Below are positions 1 to 64,000 of a DNA stretch of 64,000 nucleotides, piece by piece. Every line of letters starts with the position of its first letter. The first letter of the stretch is position 1. Source of the stretch: Pseudovirgaria hyperparasitica (lineage: Eukaryota); the NCBI GenBank assembly GCA_010093815.1, contig ML996566.1; one strand, written 5' to 3'. Under the pieces are notes generated by a model. That model saw only the letters and a program-made list of their open reading frames with translations. It was not told where the DNA came from and searched no databases. Both the position numbers and the translations under genes were made by a program.

Positions 1-770
1 TTGATCTTCTGCAGGACGCTGCTTGCCAATACCACAACGTCACGCCACTGCAATGCGATGTCACATCCATAGACAGTATTCGTACCGCCGTTGAAGTCGT
101 CAGGAAGGAGTCCGACCATGTCGATGTACTCATCAACAACGCCGGCATCATTGGGCCTAATCACCTCGACGTCCACAAAGCCGAGACCATCGAGGACCTC
201 TCTGGCATCCTCCTCAGGGATTGGGATAAATGGGAGCCGACATTCGCCACAAACACAACCGCGATCGTGGGTGTGTCTGCGGCTTTTTTGCCATTGCTAG
301 ACGCAGCAAATCGAAGGAAGGGCTGGGAGAGTGGGAGGAAGGTTGCTCAGCGGGCGCGGTCACGAGAGATCAATGGGCTTGCGGAGGGTGTTGATGGGTC
401 CGATCCGAGGACGGCACAGATTATCAGCGTAACATCGATCGTATCGTTCAACCGAAATATCACTGATGGACTAGCGTACTCTAGTTCGAAGGCGGGTGCG
501 ACACATGTTGCTAAAATGCTTACTACCTTACTCGCGCCTTGGGGAATCAGGAGTAATGTTATTGCGCCAGGGTTCTTTCCTAGTGAGATGACGGCATCCA
601 TAACTGATAAATCGTTCCCACCGGAGATGATCCCAGCGGGTAGGCAAGGGTCCTATGAGGACATAGCTTCACTGGCGTTGTTCTTGGTTGGTAGAAGTGG
701 TGCGTATCAGAACGGTGTTGTTCAGATGCCTGATGGTGGTCGCATCTCCGTCCAGCCAGCGACCTACTAA
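1..770 (+). CDS. Short-chain dehydrogenase/reductase, 5' end outside the window
   Basis: Frame 3 is open from position 3 to TAA at 770. It reads ...LQCDVT...VDVLINNAG...AYSSSKAG...GIRSNVIAPG, giving the NNAG and YxxxK SDR motifs. Confidence 0.9.
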   Translation, partial: DLLQDAACQYHNVTPLQCDVTSIDSIRTAVEVVRKESDHVDVLINNAGIIGPNHLDVHKAETIEDLSGILLRDWDKWEPTFATNTTAIVGVSAAFLPLLDAANRRKGWESGRKVAQRARSREINGLAEGVDGSDPRTAQIISVTSIVSFNRNITDGLAYSSSKAGATHVAKMLTTLLAPWGIRSNVIAPGFFPSEMTASITDKSFPPEMIPAGRQGSYEDIASLALFLVGRSGAYQNGVVQMPDGGRISVQPATY

Positions 771-981
771 AAGATCATCATAGAAAAATGATAGACATAT
801 ACGAGGCTTATCAAAGCCATTGGTACATTCCTCATCGCCATTCTAGACGTATCTGTCATCCCCAAAGATCGCTTTTGAACCACTCGCTAAGATGCAATTG
901 TGCCCCTGAGCGGCATGCTGCCAAATGAGGCGTCACCAAAACTCCTATGAGCACCAAGCAAGACATGTACTCGATGATGAT

Positions 982-2222
982 TCATGAACTGCCGTCGCCG
1001 CCACCGCCACCACCATCACCACCGCTAACGCTACCGCCTTGCAAACTTCCCTCGTTGACGCTTGCACCCCCTTCTTCGGTGGTGCCATTGATCTCCTGGT
1101 ACTCTTCAATACTGACTCCCATTTCTCTCGCCAAGCGCTCCTCCTCCTTCTTCGCTCTGGCTGCCTCAGTCTCTCTTCGAAGCGCCTCAAGGTTCCAAGC
1201 ACCTGTGTTCTCATTATCATCGTCATCTTCATCCCCACTGGCGTCCCAATCACCACGCTCGAACAAGGCTCTGCCCGTTGCCTCCTTCATCGCGGCGGCC
1301 TGCTCCTCGGCGGCCTTCTTGTCGAGACGATTCTTCTTCCACACGGCGAACGACTCTTCTGTGACAGGTGTCAAGGTACCAGTAAGCTTATGTCGTTCAG
1401 ACTCTAGGAAGTCCTCGAGCGTGAGAGTGGCCATTGGCGACTTGTCCATTAGAGCCTTCTCAGCAGCACGTTGCTCCTTCGTCTTTAGTACGAACCTGGT
1501 ACCCATTAGATCGTAAGTTGACGATAGTTGGAAGAATACTCACCCAGGTGGTAGTGAATGCTTGTACATGCACTTGTCGCCACCATTCGGACACGTCCAA
1601 AACCAACCATATTTGCCGTTCTCCACAGCCTCGATAAAGAACTTGCAGACCTTTTCAGTCGTCGTTTTGGGGTTCCCATGCTTGGACAGAACGACGTTCC
1701 GCAGTTTCTCTTCGTCCCAGGTGGCCATATCATCCTTCTTTTTCTCCTCATCCTCTTCCTCCTGACGAGTGTCTGTATATAGCGACTTTTTCTCGCCTTT
1801 TCGCTCAATAGCGAGGTCATGTGAAAACTTACAGCGCTTACCTGGTCTTCAAGTTAGTGCATACCTACAATGAAAGTGTGTCAAATTTCCAATACCAACA
1901 TACCCTTCTCGCAGTGACCCTTCTTATAAAATTGACATAATATTGTCTTTGGGTCCACGCCGAATGGAACTTTCTGAGTCTGTACAGGTTTGAATAGTTC
2001 TGCCACTTCTCTCTTCGCATCCTCTGCTGCCTTCTTCTCCCTCTCACGCGCCGCCTTCTCGGCCTCCTTTTTCTTCTGATCCGGCGTCTTCGCGTCCGCA
2101 ACTTGACTCTTGATACGGTTTATCTCTTTTTGAGCTGCACCACCCTTCTTGTTTTTCATGCCAAAGGTCTTATCCACCTGCACCTTCTTGGCCTTCTCCT
2201 GATTCTGGCCTTTAGGCGCCAT
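982..2222 (-). CDS. TMA46: Translation machinery-associated CCCH zinc-finger protein (Tma46/ZC3H15), 3 exons
   Basis: [12 protein letters not shown]-terminus, [31 protein letters not shown], and a second finger [39 protein letters not shown] introns at about 1902-1843 and 1543-1497. Confidence 0.95.
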
Positions 2223-2737
2223 GTTTCAAAAGTTTGCGGCCAATTGATATTTCGTATGAGCTCGCGTGAGTAGGCTGCAAGACGACCGGAAACGATCCAG
2301 ATGTTCTCTGTGACGTGATTGGGCCTAGAGAGCGTGGATGAAGTTGGTGCGCGCGTGCGAGTTCTCAGGAATAGGGGGAATACAGTGTCGTTGTAAGCGG
2401 TGTCGGTCAAGGAAAAGTGCATAACGGAAATGACGTTCGCCGCCGGTGGTGGGCTTTGAGTGGGGTGTTTTAGTGTTTTACGCGTGGGTCACTGGCGCTT
2501 AGTCAGATATCTACGGTTCATCCACGTCGCTCATATGGCCGCATTTCGGGCAGGCCTCGTCGAGCAATTGAAGTCAACAACATACCAATAATTGTATCCT
2601 TCTCGGACTCGTAAAGTCTCCGCCATGTATGTCCTCTGTCATGGGAGCCCTTTGACGTGCTTTTAAATGCTTATGCGCCTCTAGAAATCGAACTCCGGTC
2701 AAGTGTAGCTGCGAAAGCTTCACACCTCATATTCGCG

Positions 2738-2908
2738 ATGATATCTGACACCTCGCTGTACTCGCTCGCCGTTTTTCTCGGGAGCGCAGCCATGGTCATG
2801 ATCGTTCTATACCATTTTCTTGAAGTCAACGCCAAAGACTCTGAACCACTCACAAGCGAACGGAAAGCGGACACAATACCTGCGCCCGCAAACAAGATAA
2901 AGGCATGA
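2738..2908 (+). CDS. OST4: Oligosaccharyltransferase small subunit Ost4
   Basis: MISDTSLYSLAVFLGSAAMVMIVLYHFLEVN matches the Ost4 single-TM signature (MISD...LIVLYH). Confidence 0.88.
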   Translation: MISDTSLYSLAVFLGSAAMVMIVLYHFLEVNAKDSEPLTSERKADTIPAPANKIKA

Positions 2909-3184
2909 GCGGAGTACGATACAGCATCGCATGGCGTTCTGGAGTTCAGTATTTTATGGGACATGACACGTTGCAAGAGCAGTAGCTCGATGGACCACAT
3001 GAATGGGCTGGCAGAAAGTCATCAAAACTTCGTACGCGAAGCCGCCTGCAAAAGTATATGTATCACAACTTTACGCAAATGTCACTCATCTCAACTGGGC
3101 ATTATTAGAATACGAAGAAATACGCCCACTACGATAACACCTTCTAATCTATCGTTCACGATCCCCCCGAGCCCTTGAATTCCG

Positions 3185-6100
3185 TCAATCTTCTGCATCT
3201 ACAACCTCTTCGATATGTTCATCGTCAATGAAGCCCATCCGTCGCTTGTCAGTTGCGAGTCGCGATCCGCCCTGGTCAACGCCTGGACCAAACGAGCGTT
3301 TGCGATTCTCAAGATCCCTCTGTGCCTCTCTTGCTTCTTCCTCCACTGGCTTCTTCGGTGGACGGCCAGGCTTCCTGGGCTGGTCGGTAGTCTGTCCCTG
3401 AGAGGATGGCTGTCCAGAGGCTGAGGTGATCCTAGGTGTTACCCGTCGCCCACGACTGTCTGACATATAAGCTTCTGACATCTCAGAGTCATGTGCATCT
3501 ATCGAATAAGATTAGTTCCTGCTGTAGAATATATCATAGTGCCTTACCAGATAACCCACTAGCTGGTCCATCACCCTGTGTCCATGCAATGCTCTGTAAA
3601 TGTTGTAACTCGATGTGCGCTTTCCATTGTTCCTCTAAAGAGAACCAGAGAGGCTTCCTGGTGGATCTCTCATGGCCATTCTCGTCGCGTTCTTTGACAT
3701 CTCTACCACATCCTGACCACAAACAGTCAAGACCACCAGTCGTGGAAAACTTGCGGTGGACTTTGAACACGTGCTTCCGAAGAGTATTAAGGTTGTGGAG
3801 TTCAGCTACACAGTCTTTCCAGCCACATTTGAACACGCTAAATGACCTCTCCGGGGAACGTTTCTGACCGTTAGATGGTTCGGTAGTAGCCGTCCGTTCG
3901 TTCACAGTCGTCGCATTACGTAGGGTACTGGGTGGCCTACCTCCGCGAGTCGGGTAGCTTGTATGCGATTGAGCGGCGGCAGAGCCATGAATGGCTTTGC
4001 GCCAACCCACAGGTCGACCTTTCCTTTTGATAGGCGTGCCATCTGCTGCAAATTGCTGAAAGGCTGCATATCCAGTCCCTTTGCCAGGGGCGCTATAAAC
4101 ACCACCTGAGGGATTAGATGATGGGGTTTGACTTGGCCCAGATTGTGAGGAAGGTAGTCTGCGATCACCGTAACCTGAAGGTCGATGTTCGCGTGCAGAT
4201 CCCACGGGCGCAGACTGTGGTTGAGGCTCGCCGTCTCCAAATCCATAAGGCCGTGTGGTGCCTGAACGACCGTGCAAAGGCGGACGGCCCCTTCGTTTTG
4301 GGATCTTATGAAATGTGGGTGTACTTGGAACCATCGTCATAGACGTGACTGAGTTTCCACCAGTGATAACCGCTTGTTGAAGCGCCATTCTCGGTCGAGC
4401 CAGCTGTCTACGTTCCTCATCATCCGAATCGTCGTCTTCGTCATCAGCCAAGTCACCGTCCAACGTATTCATCAGCATCTCTTTCGGCGGCTCTCCTGGG
4501 TCTACAAGCCCCCATCGGAAGGTGCTGAGGTCAGAGAAATTGTCGACGTATCTGAAGGTGGTCTTGAGAATGTCTAGATGCGCATTAAGAGGACGCATAT
4601 CTGGATGACGTCCAGTTGCCAGCAATACGTCACGAGCGATGGTCTTAGAATTATAAGTTGATCTTCGAAGTGCATTCTTCCGATCAAATGGCTTGACAAC
4701 ATCTAGTTGGCTCAAGTCATCCTTCGAGGGAGCAGGTGCGACGGCGCCGGACCCGAATCGAACTGCGTTCGTTGCTGGCTGGCTCGTATTCGGCTGCTGC
4801 CATTGAAATGTTGTCTCTGTCGCAGACACATCATACTTCGGTGGTATTTGCGAGTTTGCGACAGGCGCCTGTGAAGTGTATGAAACCGTCCCCGTGTTAA
4901 TTCGTTTCGGAGGGAGGGGGTCGTCTTCATCGGAAATTGCTGTTAGGTCGATTAGATCGCTGAAGTTACGTTTTCGCGCAGCTTCCTCTTTGCTCTTCGG
5001 CTGGCTCATAACCGGCTTTGGTACTGTCAGAGCAGATCCTATATCGTCGACAGGCGGAGCATTATCGGAGTCATAACTGGAAGCAACGGGCAGGTCTGGC
5101 GTGAAGTAAGGGGTAGTGGAGCCGCCAGCGGGAATATCTGGGTAATTGGACATAGTAGATGCACCGTCATTTCGAGGACCGGACGCTGTGTAGGGTGATT
5201 TAGCATAGCTTGGACTTTCGTAAGCGACTGAGGGTCCGGGATAGATCGTAGTAGGGAGTATCGTGGAACTACTTGTGGCTGCAGGCAATGATGTCGGCGC
5301 TCCGTTGAGAGGTGTAGTGGTCGAAGGAGATCTCTTAGGCGCGTCACGTTGTCTGTGCTGTCGATATGCCGAATTAACATCTGGAACTGCTTCCAAAAGA
5401 TGTCGCGCAAACGAAGCTCGGTCAAGCTTAATTGCGCGAGATTCAAACCATTCACAGAGCTCGATGTAGGTTGGATTCTTGTCAAGCTTGTCGCAAATCT
5501 CTTTAGCTGAGACGATCTTGTCGACATTTGCAGGTTGGCTGTTCAGCCATCTTGCCGCAGCGGCTGCGAGGGCTTCTCTCTTTTCAGGGGGCCAGAGAGC
5601 CCCTGCTGATGACTTCGGGGCGGGCCTGGCAGATGGAGCACGCGAGGCGGAGACGGCGGGCCCGGGTGGCTGAACTGCAGGTGCCATACTTTGTGGAGTT
5701 GGAGTCGCCTTTACGCCGTTTGTCTGACCCTTGGTAGGTTTGATGGGTACTGACTGCGTTGTAGCCTGTGCCACGGGTGTCGGTTTGTGTTGCACCGTTG
5801 GAGACTGTGATGAAGTACCTTGCGCCTTGCGTTCTTCTTCCCAAATCTTAGCTAGCAGAGTTGGGTTCTTCGTGTTGTATTGACGCATCTTTGCCATCAA
5901 TGCGCGGATTTCTGCTTCTTCAGCAGTTTCCACTGGCTCGACATTCTGAACAGCAGGGCTGTTTGACGCGGCCGCAGCAGCCTTGGCTTCATCTCTTTTC
6001 TTCTTGCTCTCTGCCCGTTTCCTTTTACGCTCTTCGTCTTTAACTTTCTTTTCGTCTTCTTTTTGTTTCGCTTTAAGCGCCTCTGCCTGTCTCTGAGCTT

Positions 6101-7046
6101 CTTCGGCTCTCAGTGCACTCTCTTGCTCAGCCCGGATCCGCTGCTCTTCAGCCAACCGTGCCCTCTCCTCCTCGGCCTTGCGTGCATTCTCCTGCTCTGC
6201 TCTGCGTGCAGCTTCCGCTCGGATGGCATCTTCGGCGGCCTTAGCCGCGCGTGCAGCTTCCTGCTTTCTTTGGATTTCGGGCCAAGGGTCATACACCTGG
6301 ATGGGATCAACAGTGCTTGTCGTCGTTGACCCGTAAGTACCAGTGACGCTATTAGGAGTCGGATGCTGATATTTTGGGCTGCCACGACTTGGAGTTTGAG
6401 TGGTATTACTATTGTGGTCGGACCTGGAGGCGTTGCTGGGGTCCCTTGCATGAGACGTAGGTCTAGCATATGAAGCGGGAGCTTCTGTACGGGTTTGCGG
6501 ACCTGCTGTCGTGTATGTCGTTTGTGATGGGAAGGCCACAGACGCTGGCATAGGAAGGCCGTATCGTGCACTCGATTGGGTCTGTCCTGCAGTGCTCGCA
6601 GGTCGCGAGGGACGATTCACATACGCCGCGGGAGGAGTCGTAGTGCGATTGTTGGTAGTCTGCTGTGAGTTTGCAGTATATCGATGTGCTGCCGTTGTCG
6701 CTGCTTGCATGCCGGGACTGCTTAAGGCGCCCCCGTTGTTGTAGGCTGTGTTGCTCAGATTGCGCAGCGCTTCAGCAGCTCGACCGTCTTGCGCTCCTTC
6801 ATAGCTTCCATTCCACCCCGAGGCATTGTGCGATTGATGTGTAGTGGCATATACACTGGCACGGTTTCGATCCTGGCCCTGACCCTGATTTGGATGCTGA
6901 GCTGGAGCGTGGTACTCCGTTGAGAAATTCTGATTGTATGGGGTTGTCGAGGACTGAGACTCGTACCCTGCGAAGGACTGTTGACCATTTGACTGGCTGT
7001 TCTGTCCGTAATAATTTGCCGGAGCATAGTATTCGTTTGAGCCCAT
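3185..7046 (-). CDS. Large low-complexity nuclear protein with AT-hook-like motifs and C2H2-like zinc fingers, 2 exons
   Basis: The 1170-aa ORF splices (GTAAGG 3547...ACTAAT...TAG 3499) in frame to the 3498-3185 exon. Motifs include KRRGRPP, RKGRPVGWRK, RKPGRPPK and CGWKDC...LRKHVFKVH. Confidence 0.8.
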
Positions 7047-7428
7047 CTTGTCGCGTATTCAAGAAGGACCAGGATGTCAACTTCGATTAGTCGCTGCGGC
7101 GCGACGTGGAATGGTTAATTTTGCCAGCATGTATCGAGCCAGGACCGTTAGTCGGAGGTAGTCCTACATAAGAGTTGCGGGTCTGAATAGCAGATTTCGA
7201 AGTGCTGTGTAAATGGACCAAAAGTTCATTCACGCGTAATTAATGGGATCTCGTGTTCTTGGTTGATGGTCGTGATGGCCACTTACGATCATGACTAAGA
7301 TTCATTAGCGCGGTAAAGGGCTCGCTTAGCAGATTTGGAGATCACGGACACACAAGCTACAATTTTGACGCCCAGCGACAACGACACCTCCCCGCCCGAC
7401 TCAACTAACCACAGCCTCATCCTCCGTC

Positions 7429-7960
7429 ATGACGAAAATCAATACCGGTATGCGTTTAAAGGTCCCTAGAATGTCTCAATACTAAGCTCTACAGCTGTGC
7501 ACTCCTCGCGGAGAAAGGCGCGCAAGGCGCACTTCGGTGCTCCCTCCAGTGTCCGCCGCACAATTATGAGCGCACCATTGAGCAAGGAACTGAGGGAGAA
7601 GTACAATGTACGAATTCCTTCTCACATAATCTGATACACCGCGTTCTGTAAGTAGGTATGATGCGAACTAAGACGCTAATACCCAGTCTCTAGGTCCGCT
7701 CAATTCCTATCCGCAAGGACGACGAGATTGTTATCACCCGAGGAACCAACAAGGGTCGCGAAGGCAAAGTCACCTCCGTTTACCGTCTGAAGTGGGTTAT
7801 TCACGTCGAGAGAGTCTCCCGCGAAAAGTCAAACGGCCAATCAGTACCCCTCGGCATTGCCCCGTCAAAGGTTCAGATAACTAAGTTGAAGCTGGACAAG
7901 GACCGCGAGAGTATTCTTGAGCGTAAGGGTGCTGGTAGTCAACAAAAGAAGGAGGCATGA
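7429..7960 (+). CDS. RPL26: 60S ribosomal protein L26 (uL24), 3 exons; absent from the ORF track
   Basis: Spliced translation [84 protein letters not shown]...; introns ~7448-7493 and 7608-7693. Confidence 0.97.
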
Positions 7961-8908
7961 GTGGCCCAGAGCGGTCAGGGTTGACGATATTTCATGGCCT
8001 CTTTGTCCTGTTTCACCGGCGTGGGATTGTATTCGGTCTCTGTCAAGAGCATTGCGCTACAAATTCGGCATGGGACAATATGAGGACAATGTGCAGTGTG
8101 CTAGCGGATTATCGATGGTCATACATGCGGACCTAGCAAAAAATCGAAATAGTATCTGCTCACGGCGGTGACACACTCTAGGCTCATGTGGTGCCCTTGG
8201 TGTGACGTGGAAGTGAGCATGGTTTTGGTGACGACATGTGAATCTTTGTGATATCACCACTAACTCTGTTTCCTTTGTCCTAGAAACATACAATATCCGC
8301 TAAATATCAATTCAGCAGCCACCTCCGGCAACGGTTGGACTTCATGGTTGTTAGAGTTAAACGACTAGCGAAGAGCGAAGCAATCTGGCTTTATCAAGCC
8401 AGACTTGCCGGCAGACTTATCTCAAAGAAGCAATTCAAGGAAGAGACGAGTTTGAAGGCGAGAGACATTTGGAAGTCAAAAAGTCCTGCTAATAATTGAA
8501 CGGACGCGGGTAAATCGTAATGCGCTGTTGCAGACATGACTGTATCTATGTTTGGTTGTATGTCCTTGACTGATCAAACTACGACACCTAGACGCTCACG
8601 GTTACTCCGTCATCTCACCTGTCCTGTCACGTGCCACTATATATAATCAATCATCCAACAATCGGCTAATCCGGATGACGCAACCGTTCCCTGCAGCAAT
8701 CGACAGCCTTTCGGCTCCGCATTTCTAAACATCCAACGACATGTTGACAAATCATTAACCTATGACCAAGGTATATTAATCAATACATGAACATATGTAA
8801 ATAATTCAATTTCATGTCACCCATCTTTCTCTTATCTTTAAATCGAGTCCATCAAATAGCATCTTACAATCCCATCCAGAAAACACAATCCCATTCTTCA
8901 AAACCACA

Positions 8909-9766
8909 ATGGCATCCAAGCTCATCGCCATTGTCGCCGGTGTTGGTCCCGGCACTGGTGCTGCAGTTGCAAAGAAATTCGCAGCATCATACCCTGTCGT
9001 CCTCCTCGCTCGTAATCCCGACAGCTATGAGCCTCTCGCAAAAGAGATCAACGGCGGCGGCGGCAAGGCCATCGGTATCAGCACTGACATCTCCAACTCA
9101 CAAAGTGTGAAGGATGCATTTGCCAAGATCGAGCAAGAATTCGGCAAGGACGTGGCTGCTGCCGTACGCCCAAGTCCCACCTTGATTGCTGGCGTTAGGA
9201 TCCACCATAACTGACGTGTTATTCTAGGCCGCCATCTTCAACGCCAGTGGCCGTTTTCAACGCAAGCCATTCCTCGAGCTCACCGAGGAAGACTTCAACG
9301 TCGGGCTAGATGTTAGCGCGAAAGGAGCATTCTTATTCTCCCAAGCCACGCTGCCACTCTTGCAGAAGGGCAAAGCTAGCTCGCAGCACCCACCAAGTCT
9401 GATCTTCACAGGCGCAACGGCGTCCGTAAAGGGGTCGGCGCAGATGTCTTCGTTTGCCACGGGGAAGTTCGCTCTGCGAGCGCTGACGCAGAGTCTCGCG
9501 CGCGAGTTTGGACCGCAGGGGATTCATGTTAGCCACGCGATTATTGATGGGGTGATTGACATTCCACGGACAAAGGAGTGGATGAAGGACGCTGGGCCCG
9601 AGGCCAAAATCTCGGCTGATGGGGTGAGTATTCCTGTTTCTCCGTTGTTCAGTCTAGATATCCTAACATGGCATAGATTGCGGATGCGTACTGGCACTTG
9701 CACACGCAACCGAGGACGACCTTCACTTGGGAGATCGACATTAGACCAGCTGTTGAGAAGTGGTAA
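8909..9766 (+). CDS. Short-chain dehydrogenase/NAD(P)-binding oxidoreductase, 3 exons
   Basis: Rossmann motif IVAGVGPGTG, then FTGATASVKG and FATGKFALRALTQSLAREFGPQGIHVSHAIIDG. Ends WEIDIRPAVEKW* after the second intron. Confidence 0.9.
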
Positions 9767-10276
9767 GTTTGAACATATAGTTGATCATCGGAAGTAGTCA
9801 CGATTGTATGTAGTAGAGGCTTTGCATATAATCGAGCCTACATTTCTCTTCAGGCTTTTACGCCGTGATAATAGGAACTGGAAGGCTAGATGTTCAACAA
9901 TCATCCACGTACAAAACAAATGCAAAGTGTAGTATGGGCACACAGGTTCCACTCCTAATCTGAAGCAATGATAACTGAGTAGTTCGGCTTATAGGTAATA
10001 GGAATATGAGCATAGAGATGGCCTCCATGAAGCCATACATACACAAGGTTTGCCAAACTCCCGGAGAATGGTCAAGTCTAAGCTCCACATGCGGGCTTCT
10101 AGTACAGTGTTTGCTGCCAATCGAATGCGTGGTCTTGAAGAGGCTACCTGATGCATAGTGAGTCCGAATGAACGACCTGCACGTACCCGGACCCGACCTG
10201 TAAACATGCTTCTTACCATGCTCGGTTCGCTCGATCCGGATCAGATCCTTCCCTTCTGTGTGGCGTAGTACGACCC

Positions 10277-11411
10277 TCAGATGTAGCAACTTGCTGTGTT
10301 TCCTGAGCTGGCGTCGGATGACGAGGTGTTCCTCTCCAGCGTCTCATCAACCTCTCTTTGACTTCAAGTCAATGTTAGTAAACGCGAAGTAGTGAGAGAT
10401 CTATCAAGAACCTTACGTGTCATATCATCTTTCCATTTTTTGCCGAAGCAGACATGCAGACCAATTGCTAAGATAGCGACAGCCCAGGCTCCAAGCATTG
10501 CAACCCAAATAGCCCATGCTGCAATCTGAAATTTCTTACCTGCATCACGGCAGGTCCGCCAACAGTCATTCTCATTGTTACAGGCCTTGCTGTAATTGCT
10601 ATAAATCCAGCCTGCTGGATCTGTGTGATTGAATCCCTCTACACCCGTGCAATTCTTGGTTTCTGGTTGTTCCGTACATTCGACTCTGGTGTCCATATCC
10701 GTACATGTCAGTAGGGGTCCTAGTGATTTGTCTTTGTACCGTTCATCGAATACTCGATCTGAAAGGCCCCAGTGGTCAGTAGTAACGGTCAAAGCTGTCG
10801 AATAGTTGTCGCCCTTCATGTAGCTTTCTGTGGCGCTCTCAAGCTGACAGAAAGTTTCAATGGTTATCCGGGAAGTATATTGGGCCATACAATTTTCTAT
10901 GAGGCAGCGCAGAGGCTTTGGCGTAGCTGACCCTCTACCTTTACAACCAGTGGCTGACTTCCAGCAGTTCACACCCCACATGGTAGTGTCACACTTATTT
11001 GGGCTTGAAGGTGTAGGTGTTGCTGTGGGTGCGTCAACGGTCGTGCTAGAAGACGTGGCTGAGGTCGCGAAGGCAAGATCATTAGGAAAGGACCCTGGTC
11101 TAACTCTTCTTTGGGATCGCAAGTTTTGCGAGTGACAGCTGGTATCGTCTCTGCAAAGTGGGACGGTGTTCGTAGGATCGTGTTTGGTAGTAAGTGTAGC
11201 GTGTATATTGGCAGGCCTAGGGGCGAAGCGAACTTGCGCTAGGTTATGAAAGTTGTTCGCTTCATTGCTTTCTGTGCAGCATTGGTATCGTAGTCGAGAG
11301 ATCGGCTTTCTACTTACGCTCTCGCTGGAACTCGTTCCCATAATGAAAACCAAGTCCAAGCACTTCGTAACTGAAAGATAGGAGTGTGAGACTGGTGAGT
11401 CCAAACCTCAT
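10277..11411 (-). CDS. Putative secreted, single-pass membrane, cysteine-rich protein of unknown function, 3 exons
   Basis: ATG 11411 gives a hydrophobic N-terminus (MRFGLTSLTLLSFSYEVLG). A GTAAGT...CAG intron joins it in frame to the 346-aa ORF, which has a Thr/Ser-rich linker, a Cys-rich region and a TM segment (IAAWAIWVAMLGAWAVAILAIGL). A second intron (GTAAGG...ACTAAC...AAG) leads to a short tail. Confidence 0.65.
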
Positions 11412-11982
11412 AGTTCTTTACCGGAGATGAATGAAAGTGTTATGAATGAGGCTGGATGCAGCAGAGAGCGAAAGTAAGATTTTATTTTTGTGTCGATGAA
11501 GAGCGTATCCAAGAGAAGTCTGCCCCAAAAAGGGCATGAAGCGAAAGATAAGCATCGCAGTCTAATACAAGCAAGGTCGTTCCGACCGGTACCATCCTCG
11601 TCAAAACAGAAGGAGCATGCTGCATCTGTAGACTAATGTGTCGGCTCGTCTGGGACGTCCTTGATCTACAGACTGATCTGAAGAAAGTATGATACTCACC
11701 CAGCTCCAATACTAATCAGAAAATGCACATGCGCGCGTCTCAGCCAGATCCCGTGCAAAATGTGTTCAACGCGTGAGAGAAAGACGACGGATAAAATGTT
11801 GGAATGGCATGAGCGTGAGGCTTGGCATGGTGTTTGGTGGGGGTTTCCAGTAAAGGTTCAGCCTACTACCTGGCTGGAGCCACCTAGGAAGTCTTTGCCT
11901 CTCGTGCCGTCGCGCGCTTTCGACTTCTCAACCCCCTCCTCTTTACGAAGTTTCATCGCCATTTACACACAAAGTCGCCAAC

Positions 11983-12298
11983 ATGCCTTCAGGAGCAGGA
12001 AGTACGTAAATTCGTACTAGTCGTACACCAAAGTCACCCACTAACGCGCCTCGCAGCTGGTACCAATCCCATCCACAATAAGCAGAAGAAAAAGGTTGCG
12101 AAGGAGTTGGACGAAGATGAGATAGCATTCAAGGCAAAGCAACAAGCTGGTCGGTCATGAATTACGTCCCATTATAGACATACTTGCTCACATGTGGATA
12201 CAGATAAGAAGGCGCGCGAAGAGATGGCGAAGAAAGCGGGAGGGAAAGGGCCTTTAAACAGCGGTAACCAGGGTATCAAGAAGTCTGGAAAGAAATAG
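11983..12298 (+). CDS. TMA7: Translation machinery-associated protein 7, 3 exons; absent from the ORF track
   Basis: Spliced translation ...[52 protein letters not shown], the characteristic Tma7 C-terminus. Confidence 0.93.
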
Positions 12299-12893
12299 GT
12301 GCTTTCGTACTCGATATTGAAGCAGGACTGCGGTCAGAGACGAGCACATTGCTAGCATCTAATATAGAACCCTTGAAATTCTGCAGTAGTATTCGAGGAA
12401 ATACACTTGGTACTATTGCACCACACGATAGCGCTCAGGTAGAACGATTCCACCCTTGCAAAGTCGAGGGAGTTTGTGGTCTTTTGGAAAAACCATAAAT
12501 ACAATCACGCAAATGCTTCGACTCATATTCTTTCTATCACTACAGCAGACAGATGCGATCATGGGTCTACCAAGTAAGGCTGTTATCGATTGTGGCTGAT
12601 GATCCACATGAAGCGGTTGCCCCAGAGAACTCCACTTTGTTGTGTGTGGCTCGCTAGTTAGCTCATCACCCTTCCGGTTTCCATTCCTGGCAGTTCTAAA
12701 CCACAAAACCTCTTCGCAAACTTGTGCGCTTTCTCTCTGATACGTCATCATCTGTATTTACATATACACACCGTAAGCTGCGAACCAAACTCTACCATTA
12801 CGTTGTCCCCTACTAAGCGAAAACCCGTAGCAAGTCTTAGTGTGCCATCGGTTCCGCTCCGCCAGCAGGCGTTCGTACCCCCATATCACAAGC

Positions 12894-13709
12894 ATGCGGA
12901 ATGCAGTAATATCTGGGACTTTTCTGCTATCTGTCCTGGCAGCAGCAAACACCGACGAAGTCTACGCACCCTTCGACGAGCCAACCTTCGCCATTCTCGA
13001 AGATGTATCGGCAGACACCCACGATATCTCCCCAATGCGCGAGCTGCTAAGACGACAGAATGGATGCGATAGTGGATACACAAATTGTGGTAACCTAGGA
13101 GCAGCAGGTGCATGCTGCCGTCCAAACCAAGTCTGCTCAGCAGATTCACAAGGCCATGTAGGCTGTTGTCCTATCGGCGCAGCATGCACAGGCTCACTTG
13201 GGGGCTCAGCACCGACTGCAGGTTCCTCGTCGCCTACATTTATCTTCCCCTCAGGTACAGCTGCAACCACTACACAAGGCTTTTCAGTGGGTGATCCAAC
13301 CGGGGTTAGCGACGCGCCTTATAGTTACTCGACGGTGTCCAATCAATATTATCCGATACTCTATATACCCACAACTTACACCAACGCAGCCGCGTGCTCT
13401 TCGGCGTACTCGAGTCTTCAAACCGCTGTGGCGTCTTGTACAGCTGCTCTAGCAGGAGGAGCAAACGGTGTAACGATAAATGCTCCTAACGGCGGGATTA
13501 CTGTCGCCCCTATCACGGCGAGTCTGGATCTTCCTCAGGCGAGCTCGGTATGTTCGAGCTTGAGCTCAAGAGCAGGATTCGGTCTTGTGGTCGAAGCGTG
13601 CGGGAACTTTGGCAATGGTGGATCGGGAGCTGCGGGCAAGAACTGCAAAGGGTCTATATACGGCATTGGAGCAGGTCTCGCTGTGGGTGTTGCAGGCCAG
13701 ATGCTATGA
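12894..13709 (+). CDS. Putative GPI-anchored or cell-wall Cys/Ser/Thr-rich protein
   Basis: Signal peptide MRNAVISGTFLLSVLAAA, LLRRQ Kex2-like site, Cys cluster (C..GY..C...GACC...C...GCCPIGAAC) and a hydrophobic C-terminus. Confidence 0.8.
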   Translation: MRNAVISGTFLLSVLAAANTDEVYAPFDEPTFAILEDVSADTHDISPMRELLRRQNGCDSGYTNCGNLGAAGACCRPNQVCSADSQGHVGCCPIGAACTGSLGGSAPTAGSSSPTFIFPSGTAATTTQGFSVGDPTGVSDAPYSYSTVSNQYYPILYIPTTYTNAAACSSAYSSLQTAVASCTAALAGGANGVTINAPNGGITVAPITASLDLPQASSVCSSLSSRAGFGLVVEACGNFGNGGSGAAGKNCKGSIYGIGAGLAVGVAGQML

Positions 13710-13956
13710 AGCTATTTTTTGAGATTGCGTAAACATGCAGCAATTCTATTATAGCAGGATGCTATATTTGTCTCTTTGAATGTGAGACCCTGAACGGTCG
13801 AATATCGAGCTTTAGCGACTGCGGGGTTAAAGTAATTTAGTGTGTACTTCTACCTTAAGGTTGGGATGTAAGATCATGAGATTTCCACACTACAGCTCAC
13901 ACATTACTCAAATTTCCTTGCAACGTCTTCTCTAGCTGCACCTATTGAATGCCGCA

Positions 13957-15008
13957 ATGCAGTCCGGTAATCAGTCCAAATATGCCATTCACGAAGCTGC
14001 CCGCGAGGGTCGAAGTAAGTATTTGCGGCGAAACCGGACACCCCCGAGAACACCATCCATCCACTGACATCCCAAACAGCAGCCGAAGTCGAATCTCTTC
14101 TAAATGTACGTACGATGACCACTAAAACCAACAGCCCCACCGCCACCAGCTCAAACTCACATCCTGTCCAGGCAAACCCAAAACTCGCCTCGCGCCGCGA
14201 CGAAGATGATCGCCTCCCCCTCCACTGGGCCGTGTCCTACAACCGCACGCCGATAATCACACTATTAATGGACAGCCCAGGCTTCGACGTCGACGCAAAA
14301 GTAAAGACCACCCAACAGCCGTCATGCTCGCTCTCCTGCCTCCTCACATAGACAGGAGCTCACTGACCGGTGACGCAGGACGGCTCCGGCTGGACGGCAC
14401 TCATGATGGCATCCAGCGTGAAAGACGGCGAGGACATGGTCGCCGTCCTGCTCGCCAAAGGCGCAGACGTGAATCTGAAGAGTAACGTTCACACATGCAC
14501 GCTGCACGCACGTCGTGTGCGCGTGACAAGGTAACAGTACTGACATGTCCTTGCAGACAACAACGGTCAGACTGCCCTGCATTTTACCGCCTCGAAGACC
14601 AATCTCGATATTGCACGCACACTCGTTGCTGCTGGCGCAACTGCTCGTGTCAAGGACAAGCGCCAGCAGCTCCCCCTTCATCGTGCCGCGGCCGTCGGGT
14701 CTGTGCCTATGCTCAAGCTCCTGCTTGAGAACAAGAGTCCTGTCAATGCGACAGATATAGACGGGATGACGGCTCTGCACCATGCGGTGTCCGAAGGGCA
14801 TGGCGACGCGGCGTTGTTGCTGATGAAGGAGGGCGCGGAGACGGATAAGAGGACTGGTGACGGGGTGCTGGCGATTGATCTTGCGCCAGATGCAAAGGTT
14901 TGTACTGCGAAAGGAGGGTCCAAGGGAATTGGCTGACAACATATACAGATCCGTAATTTCATCCTGAGCAGCGCCGAGCGCGAGGGCATTGATATAACAG
15001 AGTCGTAG
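13957..15008 (+). CDS. NAS6: Ankyrin-repeat proteasome assembly chaperone (Nas6/gankyrin), ~6 exons
   Basis: MQSGNQSKYAIHEAAREGR...DEDDRLPLHWAVS...DGSGWTALMMASS...GQTALHF...QLPLHRAAAVGS...DGMTALHHAVSEGHGDAA. Introns are canonical. Confidence 0.88.
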
Positions 15009-15134
15009 CTAATCTATACTGCGCGCTACATATGCAAAACGTAGTCCAAGCGCATTCTGTATGCTCGCTCGCTCGCTCAAAACGCAGTCGCGTTAAGCAA
15101 GATCCAACAAGACCCGAGACGCCGAAATTTCCAG

Positions 15135-17860
15135 CTAAGACATGGTCCGCTCAACCAAGTCCCTATAAATATTCTTCAGGTCCTGGACATCATTCGTCAA
15201 CTCATCCACACGCTCGCTCTTCTCACCCAGCATCTCTAGCGTCGTCTGGTACCGTGCATCTACCTGCTTGACCTCTTCCTCGAGCCGTGCTACACGCTCG
15301 TCTGCGGCGCGCTTCTCCTCAACTTCGCGCATGAGTGCGACGACTTCATTTCGCGCCTCGTCGCGTTGTGCAAGCATTCGTGCCATTTCTTCTTTTGTGG
15401 CCGCCTTTTCGCTCTCGAGTCTGCGCACCGCAGCACTCATGCGCTCCACGAGTTGGACTGAGGGACCGGCGCCGGCGGTGCTGGCGGATATGACATCGTT
15501 GATGGTCGGACGCGGCGAGGAGATGGTGTCGAAATCCTCGTCCATTATGGGGTGGATCGAGGGTGCATGGTTCAAGCCACCGTTCATGTTGGAGAGCGAG
15601 GGCGTGGAGTCTTGGCGCTTGGGTGTCGTTTCAGGGGTTCGCACAGGCATACTAGGACTGCGGCGACTTTCTGGTCTTGTTCCCACGGTTCGTCGATTGT
15701 GAAGACCACCACTGAGACCGAAACCTGGGAAGTCGGCGTTGGATTGCTTGCGCATGTAGGACGATGCCGGGGCGCCGGGAGATTCAGCGCGGAGGAACGA
15801 TGCATCGGTCGGGGTGTGATTCATCATCTCGGACTTCCACTTTGCCTTTTCCATGTCTAGTCTCTGAGTGAGCTCTGCGTCCCATACTTTTTTCTGGCGA
15901 TCAAAGTCGGACTTCGTATCCTGTAGCTCTGCCTCGATCTCAGCCGATTTGCTTTCGAAGCGCTGGGCAGCTTTGCGATGCTCGTGGACATCTTGCTCTA
16001 GCGTCCTCGCTCGCTCGTTCACGGACTCAAGCTCGTCTTCTAGTTTGCGAGCTTTCGCGTTGACATCGCGAGCTTTCCGGCGAATATCGTTTTCCCGCTT
16101 CGACACATCGTCCCGCTCCTTCTCGAGGGCTGCGACCCGCGAGGTGAGGGTACTTTCAATGCCTTGCCAGTTTTCGCTCGCTAGAGCGTACTGGGTTTGA
16201 AGCGTTTCGATTTGACGGAGGAGTTTGGTCTGAGAGTCGCCGGTGGAGGAGACTTCTTCTGTGCGAGAGCGCAGAACTTCAAGCTTGGTTTCAAGATTCT
16301 GTCAAAGAATATTAGTTAGGCAACAAATACGTTCTGACACGGATAGCTCACCGAGATTTCGCTTTTGAGCTCCATCTCTACGACCTTTGACCTCTCCGAC
16401 TGCCGTGCGGCCTCCTCCTTGACATCTTGGACCTCTGTCTTCGCCCGATCCTCTGCAAGCTTCTTCTCAATCTTGATGTCTTCCAGCTCCTCATTGAGTT
16501 TCGCCACAGTGCGTCGTTCGGCCTCCAGAGCTCCAGATTGGGCCTTTTTCTCTGCCTGCTCTGCCCGAGTCACGCTGTCAGCTAGTTGCTTCCGCAATTC
16601 TGTAATAGTAATCGACGCGCTCTCTTTCTCTCGCTTTATTTCCTCAACATCTTTCTCTATGCGCGCTACGATCTTCAACTTCTCCTGAGATAGTTTTTCG
16701 GCAGCTTCTGCGCGTCTCGTTCGTTCGCGCTCTTCCACAGTGATTTCTTCTGCCTTGGTGACTCGCCGCTTGAGGTCCGCAATCTCTATGTCCTGCTCTC
16801 CAATTTTTACTCGTAGCTTTTTGATCAGACCGGATTGCTGCAACTCCTTTTTCGACAATTTCTCGCCCTCTTTCAGCAGCCCAGCAATCTGATTGTCCTT
16901 CTCCGCTAGTTTCTTCTCTGGTGATGAAGCAGGCGCAGCTTCCGCTGAGGCTTTCGAGGTCGCTGATAGTTGGTCGGATAGGTAATTAAGCTTGGATTGA
17001 AGAGCATCAATGCGCTCCAAGTGAGAAGTGATCTCAGCCTGGTGCTCTTCAAGAGTCTGTGTATGAGCCCTCTGGAGCATGGTCAGCTCGCTATCAAGGG
17101 TGGTGGGCGATTTAGGTCGCGGTTGTGAAGCCACTTGCGCATCCTCTGCAGGGAGGTTTATTGCAGGCACATTTGGGTTCGCCTCCTCTACGGCGATTGG
17201 CGCAACCGAAGCTGAATCCTGAGATATTTGAGGGAGGTCTTCGGGATCATTGATAGTAGTAATCGTTGCGCTTGGTTGTATATCTGCTGCCTTTGGCGTA
17301 TCTTCATTGATGCTCGCGACTTCCTCGATCTTGGACTTCTCTTCCACTATTTCTTCAGTTTTCTCCTCATCCTTGGTATCCGGTTCAGAGGATGTTGGTA
17401 TGTTGTCAGAGTTCACCTGATTAAGCGCCTTGATGATTTCAGAGGTCCTCGAGTCTATACTCGACCGTGTTGTGTCTGCTATAACCGGACTGGCCGTTCG
17501 TTGTATTTCCACAGAGGGTCTGCTCGCACTCGGCGATCGACCTTGAGTGGCCCTCTCAAGCTTCTCTTGTAATCTACTCTTCTGCACAGCCGCGGCTGAT
17601 CTACTCTGCGAACCGGCCCTCGACATGCCTTCAGCCCAGGTCAGCATGCTGAAACACCTTCAGATACGATGTATTGGCGACAAACCTTGCTCTGGCTTTG
17701 GCTGTTCAGCTACAGCTGCTTTCGCAGCCTTTGCCTGTTTAGCCTCCAATTCAAGCTGTCTGGTCTTCGCCGAAGCTCCATCTTCTTCGCCTAGTACTTT
17801 ATCTAGGCGGTTCTCCAGCCCGCTGACCGCAGCGGTCGCCCACGAGGACCATTTGCTCAT
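15135..17860 (-). CDS. SGM1: TMF1/Sgm1-family golgin (coiled coil), 3 exons
   Basis: Long coiled coil with IAGLLKEGEKLSKKEL and a C-terminal GPSVQLVERMSAAVRRLESE...YQTTLEMLGEKSERVDEL..DVQDLKNIYR, typical of TMF domains. Confidence 0.85.
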
Positions 17861-19103
17861 CCTCAACTACGTGGATGCAAACGCAATAGGTGGCCAGATG
17901 TCGTACTACAGTTGTGCAGGCGACAGGCTGCAATTGCTATGCATGACGTTCTAGAAGCTCTACAGCAGTAGGGTACCGGGAAACGAGCAAAGTCGATGGG
18001 ATGCAGGAGATGCGGTGGACTGGAAATCGGCGCGCACAGAACGAGTGGATGGCTCCGTGAGCAAGCTGGAGCACAAGGCGCGGCGGATGGTGACAGGCGG
18101 TTGTGTATATGTGTTCCGTTGTCTGAGAGTGGTGTTACGCGGCGAGGATTGAATGAGCAGTTGTAACCTGGTCAGCCTGTTTCAGCGCTAGCGTCGGTTC
18201 TCTTGCGACGGCATGTGGGGCCAGTGAGTGACCAGCTCTCTAAGGTTCTATCAAAAACGTCCCAGCCTGTTGCTACGCTTCTGTGCACACTATGAAATTA
18301 AGCAGGTAATCGGGCTTTCACAATGGACCAGTGTAGCTTTTATATTTCCGCATAGCGTCAGGCGCAAGTTTGACCGTGCCACAATGCAGCATAGGTATGG
18401 CGCTTATGAAGTCGATGAGTACTATTTTCGGACCACACTGCGCCAATTTGCTATGCTGTTATTGGAGAACCTGTAAGGAACAGTGTGGAGATGTTTCTTA
18501 GTTCTAGCACTATGCTTGGAGTCTGTTTCTAGATTCCCCAATCTTGTCTTCTAAAGGTGCCGTTTATGCATACAGACTGCGACAACGTGCTCACCTTCAA
18601 CACCACATTTCTCTCGTCTTTTCAATCCAAGTAACAGCACAAACAGGGAATCGGTCAAGTGTCCCAGAGAGCCGGAATACAAGGCCCCAGAATACACACC
18701 CACCCAATCTGATATCACAAGCGTCTGTACATTCGCGCAATGTCATTTACGATATCCCCAGCATTGCGCTTCCCACTTCTGAGCTGGAAGCCCGAATCTG
18801 TACTGAGAGAAGCTCGCTCAATTAGTGTCGTCGTTAGAGCTTGATCTTATCACAAGTCTATTATACTACCTGAAGCCATATGTCATTTTTGGAGATGTCT
18901 GGACAGATTCACTCGGTCGATATAATTGATAGACCGGAGTAAAGCCATGAATCATGGGTTCACTAGCAATTCAGATTGATAGAAGACAAGAACCTATGCA
19001 AAGAAGTCAATGTTTACCTTTTGACGCCCCGTTTGCTCTCTCCAAATTACAGACGCCCCATCCCTCCGACCGTATGAACTCCTCGCTCCATTCAACAAGT
19101 CTC

Positions 19104-20385
19104 TCAATTGTTATTCTCAAGAAGATGACACCACTCTGGAATATCCTTGATGAGCGTCCACATGAACTTCTCCAGCTTCACTGCACACTTCGCGTACACA
19201 GTTGTAGCATCATTGTACTCTCGGCAATTCGATAGGACCAACTTCAGATCATCAACGATTTCCTTTGGCGTACTGTAAGAGCCGCTCTCGAGCCTCTCCT
19301 CCATGGTAGACAGGTCCATGGGGTGAGCTATGGCAATATAGTAACCAGGAACTTCGTCTTTGTTGACGGGCTGAAGAAAGGGCCATGCTTGCTTATGGTT
19401 TGAGATCTCACTTAGGAAGCGTCGGAAGACATTGAAATGAGGTCCGCGACATGGTTCCCGTGCTAGCTCGTCCATCGCTGGGGTCCAGCCAGTGGCTTTG
19501 ATTGCAGGGATAGAGTAGGGGTCGATCCGAGTAATATTCCCGCTGGCCCATTGCTGAGGCGGCACATAGACAACGTGGCTTTGGCTCAGGATGCGGAGTT
19601 TCGCTTGCACAGCTTCTTTCTGTTTCAAAAGCATGCGGCCAGCCTGAAGATAGCGGATTCGGGGGAGCATAGTGCACTGCATGAGAGTTCCCCCATCATA
19701 ATCCTTGATATATCCCCCCCAAACGGACTTAGGCAGTGTAATGTGCTTTGTAAACCCTTGCTTTCGGAAATAGCCCGTTGCAAGATTGTCAGCATAAGTC
19801 AGAAAATGCATGATTGGAGAAGTAGCCCGGACATAGTCTTTTAGGTGAGCCATTATGTGTGCTCCATACCCTTTATCCTGTTGATCCATAGAAACTGCAC
19901 AGAAAACGATTTCTGCAAATTGGCGAACAGCGAATTCACGAATTGATATTCCGGCAATGACTTCAAGGGGCATTTTGACTATGGCAAGAGATAGATGCGT
20001 GCGATCGTAAACAAGACGTGCGATATAATCTTTGGGCATGTTCGGCAGTTGCTTATGAAATAGATTTTTAAGCCCGGTCAAGATGATTGTGCTTTCTCTG
20101 GAAGCATCGTTGTGGACCACTCGAAGCTCGATTTCTCCATTTCGTTCTTCTATGACTGCAGGCTGACAATGGATTAGCTAGCTTTTTGCAAAAGTAGTAT
20201 GTGGTCAGTATGCCTACCTTTTCCGGGAGAGCAACGCCCCACTCGTTTGGGGCGGGTTGACTCTCCGTGTCAGCCAATCTATTGTCTAGGAACTCAACCC
20301 TTTTAGGTCCGGGGCTTGGGTGCGACTCTTGGGAGGCCTTGCGCTTCACAAGAGCAGGAGTAGACTGCAAATCAGCGCTATCCAT
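19104..20385 (-). CDS. GCN5: Gcn5-family histone acetyltransferase (GNAT domain plus bromodomain), divergent copy, 2 exons
   Basis: [29 protein letters not shown] (catalytic Glu), [25 protein letters not shown]. Bromodomain AWPFLQPV...YY...PMDLSTM...NCREYN. Intron ~20218-20164. Confidence 0.93.
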
Positions 20386-21111
20386 GACCAAAGTCGTAGG
20401 TCAGCCCGGAGGTTCAAATCATGAGAGTAGCAGTATGTCGTATGTGCAGTGAGAATGTGGTTTGTTTACAATTTATATTCGTTTCGCCAGTCCAAGGAGC
20501 ATCGGGCCGCGATTTATCCGCAATTAGGGCCTTGTATTGCACTAGCCACCTGAAGCCCTGCAGGAGCGTGACAGCCACATTGCTTTAATTAGAACTAGAA
20601 CCCTAGAACTCAATCACCACGATCAAGTTGTAACTGAAGATAATCAACAAATAGCTGTTTCGACAGATCCTTACTCGGTATCAGCATAGCAGTACACTCT
20701 ACGACGAGGATTGAGGAAAAGATGGGATGTGAGGGCATCCCGTAATATGGTAAGCGTACAGATACGAATAAATCGTAGAAGAGCTGTTGGGTATACATAT
20801 GGATGCATTGGGAGATGTACTGGTGAGATTATAAAGGTAGAAAAGTGGAAAGGCAGGGGTGTTGGCATATTGGGAAAGGGGAGGCAAGGTTGGAGTGCTG
20901 CAGACTTGTAATTGCGGACTTGTTTTGAAGCATATCAGGGGAGAATTCCGGTCGTAAGGAATACTTATGCGGGGATGGATGTAGATGCAGAGACGTCGCG
21001 ATATGAGCAACGTGATCGCTGCGCTTGAACTAAGAATATGATAGTATTTCAGATGCGTCCAGCGAGAATTCGGAATCGATTGGGTCTCCGACAGTAGATT
21101 CGTTCTGGTAT

Positions 21112-23066
21112 CTATAGCTTGACACTCTTCACCAAGCCCTTCTTGATACCAGTCAATTCTCCCTTGTAGCCTCCCCTGCCCTCGCCCCCACTGTACACCG
21201 GCTTCATACTCTTCAACTTCTTTTTCTTCTCGTCGTACTTTTTGCGCTTCTTTACACGAGGATTACGGACATCCTTCTTCCGTTTTGGCGTCAGACCCTT
21301 ATTCTTAGAGATCTGGTAGCTGATTTCACGCCTTCCGTCCGGACCAATGACCTCCTCTTGGATGACCTCGCCTCCCTCGCGAGCAGCCTGTGCGAATGCC
21401 TCCGCGCGGTCTTGCTTGTCAAGTTTGCGCTTCTTGGATCGAGCGGCAACCATATCGTAGTATTCGTCGTCATCGCTTTTGTCGTCGCCCCTAATCTCAC
21501 GAGCTTGCTTGTGGTCCTCTTCGTCGCTTTCGCCTCCGAGATCATCCCCCTTTTGATTTTTTCCCCGTTTGACTGCTTCCGCGTTAAGCCGCTGTTGACG
21601 ATCGCGAAGGCGCTCACGATGGGGAACATCCATATCTCCACCATAGTCTCGCCTTGACGCATCCCTTTTGTTGGACTTCTGGGTGATTTGGGAGGTGTAA
21701 AACTTGAGACTCTTCCGCTTTTTAGCTTTCTCAGCGAGTTCCTCTGCAGTCAGGTCGATCTCATCGCCCAAGTCCGAGTCATCCTCTGCATTTTTCGATG
21801 GATTGATCTGTGGCTCGGAGAATTTCTTTGACTTGATTTGCTTCGTTAGTGAAGACAAAGCAGCCAAATCTTCCTCCGTCTTCCGTTTTCTCTCTACTTT
21901 TCGAGCCTCAGCCTCAGCCTTGGCCTGTTGTACGGCCTTTTCGGCCTTTGTTTTCTTCTTGGACGTGGCAGCCTTCTTAGCGAGCGTAGTCTTACTTGGT
22001 TCTGGCGCTTTCATGGTGACTTCTTTCTCAGAGACTTCATCCACCTCTTCGATGTCAGAAAGCTCAGTGTCCTCGTCATCTTCGGCAAGATCCTTAACTC
22101 TGTTCCATATAGTCTGACATTGAATGAGCGTGTGTATAACAGGATGTTCACGAATTTCTTTTGGTGCCTTGGCGGTGATGATATTCTTGTCGTCGCTGAA
22201 AGTTGACGTCAACAAGGCGAAATACATCGCGATGGACGACAAGTATGAAGCCAGAGCTTGATATTTGATCATGCGCCTGGACGTATGTGAAGCCACGCCA
22301 AGCTTTTGTGCAGCAGCTACGGACACCGACAGACGGTTGTATGTAGGTTGTAGAGCCACGAGCTCCTTTGACAAGGGATCGAATTCGGGATAACGAGTTT
22401 TGAGCTCTTTGAGCTGCTCATCGCTGGACATGTCCGTGATTTTCTTTTGTGGGAGGACCTGAGTGACGACACCCTCGTCGTCGTCATCGATGTCCTTTTT
22501 GGCGCCGGCGGCCCATTCCTCTTCGTCGAAGCCATAGTCTGCATCGGTCATGCTTTGGAGCTGCTTCTTCTGCATCCTCAGGGCCTCCGCCTCTTCTTCC
22601 AATGCTTCTTCCTCTCTCTCGATTTCATCTGCACCATAATAATCATTCTTAGACTGACCCCAGCCCTGCTCGTCCAGGTCGTCTTCTGAATCTGCTTGAT
22701 CGGCGCCATCTTCCATATCATCATCGTCATCATCCTCTAGTTCATCCTCTTCAGATTCGCCCTCGCTATCGCTGGCTTCGGCATAGTTAAGAGCCTCTTC
22801 GTCTAGTTCTAGGAACTCATCTACGTAATGTTAGACGCATCGCACAGAAGCGCCAAAGAGCGAGACAAACCTTTTTCTCTCTGCTTCCGCTGCCTCTTGA
22901 CTTCCGGCCCTTCGTCCAATAGCACCTTATCCCGATTCAGCAAAAATTCGTCCTCCGAGTCTGCGACATCCTCGTAGGTCCGAATGTTCAGTTTGGAAGG
23001 CTTCTCCACCACATCTGTCTCGGGAATTTGCCCAGATGGCTTTCCCGCTTTCCTCTTCTTGCCCAT
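21112..23066 (-). CDS. SAS10: SSU processome subunit Sas10/Utp3, 2 exons
   Basis: Acidic N-terminus; C-terminal REISYQISKNKGLTPKRKKDVRNPRVKKRKKY...GYKGELTGIKKGLVKSVKL is the Sas10 C-terminal domain. Confidence 0.95.
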
Positions 23067-23331
23067 ATTTGAATGTGTGGTGTGTGTGTGGTGTAGACCC
23101 TTTCGGCAGGGATGCTTGCGGAGAGTTGATCATCACAAAAATTTCGTTTGACGTCGGGCGTCGGCACTTAACATGCGCCACACGCCACAGCCAGGGTCAA
23201 TTAGCTGGGGTTTATGGTCGCGTATACGCTAACACCTAAGTAACTACTAGCCGTGAATCTTCTTGGCTGACATTAATCTTAAGCAAGTAAGAAATGAACC
23301 ACAGCTCCCACTCTCCTCTTCCGCACGCTCG

Positions 23332-24600
23332 ATGGCTCTCGGTCTGTCCTGGACATCCGTCCTGCTACTGATTCTTATCATTCTACTCTCAATTGCCATC
23401 ATGGGCCTCTTCAGCTTCAAGAATCACCTGCCGGTAGAGGGCAGGGTACGTGAGCCCCCCATTGCGCAAAACACCATGCTAACGAGCGTTGTAGACAGTA
23501 CTCATAACAGGCGCATCGCAGGGCATGGGGAAATCCGCCGCATGCCAGATCTCCTCGCGCGGCGCAAACGTCATCATCGTCGCCCGCGACACCAAGAAGC
23601 TCGCCGCCGCCCTCACTGAAATCAAAGTACGCACGATCTAATCCCTACACGCTCATGCTCTCACAAACTCACTCGGCGCAACATGCTGACAAGCCAAACC
23701 ACTCAGGCCGCAGCAAAGAACCCCACAACCCAACGCTTCCTCTCCATCAGCGCAGACGTCACCCTCGCGTCCGAAAACACCCGCATCCTCGCCGAGTCGA
23801 CCGCCTGGAACAACGGCTTCCCGCCCGACATCGTATGGCAAATCGCCGGCGCGTCCAAGCCCACGCTGCTCCTAGACTCCTCCCTCGACACCATGCACGC
23901 CCAAATGGACCTCAACTACTGGGCCGCCGTATACCTCGCCCGCGAGACCATGACCGCCTGGCTAGCCGCATCCTCCTGTCCACAATCGTCGCAAAGCTCC
24001 TCCTCCTCCTCCTCTTCCGCCGCAGAGCCACTGCCCCGACATATCATACTCACGACATCCATCGCCGCCATGCTCGGCGTGGCAGGCTACGCCCCGTACT
24101 GCCCGGCCAAAGCCGCTATGCGCTCATTCGCAGACGCCATGCGTTCGGAGCTGAACCTGTACAATGGTGCGCGCCGCCAGGCCGACGCGCACCGCGACCC
24201 GGCGTATCCGCCGCCGCCGACGGAGATGCACATCCACCTCGTTGTGCCCGGCACCATTGACTCGCCGGGCCTGCAGCTGGAGAACGAGAGCAAGCACGAC
24301 ATCACGAATATGATTGAGGAAGTGGACCCAGTGCAGCACCCGGATGCCGTGGCTAGAGGCGCGATCCGCGGGCTGGAGGGCGGGCAGTATATTGTCATTC
24401 CGCATTGGTTTAATCGCTTCATGGCCGGGAGCAGTTGGCAGGGGAGTCCGCGGAGTAGTATGCTGGTTGATACGGTGCTGGGGCTGGTCACAGGCGTTGC
24501 GTGGCTGTTTGTCGGGCCGGATTTGGAAAGGCAGGTGTGGAACTATGGCAAGAGGTGGGGTCTGAAAGGGAGGCCTAAGGGGCACAAAGGTTGGACTTGA
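23332..24600 (+). CDS. TSC10: 3-ketodihydrosphingosine reductase, 3 exons
   Basis: N-terminal TM segment, MGLFSFKNHLPVEGR-TVLITGASQGMG, YAPYCPAK (YxxxK), PGTIDSPGLQLENESKHDIT, and a C-terminal hydrophobic segment. Confidence 0.85.
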
Positions 24601-24883
24601 ATGCGAGATTCGAGACTTGCTTTGTGGTCGGGATAATACAATCGACAAACACTGCACAATATAGACAAAAAGTGTCCGGGCGCCAGGCACTATAACAGGG
24701 CCGTGCACTGCATGCTATGCTACATGGATTAAATTTGTGTCATTAAAATTTTACTCGACACATCGCGAGCTATACCGTCTACATCTTACAACTTCCATCT
24801 ATATACCACGCCTACGCTATCAAACAAATGTGCCCGAACATCGCACGTAAACAGGAAACAGAAAACAGGGTATCTCAACATGC

Positions 24884-26726
24884 TTAGTCCGATGCGCCAA
24901 TTGGCTTCGGTGTCGGCGCGTACTTGCTTTTCGTGCGTATCTGGCCGCCCTTGAGATAAAACCACACGGGCACAGGCACCAGTAGCGCTGCCACTATTCC
25001 CAGCAGTGTACTCGCCCACTGGATGCCCATACCGTTAAACATGTACATGGCAAACAGCGGGAAGACGCCGCCGAACAGCGAGCGCAGAAATGTATTCGCG
25101 GCAATTGCGGACGCGGCGAACATCAGGTATGCGTCGATCAGATAGTTGAGCGCTTGCAGGAAAATGCACAGCAGGCCGAAACCGGTCAGCAGCCCGGAGA
25201 GCGTCGGCACGATCCAGTGAATGTCGGCGCGGTAGCCAGTCCAGCCGAACCAGAACAGGCCGATAGAGAAGGCAACGCCGCCGATGATGACTTCTGGGAG
25301 TCGCCATTCCGGGATGGGCATGCCACCGTTCGCGGCCAGTTTCTTCTGGTAGCCGGGCTGACGCAGGATGATGAAGAGGCCCGCAAGGAGTTGTCCCGTG
25401 ATCATACCAAAAAAGGGGAGGCCACCGACGCCGAGGTTGAAGCCGTGCACGCCCTGGAAGACGAGCGGGTACGCAGTCAGAAAAAGGTATAGCAGGCCGT
25501 AGATGAAAGCCATGTAAATGGACAGTAATAGCACAATAGGCTCGGTGAACAGCATCTTCATTGGGCGGCTGAAGTTCTTCTCGACGAGCTCGCGGAAGTC
25601 GACTTCGATTTCCTCCTGTTTGGCGTGAATGCCCCAATTCTTCGTGCGGCGGCGCAGCTCTTCGGCTTTGGCAACGAGGATAACGGGCGGGTAGGTCTCC
25701 TCGAGGAAGATTAGATTGAGCCCAAAGGCCAGAAATCCCATGATGGCGGTGATGTATGCGGTCCAGCGCCAGCCCAGGTAGGACATAGTGATGAAGCCGC
25801 CAATAAAGGGCGCCAAGAGAGGACCGGTGAAGACTAAACGGGGGTCAGTGGTGCTGGAGCTGAAATGTAGCAGACAACTTACCGGTCATGGAGAAGACTG
25901 TGATGGCGATACCTCTTGTCCGGTTGTCGAACATGTCGGAGAAGACAGCACCGACACAAGTGAGCGGACAAGCACCAAAAAAGCCGGCCCAGAATCTACA
26001 AATCAGGATTGTTTGTAGGTCTTTGCCTGTGGCGACACCAATGTTGAATATCGAGAAACCGAACGACGCAACCACCAGCGGAAGTCTACGTCCTTTAAGT
26101 TCTGAAAGAGGTGCCCATAGAATGGGACCGGTAGCGAAACCAAGCACGTAGAGTGATACACCCAGCGTGCCAACTTCAGCAGACACGCCATAGATGGTCG
26201 CGACAGTCCTCGTAGCAGCGGAAAATATACTTGAACCAAATGCCGCACACAAGGTTGTGAACCCCAACATTGCGGCAATGCCCAGCTTTTTCTTCAGAGG
26301 CCAATTCATCGCGTGCAGTGGATCGTCGGCGCCGTCAAACTCAACGACATATTCCTCGCGATCTGGCAGTGGTGGTGGATACGGCTTTCCACCACCGAAA
26401 TCGGGTAATGGCTTCGTCGACTGCCGCGACTTCAGACTCGCGCCGACAGTGCCGCCATGTTGACTGCGGCCAGTTTGGATACGCGAGAGGGCTGTTGGGT
26501 TACGTTCGAGCTCAGGACCATCGTCGCGTTGAGTCTGGACACGCGACATGCCGCCGTGAGTCTCACGACCTTCTTCTTCAGACCCTGAGCTGGAGTCGGT
26601 CGAGCTGGTCATGCCCGTGACGGTTCGTACGAGAGCTTCGCGGGCGTCGGGTTGGTGGTGCGGCTGTGTGCTGCCGCGGCGAGCATCTTCCTCAGCCTTT
26701 TCAAGATCGCGACTGACAATGTCCAT
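24884..26726 (-). CDS. MFS drug:H+ antiporter, DHA1 family (Flu1/Tpo1-like), 2 exons
   Basis: VEFDGADDPLHAMNWP, LYVLGFATGPILWAPLSELKGRR, LGWRW, EETYPPVIL, PEWRL, YLIDAY..FAASAIAANTFLRS. Confidence 0.93.
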
Positions 26727-27387
26727 GGCGATTGTGGGCAGGGGTGGAATATCGAAGAGACGGATGACACGAGAGGATCTGACTGGGGAGGAAGAGGTGT
26801 GACGCAAGGCGCCGCAAAGGCTCTTATATGGATAAAAATTGGACAGTATTAGTGGATCCGCCTAGGTATTGCTACCTATCTGGGGCGGTAAGCCGTGTCG
26901 GGAGATGGTGGCTCGGACGGCGCCGCGGGTTTCGCTTTTGTTGTTTATTCGTCTATAGTGATTATTAGCGTGTTGCGGAGAGTAAAGTAGTCCAGACAAT
27001 TATTGATCAATGTGCTAAAGGTAACAATTGAGACCAGCACCAGGTAACAGACATGGATTGCAGGAGAACGACGGAGAATAGAGATGGCGAGATGATAGTG
27101 ATGAAGCACAATGGAAAGTGGCCGTGGGCGATGAAAACGACAGGGATTAACGAGTCGCGATGATGCAAGCCGAGCGTAGCCGGCAGCAAAAAAGTCATCA
27201 AGTGGGGTCGCATCTCTAGGGCTAGCGATTTCCTTAATTAAGCTTTTTCACGTGGTGGGGACTGGCATGTTTCGCAGATGCATCGTGCTTGAGCTTCGGT
27301 TCAGTGTCAGTGTGCTGATCCACTGCTGCACTGGTCAGCTGTTGTCGCAGCAGTCATGGAGCCGTGTAGTCGCGTCTTCATTGTCTT

Positions 27388-27414
27388 GTAACAATAACAA
27401 TAACAACAACAACA
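27388..27414 (+). repeat. Short (AAT/AAC)n microsatellite
   Basis: gtaacaataacaataacaacaacaacag in the intergenic region. Confidence 0.6.
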
Positions 27415-27955
27415 GTAAGTGAAGAAGAGAACACGTGACAATATTGATGGCAACTCTAACTCTCAATGACAACAACAAGCACAACTGGAACAACAACAAA
27501 TTTCTGCACAGTGACGCCACCGCGCACCCTTGGTCAGCAGTGGCGCTCGTGCCTGCCCAATTCGTAAGAAATCTAAGGACTGTGCCTCCTCGGCCTTTCG
27601 GCCCCGCTTTCTCTCTCGCTTCGGACGTTTTCTAACTCCTGCAGGGCCTGAACTCCTGATATCTAAGGCATAAACACCGACACCCGCGATGCAACATTCT
27701 TAATGATGGGTCCTCTCCTCTATTAAGTTTCTTAGCCCATCGCCGACTCTCCCGACTCTTGCCCGCGTTCCGTTCCGTCTCCGGTCTGACGTCGTTTCGC
27801 TCATCACTTATACTATTATTGGACTTTGTACTAATCATTAGTCGTGCTTCATTGATGCCTAATTATTGCATTGTTAGATCAGACCACCTTAGCCTACAAC
27901 TTATCTCTCAGTATCCGTCGTTGCAGCTGACACTACGCAGCTAGAGTCTACCTCC

Positions 27956-28996
27956 TCACTCATCCTCTCCCAAAAACACCTTGACCCCTTCTGGGAGCCA
28001 CGCATCCCCACAGACCTTGAACCTCTCAGGCATCGCACTAATCTTCTCCATCTCCTGCTCACTGAGCTCCCATCCATCAAGCTCAAAGTTCGCCTCGATT
28101 CTTTCTTTTGTCACACTCTTCGGAATGACGCTTGTGCCTCGCTGCAAGCCCCACATCAGCAACACCTGCTGCACCGTCTTGCCTTTCTCCTCAGCAATTG
28201 CTTTCAAGGTGGCATTCTTGTAGAGTGGCGAGTCAGTGGACCCTAGGCAAGAATACGCCGTAGCATGAATACCCCTCGAGGAGAGGTAGCTAAGAAGCTT
28301 GGGCGAGGGGTTATTGGGATGGAGTTCGATCTGATTCACCGCCGGGGTGGTCTTGAAGCCCGGGTCTGCGAAGACTTGCTCGAGATGTGTGATGCTGAAG
28401 TTTGATACTCCGATATTGCGTGCTTTGCTTGTGGGGATCTTCTGCATTTCGTTCCTGGGGTTGTTGGTGTCAGTGTGATTTTAACATTCAGTAGTGCCTC
28501 GAAACCGCAAGTCTCAGCGGTAGACGTACCAGGTCTTGACGAAGTTCCAGTCTGGCAGGTGCTTCTTCGTGTCATTGGGATCGGTGCTGCTGGGCCAATG
28601 CATAAGGTAGAGGTCGACATACTCGACACCTAAAGACTTCAGAGACGAGTCAATCGCTTCTGGCACAATGTGATGCCATGTATTGTTCAACTTGGTCGTT
28701 ATCCAGATCTCCTCACGGGGCACGCCAGAATCTTTAATTCCTTGTCCCACCTCAGCCTCGTTGCCGTAGGCCAAGGCTGTGTCGATGTGGCGATAGCCCT
28801 TTTGCAGAGCGACTTTTACCGCATCACGAACTTCATTGGGTTTCGATTGCCAGGTGCCTAGGCCGACCATGGGCATGGACGCGCCTGTATTGAGCTTGAC
28901 CGTAGACTTTGTGTGCTGGAGGTTGGACGCCATACTTGAAAATCGACGAAGTGTTCTGGGCAATTGGTTGAGAAAAGTGATGGAGGATAGAGGCAT
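27956..28996 (-). CDS. Aldo-keto reductase (Gcy1/Ypr1-like), 2 exons; alternative start at 28933
   Basis: LNTGASMPMVGLGTWQS, GYRHIDTA..YGNE, REEIWITTKL, YVDLYLMHWP, IGVSNF, NQIELHP, VIPKSVTKERI. Confidence 0.95.
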
Positions 28997-29487
28997 GAAA
29001 TGGGAGGAAGCAGCGGGTAGTAGGAGGAGGTGGGAGCGGTTGTGGACTTGATAGCTGTACTTGTACCTCCCGTATACTGGTATTGTTTGACTAGGTTTGT
29101 ACGAATATAGCCTAAATGCTATGCATACATGGTCCTGTATACGTCGCGTCGGTGTAATTAGGTCCGTCTATACTCTTGAACCTATTTGTACACCTCTTTT
29201 CATTGGCTTTGAATGGAGCATCATCTCGATCACCACTGCGTTCATGCCTTGGTATGCATAGGCAGCATTATCATGTTAGCTTGCTGAAATCTTCTCTACC
29301 CACCAGATTACATGATGGGAAGGTGACAGCGGGTGGGGACACCCGGTTTCCCCACCAAGAAATGCTCTAACCTTCTTTGGTCAAGTTAGATCGCAAGTCC
29401 GACGTCCATGATTAACGTACACCAGTCTGTTGACACAATTCTTGTTCATCCTACCTTGACGAAACGAAAAATTCTCCTCCTAAGATA

Positions 29488-30318
29488 ATGTCAAAGTTCG
29501 TATCTGGCGGAACTATCGATGAACCTCTTGAGCGCGACGAAGAATGGCGCAAGGCGCATGCTGAAATCGAAGCTGCGCACCTCCGCAGACTGAAAGAGGG
29601 CCAACAAGAAGGTGGAAAGTCGCTATATGAGGTTCTCCAAGCGAACAAAGGTGGAAAGTCGCTCTCTATTCGCTGCAACACTGGCTGTCAAGGCTGACAT
29701 GTTAGGTCTTGGCTGATCTCAGCTGCAAAGCAAGATGCATTTGAAGAGGTATGTTCAGCTTGATCGCTGAAAGATGATGCAATACTAACAGCATACTTCT
29801 AGTCAATACGTCTAAAGAACCAGTTCCGATCACTCGATGAAGACGAAGTCGATTTCCTAGATAAGGTCCTCGAATCCACACGCGCGAAAGAAGCCGCCGT
29901 ACGCAAGGAGACCTCCGAACAGTTAGAATTGTTTCGGCGGCAGCAAGAAGAGATCGAGAAGAACACCAATCTGGTTGAAGAAACGGCAGTCCCCCCATCA
30001 TCTGAAGAACACTGGGTAGCAGGAAGGAAAAGGAAGAAGGGCAAAGAGTCGGACGGTCTCATCAAAGGGCTAAAGCTCCGAAAGACTTCGTCTGCTGAGC
30101 AAGATACCCATAATACTATCAAAAATCTTACCCCTAACGCGCCTCAAAGGACCCTGGGTAATGTCCAAAGCAAGGAAAATGACGTAGCAAGTTCTGGCGC
30201 GAAGGTTCTAAGGGACGAAGGGAATGATAAGGCACAAGCCATGTCCAAGTCGCCGACACCAGCACCGCCAAAAGCGAATGGTTTGGGCTTAGCAGATTAT
30301 TCTTCTGACGAAAATTGA
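29488..30318 (+). CDS. FYV6: FAM192A/Fyv6-family splicing factor, 3 exons (26-nt exon at 29723-29748)
   Basis: MSKFVSGGT...GKSLYEVLQANK-AAKQDAFEE-SIRLKNQFRSLDEDEVDFL, ending GLGLADYSSDEN*. Confidence 0.85.
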
Positions 30319-31024
30319 AACTATAGGATGACTTCGCACCTGATACCCTCAGTCGACCCTCAACAAACAGTAATTAACTACAGGCCCTTCTGTTTTATCG
30401 CGCTGTGCACGGTTTCCCTGCATGACCTGCACCGGAGACCTATTGATCCGCAGACAGAGAACAGACATCTAGGCGACCTTGGTAGTCAGTGCGATCCGTA
30501 GCTCTTCGACTGGCATGCTTATTACCCTTGTCACAGCTTAGGTAGCTATCGATATCACACTGTACAATGTGTATGCTGCGTTGTGTCGGTGAAACATAGT
30601 GGCCCATGCTACTTTGTTTTCACCACGTGACTGCGCCAAGACTGAGGCTGATCCTTCGGACTGCGCTAAAATGTGTTGTAGCCAAACATCTGGGTCTGCA
30701 TTTATCCTGTACACCATCCTCCAGTTCAGTTATCATCTACAGCATCTATTTCAGCACTCGCTTCTAGCTTTCCAATCTGGGTATCATCTTTTTAGACTCT
30801 TGTAATTCTTCTATTCTCACTACGAGACAGCTCAGACAGGTAGCTGAACTGTTGAGACCTTCACTTGATCAAGTCTCACTAGCACTGTAGAAGTATTTGC
30901 AGAGGGTCGTTACCTATCTGATCAAGCTGCCTGTGAGACGTGATAAAAATAGTCTGTTCACAGCGATCATTGCGCTTTCGCTCCTAAGCCGTTTCAACAG
31001 CTTAGGATAGTATGGATGGGACCA

Positions 31025-32840
31025 ATGTCCTCGGATGACATACTGCCGGATTCTTCGACAGGAGATGTAATAGGAGAAACAGACGATGTAAGTGTTTAGG
31101 TCCTGTCTCGCGGCCGGAAGTGGTGTCTAAATGGACGTACAGGGATACCTCATTCAACCACGTGCTGGCCACATGACTGCAATTAGGGGTGCTGAAGAGT
31201 GTGATATGGAAGATAGCATTCTGACGGATGATGAGGATACCAAAAGTATTCTCACTGAAGCCAGCCACTTGCTTGGCCACAAAGAGACACCGGAAGACTT
31301 GCATTTACGCTTCGCTAAGATTTTAGGAAGTGCAGCTGTATCGTCTCTTGGAAGTCAGGCTACAGTCAGTGTTCCCAAGGACTTTTCCATGCGCTATCCA
31401 GACGACAATCCGCATGGCTCTTATGCGGTACAACTTGCCACCTATCAACAACTGCTGAAAAATCGACAGCTAAACAGACGGAGAGAGGACTCTAATGCTT
31501 CAGCTGCCAAAGGGTCTAGGCGCAGGGGTAAGGCAGTGAGACCTGGCTTTGACCCTGTCCAACTTATCAAGAAAAGTGCCCTGCATTTTACGAAACAGGC
31601 AAAATCAAAACTCTCGACCCTTCAAAACCCTATACATCCGATATTCCGCGCGGAAAACTTTCACGCTACGTCAGATGTCCTGTACGAGCAGTTCAAGCCC
31701 GCACTACGCTTAGCCTCACTACTGTTGACTGATAGAGCATGTTCGCAATATTTTCATACTCTATGGTTTGGGCGGCGGTTGTTCTGCGAAGCAACCTCAC
31801 GAGCGCAGCAGACAGAGTCGTTCCGCATCAAAGAGGACGTACCATACACCTCCGAGAACGCTCGCATCTTTCATCGGGTCCTCGCACAGCATTCGGACCA
31901 TGTACATTTCTACTTCAATAACAATCCGCTCAGCGATAGATCCGCCCAGGCATCCATGACATTCATCAAAGACACCAAAAATCTCCTTCCTCTCCACCAC
32001 TCTCACAGTTATGAGACTTTTACCAGAGGCAAAATATGTTTGCATGGCGACTTCTATACTGTTGCTAAACGGAACTCTGCTCTTTCCCATCCGGATCCTG
32101 CCGCAGTGCTTCGATATCATTTTTGGCTCGCTCTATCTTTGTGTCACGAAGTGGCACACTTCCTGGAATGGGTTCGTCGGTCTTCGATGCCGAGTCACAA
32201 GAAGGAAGTGTATTACTACGAGGACGAGTTTAATGAGGCTGGTGAGGCGTGGGAAAAAAAGCTTTTCGGCGGTCGTATAGAGCCCATTAATAGCCGTGCA
32301 GACTGTGCTTTTGGGCTTGCCACGGTGGACTGGCCAATGGTGCACATTGACAACGTCGAGGATACAGACGCGAACACTTTCTGGGCACTGCCCATGGAGT
32401 TCATCGCCGAGATTCAACAGCAGAAGTTCTGGGATTTATTAGCTGCGAAAGAGAGGCCTGAAAGCGATGCAACAATCTTTCACATTCCCAGAATAGGCAC
32501 GCGCAGTCAGCATCTCTCAAGCGTCAATATGAAGGTATGGGACGATGAGGCTGCGCCTGACCTGATATCGGACGACTTTGACAACGTCGATACGATACTC
32601 AAACGAACCGCCAACGGGCGCATTGTCAAGAGACCACGAGAGAAGAAGCGACTTGGGCTGATGTCGAAGAAACTTACAAAGAGCAGGAAGGATGCGAAGA
32701 CACGCCCAAGTGACAACATCCCCAATCCGGGGCCGTACAAGCTTAGAAAACCCAGTCAGCGCGGGAAGGTCAAGCTGAAGGAGGCTGCCGCGGTAGCAGC
32801 AAGACCGCCGCAGAAGAGAGCAGATGACATGTCTGAATGA
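31025..32840 (+). CDS. Uncharacterised protein with an HExxH zinc-metalloprotease-like motif, 2 exons
   Basis: Exon 1 MSSDDILPDSSTGDVIGETDD and intron 31088-31142 (GTAAGT...CTAAAT...CAG) join in frame to the 569-aa ORF. Contains LCHEVAH...EAGEAWEKKLFGGRI and a basic C-terminus. Confidence 0.75.
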
Positions 32841-33174
32841 TTTGATGTCCTATTTACATAGCGTCGTGAGCAGTGGAGAACAATTTAAATATGTTCGGTC
32901 TTGTGGAGCGCATACAGTATATACACCAACACGAAGTTTTACCTGGCTATGATAGTGTCTCGAGTCTGTTGCAGTAGCCAAAACGCCCATTCCTCTACAT
33001 CAAACACCTCGCTTTGCGGCTGTCCAGTAGATGATCTACTGATTTCACTCAGTTTGCAAGCTCTCATTTCCAGTATCTAGCACTGCCTCACTTGATTCAA
33101 CGGGGTATCCGCGTCGCACGATCGCTCGAGAATAACATCAAAACCAAAGAATCTAACCAACCAACCCATTCCAA

Positions 33175-33882
33175 TCACCTCGAAACCGACAAAACCCTCT
33201 TCAACACCGCCAACGGACTCTTCTTTCCCACTCCTTTCCTCAATCCCCCCTTTCCCCCCTCCCTCCTCCTCAACGCCTCCCTCACCATCAACTCCACCAT
33301 ACCCCTAACCACCCCATCCCTATCCTCCCTAGCATCAAAACTCACAAACCCAGCCCCCCACCCCTCCGCCAACCTCCGCCCCGCCTCCTCCGTAACCTCC
33401 CACTCCGTCCTCGCCCTCTCCACCCCACCCGCCACAACCGCACACACCACCCCATCCCTCCTCCCCTCCCCCTTCTCCTCCTCCACACACCCATGAATCC
33501 CCTCCAACCCATCAAAACTCGCCCGGCTACCCACATCATACACATAAAGCAGCCCGTCCGCGCGCGCCAGCGTCGCCCGCATGCTCGCCCGCACCCCGCC
33601 GTCGTGATGCGTCAGCCACTCGCACCGCGGATACGTGAGCGTCACGACGACCTCGCGCTCGGCGATGCTGCGCATGCAGCGTGTGGGCATGTCGCTGTCG
33701 TCGACCTTGTCGGCGTGCCAGTCTCTAATGTAGCTGGTTGCTAGGGTGCGTTGGCCGCTGTCGGCGGCGCCGCAGATGGCGATGTGGATTTCGGGGGTTG
33801 CGGGGCGCGGGGTGGTGGAGAGGATGTGTTGGTGCGCCTTGGAGGCGAGTTGCCAGTTGCCGCGGAGGGTTTGGGTGCGCAT
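33175..33882 (-). CDS. Divergent Ras-superfamily fold protein (probable pseudo-GTPase)
   Basis: IAICGAADSGQRTL at the G1 position, ADGLLYVYDVGSRASFD, and EVTEEAGRRLAEGWGAGF follow the Ras/Rap secondary-structure pattern. Confidence 0.7.
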   Translation of the reverse strand: MRTQTLRGNWQLASKAHQHILSTTPRPATPEIHIAICGAADSGQRTLATSYIRDWHADKVDDSDMPTRCMRSIAEREVVVTLTYPRCEWLTHHDGGVRASMRATLARADGLLYVYDVGSRASFDGLEGIHGCVEEEKGEGRRDGVVCAVVAGGVERARTEWEVTEEAGRRLAEGWGAGFVSFDAREDRDGVVRGMVELMVREALRRREGGKGGLRKGVGKKSPLAVLKRVLSVSR

Positions 33883-34636
33883 TTTTTTTCTGTGGTCTTA
33901 TTTTGTTCTGTTTTGGTTTGGGTGTGAGAGATGAGAGGATGGGATGGGAGATGGAGAGATGGGAGTGGGATATGAATGGTTGTGGTAGGTTGGGGGTGAG
34001 GTTGGGGTTTTTGGATGCATGCCATCGCGGAGCCATCAATCAGCCATTGCAGATCGGGCGATGAACGGGGCGGATCCGGAATTGGCGAGTCAGGATGTAA
34101 TGCCATGCCAGTGTCTGTTGTGTGGCACGTTGTTGACGGATGACCAGAGCGATAAGGGTGTTGGGTGGTCAGAACACGTCACGAAATGAGTTACACATGT
34201 GATATCGTTGTCGATGAAAAGCCGCAATGGGAGCTGTCGGGTGCCAGTGGCAGACTTCTGCTTGACATGCTTGGCTGACTATAAGCTAAGACAAGGACTG
34301 GGACGGACATGGTGCTTCTCCATGCGAATATACACCTTGATACCCATCGTTTCTAGAGAGGGATGGCGATGCTGCAGAGGCTAAAACACTTTTTTCACAC
34401 CAGAGAAATAGTAGTGGAAGGCAAGACAATGCGGGCCGTGGTGGATCAGCTAAGATCTTCAAAGGGGTTCATAGAAAACGACCGCGCTAGAGCTAACCGA
34501 GAACTAACTAGCTTGCGCCAAACAGATACAAAGGTAGCTTCCGTCTCAGGGGCACTCAGGGGCAATCAGGGGCACTGGACATAATCGTCAATCATCATCT
34601 GGACAACACAAACTCGTTGTGATCTCGTCGGCTTTC

Positions 34637-37142
34637 TCATATGTCCCACAGGAATTCAGAATTCTTATATCCACCAAACGCCTTTCTGAATGCTCCTTCC
34701 ATAACGGACGTTCCACTCGCCCAGAAATCATACCCTATCACCGGTAAATTTTCTCCCTCTTGAATTGCGTCGGCTGTCTCCAGAAACGCCTTCACATATT
34801 CAAGACCAGAAGGCCCAGGCGGACAACCCGCGCAGCATTCCATTGAGGCAAATCCGATAGCCCTCAGAGCCTCTGCGATTGAGAGAAGCGCGTCGCAACA
34901 TGCCAAGTACACTTTGATCCAGTTAATCCTGGCAAAGGGCAGGTCCTGCTCGTACAAGTCTGCTTCCAGAATCTCTTTGACTTTGTTCAACAGTGCAGGG
35001 TTGATGCCAAGCGGACCGTCAGTCGGCTCTGCGAGGCCTTCCACAAGCTTGCGCATCCTGTCTAGATTCCCCGGCGTCTCGCGCAATTTTTGGACCCTAC
35101 AAAAGTATTTTGCGTTGGGATGGAAGTCTTGAGCCACCAGCAAGAAGGTCATGGAGGCATGTCCATACACTCGATAAGCTCTTGGGTTGTTTGGGCACAC
35201 ATGGCAGTCAGCTCTGATAGTGCCCAGTTTTCTGCTAGAGCTGTCTACAGAATCGGCGCCCCGAGATTGATTTCCCCACAGTCGACCAAAGTCTCGCACC
35301 CGTGTTCCCCCCAAGGCTGCTTCATGATGACTCAGGAAGTTGTGCTTCGGTCGTGATCCCACAAAGATGGTTGGCTCTAGGACACTGGCGAGAGCCTCTA
35401 GTAGAGGAAACGCGTTCCTATCCAGGATAGACGATTGTACAAGGCAATTGTAGAGATGCATCACCCCAGTCATAACACCTTTGAAGCCACATAACGCAGT
35501 GCCAAGGTCCTGAATCTGAAACCAACGACAGATCATGCCTGCGCCCGCTGTCCATGGTGCCTGCGAGTACAGGTCGATCGGCTTAGGTACTAGTACACTT
35601 TTGAGACCCTTGCTCAAGCACTCCAGCTTTCGAACAAGGCTATCATGGTCGGCATCTCGTAACGTTTCATGTCTTTCAAGCTTTGTCACGTAGGACTGAA
35701 CATCTTTTGCAAACTTGAGGTACTTGGATAGGCAACTGGGCCTATGTGGAGTTTCGGAATTGTGCCACAGGTACGCTTCGTGCGTTTCCAGCATGATTTG
35801 TAGCCCAAAGACGGCAGTTGTGCTCAATACGTTATAGCCTCTCCAGTATGTGCCGATTTCGTGTTGGAGTGGGCTGTCCGAGTCAAGTCGTGTTCTGAAG
35901 TCCTTCTTCGTACAGGTACAAGATACCTGCTTGGTAAGGATACTATTAAGGATTGATTCGCAAGCAGCACCCTGGGCCAGGATGTATTTTGCCTGACAAG
36001 TGTGAGAGGCCATACGAGGGACGAGAGTCGCAGCTTTCTCCATTCTGACATCGCTGCTGGCACATTCTGTACTCTTGGTGGATCCGCCGTTTACGACGAT
36101 ACGATTGTAGGCATGGTAGAACCCCCATCCAGTAGAGAAGATACCAGCGTGGCCATGAGTAAGTGTTTTCCACATACTAATACCATCGGGATTCATCTCA
36201 CCCATGCTGCTCATCTTGCGTACGAACATGACATGATCCTCGATACCTAGGCGGCTTTTGTTGGACACCTCAACCAGTGAGAGCAATTTGACCGCCGTAC
36301 TTGTGAGCATTGCAGCAACGAAGATACTCATGCTGCCTTCGTTGCATGCTTTCCAGTAACCTTTGAGTGTCTCGCACAGGGTGTCGGCGGTCTGTTAAAT
36401 GACTGGTTAGCTAGGCGATCTCTTTCGTGTCAGATGTTGCATACGAAAACTGTATTTATGACACCAAGCTTCACTTTGAATTCCTTCAAGATAGGGTCAT
36501 CTGAGATAGTAATACTGGTACTAGTCTCGCCAGATATGCCGAGCTGTTGTCGTAGCTTGCGGTACTGCTCTGCAGAGGGCCGATCACGGAATTGCCGTTT
36601 CTTAGCCATGTCGTGCGATGTAGGCGTAAGGTGGTCCCCATCAACCACCTCATCGCCCATTTCATCGTCCTCGTTGATGTATGGAAGTGTATCATCAACG
36701 CTTACCTCATCAGAGGTATTTTCCTGCTGTTGTCGAGACTTTCCACCTTTGGAGGGGGGGAACAAGGATCGATATATGGAAGAAAGCCTGCACATGTGAT
36801 AAGTCGTGTTTGCGGAAGCTAGTCTGCAGCTCACCCTTTGATGAATTTGATGTGGCCTGTGTCGTTGTCACCATAGTGTTTCATAACAGAGATCCGGTCT
36901 CGAATTGCGTCCTTGAGTGCCCAGTAAATCTCTGGAGGTACCGTGATGCCAGCACGGAAAATGGCCTTCGAAGCGCGTACGAGCACGTCAATGCTGCAAT
37001 TCGTCGCGTCAAAGATGGGATGTCCAGCTCGTCGGCCATTGAGGGCAACCCATGTCGTAACAATCTCAGTTGCCTCCTTGTATTTCATATACTTTTCGTG
37101 TAACTCAGGCGTGAGCAGCGGCGTGGAATAGACTTCTGCCAT
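34637..37142 (-). CDS. Fungal uncharacterised protein, DUF6604-like, 3 exons
   Basis: The N-terminus KYMKYKEATEIVTTWV...VPPEIYWALKDAIRDR...DTGHIKFI resembles DUF6604 as I recall it. Two GT-AG introns join ORFs 36831-37142, 36430-36834 and 34637-36331. Confidence 0.7.
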
Positions 37143-37605
37143 CTCGAAAAGTAGATTTTGTGAAAAGAATAGGTTGTGTGTAAGGGCGAGGATATTCAGA
37201 TGATATATGAATGAGTGACAAGTGCCGACTTGCCGACTTACCCCTGTAGTGAAAACAAACCATTGTTCCCGTCGAAACGGTGAACAATGTACGCCTTGTG
37301 GAAATGCAATTCACTTGTGCCTGAGGTTCTTTCAACTAGGCTGCCAGCTTTGCCAGTGTGTCTTGACAGCGCTTATGATTGTTCTCCTGCACAAGCTTCT
37401 CTCGAAGCAAGTCTGCGCTGTTGCGCTCCCCGGTTCGTTGTCTGATAGACTAAGAGACTGTTCGGCTTTACAAGAGTCAATTCGAGCAATACAACCAAGC
37501 TCAGGGATAACATATCTCTAATTCGATTACCATTTACAGCTTTACTCCAAAAATAGAGCCCTCACCACGAGGACCTTCTCGAGAAGGCAGTAAACCTCTA
37601 TCAGC

Positions 37606-40600
37606 TCAAACGGTAACAACAGCCTCTCTAAGTCTATCCGCTTCATCTACAATCCGCAATAAAGTTTCCTTCGACAGCTCTATCCACCTTTCAACTTGCT
37701 CCCACTGCGGTACACGATTGTCAATCAAGAAGTCGAATTCCATCAGTCCCTGTCGCACACAGGATGTGACTTCAAAGACCGCTAACCCTTTTACTTTCTT
37801 TGCGCTTTCTGGATCATTTCCTGGCGGTACGCGCACTCTCTTGAAGAGGCTGTCTGTCCGCTCTAATTGCTGGAAACTGCCCAGGAAATTGAAGTTCATC
37901 TCCATGCCTTCGTAATTGAAGTAGGATTTACCGAGCGGGTGTAGATAACGCGAAGCAAAGTACGCCCAACCTTTTTGAGGTACATTTTGGATGCGCTGCG
38001 TCGTGTGTGTGATCATGCCACGGAGGTCAGCAGCGCTATGACACTGCAGCTGGATCGGATACATTGTGGTGAACCAGCCAACTGTCTGCGAAAGGTCGCT
38101 CGATACATCAAGAGGTTCGCGTCCATGCCCCTCCGTATAAACAGAGGGTAGTGTGCGATCGGGGAAGACGATACCAAAAGCATGCATAAGTGCTGCCATC
38201 ATTAGGTCCATAGGCTTGGAGTCGAAGATGTCGTTGACCCACTCCAGAAGCGCAGATGTGGCATCGGCTTGCAGGACAAATTTACGGTGTGTATATGATG
38301 ACAGGCCTACTTCTGCAGCAGTCAAGTTCCAGTAATCGAATCGTTGCGCTTCTAGCGTATAGTTCAGTGTCTTGCTGGGCTCGAGCATCTGTGCACCTTT
38401 GTGTTGGCGGCCGACCCACTCCTGGAAGCCAAGAGAGTGGACAGGAGTTGTATCCTTGCCCGAGAGGATATCTTCAAGGTCCTGGAAGATAACACGGAAT
38501 GATACAAGATCACTGACTAGATGGTTGATGGCGAGAAACAGATGTTGCCTGCCAGAGTCTTGGATATGCACCGCTGAAGTCAACGGGCCGATCTCGATGT
38601 CCACGGCATCCCGACATTTGGCAAATATACCAGGAAGACCATCCTCGGGACAATCCGAGACGGAAGTCAACTTGAACGAAGAATCAGTTTCGTTGGTAAT
38701 CCTCTGTGTCCATACTCCTGAGACTGTATGCTTCTGGAATCGTGCTCTGAGCATCGAATGGCGCGAAACAACCTTTGCCAGCGCTTGTTGTAGTGTTTCC
38801 GTGGAGAAATCCCTGCTTAGCTCTAGAAAGAAACAGATATCGAAGCAAATGTTTCCTTCTGGATGTTCATCCACAAACCACTGCTGGATTGGTGATAATG
38901 GGAAGGCAATCTCAGTCTTCTCTTCCATGTTCTCTATCTTACTTATCAGACGTGCTTTCGACTGACACGTCGCTGCCAATTTCGCTATCGTCCGTTGTGT
39001 TTGGATATCTCCTACAGCGACAGAAAGCCCCTGTGAGCGAGCAGCAGCCGCGACCTGCATTGCTGTAATAGAATCTCCGCCCATGCGGAAGAAGTCTGTA
39101 TCTACGTCCAAGGCCTCAGAATTGTTCAACACAGTCTTCCAGATTGATTCTAGTATGACCTCCGTGGCTGTACTTGCGTATCTACTGCTTCTGGATCTTT
39201 CAGATTCCAAAAGATCGCTGGCGGTCAGTTTACTCGCGATTTCACGGAGTCGTTTCCGGTCGAATTTGCCAGTGGTTGTCATTGGTATGGTATGCAAAGG
39301 GATAAACGCCGATGGAATCATATATGCAGGCACTTTTTCTGATAATCGATCCTCGATACCTTTCGCGAGGACTCTAACGGCTTCCACGTGGTCCTTAGGC
39401 AGAAGTGTGCAGTTTTTGTTGCGCCGATTAATGAAAGAAACTAGCGTTGAGTTGGTACTTCCTTTGAGCGTGACGACTTCAGAGATGACGGTGATATTGC
39501 AGTCCAGAGGCTGAGGGCTGTCTTCCGTCTGGTATCCACTGTCGCTACTGCCGCTGCTACCAGTGTAAGACTGCTCGTCTTCATTGGAGCTTGGTTCAAG
39601 TACTGTTTCTTTCGTGATTATAATGGCTTTCTTCAACGCGGCAGTAACATGTGCATCAACCTCCCCGAGTTCGACTCTTTGGCCGCGGACCTTTACTTGG
39701 CTATCTTTCCGAGCCACGTACAAGATGGATCCATCAGATTCGTATTTGACCAGATCGCCAGTCTTGTATAGCCTTCCGCGCCTACCTGAATGACCGGGGG
39801 CTCCACGAGCGAGCCACTCTGGGTCATCAATGAAAGCCTCCTTGGTCTTTTCGTCGTTGTTGTAGTAGCCGCGTCCTGTCAGAGGTCCTTCCAGCCATAA
39901 TTCTCCCACGGTACCTATAGGACAGAGTTGCTCCCCGCTGACAATCCAGGTATTTGTAGCCATGCCTCGACCAATCGTGTACTGTTGATCTTTAATCTCA
40001 CGCAGAGAAGCTGAAGTAGCCAGAACAGTACACTCGCTTGGTCCATACACAAGCCATATCTCGCACGATTGCCCAAATTTTGGGAGATCTTGAGCCCTAA
40101 ACTTTTCTCCTCCGACAAGAAGTGTCTGGAGGGTCGGAAGTAACTCAGGTGTGAAGGTCTGCACCAATGCAGGCGTGAAAAACCCGAATGTCACTCCAAA
40201 TCGAGCCATGGATGACACGGGGTCATCTCGGCGCTCAGTCTCATTGGGGACGCAAAGACAACATCCAGAGAACATTGTGAGAAGCAGGTTTGACCAGGCG
40301 AAGTCGAAGCTGTAGGAAGCGAAATCATAGATGCGTGAGGAACTGGAGATTCCGAATGTTTGAATATGGCAGTCGATGGCCGTAACGAAATTGCGGTGTG
40401 TAAGCGGCACTCCTTTGGGCTTGCCTGTGCTTCCAGATGTGAAAACCACACACAAGTCATCTGTAGAGTTCCCCGCAGGTGTCTCGAAACTTCCTACCGG
40501 ACAGCTTTTGATCGCATCGTGACTGACTACAACTGCAGGAAAGTCACCAACTCTTCTGCTCAGTTGCTGATTCTTGTCAGAAGTCAAAGTGACGATAATG

Positions 40601-43600
40601 TTAAGCTGGTCAGTGATACTACTGAGTCGTTCTCGTGGCTGTGTAACATCTAGTCCAACACCAATACCCCCAGCTTTGACGACAGCAACCATAGCAACAG
40701 ACATCCACATGGACTTCTCGAACAATAGGGGCACTGTGATACCGGAGCGGACTCCGTATTCCAGGAGCTTGATCGCTACTTGAGTTGACCAATGATCAAG
40801 TTCCGTATAGGTCATCGAGCCATCCCACGCCTCCACAGCAATGGCATGCGGGTAACGAGCAACAGTCGCGGCGATTCGTTCCGGAATCCTATCATCAAGA
40901 GCTGGCGGCAATTCCTCATTCCATTGCCAGATCTGGCTCAAGTCCTGATCCGTAACTGTCCTGATGGCAGAGAGAGCAGTGTGTCTGTACTCCGTGGTAC
41001 AGACTTGGCGTAGGACCAGCTCGAATCGCCCAAACAGGCGTCGGACGGCCTGCTCATTCAAGACAGCGGGGTCGAAGGCGGCAAGAATCTGCAGACTATT
41101 TCTGGCGAGGACGAAGTCAACCATCAGGGCAAACGTGCCAAAGCCTTCTGTACTTGTGAACTGCTCTTCATCGCTTGTGTTTTCTTCCTCGATCTTCTCG
41201 AATATATCACTACTAATGTCTAGATCTGTACCGGGCTGTACCACGATCAGAGACTGAAAGTCGCAGGCTTGCATGGCTTCATGATTGGTTTGCCGAATGC
41301 TTTGGAGTCCTGTCTGTTCGAAAGGAACCATGCAAGCTGACTGATCTTGAATCTGTTTCAGAAGAGTCTCAACGCTCGCATCCATCTGTAGGGATACTCT
41401 CACGGGAACAGTTGCGATGGTCGGTCCGACCATAGATTCCACACCCGGTACTGCCGCTTGTCGACCAGAAACAACCGCGCCAAATACTGCTTGGGAGGAG
41501 TCGCTGTCTTTGGCAGCGACTAGAGCCCAGGCTGCACGAATGACGGTTGACAGTGTGAACTCCGCAGGCACAGGTAGCATGAAGTCTGTGTTGCGACGAT
41601 ATTGCATTCTGGAGTGCGGATGATAGTTTGGTGAAGGTAATTGAGGAAACTGTTGAATATCCAGACCCCCAAACTGATGAGCCCAATACTCATGTTGGGA
41701 CTCCTTGTCGATGTTCTGGATATATCTCACGAACCCAGAAAAGGGGTAACGGGCAAGGTGAAGGCTCCCATCCTGGTTGTATGCAGTCTCAACAGCCTGT
41801 ATGATCATAGGGAGGCACCAACCATCATATACGGCGTGATGAAGCCACAGCACAAAAGTTTTGGAGCCAGTGGTGGAGTCTGCGCGTATCTCAGAGGCGT
41901 GGAGAGGACTGCCTTGCCGAACGAAACCAGACTGTAGCTCGTTTGTTTCAAAAATCCGCTCCTCTTTCAACACAACTTGTACAGTACCCTCACTGTCAAG
42001 TGTAAGAATTCTTGTCCTCAGAATGGGATTTGATAGGACTGTAGCCTCCCAGGCTTTCTTGAAGCGAGATACGTCCACGCCAGGCCGGAGCTTATAATGA
42101 AAGTCTGCGATATAGTCACCTTTGCGGCGCTCAGTGAGCGCCAGCAAGCCTTTTTGTAGAGGAGTGCAAGGGATAATATCTTCAATTTGGTCCTCTGCGG
42201 TGTCACAAAGACGCGCAGCTTCAAGTCTGAGGCCAGCAGCATTTGTAATGTCTTGCAGTAATGAGAAAGGCTGTATGGTGAGCTCGACTGACTCGGTAGT
42301 CATCACGAGCACCTGAGCCAAGTCGCATAGGCGTGGTTTCTGGAAGATAACTGGCACATTCAATGTATACCCGCGCTCACGAGCCATGCTAACAAGCCGC
42401 ATAGCATCAATTGAATCGCCGCCAATGTAGAAAAAATGGTCCGCTGCACTGATCTGCGAGACTTCTAATCCAAGAACTTCAGACCAAAGTGCTGCCAATT
42501 CAGTCTCTGTGCTCGACTGTGGTGCCACGTAGTGACATGTTTCGAATGGTTCTATCACTTGCTCCAGAGTCATCTGAGCCAAAGAATCCCGCAACTTACG
42601 GCGATCTGTCTTGCCCGTTGTCGCGGTTGTAAGGCTGCACATGGGTACATATGCCGCTGGAATCATATAGGCTGGAACTCGACCAACAATCTTTTGGTCT
42701 ATGCCCTTCAGTAGCTGATAAATGACTTGATTGTGTTCGTCTTCCGTCCAGGTATTGTCATCATCCCTAAGCAAAGTGACGAAGGAGATGAGGGAAGGCC
42801 GTGTGCTTCCAAGAAGAACGATCGCTTCTGATGTAACGTGAATCTGTGTAATAGCAGCAGACCCCCTGTCTAAGAGAGAACAATCCTCACTCGTCAGCTC
42901 TTCGGCTGCATTCGAGGTACAGATCTCGAGGGCAGTCTCCATCAAGATATTTCGAACATTCACGCTGACGTCGTCAAGTTCGACACGTTGGCCTCGAATC
43001 TTCACCTGGGAATCGATTCGGCCGCAATATATGAGTCCTCCTTTATTATTAGGGTTGTATCGTACCAGATCGCCTGTCCTGTACAGCCTCCCACTTCTTC
43101 CTGGATGGGATGCACTTCCTCTCAATAGCCATTCTGGATCCGTCACAAAAGCAGATGTTGTCTTTTCGGCATTGTTGAGATAGCCACGACCGACAAGAGG
43201 GCCTTCTAGCCAAAGCTCGCCGATTGCACCTACAGGGCAGAGTTCCCCACGATTCACGACCCATGTACATGTCTCGAGAGCATGACCAATATCTAACGGA
43301 TCATTCCTCTTTGGATCGATTCGAGCAACAGTTGTGGTAATCGTGCACTCAGAAGGTCCATACGTCACCAGGAGAGTAGCGCTGTCCGTCCACTCTAAGA
43401 ACTCTTCTGCAAGTACCGCCTCGCCACTCAAGTTTATCACTTTCAAGGATGGCACCGCAGAAGGATGAAAGAGCTTGCTGACTGTCGGCGTCAACTCAAC
43501 CCAAGTAGCATCATATCTCGCAATAGCTACTGCAGGATCATTTCTTTCATCTTCTGATGGAATGCAGAGTGTAGCACCTGCGGTGAAAGCGTTCAGTACG

Positions 43601-46600
43601 TTACTCCAGGATACGTCGAATGCGTATGATGCGAAGTCCAAGATACGAGCATCCTCTGTAATGCAAAGGGCCTTATGCCCATCGCGGATCGCTGTACTAA
43701 AATTACGATGAGTAATAGTAATACCTTTTGGTGTGCCAGTTGTGCCCGAGGTGAAAACAACATATAAGGCGTTGTCGGGTTGGACTCTCGTTTCTGATCC
43801 GAGGGAGCCAGGAGGAACAGGTAACGCCGCGACATGCTCGGCGATGATGACTTGTCCTCGAGGGAAGATTTCTTCTCCGACATTTGATCTTCGCTTACTC
43901 GAAAGGAGTACCTTTGGATCGACTTGTCGTACAATTCCTCGCAATCTTTCGAGTGGCTGATTGACATCTAGCGCCACGGAAGCCCCGCCAGCTTTCATCA
44001 CTGCAAGCATAGCTACAGGAGTCCAGTAGCTCTTCTCGAACAAGAGTGGGACGATGCTCTCTGGATCTATGAGGTGTATAAGATGGGCCGCTAGCTGTGT
44101 CGATAATGCATCGAGTTCCGTATATGTCAATTGACCGTCCCAGGCACAGACTGCCACATGGTCTGGTCGATTTCTCACAGACTGTGCAATCAATTGGTGG
44201 ACACATTTATCGACCGGGAGAGGAACTTGTCCATTCCATTTCCATATTGTGTCAAGATCGGCAGATGATGTTGCGATAACAGAAGACAGCGGCACAGAAA
44301 TGTGCTCTCCACTCTTCAGCTGTTTCAGAACGGACTCAAAGCGGGCGAATATGCGATCCACCTCAGTCGGTCGGACCACTTGCGGATCTACCGCGATTTG
44401 TATCTCGAAAGAGTTCGATGCTTGGAGGAAGCAGTCGATCGTAATTGCGTAGCTTCCGAAGCCGTTCGCGTTGCTTGACACTGGCCCATCAGTTGGGCTT
44501 TTTGAAACTTTGAAGATCTCTGTGCCACTAGTTGTATTTTCTGCCGGATTGATTGTCAGAAGAGACTGAAATCTACAGGCCTCTTCTGCATCATCACTGG
44601 CCTTTCGAATCCGTTGCAGTCCGGTCTGCTCGTATGGTACAAGCTGAACCATTTGTTCTTGTACCTGGCTGAGATAATGCTTCACGGTCTGTTCGCGTTC
44701 TAATTTGATTCTCACAGGAACCGTGGCGAGAGTTGGACCTATGATATCCTCAATACCTACAATCTCAGTAGCTTGTCGACCCGAACAAATAGCACCAAAT
44801 ACAGCTTCATTTGATGCACTATCACTGGCGACGAGAAAGGCCCACGTCGCACGGAGGAATGTTGCCATTGTAAAGTGAGATTTCGTGGTACTGTCAGAAA
44901 GATTTATGCACTGTCGGTTTATCTCAGTTGCTTGAGGATAATAGTCTGTAGATGGGAGCCTTGGATATGTCTGAGCATCTAATCCGTCAAACTGAGCTTT
45001 CCAGAAACTGTCTTGTCCCTCGATGCTGGTAATGTGCTTCACAAACCTGCCAAAAGGAGCAATGGCAGGAAATGATTTACCTTCATAGGTCTCGACAAGG
45101 GCATCAAAAATCTTTGATACAGACCAACCATCATAGAGAGCGTGATGAATCTGCCAAACGAACGTTCCGTCGTTCTCACCATTAGTCAAAACAGTAGCTT
45201 TGGATAACGGGCGTCCAAGAATCTCGGTACTTAAACCAGGATAATTTTCAGGAGTCTTTTCCAGGAACTCTAGGGCTTCCCCACTGGACAGTATGACCTG
45301 CGACATCCCTTCTCCGGGTAGGTTGACAATATAAGTTCTGAGTATTGGTATATGGGCCACAACTTTATTCCAGGCATCTCCAAGGCGCGAAAGATCCACA
45401 TGGCTTCTCAGCTCATATGAGAATGTGGCGACATAGTCTCCCTCCCTGCGCGCAGTCAAAGCTAAGAGGCCCTCTTGCAACGGTGTACATGGAAGGATAT
45501 CTTCAATATCTGCTGCCCTTACGTTGCAAAGGGATGCGGCCTTGATCACAACCTCTTCGAGACAGTTGCTGGAGTTTAGAAGAGAAAACGGCTCCGGGTC
45601 TTTCGACACTGGTAATGGTGGCTCTTTGTCGCGAGCAACAGCAGCAAGCTGCGAAAGTTGCGGTGTTCGGAAAATCTGCGCGACTGTGACTTTAATGCCT
45701 TGACGTTGAGCAGCACTGACTACTCGCATAGCGTCTATGCTATTTCCACCTATCTGGAAGAAGTCGTCATCGATACTGATCTGAGTCTTGTCTCTTCCTA
45801 GGACTTCTGCCCACAAGGCTGCCAGTTGGATTTCCTTGCTCGTTACAGGTTGTCGCAATTCCCGTGACGATAGCTTCTCAGCCGTGATTTCATCCAAAGT
45901 GAGACTGCTCGCCAACTGTTGAAGTTTCTTCTTGTCCGCTTTGCCGGTTGCCGTGAGTGCGATCTCATGGAGTGGGATACATGCTGTAGGGATCATGTAT
46001 ACTGGTACCCGTTGGCGGAGCTGACTCTCCAGCCTGCGCACCAGAATTTTCACAGCAGCATCATGCTCATAAGTTGTCCAAGAGGTACCGACTCCTTGCT
46101 TCAGGTTGATGAACGCAACAAGGGAGACCTGAGAGCTTCCTTTCAGCATTACAGCTTCTGCCATGACATTGATTTGTGTCGTGGTCTTGATATGTGATTC
46201 GTCTTGATCCAACTCTTGCTGGAGCACAGCTTTGATATGATGTTCTACTTCGCCAAGTTCAATTCGTTGTCCCCGAATCTTGGTTTGTTGATCTCTGCGT
46301 CCGATGAATACCAGACCACCGTTATCATTATACCGGACTAGATCTCCAGTTCTGTATAGCCGACCTCGTCGACCAATACGATTTGGGCCACCCTTTAGCA
46401 ACCACGGAGGGTCCTCTACAAAAACAGCATTGGTCTTCTCCGGATTGTTAAGATAGCCTCGACCTACGAATGGACCTTCTAGCCATAGTTCGCCAACGGT
46501 ACCGACAGGACACAGCGCATCCCCGCGAGCATTGACAATCCATGCATTGGTACCAAAATTATGACCAATACCCTCGCTCTGATGAGATGATTGGTCAATG

Positions 46601-49600
46601 GGAAGACAAGTAGTACAAATCGTCACCTCACTAGGACCGTAGGTAACGAGGACCTGTGCGTCTGCAAACCAGTGACGGAAGTCTTCGAAGCAAATGAACT
46701 CTCCACCCATGTTTAGAACTCGCAGCGAGGGTACAGAGGATGGTTCGAGAAGTTTGGCTACAGTTGGTGTCAAGTCAACATAGGTAGCACTGAACTTGGC
46801 TATAGCCAGTCCAATATCGCTGCGTCGATCGTCCTCACTAGGAATGCACAGTGTTGCGCCAGAACTGAATGCATTAAGGAAGTTTGACCACGAGACATCG
46901 AATGCATATGACGCGAAATCAAATATGCGGTGATCTTCAGTGAACTTCAGAGTGTCCTTCATATAGCATTCTTGGGCAGCCGTTGCGAAGTTTCCATGTG
47001 TGATAACAACGCCTTTTGGAATGCCAGTAGTGCCAGAGGTGAATATAATGTAAAGAGCATTCTTGGATTGAATGCTTGGCCATTCCATACTCGAACCCAT
47101 AGTCTGTGGGGGTTGTTGAAGAGTATTGTTTTCGACAATGATGACTGGTCCAGCGGATAGTTTCGATGCAAGAGTCCTATTCGATGCGGAGCAAACAAGA
47201 ACTTTCATGTTACTGACTTGGTTGATGATTGAATGTAATCGCTCTTCAGGCTGACTGATGTCTAGAGCTACAGATGCTCCTCCAGCCTTGAGAACTGCGA
47301 GCATGGCGATGGGCGTGAACATGCTTTTCTCGAACACAAGAGGTACGACCACTTCGGGACCAACACCATAATTATGAACAAGATCAACAGCTAACTTGGT
47401 AGAAAGTGCGTCAAGTTGTGTATACGTGAGTTTTCCATCCCACGCGTCAACGGCTAGAGAATCTGGACGGCGGCTGATAGTAGAGGCAATAATATCTCTC
47501 ACATTTCCGTCAATGTATTTGGGACAAGTCTGGTTCCAGTCCCAGATTTGATTGAGGTCCTCGTCTAGAACCAGTCTGATATCCTCAATTTTAGTCGCTT
47601 GGTTTGTCTCTGAGCAGATTTGTCGTAGTATTAGCTCGAATCTCTGAGCAAGGCGCTTGATCTGCTTTTCACTAATGACGACCGGATCAAAGGTTACCTG
47701 TAGCAGCATCCCGTCATCTCTCAAGAAACAGTCGAGAGCCAGACTATGCGTTCCATAACCTCCTGAAGACGACATGCCAATCTCCATGTTATGGTCTTCG
47801 TGCATGTCAAGCAATGGTCGAACCGACTGTATCATTTTCTTGGGATGGACAATCAAAAGGGACTGGCTATCGCATGCTAACTGAGCTTCCTTACTGGCCT
47901 GGCGAATGTTCTGAAGCCCAGTCTGCTCATAAGGAATCATATGGACAGCTTGCTGCTGCACCTGGGCCAAAATTTCTGCAACGGTCAGCTCAGCACTTGT
48001 TCCAATGCGCAAAGGTACAGTATTGAGGGTAGGCCCAAGTATGTCCTCTATACCCGTGATTGCAGCTTGACGACCGGAAACCACAGCACTGAACACTGCT
48101 TCGTCAGATCCAGTATCGCTGGCTAAGAGAATTGCCCATGCTGCACGTATTGCGATGGAGCTTGTCGCAATTGTTTTTCCCCTGGGCAGTGTCAAGTCGT
48201 AGCGGTAGATATGAGAGGGGTATGGATGGTATTCAGGGGATGGGAGGCTCGGAAATTGTTGCGCGTTCAGTCCATCGAACATAGTTTCCCAAAAGAGCAT
48301 GGTCTTTGTAGGATCCAAGTTCACTGTGTGATGGACAAATGTTGCGAATGAGGGTGATTTGGGTATGCAATGTCTAGCATAAAGCTGTCCCACCCGGGCG
48401 ATGATCTTGGGTAAAGACCATCCATCGTAAACAGCATGGTGCACTTGAACTTCCAGTTTTGCGACGTGGTCAGTTTCGTTCGTGTTTATTCGCGCGAACA
48501 GCAGCGGTTGGCCTAGCATACCAATCGATTTCAAAGAATTTGCGGAATTTTCCGTAAGGTGGAGCGCGAGTGATTCATCGTTTTTAAGCACGACCTGAAC
48601 AAGTCCGATGCCGGTCGTGTTGACGATACGAGTACGGAGAATTGGCGTCGTCGCGATAGTGTCATTCCAAGCTTGCTGTAGCCGTGTCATGTCGACGTCG
48701 GAACGAACATTATAAGTGAACTTGGCAATATAGTCTCCCTCTCGACGTGCTGTGAGAGCCATGAGACCTGATTGCGACGAAGTGCAAGGAAGCACATCCT
48801 CAATACAGTCGGCTGTAACATTGCACAAAAGGGATACAGTCTCTCGAACGTCAATAGGATTCGTGGGCAACAGAGAAAAAGGAGTCACCTCCAACTCCAT
48901 GGTCGGTGGAGCTGTACTTGCAATTGTGGCAAGATCACAAACACGAGCGTGCTCAAAGACGTCCAGAGCATTGAAATACAATCCAGACTTCCTAGCTAGG
49001 CTAACAAGTCTCATTGCATCGATTGAATCGCCGCCGATCCGAAAGAAATTGTCATCTGCACTGATTGAATCAATTTCGCGCATCAAGATTACCGCCCAAA
49101 GGGCGATTAGTTGCGTCTCGACAGCAGTCTCAGGTAGGATGATGCGGCGAAGGGAGTGCTTAGACTTGTAATCAAGTTCCTGTGAAGTCTTCCCCTGGAG
49201 TGAAGCCCGAAGCTTTCGCCTATCTAACTTACCAGCTACAGACACGGCCAAGTTAGATACACTTACATACATAGAAGGGATCATGTATGTGGGCACTTTG
49301 GCTCGTAATTCGTTGTTGACATTGTCGGTCATGTCAGCGATAGCTTCTTCTTGTTGCTCTTGGGGGAGAGGGGCTGCGTCTTGGGCACTTGAGATCGAGA
49401 TAAAAGCAACAAGTACCGAGCGTTTGTTGCCATCCAGCGTAATGGAATCAGCCGTGATATGAAGGAAATTCGTGGCCATACCCCTGGAATTCATTTCCGC
49501 TAGGAAAGCATTGCGTACGTGCCACTCAACTTCGCCCAGCTCGACACGCTGGCCACGGATCTTGACTTGACTGTCATCTTTGCGTCTAATGTAGACTAGA

Positions 49601-52095
49601 CTGCCATCTGGATTGTACTTGACAAGATCGCCGGTCTTGTAAAGCTTACCGGCTCTGCCAACAGACGTGGTAGATGGACCACCTTGAAGCAGCCACCACG
49701 GGTCTTTGATAAACGATATATCAGTGCGCTCAGGATCGTGTAGGTATCCGCGACTGACGAGTGGTCCTTCTAGCCATAGCTCCCCAATTGCTCCTACAGG
49801 GCACAGCTGGTTGCCTTTGACAATCCAGGCATTACTTGCGATAGGGAAGCCTATCCCAGTTTCTCCATTCGCAAGTTGAGCACATGTAGTCGTGATGGTA
49901 GCTTCCGCAGGACCGTAGGTAATTACCATCTCAACATGATCTCGCCAATTTTCGAAGTCCTTGACCACAACTTTCTCGCCACCGAGATTGAGCTTCTTGA
50001 GACACGGGATCTTGGTTGGGTCTATCGTCCGAGCCACAGTGGGTGTGAGATGTACGTAAGAGGTACGATACTTCTGTATTGCCTGTTCCAGATCTTGACG
50101 GCGTTCGTCCTCCGATGGAACCACGAGACAAGCCCCGGTAACGAGTGTGTTGACGAAGTTCGACCAGGCCACATCAAAAGAATACGATGCAAAGTCGAGC
50201 ACTCGATCATCTTCTGCAAAAAGCTGTCGTTCTCGACCAGCCTGGACAAAAGTGCAGAGGTTGCTATGCGTTACCACAACACCTTTAGGTACGCCGGTAC
50301 TACCGGAGGTAAACTGAATGTACGCTGCGGTGGACAGATTCGTGGCAGAGAGCACAGCTGATAGAGTTGATCCTTGCTCGATGGTATCTCGATCAATGAT
50401 CATTACAGTACCTGCATGGGCAGAGTGTGCAAGTACATTGTTGTTGCTTGAAGCAAGTGCAACAACAGGTTGTGTCGTCCCCATCAGACGAGATAAACGC
50501 TCTATAGGTTGAGTAGTATCGACAGCGAGGCAGATCCCACCAGCTTTCATAACGGCAAGCATGGCCACTGGCATCCATACGGACTTTTCGAAGAGTAGCG
50601 GTACCACATTCTCAGCCGTCACACCTTGGGCGACTAGCTTCGTCGCTACTGTGTTCGATAACTCATCCAGTTGTCTATAAGTTAATTCGCCGTCCCAGGC
50701 ATGTATTGCGGTCGCGTCAGGCCGTCTTCGAGCAGTATCGGAGATCAAGTCGTGCACACATCTGTTATGGGACACAGGTACAGAGTCGTTCCATCGCCAT
50801 ATATCTACTAGATCGTCGTTGATAGCCACGTTGATGTTGCATATCATCTTTTCCTGGGATTGCGCAAGTTGATGTATTACTTGCGTGAGTTGCTGAAGAA
50901 TTCTTTTGACCTGCCATTCGGCGATGACGTTGCTGTCATACCAGGCGTCTATGTCAATGCCATCTTTTTCGAGAGAGCATTGAATCGTAAGAGCCTGGCT
51001 AGCGACTCCGTGATCAGCCTCTTGACGACGCCAGCTACCGATGGATGAGTCAAGTTTCATGGTGCTTTTTGAGGGCTGGACAATGAGTAGCGTTTGGAAT
51101 CCACTAGCAATACTGCCTTCTTCACTGACACGTGAGATACTGCGTAGACCCAGATGCTCGTAAGGTTTTGAGGTCTCGATCTTCGTTTGTGAGTATCTAA
51201 GAAGATCGTACACTCTGGTTTCGTCTGTCAACACCAGACGTGCAGGAAGTGTGGAGATTGTGCATCCCACAGTCGACTTCGGGACGAAGTCTCGCCCGGC
51301 AACGATAGTGCCGAAGCAAACATCATTCGTACCAGTATGGGTTGCAATAACTATAGCCAGCGCAGCTCGAATGAGTGCTGTTCTTGAGACACCTTCAACC
51401 TTGGGTATCGCCGGACAGAGATGACAACAAGTCGAGGTTGCCAGAGGCTTATATTCCTGAGTAGGTAATTCAGGGAAAATAACCGAGTCCAGCCCATCCA
51501 GTTCATCCTTCCAGAATTTTTGGGCATCTTCAATACTCCTTTCTTGCAAATTGGTGATAAAATTTCGGAAAGGTGGGACTTCTATAGCCGGCTTTCCATT
51601 ATATATTGAACAGACTGCTTTTGTCATGTTCTTGAAAGACCATCCGTCATAGATTGCGTGATGAATCGTCCACACAAAAGAGCGGTGGTTAGAGTGGGTG
51701 TTCACTATAAGCGAGTACCTAGCCAATGGCTCTCCAAGAGACCAAGTGAAAGACTTCGCGGCCTTAGCACATTCCTCGAAAGATTCGTAACGACTCCATT
51801 CAAACGAAGTGTCAAGGACCACCTGAATCAAGCCACTTTCCTCGGTATCGATGATTCGAGTTCGGAGAACATCTGTTAGGTTGACGTATTGCTCAACTGC
51901 TGACTGGAGAGTCGCTAGGTTGACTTCTGGGGACAAGTCTAGCACGATATGCCTAATCGGTGCTCGAGACCCCCGACTTGTTTGAGCAATGAAGCCCTCC
52001 TGCATAGCAGAGCAAGGAAAGCTGTCTTGTATAGCAGCAGGGCTACAGCCAAAAGCTTTGGCGAGCTCCTGAGCAGTTGGTGGTGATGAAGTCAT
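37606..52095 (-). CDS. Four-module nonribosomal peptide synthetase, C-A-T-C-A-T-C-A-T-C-A-T-E
   Basis: Single ORF. Four C motifs (HHAIYDG, HHAVYDG, HHALYDG, HHAVYDG), four A3 loops (FTSGSTG or FTSGTTG..PKG) and four PCP motifs (GGDSI, GGNSI, GGDSI, GGDSI). The C-terminal E domain has PLSPIQQWF, NHLVSD, EGHGRE and TVGWFT. Confidence 0.97.
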   Translation of the reverse strand: MTSSPPTAQELAKAFGCSPAAIQDSFPCSAMQEGFIAQTSRGSRAPIRHIVLDLSPEVNLATLQSAVEQYVNLTDVLRTRIIDTEESGLIQVVLDTSFEWSRYESFEECAKAAKSFTWSLGEPLARYSLIVNTHSNHRSFVWTIHHAIYDGWSFKNMTKAVCSIYNGKPAIEVPPFRNFITNLQERSIEDAQKFWKDELDGLDSVIFPELPTQEYKPLATSTCCHLCPAIPKVEGVSRTALIRAALAIVIATHTGTNDVCFGTIVAGRDFVPKSTVGCTISTLPARLVLTDETRVYDLLRYSQTKIETSKPYEHLGLRSISRVSEEGSIASGFQTLLIVQPSKSTMKLDSSIGSWRRQEADHGVASQALTIQCSLEKDGIDIDAWYDSNVIAEWQVKRILQQLTQVIHQLAQSQEKMICNINVAINDDLVDIWRWNDSVPVSHNRCVHDLISDTARRRPDATAIHAWDGELTYRQLDELSNTVATKLVAQGVTAENVVPLLFEKSVWMPVAMLAVMKAGGICLAVDTTQPIERLSRLMGTTQPVVALASSNNNVLAHSAHAGTVMIIDRDTIEQGSTLSAVLSATNLSTAAYIQFTSGSTGVPKGVVVTHSNLCTFVQAGRERQLFAEDDRVLDFASYSFDVAWSNFVNTLVTGACLVVPSEDERRQDLEQAIQKYRTSYVHLTPTVARTIDPTKIPCLKKLNLGGEKVVVKDFENWRDHVEMVITYGPAEATITTTCAQLANGETGIGFPIASNAWIVKGNQLCPVGAIGELWLEGPLVSRGYLHDPERTDISFIKDPWWLLQGGPSTTSVGRAGKLYKTGDLVKYNPDGSLVYIRRKDDSQVKIRGQRVELGEVEWHVRNAFLAEMNSRGMATNFLHITADSITLDGNKRSVLVAFISISSAQDAAPLPQEQQEEAIADMTDNVNNELRAKVPTYMIPSMYVSVSNLAVSVAGKLDRRKLRASLQGKTSQELDYKSKHSLRRIILPETAVETQLIALWAVILMREIDSISADDNFFRIGGDSIDAMRLVSLARKSGLYFNALDVFEHARVCDLATIASTAPPTMELEVTPFSLLPTNPIDVRETVSLLCNVTADCIEDVLPCTSSQSGLMALTARREGDYIAKFTYNVRSDVDMTRLQQAWNDTIATTPILRTRIVNTTGIGLVQVVLKNDESLALHLTENSANSLKSIGMLGQPLLFARINTNETDHVAKLEVQVHHAVYDGWSLPKIIARVGQLYARHCIPKSPSFATFVHHTVNLDPTKTMLFWETMFDGLNAQQFPSLPSPEYHPYPSHIYRYDLTLPRGKTIATSSIAIRAAWAILLASDTGSDEAVFSAVVSGRQAAITGIEDILGPTLNTVPLRIGTSAELTVAEILAQVQQQAVHMIPYEQTGLQNIRQASKEAQLACDSQSLLIVHPKKMIQSVRPLLDMHEDHNMEIGMSSSGGYGTHSLALDCFLRDDGMLLQVTFDPVVISEKQIKRLAQRFELILRQICSETNQATKIEDIRLVLDEDLNQIWDWNQTCPKYIDGNVRDIIASTISRRPDSLAVDAWDGKLTYTQLDALSTKLAVDLVHNYGVGPEVVVPLVFEKSMFTPIAMLAVLKAGGASVALDISQPEERLHSIINQVSNMKVLVCSASNRTLASKLSAGPVIIVENNTLQQPPQTMGSSMEWPSIQSKNALYIIFTSGTTGIPKGVVITHGNFATAAQECYMKDTLKFTEDHRIFDFASYAFDVSWSNFLNAFSSGATLCIPSEDDRRSDIGLAIAKFSATYVDLTPTVAKLLEPSSVPSLRVLNMGGEFICFEDFRHWFADAQVLVTYGPSEVTICTTCLPIDQSSHQSEGIGHNFGTNAWIVNARGDALCPVGTVGELWLEGPFVGRGYLNNPEKTNAVFVEDPPWLLKGGPNRIGRRGRLYRTGDLVRYNDNGGLVFIGRRDQQTKIRGQRIELGEVEHHIKAVLQQELDQDESHIKTTTQINVMAEAVMLKGSSQVSLVAFINLKQGVGTSWTTYEHDAAVKILVRRLESQLRQRVPVYMIPTACIPLHEIALTATGKADKKKLQQLASSLTLDEITAEKLSSRELRQPVTSKEIQLAALWAEVLGRDKTQISIDDDFFQIGGNSIDAMRVVSAAQRQGIKVTVAQIFRTPQLSQLAAVARDKEPPLPVSKDPEPFSLLNSSNCLEEVVIKAASLCNVRAADIEDILPCTPLQEGLLALTARREGDYVATFSYELRSHVDLSRLGDAWNKVVAHIPILRTYIVNLPGEGMSQVILSSGEALEFLEKTPENYPGLSTEILGRPLSKATVLTNGENDGTFVWQIHHALYDGWSVSKIFDALVETYEGKSFPAIAPFGRFVKHITSIEGQDSFWKAQFDGLDAQTYPRLPSTDYYPQATEINRQCINLSDSTTKSHFTMATFLRATWAFLVASDSASNEAVFGAICSGRQATEIVGIEDIIGPTLATVPVRIKLEREQTVKHYLSQVQEQMVQLVPYEQTGLQRIRKASDDAEEACRFQSLLTINPAENTTSGTEIFKVSKSPTDGPVSSNANGFGSYAITIDCFLQASNSFEIQIAVDPQVVRPTEVDRIFARFESVLKQLKSGEHISVPLSSVIATSSADLDTIWKWNGQVPLPVDKCVHQLIAQSVRNRPDHVAVCAWDGQLTYTELDALSTQLAAHLIHLIDPESIVPLLFEKSYWTPVAMLAVMKAGGASVALDVNQPLERLRGIVRQVDPKVLLSSKRRSNVGEEIFPRGQVIIAEHVAALPVPPGSLGSETRVQPDNALYVVFTSGTTGTPKGITITHRNFSTAIRDGHKALCITEDARILDFASYAFDVSWSNVLNAFTAGATLCIPSEDERNDPAVAIARYDATWVELTPTVSKLFHPSAVPSLKVINLSGEAVLAEEFLEWTDSATLLVTYGPSECTITTTVARIDPKRNDPLDIGHALETCTWVVNRGELCPVGAIGELWLEGPLVGRGYLNNAEKTTSAFVTDPEWLLRGSASHPGRSGRLYRTGDLVRYNPNNKGGLIYCGRIDSQVKIRGQRVELDDVSVNVRNILMETALEICTSNAAEELTSEDCSLLDRGSAAITQIHVTSEAIVLLGSTRPSLISFVTLLRDDDNTWTEDEHNQVIYQLLKGIDQKIVGRVPAYMIPAAYVPMCSLTTATTGKTDRRKLRDSLAQMTLEQVIEPFETCHYVAPQSSTETELAALWSEVLGLEVSQISAADHFFYIGGDSIDAMRLVSMARERGYTLNVPVIFQKPRLCDLAQVLVMTTESVELTIQPFSLLQDITNAAGLRLEAARLCDTAEDQIEDIIPCTPLQKGLLALTERRKGDYIADFHYKLRPGVDVSRFKKAWEATVLSNPILRTRILTLDSEGTVQVVLKEERIFETNELQSGFVRQGSPLHASEIRADSTTGSKTFVLWLHHAVYDGWCLPMIIQAVETAYNQDGSLHLARYPFSGFVRYIQNIDKESQHEYWAHQFGGLDIQQFPQLPSPNYHPHSRMQYRRNTDFMLPVPAEFTLSTVIRAAWALVAAKDSDSSQAVFGAVVSGRQAAVPGVESMVGPTIATVPVRVSLQMDASVETLLKQIQDQSACMVPFEQTGLQSIRQTNHEAMQACDFQSLIVVQPGTDLDISSDIFEKIEEENTSDEEQFTSTEGFGTFALMVDFVLARNSLQILAAFDPAVLNEQAVRRLFGRFELVLRQVCTTEYRHTALSAIRTVTDQDLSQIWQWNEELPPALDDRIPERIAATVARYPHAIAVEAWDGSMTYTELDHWSTQVAIKLLEYGVRSGITVPLLFEKSMWMSVAMVAVVKAGGIGVGLDVTQPRERLSSITDQLNIIVTLTSDKNQQLSRRVGDFPAVVVSHDAIKSCPVGSFETPAGNSTDDLCVVFTSGSTGKPKGVPLTHRNFVTAIDCHIQTFGISSSSRIYDFASYSFDFAWSNLLLTMFSGCCLCVPNETERRDDPVSSMARFGVTFGFFTPALVQTFTPELLPTLQTLLVGGEKFRAQDLPKFGQSCEIWLVYGPSECTVLATSASLREIKDQQYTIGRGMATNTWIVSGEQLCPIGTVGELWLEGPLTGRGYYNNDEKTKEAFIDDPEWLARGAPGHSGRRGRLYKTGDLVKYESDGSILYVARKDSQVKVRGQRVELGEVDAHVTAALKKAIIITKETVLEPSSNEDEQSYTGSSGSSDSGYQTEDSPQPLDCNITVISEVVTLKGSTNSTLVSFINRRNKNCTLLPKDHVEAVRVLAKGIEDRLSEKVPAYMIPSAFIPLHTIPMTTTGKFDRKRLREIASKLTASDLLESERSRSSRYASTATEVILESIWKTVLNNSEALDVDTDFFRMGGDSITAMQVAAAARSQGLSVAVGDIQTQRTIAKLAATCQSKARLISKIENMEEKTEIAFPLSPIQQWFVDEHPEGNICFDICFFLELSRDFSTETLQQALAKVVSRHSMLRARFQKHTVSGVWTQRITNETDSSFKLTSVSDCPEDGLPGIFAKCRDAVDIEIGPLTSAVHIQDSGRQHLFLAINHLVSDLVSFRVIFQDLEDILSGKDTTPVHSLGFQEWVGRQHKGAQMLEPSKTLNYTLEAQRFDYWNLTAAEVGLSSYTHRKFVLQADATSALLEWVNDIFDSKPMDLMMAALMHAFGIVFPDRTLPSVYTEGHGREPLDVSSDLSQTVGWFTTMYPIQLQCHSAADLRGMITHTTQRIQNVPQKGWAYFASRYLHPLGKSYFNYEGMEMNFNFLGSFQQLERTDSLFKRVRVPPGNDPESAKKVKGLAVFEVTSCVRQGLMEFDFLIDNRVPQWEQVERWIELSKETLLRIVDEADRLREAVVTV

Positions 52096-53301
52096 TGTTA
52101 GACAAGATTTTATCACCAAAAAGGAGAAGCTGAGACTTGGTCAGTGCAATGCTCATATCACATGGTCTTTGGACGTTGTGGAATGAGACTCCTACGAATA
52201 TTTGATTGATCCAGCTGAGAGCTAATCTGCTACACTCTGTCGTAATGGCGCGAAGGATCTGGGGATTGTGGAAAGAAACAGAAACAGCTATGCAATGTGA
52301 TGTTGCTGTTTGTGATCACGAGAAATCTCAAGCCTCATATAAACGGTCCACGCTGCACCTATAGAAGGACAGTGACCTAGCAACGTTACATCGGAAAATG
52401 CTCCTACCGCCATACGATAGGAAGGTTGGGGTCTATTCGTGCCATTGTAAGCAATACTTGTTGCACCGAAATTCTCATTCGTCGATGTTGGTCGGAATCC
52501 TTTCAAGCAACGTTGGAACATCCACTGCCGGCATGATGCCAAGCCAAAAGGCCATCGGAGAAGGAGAGCAGGAATGCCTGCTGCACTATAATCATGAATT
52601 AGCATAGTAGTGACCAAGCTTCAAGCAAGCACCTGCACCAGTAGGACATTGAGTTCCTGGCTCCGTGGTAAGCCACAAGTTACTCCATTCGGGAAATGGT
52701 GACCAACAGACAATACAACTATTAGTGTCCAAAGATGTGGAGCAATTTCTGAAGCTCTTGCAGGTGAGAACTAATTTGTCCAAGTAGCAAGCGTCTAGAG
52801 GACACGCGGATGAACTCTGTGAATTCCTATGGTCAGCGTTGTAGTCCCGATTTCGATACAGGCATAAGATAAAAAAATTCAAAACGGCCGAGCCGAAGTT
52901 ACAGACTCATTACAAGCAGCCACTTTGCTTCGCGCAGCTACCGGTCTTTGTGTCTTACTAGGAACTATTACTCATATTCTGAGACAGTGTCGGCTGAGAT
53001 CCAATGGTAATGCTAACTCGTTCGTTGTGCTAATGTTAATCACTATACAGGAGTTAAAGCCGAAATACCACCTGCATGACCACTGATCAGTAACCGCTTA
53101 CGTGAGTAAATGCCATGTACGGCACGGTCCATGTGCAATCCCTGCATGATGAGGTTAACGGCGTGTCCTAATGCAAGGTCAAGCGCAGAGCCGCAGCCAC
53201 ATATTCAGCCGCAAGCTTTGATATAATACAGCTCAATAATACAAAGCTAGTAATGAGTTGCAACTTTTTTCCTACTCCATTTGCTCTTGGAGGCGTAACT
53301 A

Positions 53302-53324
53302 AGTACGTGATTTTATCACGTGCT
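53302..53324. promoter_or_regulatory. Near-perfect palindrome carrying two ACGT/E-box cores upstream of the NRPS
   Basis: AGTACGTGAT-TTT-ATCACGTGCT. A further TCACGTGAT lies at 56435-56443, between the two transporter genes. Confidence 0.4.
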
Positions 53325-54361
53325 CAGCGCTTACGTCTTAGCTCCAGATGACATCTGTCAACCTAACGCGTAAGAGCGTAATTACTGTAGGTCCATCGGA
53401 TCTTAATCAGGGTCCAAGATCAGCAGGATCGGCAGTGAGTATTTATGACCTATATTATATGAACACTAATTACTATTGCCTACTTGTACGACTGACTACG
53501 ATGATATGCTTTTGTATAACACAGGTTGCAGAGTACAAGATGATCCAGGTGTGGGTGTGTGCTAGACTCACCGCTTGGGTGATGATACCTTGTTGAAGTG
53601 TATGTTAACAGTGGGTTTGCTGACTTGGATATTCCCACCCCCCTCTCCCCCAAAAAAAAAGCCTGCGGGGAGTGGGTCGCAAGCAGGAGACCTAGAGAGC
53701 GTCCTGTAAGCGAAACTAAGGATCTTTAACTCCACTGCTCGTGACGAGTCAGCTGGATTCAGCCATTGACAATGAACCGGTAATGTGCTGGTTTCTGCGA
53801 CTCTGACCGCGCTTTTGAAAATAGTTGAGCCTCCAGAGCTGGGATCTATCACTGTGAAAGCAGTAGGACCAAGGCGTCTTGGAATGTTTAGAGCATCGCC
53901 TTAAGAAGGCCATGGCGTTGCGAGGACCAAGCCGGCATACTTAATCCAGTAGATTGAGCGACTAGCAAGTCGTAGTGTCTGCTAAGAGCTACTAATCGAC
54001 TGGACACGATTTGATACCTTGACCATGATTGGAGAAACCACATACCTAGAAACCCTCCATTTCGTAAGCCTATTCCAACTAGATGCCGGCGTATTAGTAT
54101 TGAAACCCCTGTTGGTCACATTTCAAATCTGCAATGTATTTGACGCAAGTGGGGAAAATGGCCCCGGCACGAACCTAAGTTGCAGCGTGCATATTAGTGC
54201 TACCGGTACCCAGGTGTGTATGATACTAAAAGTTGGAATGAATAGTAATGCGGTTCTCGAGTCTCAGTTGCGCATAAGTCGGACCTGGAAAGCTGTCGGC
54301 TCAACGCCATAATGTTTGAATGCTGATTTCCTGCTAAGAATCTGGTGCGTAGGTTGTTGGT

Positions 54362-55996
54362 TCAGTGTGTTTTGACGGTAAAAAGTAGTCCGCCACATAT
54401 CACAGACCATAGCCCTATCAAATCAAAGGGCATTCCCACCCAAAAAGTACCATGTCTCATACCCCACCCAAATGCTGCAGCCAGTATTGGAGCTCCAAGC
54501 ATCGATCCAACAATGTCTATAACGCTGATGACACTAAACAATGTTGCTAGGCGGCTGCTCGGAACAAGGGACGCTGCGAGGCTCCGCAGAAAAAGAGCAG
54601 TGCCACTACCTAGAGTACTCACCGTCATGCTAACAGCTACAAACAAAGTGTTCGTTGCCATTCCCGTTCCAGTCCAGCCTGCAGCTTGCAGGAAGATGGA
54701 GACTCGAGCAAGGTATAGATCCTTAACTTGCGTGCTCCATCTTTGTTCTCGCGTCATATACGTTGACAGGCGTGGTAATACCACAAGGAATAGCAGAATG
54801 CTACAACCAGCTCGGAGAGAAAAGAAAAGTGTTGCCTGTGAGATTGTGAAACCGAGGCGGCGGCTCAAAAATTGCACCTGCAGCTGGGAGGTTCCTGAGA
54901 TCAATAAATGCTCGGTGTACGGCAACAGAATGATCATTAAGGTCCAGTACTTGAACACGAAGTTCTTGGTCTGTTGCAGCCACGAATCTTCATAGACACT
55001 TGAGTCGTCGGTAATTTGTTCTCTGTTGGGTGTGCAAGGCTGGGTTTGAGGATATTCAGTCCCTGTTTCCATCAGACACTCGTTGCACGCCGGAGACGTG
55101 TTTATTATGTCTTGTGCCTCGTGAGGGTCATGCTCTTGATTTTTCAACGTCTCTGGAACGAACATGGCCAGAAATAGAGCGACCAGAAGAAATAAAAGAC
55201 CTGCGGAACTAGGGAGCCAAGGGCTAACTCGCATAGACCATGCGGACAGCGGTGGGATTAGTAACAATGGGAATAGAGACGCTGCTCCGAGGCGGAAGAA
55301 CGCGTTTGTCTGTTCTTCTTGCGGCGTCACATCTGATACAACCACAAATATGAGGTTGTAGAGGACCGTAGTACTTCCAGCGAAAAGACCGTTCAAAGAT
55401 GATAGTAGGGTCCAATAAATGCTTTGTTGTTGCCAGAACCAGCACACGTACTCGTACCAGACCCATCGTGCAAGAGACGAGACAAAGCCTGATATTAAGA
55501 AAGGTTTCCGTCCAAACTTATCGGCTGCCATTCCAAAGGGGAGGGCAAGAAGAAGGCTCATAAGGCTATCGAATATTTGTTGATATGAAGCCAAATTCGC
55601 CATGTCTGACTGAATGGCGTCGACTTTGCACCAGGACTCATCAACACCATTCACGGCACCTGCGGCAACCGTGTCTCTCCCATGGAGAATCTTGCTGGGG
55701 TCATACTTTTCGTAGAACCTATAGCAGAATATAGACTCCACGATACGGGTTCTGGGGGCTTCAATCAGTTGCTCGCCGCAGACTTGCAAGAAGACAATAG
55801 CGAACAGTAGAACAAGGGTTCGCCTTGGCCTATCTCGAATCTTTATATCATCGGGCTTGAACACCCCTGCCGTGCCAGACTGTTCATTGGACGATAGTAA
55901 TATGCTGGACTCTGTAGGTTCCTCGAGTTGGTGCTGTACTCTTCTTCTGGAAGATTTATGGACGCTAGTGTGCCTGACTGAGTTGATGTGCACCAT
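54362..55996 (-). CDS. MFS transporter (cluster-associated efflux pump type)
   Basis: EAPRTRIVESIFC...WCKVDAIQS, MFS motif A (GMAADKFGRK) and about 12 hydrophobic segments. The first in-frame ATG is at 55996. Confidence 0.88.
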   Translation of the reverse strand: MVHINSVRHTSVHKSSRRRVQHQLEEPTESSILLSSNEQSGTAGVFKPDDIKIRDRPRRTLVLLFAIVFLQVCGEQLIEAPRTRIVESIFCYRFYEKYDPSKILHGRDTVAAGAVNGVDESWCKVDAIQSDMANLASYQQIFDSLMSLLLALPFGMAADKFGRKPFLISGFVSSLARWVWYEYVCWFWQQQSIYWTLLSSLNGLFAGSTTVLYNLIFVVVSDVTPQEEQTNAFFRLGAASLFPLLLIPPLSAWSMRVSPWLPSSAGLLFLLVALFLAMFVPETLKNQEHDPHEAQDIINTSPACNECLMETGTEYPQTQPCTPNREQITDDSSVYEDSWLQQTKNFVFKYWTLMIILLPYTEHLLISGTSQLQVQFLSRRLGFTISQATLFFSLRAGCSILLFLVVLPRLSTYMTREQRWSTQVKDLYLARVSIFLQAAGWTGTGMATNTLFVAVSMTVSTLGSGTALFLRSLAASLVPSSRLATLFSVISVIDIVGSMLGAPILAAAFGWGMRHGTFWVGMPFDLIGLWSVICGGLLFTVKTH

Positions 55997-56623
55997 GACC
56001 TTACTTTCGACTGGTTTAAGGGCAGGAGGCGATAGGTTTTGCGACAAAAGGGTTGCCTAACACAGCATAGAATTCATGAGAGTGATAGGGTTCGATAGCA
56101 AATGCCTCCGGAGCTCCTTTGTAGTTGCACTGTGGTGACTGTGAGTCTGTGCCCTCACGAACGTTCGAGGGTTTAAGGGATTATGCAGATTAGTTAGTCC
56201 CTGTGAAGGATCACGCTATGTTATAGCCACCCTCGCACCGCGATTTACGCTAGGGACCAGCCGACAGCCTTGGCGTTCCGAACTCTATGGATCCTTCAAT
56301 AGGCCCCCAAGTAGGTGCCGGCGTTTGCACCTGCCCGGCTTACGGATTCCAACATAACAATGAACACCTGCAGACTGCGATGCTACCGTAGCAAATGCAC
56401 CACGATTTTACCACATCTTAGCTCAATATCAAACTCACGTGATATGTGAAGAAGGATGGGGGTTTGGTTTGGCACCCTAGACTCGACATGATCTCTGCGT
56501 TCTTCCTGCGGTCCCTCTGGAATGACTTGTGGGCATCCGGATGCTTATTTGTCCTCAAGAAGACGGTTTTTTAACGAGTATCCAGAAAGATCGAAACCTT
56601 CTAGTCTGAGGAATCATTTCACA

Positions 56624-59600
56624 ATGTCCTGTCAAGACTCAAGCTTCGGTCCTACAATCACAGGATGTCGCTCCGGATTCGACTTCACTCTGTACTTTCA
56701 GTATGTGATATTATCCGCACTGCCGTCATTGGTTTTCATATTCGCAGCACTGGCGAGGATATTCCAATTATGGCAGCGAAAACCTGTTTTGGGTGGTCGG
56801 AGATTGCAGACACTGAAGCTGGTTCGCATAATGTAATACCTCTAGCGTAGTCCAATACTAAATCCAGTCAGATCACCAATTTATTATTTTTTGCTGCACG
56901 ACCAGCAATACTGGGGACTGGACTCACGTACTCTGGATCATTACGGTGGAGCTTCTCACTGTCCGTTGGCTTATCAATATTTTGCGCTCTTCTCTTCATC
57001 GTTCTGTCTTTTCTTGAACACGAGAAAAGCATTCGTCCATCTACGATCCTCGTCACGTATATGGCCTTCACGATATTGTGCGATGCGGTCTGTATCCGGA
57101 CCTATTGGCTTATGCAAGTTCCTGTCGGCTTGTTCAGCTCCCTGGTTACTTCCACTGCGCTGAAACTTGTGATCATGAGCCTCGAGAGTATCGAGAAGAG
57201 GAAATATATTCCTGTAGGAATGCGGCCTCAGAATCCGGAAATGACGAGCGGTATAGCTGCTATCATCACCTTCTTTTGGCTGAATCCTTTGTTGTGGATC
57301 GGTGCACAACGAGATCTTCGTTCTTGTGACCTGTACAACCTAGACTCGGAACTTGGGACTGACGATGCTGCTGCCAAGTTTGCGCGAGTTTGGAAAGACA
57401 CAGCTCAGCGACATATTAAGGCCCGAAGCATTCGGTCACTTTTATGGATGCTGAAGTGGAAGATATTGGGTACAATTCCTCCTCGGATTACTCTCCTAAT
57501 CCTCACGGTATGCTCACCTCTCGCCCTAAAGAATCTCTTGAATTATTTGCAAGAACATGAGCGGTATTCGTCTGCTCTAGGCTACGGCTTCATATTAGCT
57601 TTTGCACTGATCTACCTCGGTATAGCGGTGTCCACAGGTCTCTACTGGTATAACCACTTTCGTGTCATAACAATCGTACGAGCGTGTCTGGTATCAGCAA
57701 TCAGTAGCAAAGCTGGAACTATCGACAATGCTTCCGCAAAAGATCCACAGGCCACCTTAACTCTTATGAGTTCAGATGTGGAGCGTGTTGTAGAGGGACT
57801 ACGCACGGCGCATGAGCTTTGGGCCAATGTTCTACAAGTCGCTGTCGCAACATACCTCCTCTCAAGAGAAGTAGGCGTTGCCTGCGTAATACCTGTTCTT
57901 GTAGCAATCATGGCATCTACTGTATCTACTTGGGTCAGCAATCTTGCGAATGGACGACAAATTGACTGGATGGCCCTTTTGCAATCGCGAATCGGAGTAA
58001 GCTCAAATACTTTACTTGCCATCAAAAGTGTAAAGATGCGAGGCCTAGAATCAACACTCCGTGGAATTATCGTACGACTCCGCCGCGCGGAACTACACGA
58101 GGCCAATCGATTCCGTTTTATGGGTGTATTCACGGTCTTCTTTGGCTACGCGCCAGAGTTGCTTTCGCCAGTCCTGACCTTTCTGGTCGTATTAGTGCGC
58201 ACAGGTTCACTGGACGCCACCACGGCATTTACAACGCTTTCGTTGATCCAAATTCTGGCCCAGCCACTAAATCTATCTTTGCAGAATCTGCCTTTCTTTG
58301 CATCGACGTTTGGGTGCTTGGAGCGAATTGATGAATATCTCGAGTCAACTGACTGGATAGATCCTCGAGCTAGATCTGAGAATGAGAAGCACTCGGTACC
58401 GATCAGAGATCATTCAACTCAGGAAAAACTACCTCGCGAATCATTTGACCATAGTTCGTACGTCAGCTCTAAGGCCATTGCTTTCGAAGGCGCGTCATTT
58501 GCGTATGATGGTCAGCCTGAGACACTCAGGGACATCGTGGCAAGTGTTGCATTTGGAGACCTAGTTTGTATCATCGGCCCTGTAGCTTGTGGCAAAACGA
58601 CGTTCTGCAAAGCAATTCTCGGTGAAATTGCTCCCAAACTTGGCAGTTGCTACATATCCAGCCCGCATGGTAAACGCTCAGTCTCATACTGTAGCCAAGA
58701 GCCTTTCATCAGGAATCGCACGGTCAAAGAGAATGTCATCATGTACTCAGATTTCGATGCCAGCTGGTACGAGACCGTCAGTCAAGCATGTGGACTAACC
58801 AGAGAGTCATCTGGTCTATCAGAAGGAGATATGACCATTGCCGGCAGCGATGGTGCAAGGCTAAGTGGCGGTCAAAAGCAAAGGATTGCGGTCGCACGGG
58901 CACTATACGCTCGCAATTCTATAATGATATGCGACGACGTGCTTAGTGGACTAGACGGTACAAGCGCTTGGAATCTCTTCCAGGGTGTTTTTGGCGCCGA
59001 TGGTCTGGCGAAGAAGCTTGGAATAACAGTGGTCTTTGCGACGCATACAGTTCGCTTTCTTCCGTACGCAGATCATGTCATCGTCCTGAGACCGGGCGGA
59101 ACTATCAGTGAGTCAGGAACTTATGACTCTTTGCGGTCCTCTTCAGCATACGTACAAGCCCTCGCAACCTACGACACCACAGAAGTTGAGCTGGCCAAAA
59201 GTGTGGATCCATTGACGCCCTCTTCAGATGGTAAACTTCATGAAGGTGGAGACTCACAACAAACATCGTCGACTAGACTACAAGGCGAGTGGTCCACCTA
59301 TGCCTACTATTTCAACACCATGAAGTCGTACACGCTTATAATTCTTATCATCTTTGCGATTCTCGTGGCTGGCTTCTACGTAGTTCCGTCCTACTGGTTG
59401 AAGGTATGGACAAGCGGTAGTATTGGTAGTGTCGGAGAGTACTCATACTGGGGCGTGTACACATGCTTCCTCTGCACTGCGCTCTTCTCTCTGCCAATCT
59501 TCGAGTATGTTTCCCTCATCCAGGCTGCAACGCAAGCGGGCGTTGCACTGCACGACAGGATCCTACAGTCCGCACTAAATTCTTCGTGGTCACACTTCTC

Positions 59601-61198
59601 CCGGATCGACGTTGGTTCAATCACGAATCGCTTTTCTCAAGATCTTCAGTTGATTGACGGAGAGCTCCCGTTGGGTCTCCAGAATCTCATTCTGAGCATT
59701 CTCCTAGCTCTTGGTCAAGCCATTCTAATCGCTGTTGCAGCGCCATATGTAGCCATATCATTTCCATTCATTATAGTCATACTTGCAGTTGTCCAGAGGT
59801 TCTATCTTCGCACCTCACGACAGCTCAGAATCATGGACTTGGAAGCCAAGAGCCCGTTGTATACACATTTCACAGAAGTGATCAAAGGCTGTTCGACGAT
59901 TCGAGCGTTTGGATGGACCTTGGAGTCTAATAAGGAGCTGCTTGAACTTCTCGAATCCTCACAAAAGCCGTTCTATCTGCTCAACATGGCTCAAAGATGG
60001 CTCACATTCGTCCTTGATGTAATTGTCGCGATTATTACCGCGCTGATTGTCGCCATCGCAGTGACCCTGCGGTCTTCAAGCGGGTCAGTCGGAGTTGCGT
60101 TGACGCAAGTCATGTCGACTAGTCTAATATTGCGTACTATCATTCTCACGTGGACTCGTGTCGAACAAAGTCTCGGGGCAGTAAGCCGCATCCAAGACTT
60201 TGCAAAGAACACGCCATCGGAGCACCTCGAGTCCGAAAACCATGAGCCTTCACAGCGATGGCCCAAGTCTGGTGAAATCGTATTCCAGAATCTTTCAGCA
60301 ATCTACACGTAGACATACCCTGCCCTGGAGATTTCTTTTTATCTCGTGCTAATGCAATTCCAGGTCCCGTCCACATCAGCCAGCTATCAAACAGATCAGA
60401 GGCACCATATCTGATGGTCTCAAAGTGGGCATTTGCGGTGGCAGTGGCAGGTAAGCCGTTGGGCATCTCAGAGTGAAATCAAGCTAACACGGAGAAAATT
60501 ACACAGCGGGAAATCCTCCTTACTACTTGCCATCCTGCACATTCTCGAATTCCAGACCGGCAGCATCGAAATAGACGGCGTGGACATTCGCTCCGTGCCA
60601 CGAGGCCGCCTCCGCCGAGCCCTCAACACCATCTCCCAAGAACCGCTCTTGCTCACAGGCACAATCCGACTAAACCTCGACCCCGAAGGCCAATGTCCCG
60701 ACTCCCAGCTCCTCGCAGCGCTCGCAAAGGTCGACCTCCTAGCATTCGTCGAGCGCGAAGGAGGTCTTGACGCCGCAATGAAGCCCGAAAGCTATAGCAG
60801 CGGCCAGCGCCAGCTCTTCTCGCTCGCATCAGCCATTCTGCGAAGAAGCAAGATTGTCCTGATTGACGAAGCAACCAGCAAGTAAGCTCATATGACCCTT
60901 CTTTCCTTCGTGTATGTTCTCTGACGGCAGTATCATTTCTAGCACGGACGCGCAGACGGACCAGCTTATGCGGAGCGTCATCGCGACGGAGTTTGCAGAT
61001 TGCACCGTTGTCACAGTCGCGCATCGTCTGGATGCTATTGCGGATTGCGACCAGGTGATTGTGATGGGTCACGGGTGTGTCCTGGAATGGGACAGCCCGG
61101 CGAGCCTCCTGGCCAGAGACTCGGAGTTTAGGAAGCTGTGGATGAAGCAAGCCAGAGCGCCAACAAGGTCGGGGACGGGCTTGAACAGCATAGAATAA
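56624..61198 (+). CDS. ABC transporter, ABCC/MRP type, 5 exons (56624-56821, 56872-60308, 60364-60450, 60507-60881, 60943-61198)
   Basis: N-terminal DSSFGP...FDFTLYF. NBD1 has GPVACGKT, LSGGQKQR and ICDD. Also NRFSQD and RTSRQLRIMDLEAKSPLY. NBD2 has GGSGSGKSS, YSSGQRQ, LIDEATS and VAHRL. Confidence 0.95.
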
Positions 61199-61399
61199 GT
61201 ACTCTGTGGACAGGCATAAATGTAGCGGAACGTCGCGCTCGGAAGGGGGCAAGCCATGAATGGTGATGTTTTGACTTATTTTGTTACGCCATTATGAAAT
61301 TATGAGTCGGTCATATGCTGTTAAGAAGAGCGCTGTAGCTCAACAACAAGCCCCTACAAACGTCGACACCTCTGCTGGTGCCGAAGCCAAGCATATCAA

Positions 61400-62500
61400 A
61401 GTGGCAGGACAGCTATACAAGCAATGAATCCAAGAAACTCACCGCAGTGTATTCACGATAGCCAAACAAGCATACCAACAGTAGCACTCACCAACAAACT
61501 GACATCATACAATCACATTCAATCACAAAACCTGAACCAAACAAATACTTACTTAATCCCCATCAGAAAAAGCACGCTTCCAACAAGATAGCAATCCCGC
61601 TTCATGGGTATATATACGATCATCATCTAATGCTCCGTTGCACTAATCAAGCATTCACGGCCAATGTTTACATGAAAGTTATCTAATATCCTGAATCGAC
61701 ATGCACGTTTGGATTTTGACCTGGGTAACACTCCCCGGAAGCATGTACGAAATGAGCTCCTTGGCGGGGAACTGATTTGTTATTGGTATAGTATCTTGGT
61801 TTGGTTATATAGAGTGTTATTATTTTGAATATACATATATATATATATGCATGCATTATCAAAGAAACTCTATCTTAAAGCTACGAGCAATAGCTACTTG
61901 ATGCTAGACGGATAGCCACATACAGCCACATATACAAATCACCCACACAATAAACATTAAATACGTCACTATTCTTGTTATACAAGACACTGATATATCT
62001 ATCTAGTACCTCTATGTAGGTAGGATATTGCCCCCACGCCGTGAAGATCTCCACGAGTCATGGCTTATAGTACATATATAGTTACCACGTGTGGGGGTCA
62101 TGTCATGTAGGGTTATAGATAGGTATTTTATTCGAAGTTTTGTGTGGATTGCTTGCGTAGGTATTTTTTGGGTCTGTGTAGATAGATATAACTAAATACT
62201 GTATTGATGCGGATAGATTTGAAGTAATTTATCTGATGATAGGGTATATGGTGTATATATAAGACCTTTAGATAGGTGTCACATGGTATGATATCGATGT
62301 TTAGATCTAGACTGTATGAATTTGATCTTTTGGCTTGGTTTGTTGTATCTACCTGCAACTTCCTTGCTTTAATCTTGTGTATACGCTAATATTTAGGACT
62401 GTTAATATCTTTTGGCGGAGAAGGTATGGTTTGCTTCTTCGCTGGATGGGCTACCTAGAGAGATTCGTCATGTGTCGTATTATTCGTGGCGTCATCTCGG
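61400..62500. other. AT/TpA-rich non-coding tract including a (TA)n run
   Basis: Visibly AT-rich relative to the flanking genes, with atatacatatatatatatat at ~61829-61848 and no credible ORF. Confidence 0.55.
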
Positions 62501-62651
62501 CATATCTATTGATGTAGGCCTTTGCGTTGCATCGTAGATTCATGGCCATCAATGCCACTCGTTGGGTAATTTACGCAAGAGCATTCCGCTGCTTGAACTG
62601 TTTTGGACGAGTACGTCCTTCGCGAGATGTACTGCTGACCCCAGACCAACC

Positions 62652-63422
62652 TCACCTCCACCCCCCAACCCTGCCCTCATCCCACCTCTCCTTCCGCTCC
62701 CTCCTCAACCACGCCGTCTTCCGACCCTCCCTATACCTCCTCACAAACTCTCCCACCTCCCGCTCACTAGCCAAGCCCTGCTCGTCAAGGAAGCTCTCCT
62801 CTAGCCCGCGGCAAAGCGCATCCTGTTCGCCCGCCGCCGCGCTCAAACGCTGATACAGACTCGGCGGACTGAACTCTTGCAACGCCGTGTCCTGCTCAGC
62901 CTGCTTTGCGCGCCATTGTCGTTCGAGTGCACGTAGTGAGAGGAGGCGTGATTGCGTGCTTTGCCGCTGGTGTGAGAGGCGCGACTCGAGATCTTTGAGA
63001 GAGGAGGCGAGGGAGAGGTTTGCGGAGAGGAGGGCGCGGATGGGCTGTGCGGAGGCGGGGAGGGAGGGGTGTGTTGTATCGGGAGACTGGGCGAGGGCGG
63101 CGAGGAGGTCTGGGTCGGAGAGGAGCGTGTGAAGGTCGGTTGTGGTTTTGTCAGTTAGTGAATTGGGGAGCCAGCCTTCTTCGGGGCGTTGGATGATGGG
63201 TGTGGATTCTTGGGGTTGTTGGTAGATTTGAGGATGGCTCTGGGTGGGAGGAGCGGTGGAGTCGCATCGTGATGATTGTTCGGGGGGTGGAGGAGGTAGA
63301 GGAGGGCCGGATAGAGGTGTTGCTTGGCCGCTTGATTGCACGGATGGCTTTGGTGGTGGAGGTGGAGGCGGAGGAGTTGAGGGATCGTGGAAGTGAGCAG
63401 GATTGGGTGATTGGTAGGACAT
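62652..63422 (-). CDS. VPS37: ESCRT-I subunit Vps37 (Mod(r) domain)
   Basis: Pro-rich N-terminus, coiled coil, and C-terminal FSPPSLYQRL...LEESFL...FVRRYREGRK...RRERKERWDEGRVGGWR. Confidence 0.8.
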   Translation of the reverse strand: MSYQSPNPAHFHDPSTPPPPPPPPKPSVQSSGQATPLSGPPLPPPPPEQSSRCDSTAPPTQSHPQIYQQPQESTPIIQRPEEGWLPNSLTDKTTTDLHTLLSDPDLLAALAQSPDTTHPSLPASAQPIRALLSANLSLASSLKDLESRLSHQRQSTQSRLLSLRALERQWRAKQAEQDTALQEFSPPSLYQRLSAAAGEQDALCRGLEESFLDEQGLASEREVGEFVRRYREGRKTAWLRRERKERWDEGRVGGWR

Positions 63423-64000
63423 GATCGTGCAGTTTCTGATATGGTCCGAAGTGAGTAGGTCTTCTAGAAGGCTGAATAATGGAATGCTTCGTTACGTGTC
63501 TATCCGCACAGTGTTATGGCGTCTTATGATTGGTGCGCATTGTCGGAGTGTATATGACGCTTGAGTGCTATAGCTGGCCAGTCGGCTTATCGTTGATCCT
63601 GACCCGAATGCGCGCACGTTCCCTCCCGAGAAGCTAAGCTTTCAGCACGGATGCAGGCTTACCGCATCAAGTGCACAAGAACTCACAACAACAGTGCTGC
63701 ATACTTCAGAGAGAATCGTGACCGTTTCATGCTCCGAGCTTCCTGTATGCCGCGGATGTCTCCATAAATGATTGTTACTGGCATCTGGGCAACTCAGGGG
63801 TTTTCCGTTTGTCTGTCTGGCGAGTGACCCATGGAACTGATCAATGTACATCGCCCATTAATGGAACTGGAACCCTTGGGCGATGACCTACACATCTTTA
63901 CTACTGTGGAGCGTCATAGCAGGAGGACCTTATAGAAAAAACGTGACTAACAGCTGTAGATCAGCAAGTATGAAGCCGTCACATGTCTTGCGAGGCGCTA

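Follow-up and report, generated by a model that had tools for sequence, protein, structure and literature searches.

A fungal tetramodular NRPS with a condensation domain at its start and an epimerase-type domain at its end

Within a 64,000-nucleotide stretch of DNA (the window), we found a gene that, with a probability of roughly 0.6, is a complete, expressed and self-contained tetramodular NRPS of a family that starts on a C domain and ends on an E domain; this reading implies no release route. The analysis establishes the architecture of the NRPS, its transcript structure, its domain classes and its family membership, whereas everything said about its chemistry is inferred. The E-ending family is conserved and transcribed, with transporters as its only steady neighbours, and a single intronless gene makes the question of how E-ending lines release their peptides directly testable.

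Coding region, transcript and domain order

The ORF listing of the window contains an uninterrupted open reading frame at 37606..52119 on the minus strand, whose first ATG, at 52095, gives an NRPS of 4,829 aa. Contigs X3 and X4 are colinear with 36445..52129 and have zero joints within the coding region; they carry no RNA record, are classed as RNA solely from GT..AG joints missing in DNA run X1, and are blind to expression level and to rare isoforms. Neither contains a coding-region intron, a downstream-domain splice or an upstream coding exon, and the spliced leader carries an in-frame TAG 60 nt 5′ of the NRPS ATG. In line with the earlier note, which had the protein stop directly after the E domain, the contigs run unspliced over 37606-52095, with no splice to a downstream release domain. 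The public gene model for the NRPS places an intron within the E domain, thereby halving it; this intron is unsupported by the X3 and X4 RNA contigs, and the model is corrected here.

37606..52095, minus strand: NRPS coding region, 4,829 aa plus stop, intronless (ORF and colinear RNA contigs)
52130..52195, minus strand: 5′-leader intron, GT..AG; joint in X3 and X4 but not in DNA run X1; upstream of the in-frame stop
52586..52638, minus strand: second leader intron; clean GT..AG joint only in X4, a different joint in X3

Pfam and motif positions give the domain order C-A-T-C-A-T-C-A-T-C-A-T-E-stop, just as had been read from the sequence before, with four AMP-binding, five Condensation-family and four PP-binding stretches in Pfam.

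50776..52053, minus strand: C1, condensation domain at the N-terminus, of post-T (LCL-like) type (aa 15-440; HHAIYDG at 145)
49201..50748, minus strand: A1, adenylation domain (aa 450-965)
48901..49113, minus strand: T1, carrier domain (aa 995-1065; GGDSI at 1021)
47521..48828, minus strand: C2 (aa 1090-1525; HHAVYDG at 1219)
45901..47493, minus strand: A2 (aa 1535-2065)
45616..45843, minus strand: T2 (aa 2085-2160; GGNSI at 2116)
44221..45528, minus strand: C3 (aa 2190-2625; HHALYDG at 2317)
42586..44178, minus strand: A3 (aa 2640-3170)
42286..42513, minus strand: T3 (aa 3195-3270; GGDSI at 3225)
40921..42213, minus strand: C4 (aa 3295-3725; HHAVYDG at 3419)
39241..40878, minus strand: A4 (aa 3740-4285)
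38941..39168, minus strand: T4 (aa 4310-4385; GGDSI at 4339)
37609..38934, minus strand: terminal E-type domain (aa 4388-4829; PIQQWF, NHLVSDL, EGHGRE, TVGWFT, FNFLG); stop codon at 37606-37608

Pfam finds no TE, R or extra C family within the NRPS protein, in agreement with the absence of a cis release domain claimed before. A truncated pseudogene is ruled out, since the orthologues share this end and conservation is highest in E. A siderophore synthetase is likewise ruled out: the E-free siderophore layout is absent, no hydroxylase gene lies nearby, and A4 is not SidN-like, matching the SidN siderophore A domain at 2.9e-33 and LgrA at 5.5e-92 among solved structures.

The terminal E domain and its family

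The best solved relatives of the last domain are the E domains of TycA (2xhg, 1.2e-32) and GrsA (5isw, 3.2e-32), with both of which it aligns over its full length, and the TqaA CT is not among the 10 structure chains that match it at E<=0.001. In the E tree, in which C domains form the outgroup, the last domain nests within fungal E domains (100, starred), and the CT-like clade does not contain it. The E-type identity assigned earlier is thereby upheld, and a CT-type domain is not what these matches and groupings indicate.

E domains are marked by the signature motifs PIQxWF, HHxxxD, EGHGRE, TVGWFT and FNYLG. These are present in the last domain (NHLVSDL at 4524, EGHGRE at 4655 and FNFLG at 4735, with the stop after residue 4829), the second His as well as Asp, Glu and Asn being kept. 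Asn stands in place of the first His, and FNYLG has Phe for Tyr, which leaves some doubt about full epimerase activity. The motif reads NHxxxDL and not HHxxxDG. A dead E domain on account of DL instead of DG is rejected, because DL is the fungal norm: 435 of the internal E domains examined have L, V, I or M after the D, the usual form in fungi. TIGR01720 scores 35.2 bits on the last domain, below its cut-off of 74.2 (E 1.1e-8, domain residues 310-437), and since this model is bacterial, the match is weak evidence in either direction.

The E tree contains a clade (98, starred) made up solely of 10 terminal E domains from fungal NRPSs; nine of the ten proteins concerned have a C-family segment at their start, and the remaining one is a fragment. 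The window protein has its E domain in this clade, ends within ~30 aa of E and has a C-family first domain, the features by which the family is defined. By these features the window gene is assigned to a small conserved family of fungal NRPSs with a C-domain start and an E-domain end. C-starts are common in fungal NRPSs ending on C (15/241 in one sample, 28/114 in another), so a C-start alone is not special, and because the terminal-E clade has a single evolutionary origin, its link with C-starts carries no statistical weight.

All 10 members of the clade retain the E2 motif's second His and its Asp, together with H, G and R in EGHGRE. Compared with 150 internal E domains, positions that are otherwise conserved are altered: NQS stands at 4419-4421, Q4495 is changed to R and R4710 to W (each 10/10), and D4700, R4702 and R4770 are lost. 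Such departures would fit a terminal domain that has turned from epimerase into a cyclase or hydrolase for release, with CT-like function on an E scaffold, the more so as E, like CT, works with a single carrier domain. However, the catalytic E motifs are kept, the branch to the clade is short (0.15), and the altered positions could be former contacts with a missing downstream C domain. We consider repurposing distinctly improbable, and we know of no precedent for an E domain turned release catalyst.

The search for orthologues was limited to proteins of 1,650-5,250 aa, since synthetases of 6,500-8,000 aa otherwise dominate by summed E-domain scores. The same C...E order, which the earlier note had proposed to look for in homologues, occurs in Amphichorda felina and in one Fusarium species, Fusarium sp. 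NRRL 66182, for which a putative E-NmrA-like fusion is noted. The A. felina protein (P0124) is colinear with the window protein, is 52.5% identical to it across 4,924 alignment columns (query residues 3-4821), and has the identical domain order and NHLVSDL motif; the Fusarium protein P0126, also a colinear orthologue, and the fragment P0127 likewise end on an E domain of the window type. Between the window protein and P0124, identity is highest in E (61.3%), followed by C1 (54.2%), and amounts to 46.8-49.9% in C2-C4. C1 and E being the best-conserved condensation-type domains, both are probably functional. The pocket residues of A2-A4 are also conserved across orthologues. The family models P0226, P0234, P0235 and P0240 start past the HHxxxDG position, which may mean that C1 catalysis is dispensable in these proteins or that the models are cut.

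No protein identical to the window NRPS is present in the protein collection searched, and the homologue searches returned no exact match to a characterised synthetase, a match that the earlier note would have taken as a refutation. Searching the literature by phrase brought up nothing relevant on E-ending fungal NRPSs, although the architecture list of PMC2823734 may include some.

The N-terminal condensation domain and the origin of the layout

The C1 motif, said earlier to be intact, is HHAIYDG at residue 145. The best 100 matches of C1 comprise 94 post-T and 6 N-terminal domains and 0 of 559 post-E C domains. In a tree of 107 C domains, C1 falls in the post-T clade (98, starred), separate from the post-E clade (100, starred) and from a CT-like clade (99, starred; 19 rows, terminal or pre-T C domains) that does not contain it; like our other trees, this is a 'quick' LG+G4 tree of sequences picked by similarity to the window protein. 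Constraining C1 to the post-E clade costs 38.8 lnL units (AU p 0.034), and the closest non-family relatives of C1 are internal post-T domains. On this placement, C1 is classed as an ordinary post-T condensation domain and not as a post-E (D-donor, DCL-like) one, which argues against specialisation for a D-configured donor. Of the clades in which the earlier note had envisaged C1, neither the post-E nor the CT clade holds it.

These results bear on the proposal, made in the earlier note, of an HC-toxin-type A-T-E-C... line cut after E and circularly permuted, in which C1 as a D-donor C domain would take the chain from T4-E, with head-to-tail cyclisation or iterative oligomers as the outcome. 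The restriction of the terminal-E clade to C-family starters, the high conservation of C1 and E, and the lack of any other release catalyst in the window are all in keeping with permutation. The post-T character of C1 and of its closest non-family relatives speaks against the D-donor assignment, and the protein is without the twin T domains or extra T-C repeats typical of iterative fungal synthetases. We therefore hold permutation to be unlikely.

The layout most likely arose from the C-start...T-E-C(terminal) design, common in fungi, by loss of the last C domain, and not by circular permutation. Among the fungal E domains examined, 88 of 611 are followed by a terminal C, and the nearest non-family relatives of C1 and of E are found in the same proteins (P0004, P0091, P0130 and P0241), of which P0091 has a C-start ... 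T-E-C layout. The fungal ...T-E-C(terminal) NRPSs P0091, P0130 and P0302 share the domain types of the window protein and belong with the nearest non-family relatives of C1 and E; some such NRPSs start on C. They retain a post-E C domain at the end, which in fungi usually serves release and cyclisation, whereas the window gene stops after E.

C1 might also be a starter condensation domain, attaching the acyl group of a primary-metabolism acyl-CoA to the amino group of residue 1, the acyl-tetrapeptide being hydrolysed off afterwards. The intact HHxxxDG motif, the conservation of the domain and the lack of a clustered donor module agree with such a role, as does the best solved match of C1, a C-domain chain of surfactin synthetase (8f7f, 8.1e-20). 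That score, however, is barely separated from those of SrfA-C (1.8e-18) and TqaA CT (5.4e-17), no acyl-CoA ligase, PKS or FAS gene lies near the NRPS in the window, and release would be left unsolved. A starter role thus has little probability in our estimate.

Gene neighbourhood and release of the peptide

Two transporter genes lie beside the NRPS.

54362..56047, minus strand: MFS transporter gene adjoining the NRPS (Pfam MFS_1, Atlas MFS clusters; generic family only)
56851..60882, plus strand: ABC transporter gene with at least two exons (ABC_tran, ABC_membrane, second ABC_tran)

In the proposed mechanism, C2-C4 would build the chain from module 1 to module 4, and the terminal E domain, with its E-type catalytic residues kept, would probably epimerise residue 4 of the T4-bound tetrapeptide. 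The product may be exported via the adjacent MFS and ABC transporters. For release, no dedicated cis domain or clustered enzyme appears to be encoded within the window. Specifically, ORFs of at least 90 aa between 22.8 and 64 kb show no match to TE, R or additional C families; hydrolases, reductases, free C domains and a second NRPS are all absent from the 64-kb window; and no beta-lactamase/PBP-like or ornithine-hydroxylase gene was found in it. According to PMC2823734, product release in fungal NRPSs goes through a C, R or, rarely, TE domain at the end of the line; fungal lines that end in a T domain, and non-enzymatic release in ergot alkaloid synthesis, are mentioned there as well.

The single likeliest release route, proposed tentatively, is that C1, conserved and intact in its catalytic motif, offloads or cyclises the T4-bound peptide. 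Its pairing with T4-E, whereby C1 would take the tetrapeptide donor after epimerisation for head-to-tail closure or for addition to a new chain, is a more doubtful suggestion. Release by an unlinked hydrolase or cyclase, or by slow uncatalysed loss, is, taken together, rated about as high as the C1 route; release through the E-type domain itself is unlikely, and so is handover to a second NRPS. If C1 is the release catalyst, the reading of fungal N-terminal C domains changes, and release by the first domain would be an undescribed way to end a fungal assembly line, common to the whole C-start/E-end family. If release occurs in trans, the gene is an ordinary orphan NRPS.

Some bacterial lines also end T-E with no cis release, and rely on a separate SurE-type cyclase or on a self-cyclising last residue; the window protein resembles them in its E end without a cis release domain. 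Among fungal enzymes, the acetylaszonalenin synthetase AnaPS is said to have the order A-T-C-A-T-E and to release its product by spontaneous cyclisation, but with two modules and an anthranilate primer it offers no release chemistry that is transferable to a tetrapeptide.

The C-start, E-end order of the window protein is also that of the bacterial middle subunits TycB and SrfA-B, for which it is the standard layout, and which pass the chain to a clustered next subunit via docking helices. By analogy, the window protein could belong to an assembly line divided among several proteins, as its first or a middle subunit, with a starter delivered to C1 from a separate A-T or ACP protein and the D-peptide on T4 passed to a second NRPS with a post-E-type first C domain, encoded elsewhere in the genome. 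The N-terminal C of some fungal NRPSs (P0022, P0027 and P0208) does fall in the post-E clade, and multi-NRPS fungal pathways, such as that of penilumamide, are reported. Unlike the case of TycB and SrfA-B, however, there is no partner in the window, and the residues before C1 resemble the second half of the protein's own T-C linkers. Over the 37 kb to one side of the gene and the 12 kb to the other, there is neither another NRPS nor an A-T protein nor a free C domain, clustering of pathway genes is usual in fungi, and the related Arthroderma (Trichophyton) benhamiae cluster has one NRPS as described in PMC3091305. We accordingly give a split line a low probability.

The NRPS of that cluster, ARB_02149 (P0131), starts on a C domain placed as the sister of C1 (99, starred) and ends on an E domain in the same terminal-E clade as that of the window protein. 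PMC3091305 places it next to ABC and MFS transporters, as in the window, and gives its product as unknown. ARB_02149 differs in its segmentation, C-A-T-E-C-C-A-T-C-A-T-C-A-T-E, with an extra internal E-C, in its identity of ~38% in C1, and in a cluster with a feruloyl esterase and a C6 regulator, both of which the window lacks. Its last domain was given as C in the 2011 publication (PMC3091305); judged by the clade in which this domain falls, ARB_02149 in fact ends on an E-type domain.

A complete, transcribed NRPS ending on an E-type domain

The NRPS is encoded by a single minus-strand ORF (37606..52119), in which the first ATG lies at 52095, giving a protein of 4,829 aa. Pfam finds four AMP-binding, five Condensation-family and four PP-binding domains and no other family, save AMP-binding_C below threshold. 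A motif search located the following residues.

Motifs of the window NRPS
HHxxxDG motifs: residues 145, 1219, 2317, 3419
Carrier serine motifs: residues 1021, 2116, 3225, 4339
Fifth condensation-type domain: NHLVSDL 4524, EGHGRE 4655, FNFLG 4735

Together, the motif positions and Pfam matches give the order C-A-T-C-A-T-C-A-T-C-A-T-E-stop, as the earlier note had claimed. By structure matching, the last domain is E-type rather than CT, in agreement with the first assignment: its top matches are the E domains of TycA (1.2e-32) and GrsA (3.2e-32), and the CT domain of fungal TqaA is missing among the 10 solved chains that match at E<=0.001. C1, in the solved-structure search, matches TqaA CT at 5.4e-17, plus bacterial C domains. 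TIGR01720, a bacterial E-domain model, scores 35.2 bits on the last domain (cut-off 74.2). The usual fungal E motif is HHxxxD with L (237), V (137), I (31) or M (30) as the next residue, so that "DL" is normal for a fungal E and only the change of the first His to Asn is rare. The last domain keeps its catalytic motifs.

The stretch is present in four public sequencing runs. Two of them, X3 and X4, come from one sample and were read as RNA because they carry GT..AG joints on the gene's strand that are missing from the DNA run X1. The X3/X4 contigs are colinear with window 36445 to 52129. Assembled contigs lose rare isoforms and are uninformative on expression level; those of X3/X4 show no joint within the NRPS coding region, over the stop codon, where splicing to a downstream release domain would be seen, or at the intron predicted in P0136. 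P0136, the public model of this gene in P. hyperparasitica (4,573 aa), is 99.96% identical to the window NRPS over residues 1-4561, departs from the ORF past residue 4561, and stops 12 residues on in another frame. Its predicted intron of about 330 nt (38081-38410) halves the E domain, shifts the frame and ends the protein early, whereas orthologues keep the full E domain. Joints were found in the 5′ leader.

Introns of the leader
52130-52195, minus strand, joint in X3 and X4
52586-52638, minus strand, joint in X4; the X3 joint differs there

Once the leader is spliced, an in-frame TAG precedes the NRPS ATG by 60 nt, and none of the upstream ATGs opens into the NRPS ORF. Contig colinearity and this stop indicate that the NRPS begins at C1 and finishes on a complete E domain; the gene is transcribed, and its C-(A-T-C)3-A-T-E protein is complete. 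The leader (52096-52988) is at least about 770 nt long once spliced and has several upstream ATGs with short ORFs.

Type and conservation of C1

C1 is ~30% identical to C2-C4, which share ~42% among themselves. Its best 100 matches among 1,576 condensation-type domains comprise 94 domains that follow T, 6 that are N-terminal, and none of the 559 post-E C domains. In a tree of 107 C domains with starred post-E (100*), CT-like (99*) and post-T (98*) groups, C1 falls in the post-T group, forming a 100* clade with C1 of P0124 and P0126, which the N-terminal C domain of ARB_02149 joins at 99*. Constraining this clade into the post-E group lowers the log-likelihood by 38.8 units (AU p 0.034), a weaker test for the post-E group having been defined after the tree was seen. 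The N-terminal C domains of P0022 (14-419), P0027 (63-417) and P0208 (76-472) fall in the post-E clade, so the method is able to put an N-terminal C domain there. These results do not support the earlier note's permutation model, in which C1 may take the D-configured chain from T4-E; on sequence grounds C1 is classed as post-T-type, conserved and intact in its motif.

The starting C domains of P0022, P0027 and P0208 would be natural acceptors for an E-ending partner, a hint that split fungal assembly lines exist. Among the other relatives, the N-terminal HHxxxDG is intact in P0124, P0126, P0131 and P0228 and reads HHAIGDR in P0144, and the models of P0226, P0234, P0235 and P0240 start just past its position; this late start may be real or an artefact of intron-blind ORF calling.

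The orthologue search, limited to proteins of 1,650-5,250 aa, returned the following.

Orthologues, with identity in T4-E
P0124, "NRPS [Amphichorda felina]", 4,900 aa, 59%
P0126, Fusarium sp. NRRL 66182, 55%
P0127, 1,931-aa fragment, 57%

P0124 and the window NRPS align colinearly at 52.5% identity over query residues 3-4821 (4,924 columns); P0124 shares the domain order and the NHLVSDL motif and ends 10 residues past E. A C1-seeded search found no additional close orthologue; P0136 aside, only P0124 (52%) and P0126 (45%) exceed 40% identity to C1. Between the window NRPS and P0124, E is the most conserved of all domains (61.3%), followed by C1 at 54.2% and C2-C4 at 46.8-49.9%, so both end domains are under constraint no weaker than that on the working internal C domains. 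In A2, A3 and A4 the pocket residues, taken at motif anchors under a numbering that we presume to apply, are near-identical across orthologues. In the P0126 model, an NmrA-like NAD(P)-binding domain (residues ~4403-4724) follows E after a ~25-residue joint. The two are probably separate genes fused by annotation; were the fusion true, the NmrA-like domain would be a candidate release domain.

A clade of terminal E domains

We segmented 241 fungal NRPSs (240 from searches plus the window NRPS), using the window's own domains as queries. In this sample, biased by selection for T4-E likeness, a C domain comes after 580 of 600 E-like domains, and the other 20 close their protein. Adding 114 proteins of the C1-seeded search brings the count to 611 E domains, arranged as E-C-A (398), E-C-T (104), E-C(end) (88), at the end (20) or before a non-NRPS tail (1). 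Homologues with the C...E order do occur: among the 241 proteins, 11 open with C and close with E, a count that includes both the window NRPS and P0136, which are one gene.

A tree built from 84 E domains, with 3 C domains as outgroup, unites ten terminal E domains in one clade (98% SH-aLRT) that contains no internal E domain.

Members of the terminal-E clade
window NRPS, P0124, P0126, P0127, P0144, P0226, P0131, P0234, P0235, P0240

A C-family segment comes first in nine of the ten parents; P0127 is a fragment. Six more E-ending proteins, none C-starting, are dispersed among internal E domains and may be cut models; the E of C-starting P0228 is also dispersed there. When set against 150 internal E domains, none of the ten members has lost the E motif's second His or its Asp, or the H, G or R in EGHGRE. 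They depart at conserved sites, namely NQS 4419-4421, Q4495 (R in 10/10), R4710 (W in 10/10), and D4700, R4702 and R4770, which are lost. These changes could mean that contacts to a C domain downstream have been lost, or that the chemistry has changed; that the E-type domain itself releases the peptide seems improbable.

P0131 is ARB_02149 of Arthroderma benhamiae. Table 2 of PMC3091305 gives it as C-A-T-C-A-T-C-A-T-C-A-T-C, ending in C, whereas our segmentation yields an E-type last domain and an internal E-C-C. That paper describes ARB_02149 as transcribed, absent in T. verrucosum and without a known product; it is flanked by ABC transporter ARB_02150 and MFS transporter ARB_02151, in a cluster that includes a feruloyl esterase and a C6 regulator.

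The closest non-family relatives of C1 and of the terminal E are the same synthetases (P0004, P0091, P0130 and P0241), P0091 having the order C-A-T-E-C-...-A-T-E-C, and an N-terminal C occurs in C-ending lines in 15/241 and 28/114 proteins. Shared relatives and frequent C-starts suggest, as the simplest history, that a terminal C was lost from a "C-start ... T-E-C" ancestor. Circular permutation would be a less likely origin.

Peptide release and gene neighbourhood

Modules 1-4 would assemble a tetrapeptide, the E domain would epimerise residue 4 while on T4, and the product would be exported. We scanned 22 larger ORFs and 51 more of >=90 aa across 22.8-64 kb.

Genes beside the NRPS
34637-37142, minus strand, DUF6604 gene directly downstream, with a 53-nt intron (36392-36444)
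54362-56047, minus strand, MFS transporter gene, upstream
56851-60882, plus strand, ABC transporter gene, upstream

The scanned ORFs contain no thioesterase, alpha/beta-hydrolase, beta-lactamase-like or reductase-release family; within these ORFs and the NRPS itself there is no release function in cis or clustered. We place first, at a probability of about 0.3, release by C1 offloading or cyclising the peptide, since this accounts both for the conservation of C1 without a visible donor and for the lack of a clustered catalyst. The post-T type of C1 speaks against a D-specific donor site, and we know of no precedent for C1-mediated release. About as probable as the C1 route is that a hydrolase or cyclase encoded elsewhere frees the peptide, or that it is lost slowly and spontaneously. 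Takeover by a partner NRPS is unlikely, and the scanned ORFs hold no free C-domain, A-T, PKS or acyl-ligase family. A starter (N-acylating) role of C1 is compatible with any release route.

The C-to-E architecture reported in the earlier note thus stands without its permutation model, and its broader question, how the peptide leaves the enzyme, is now posed for a defined NRPS family. The literature searched, mostly non-subscription journals, describes neither a fungal NRPS family of C-start/E-end layout nor how such enzymes release their product.

One RNA contig covers the NRPS and the DUF6604 gene, which is no proof of a single transcript. A 569-aa ORF (31131-32840, plus strand) matches no Pfam family and has an HExxH-like HEVAH motif and a basic C-terminal tail. 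The window is fungal, and TMF1, a GCN5-like acetyltransferase, Sas10 and Mod(r) are among its other genes, which are intron-split. Transporters recur beside the synthetase in both known contexts (2/2), the window and ARB_02149.
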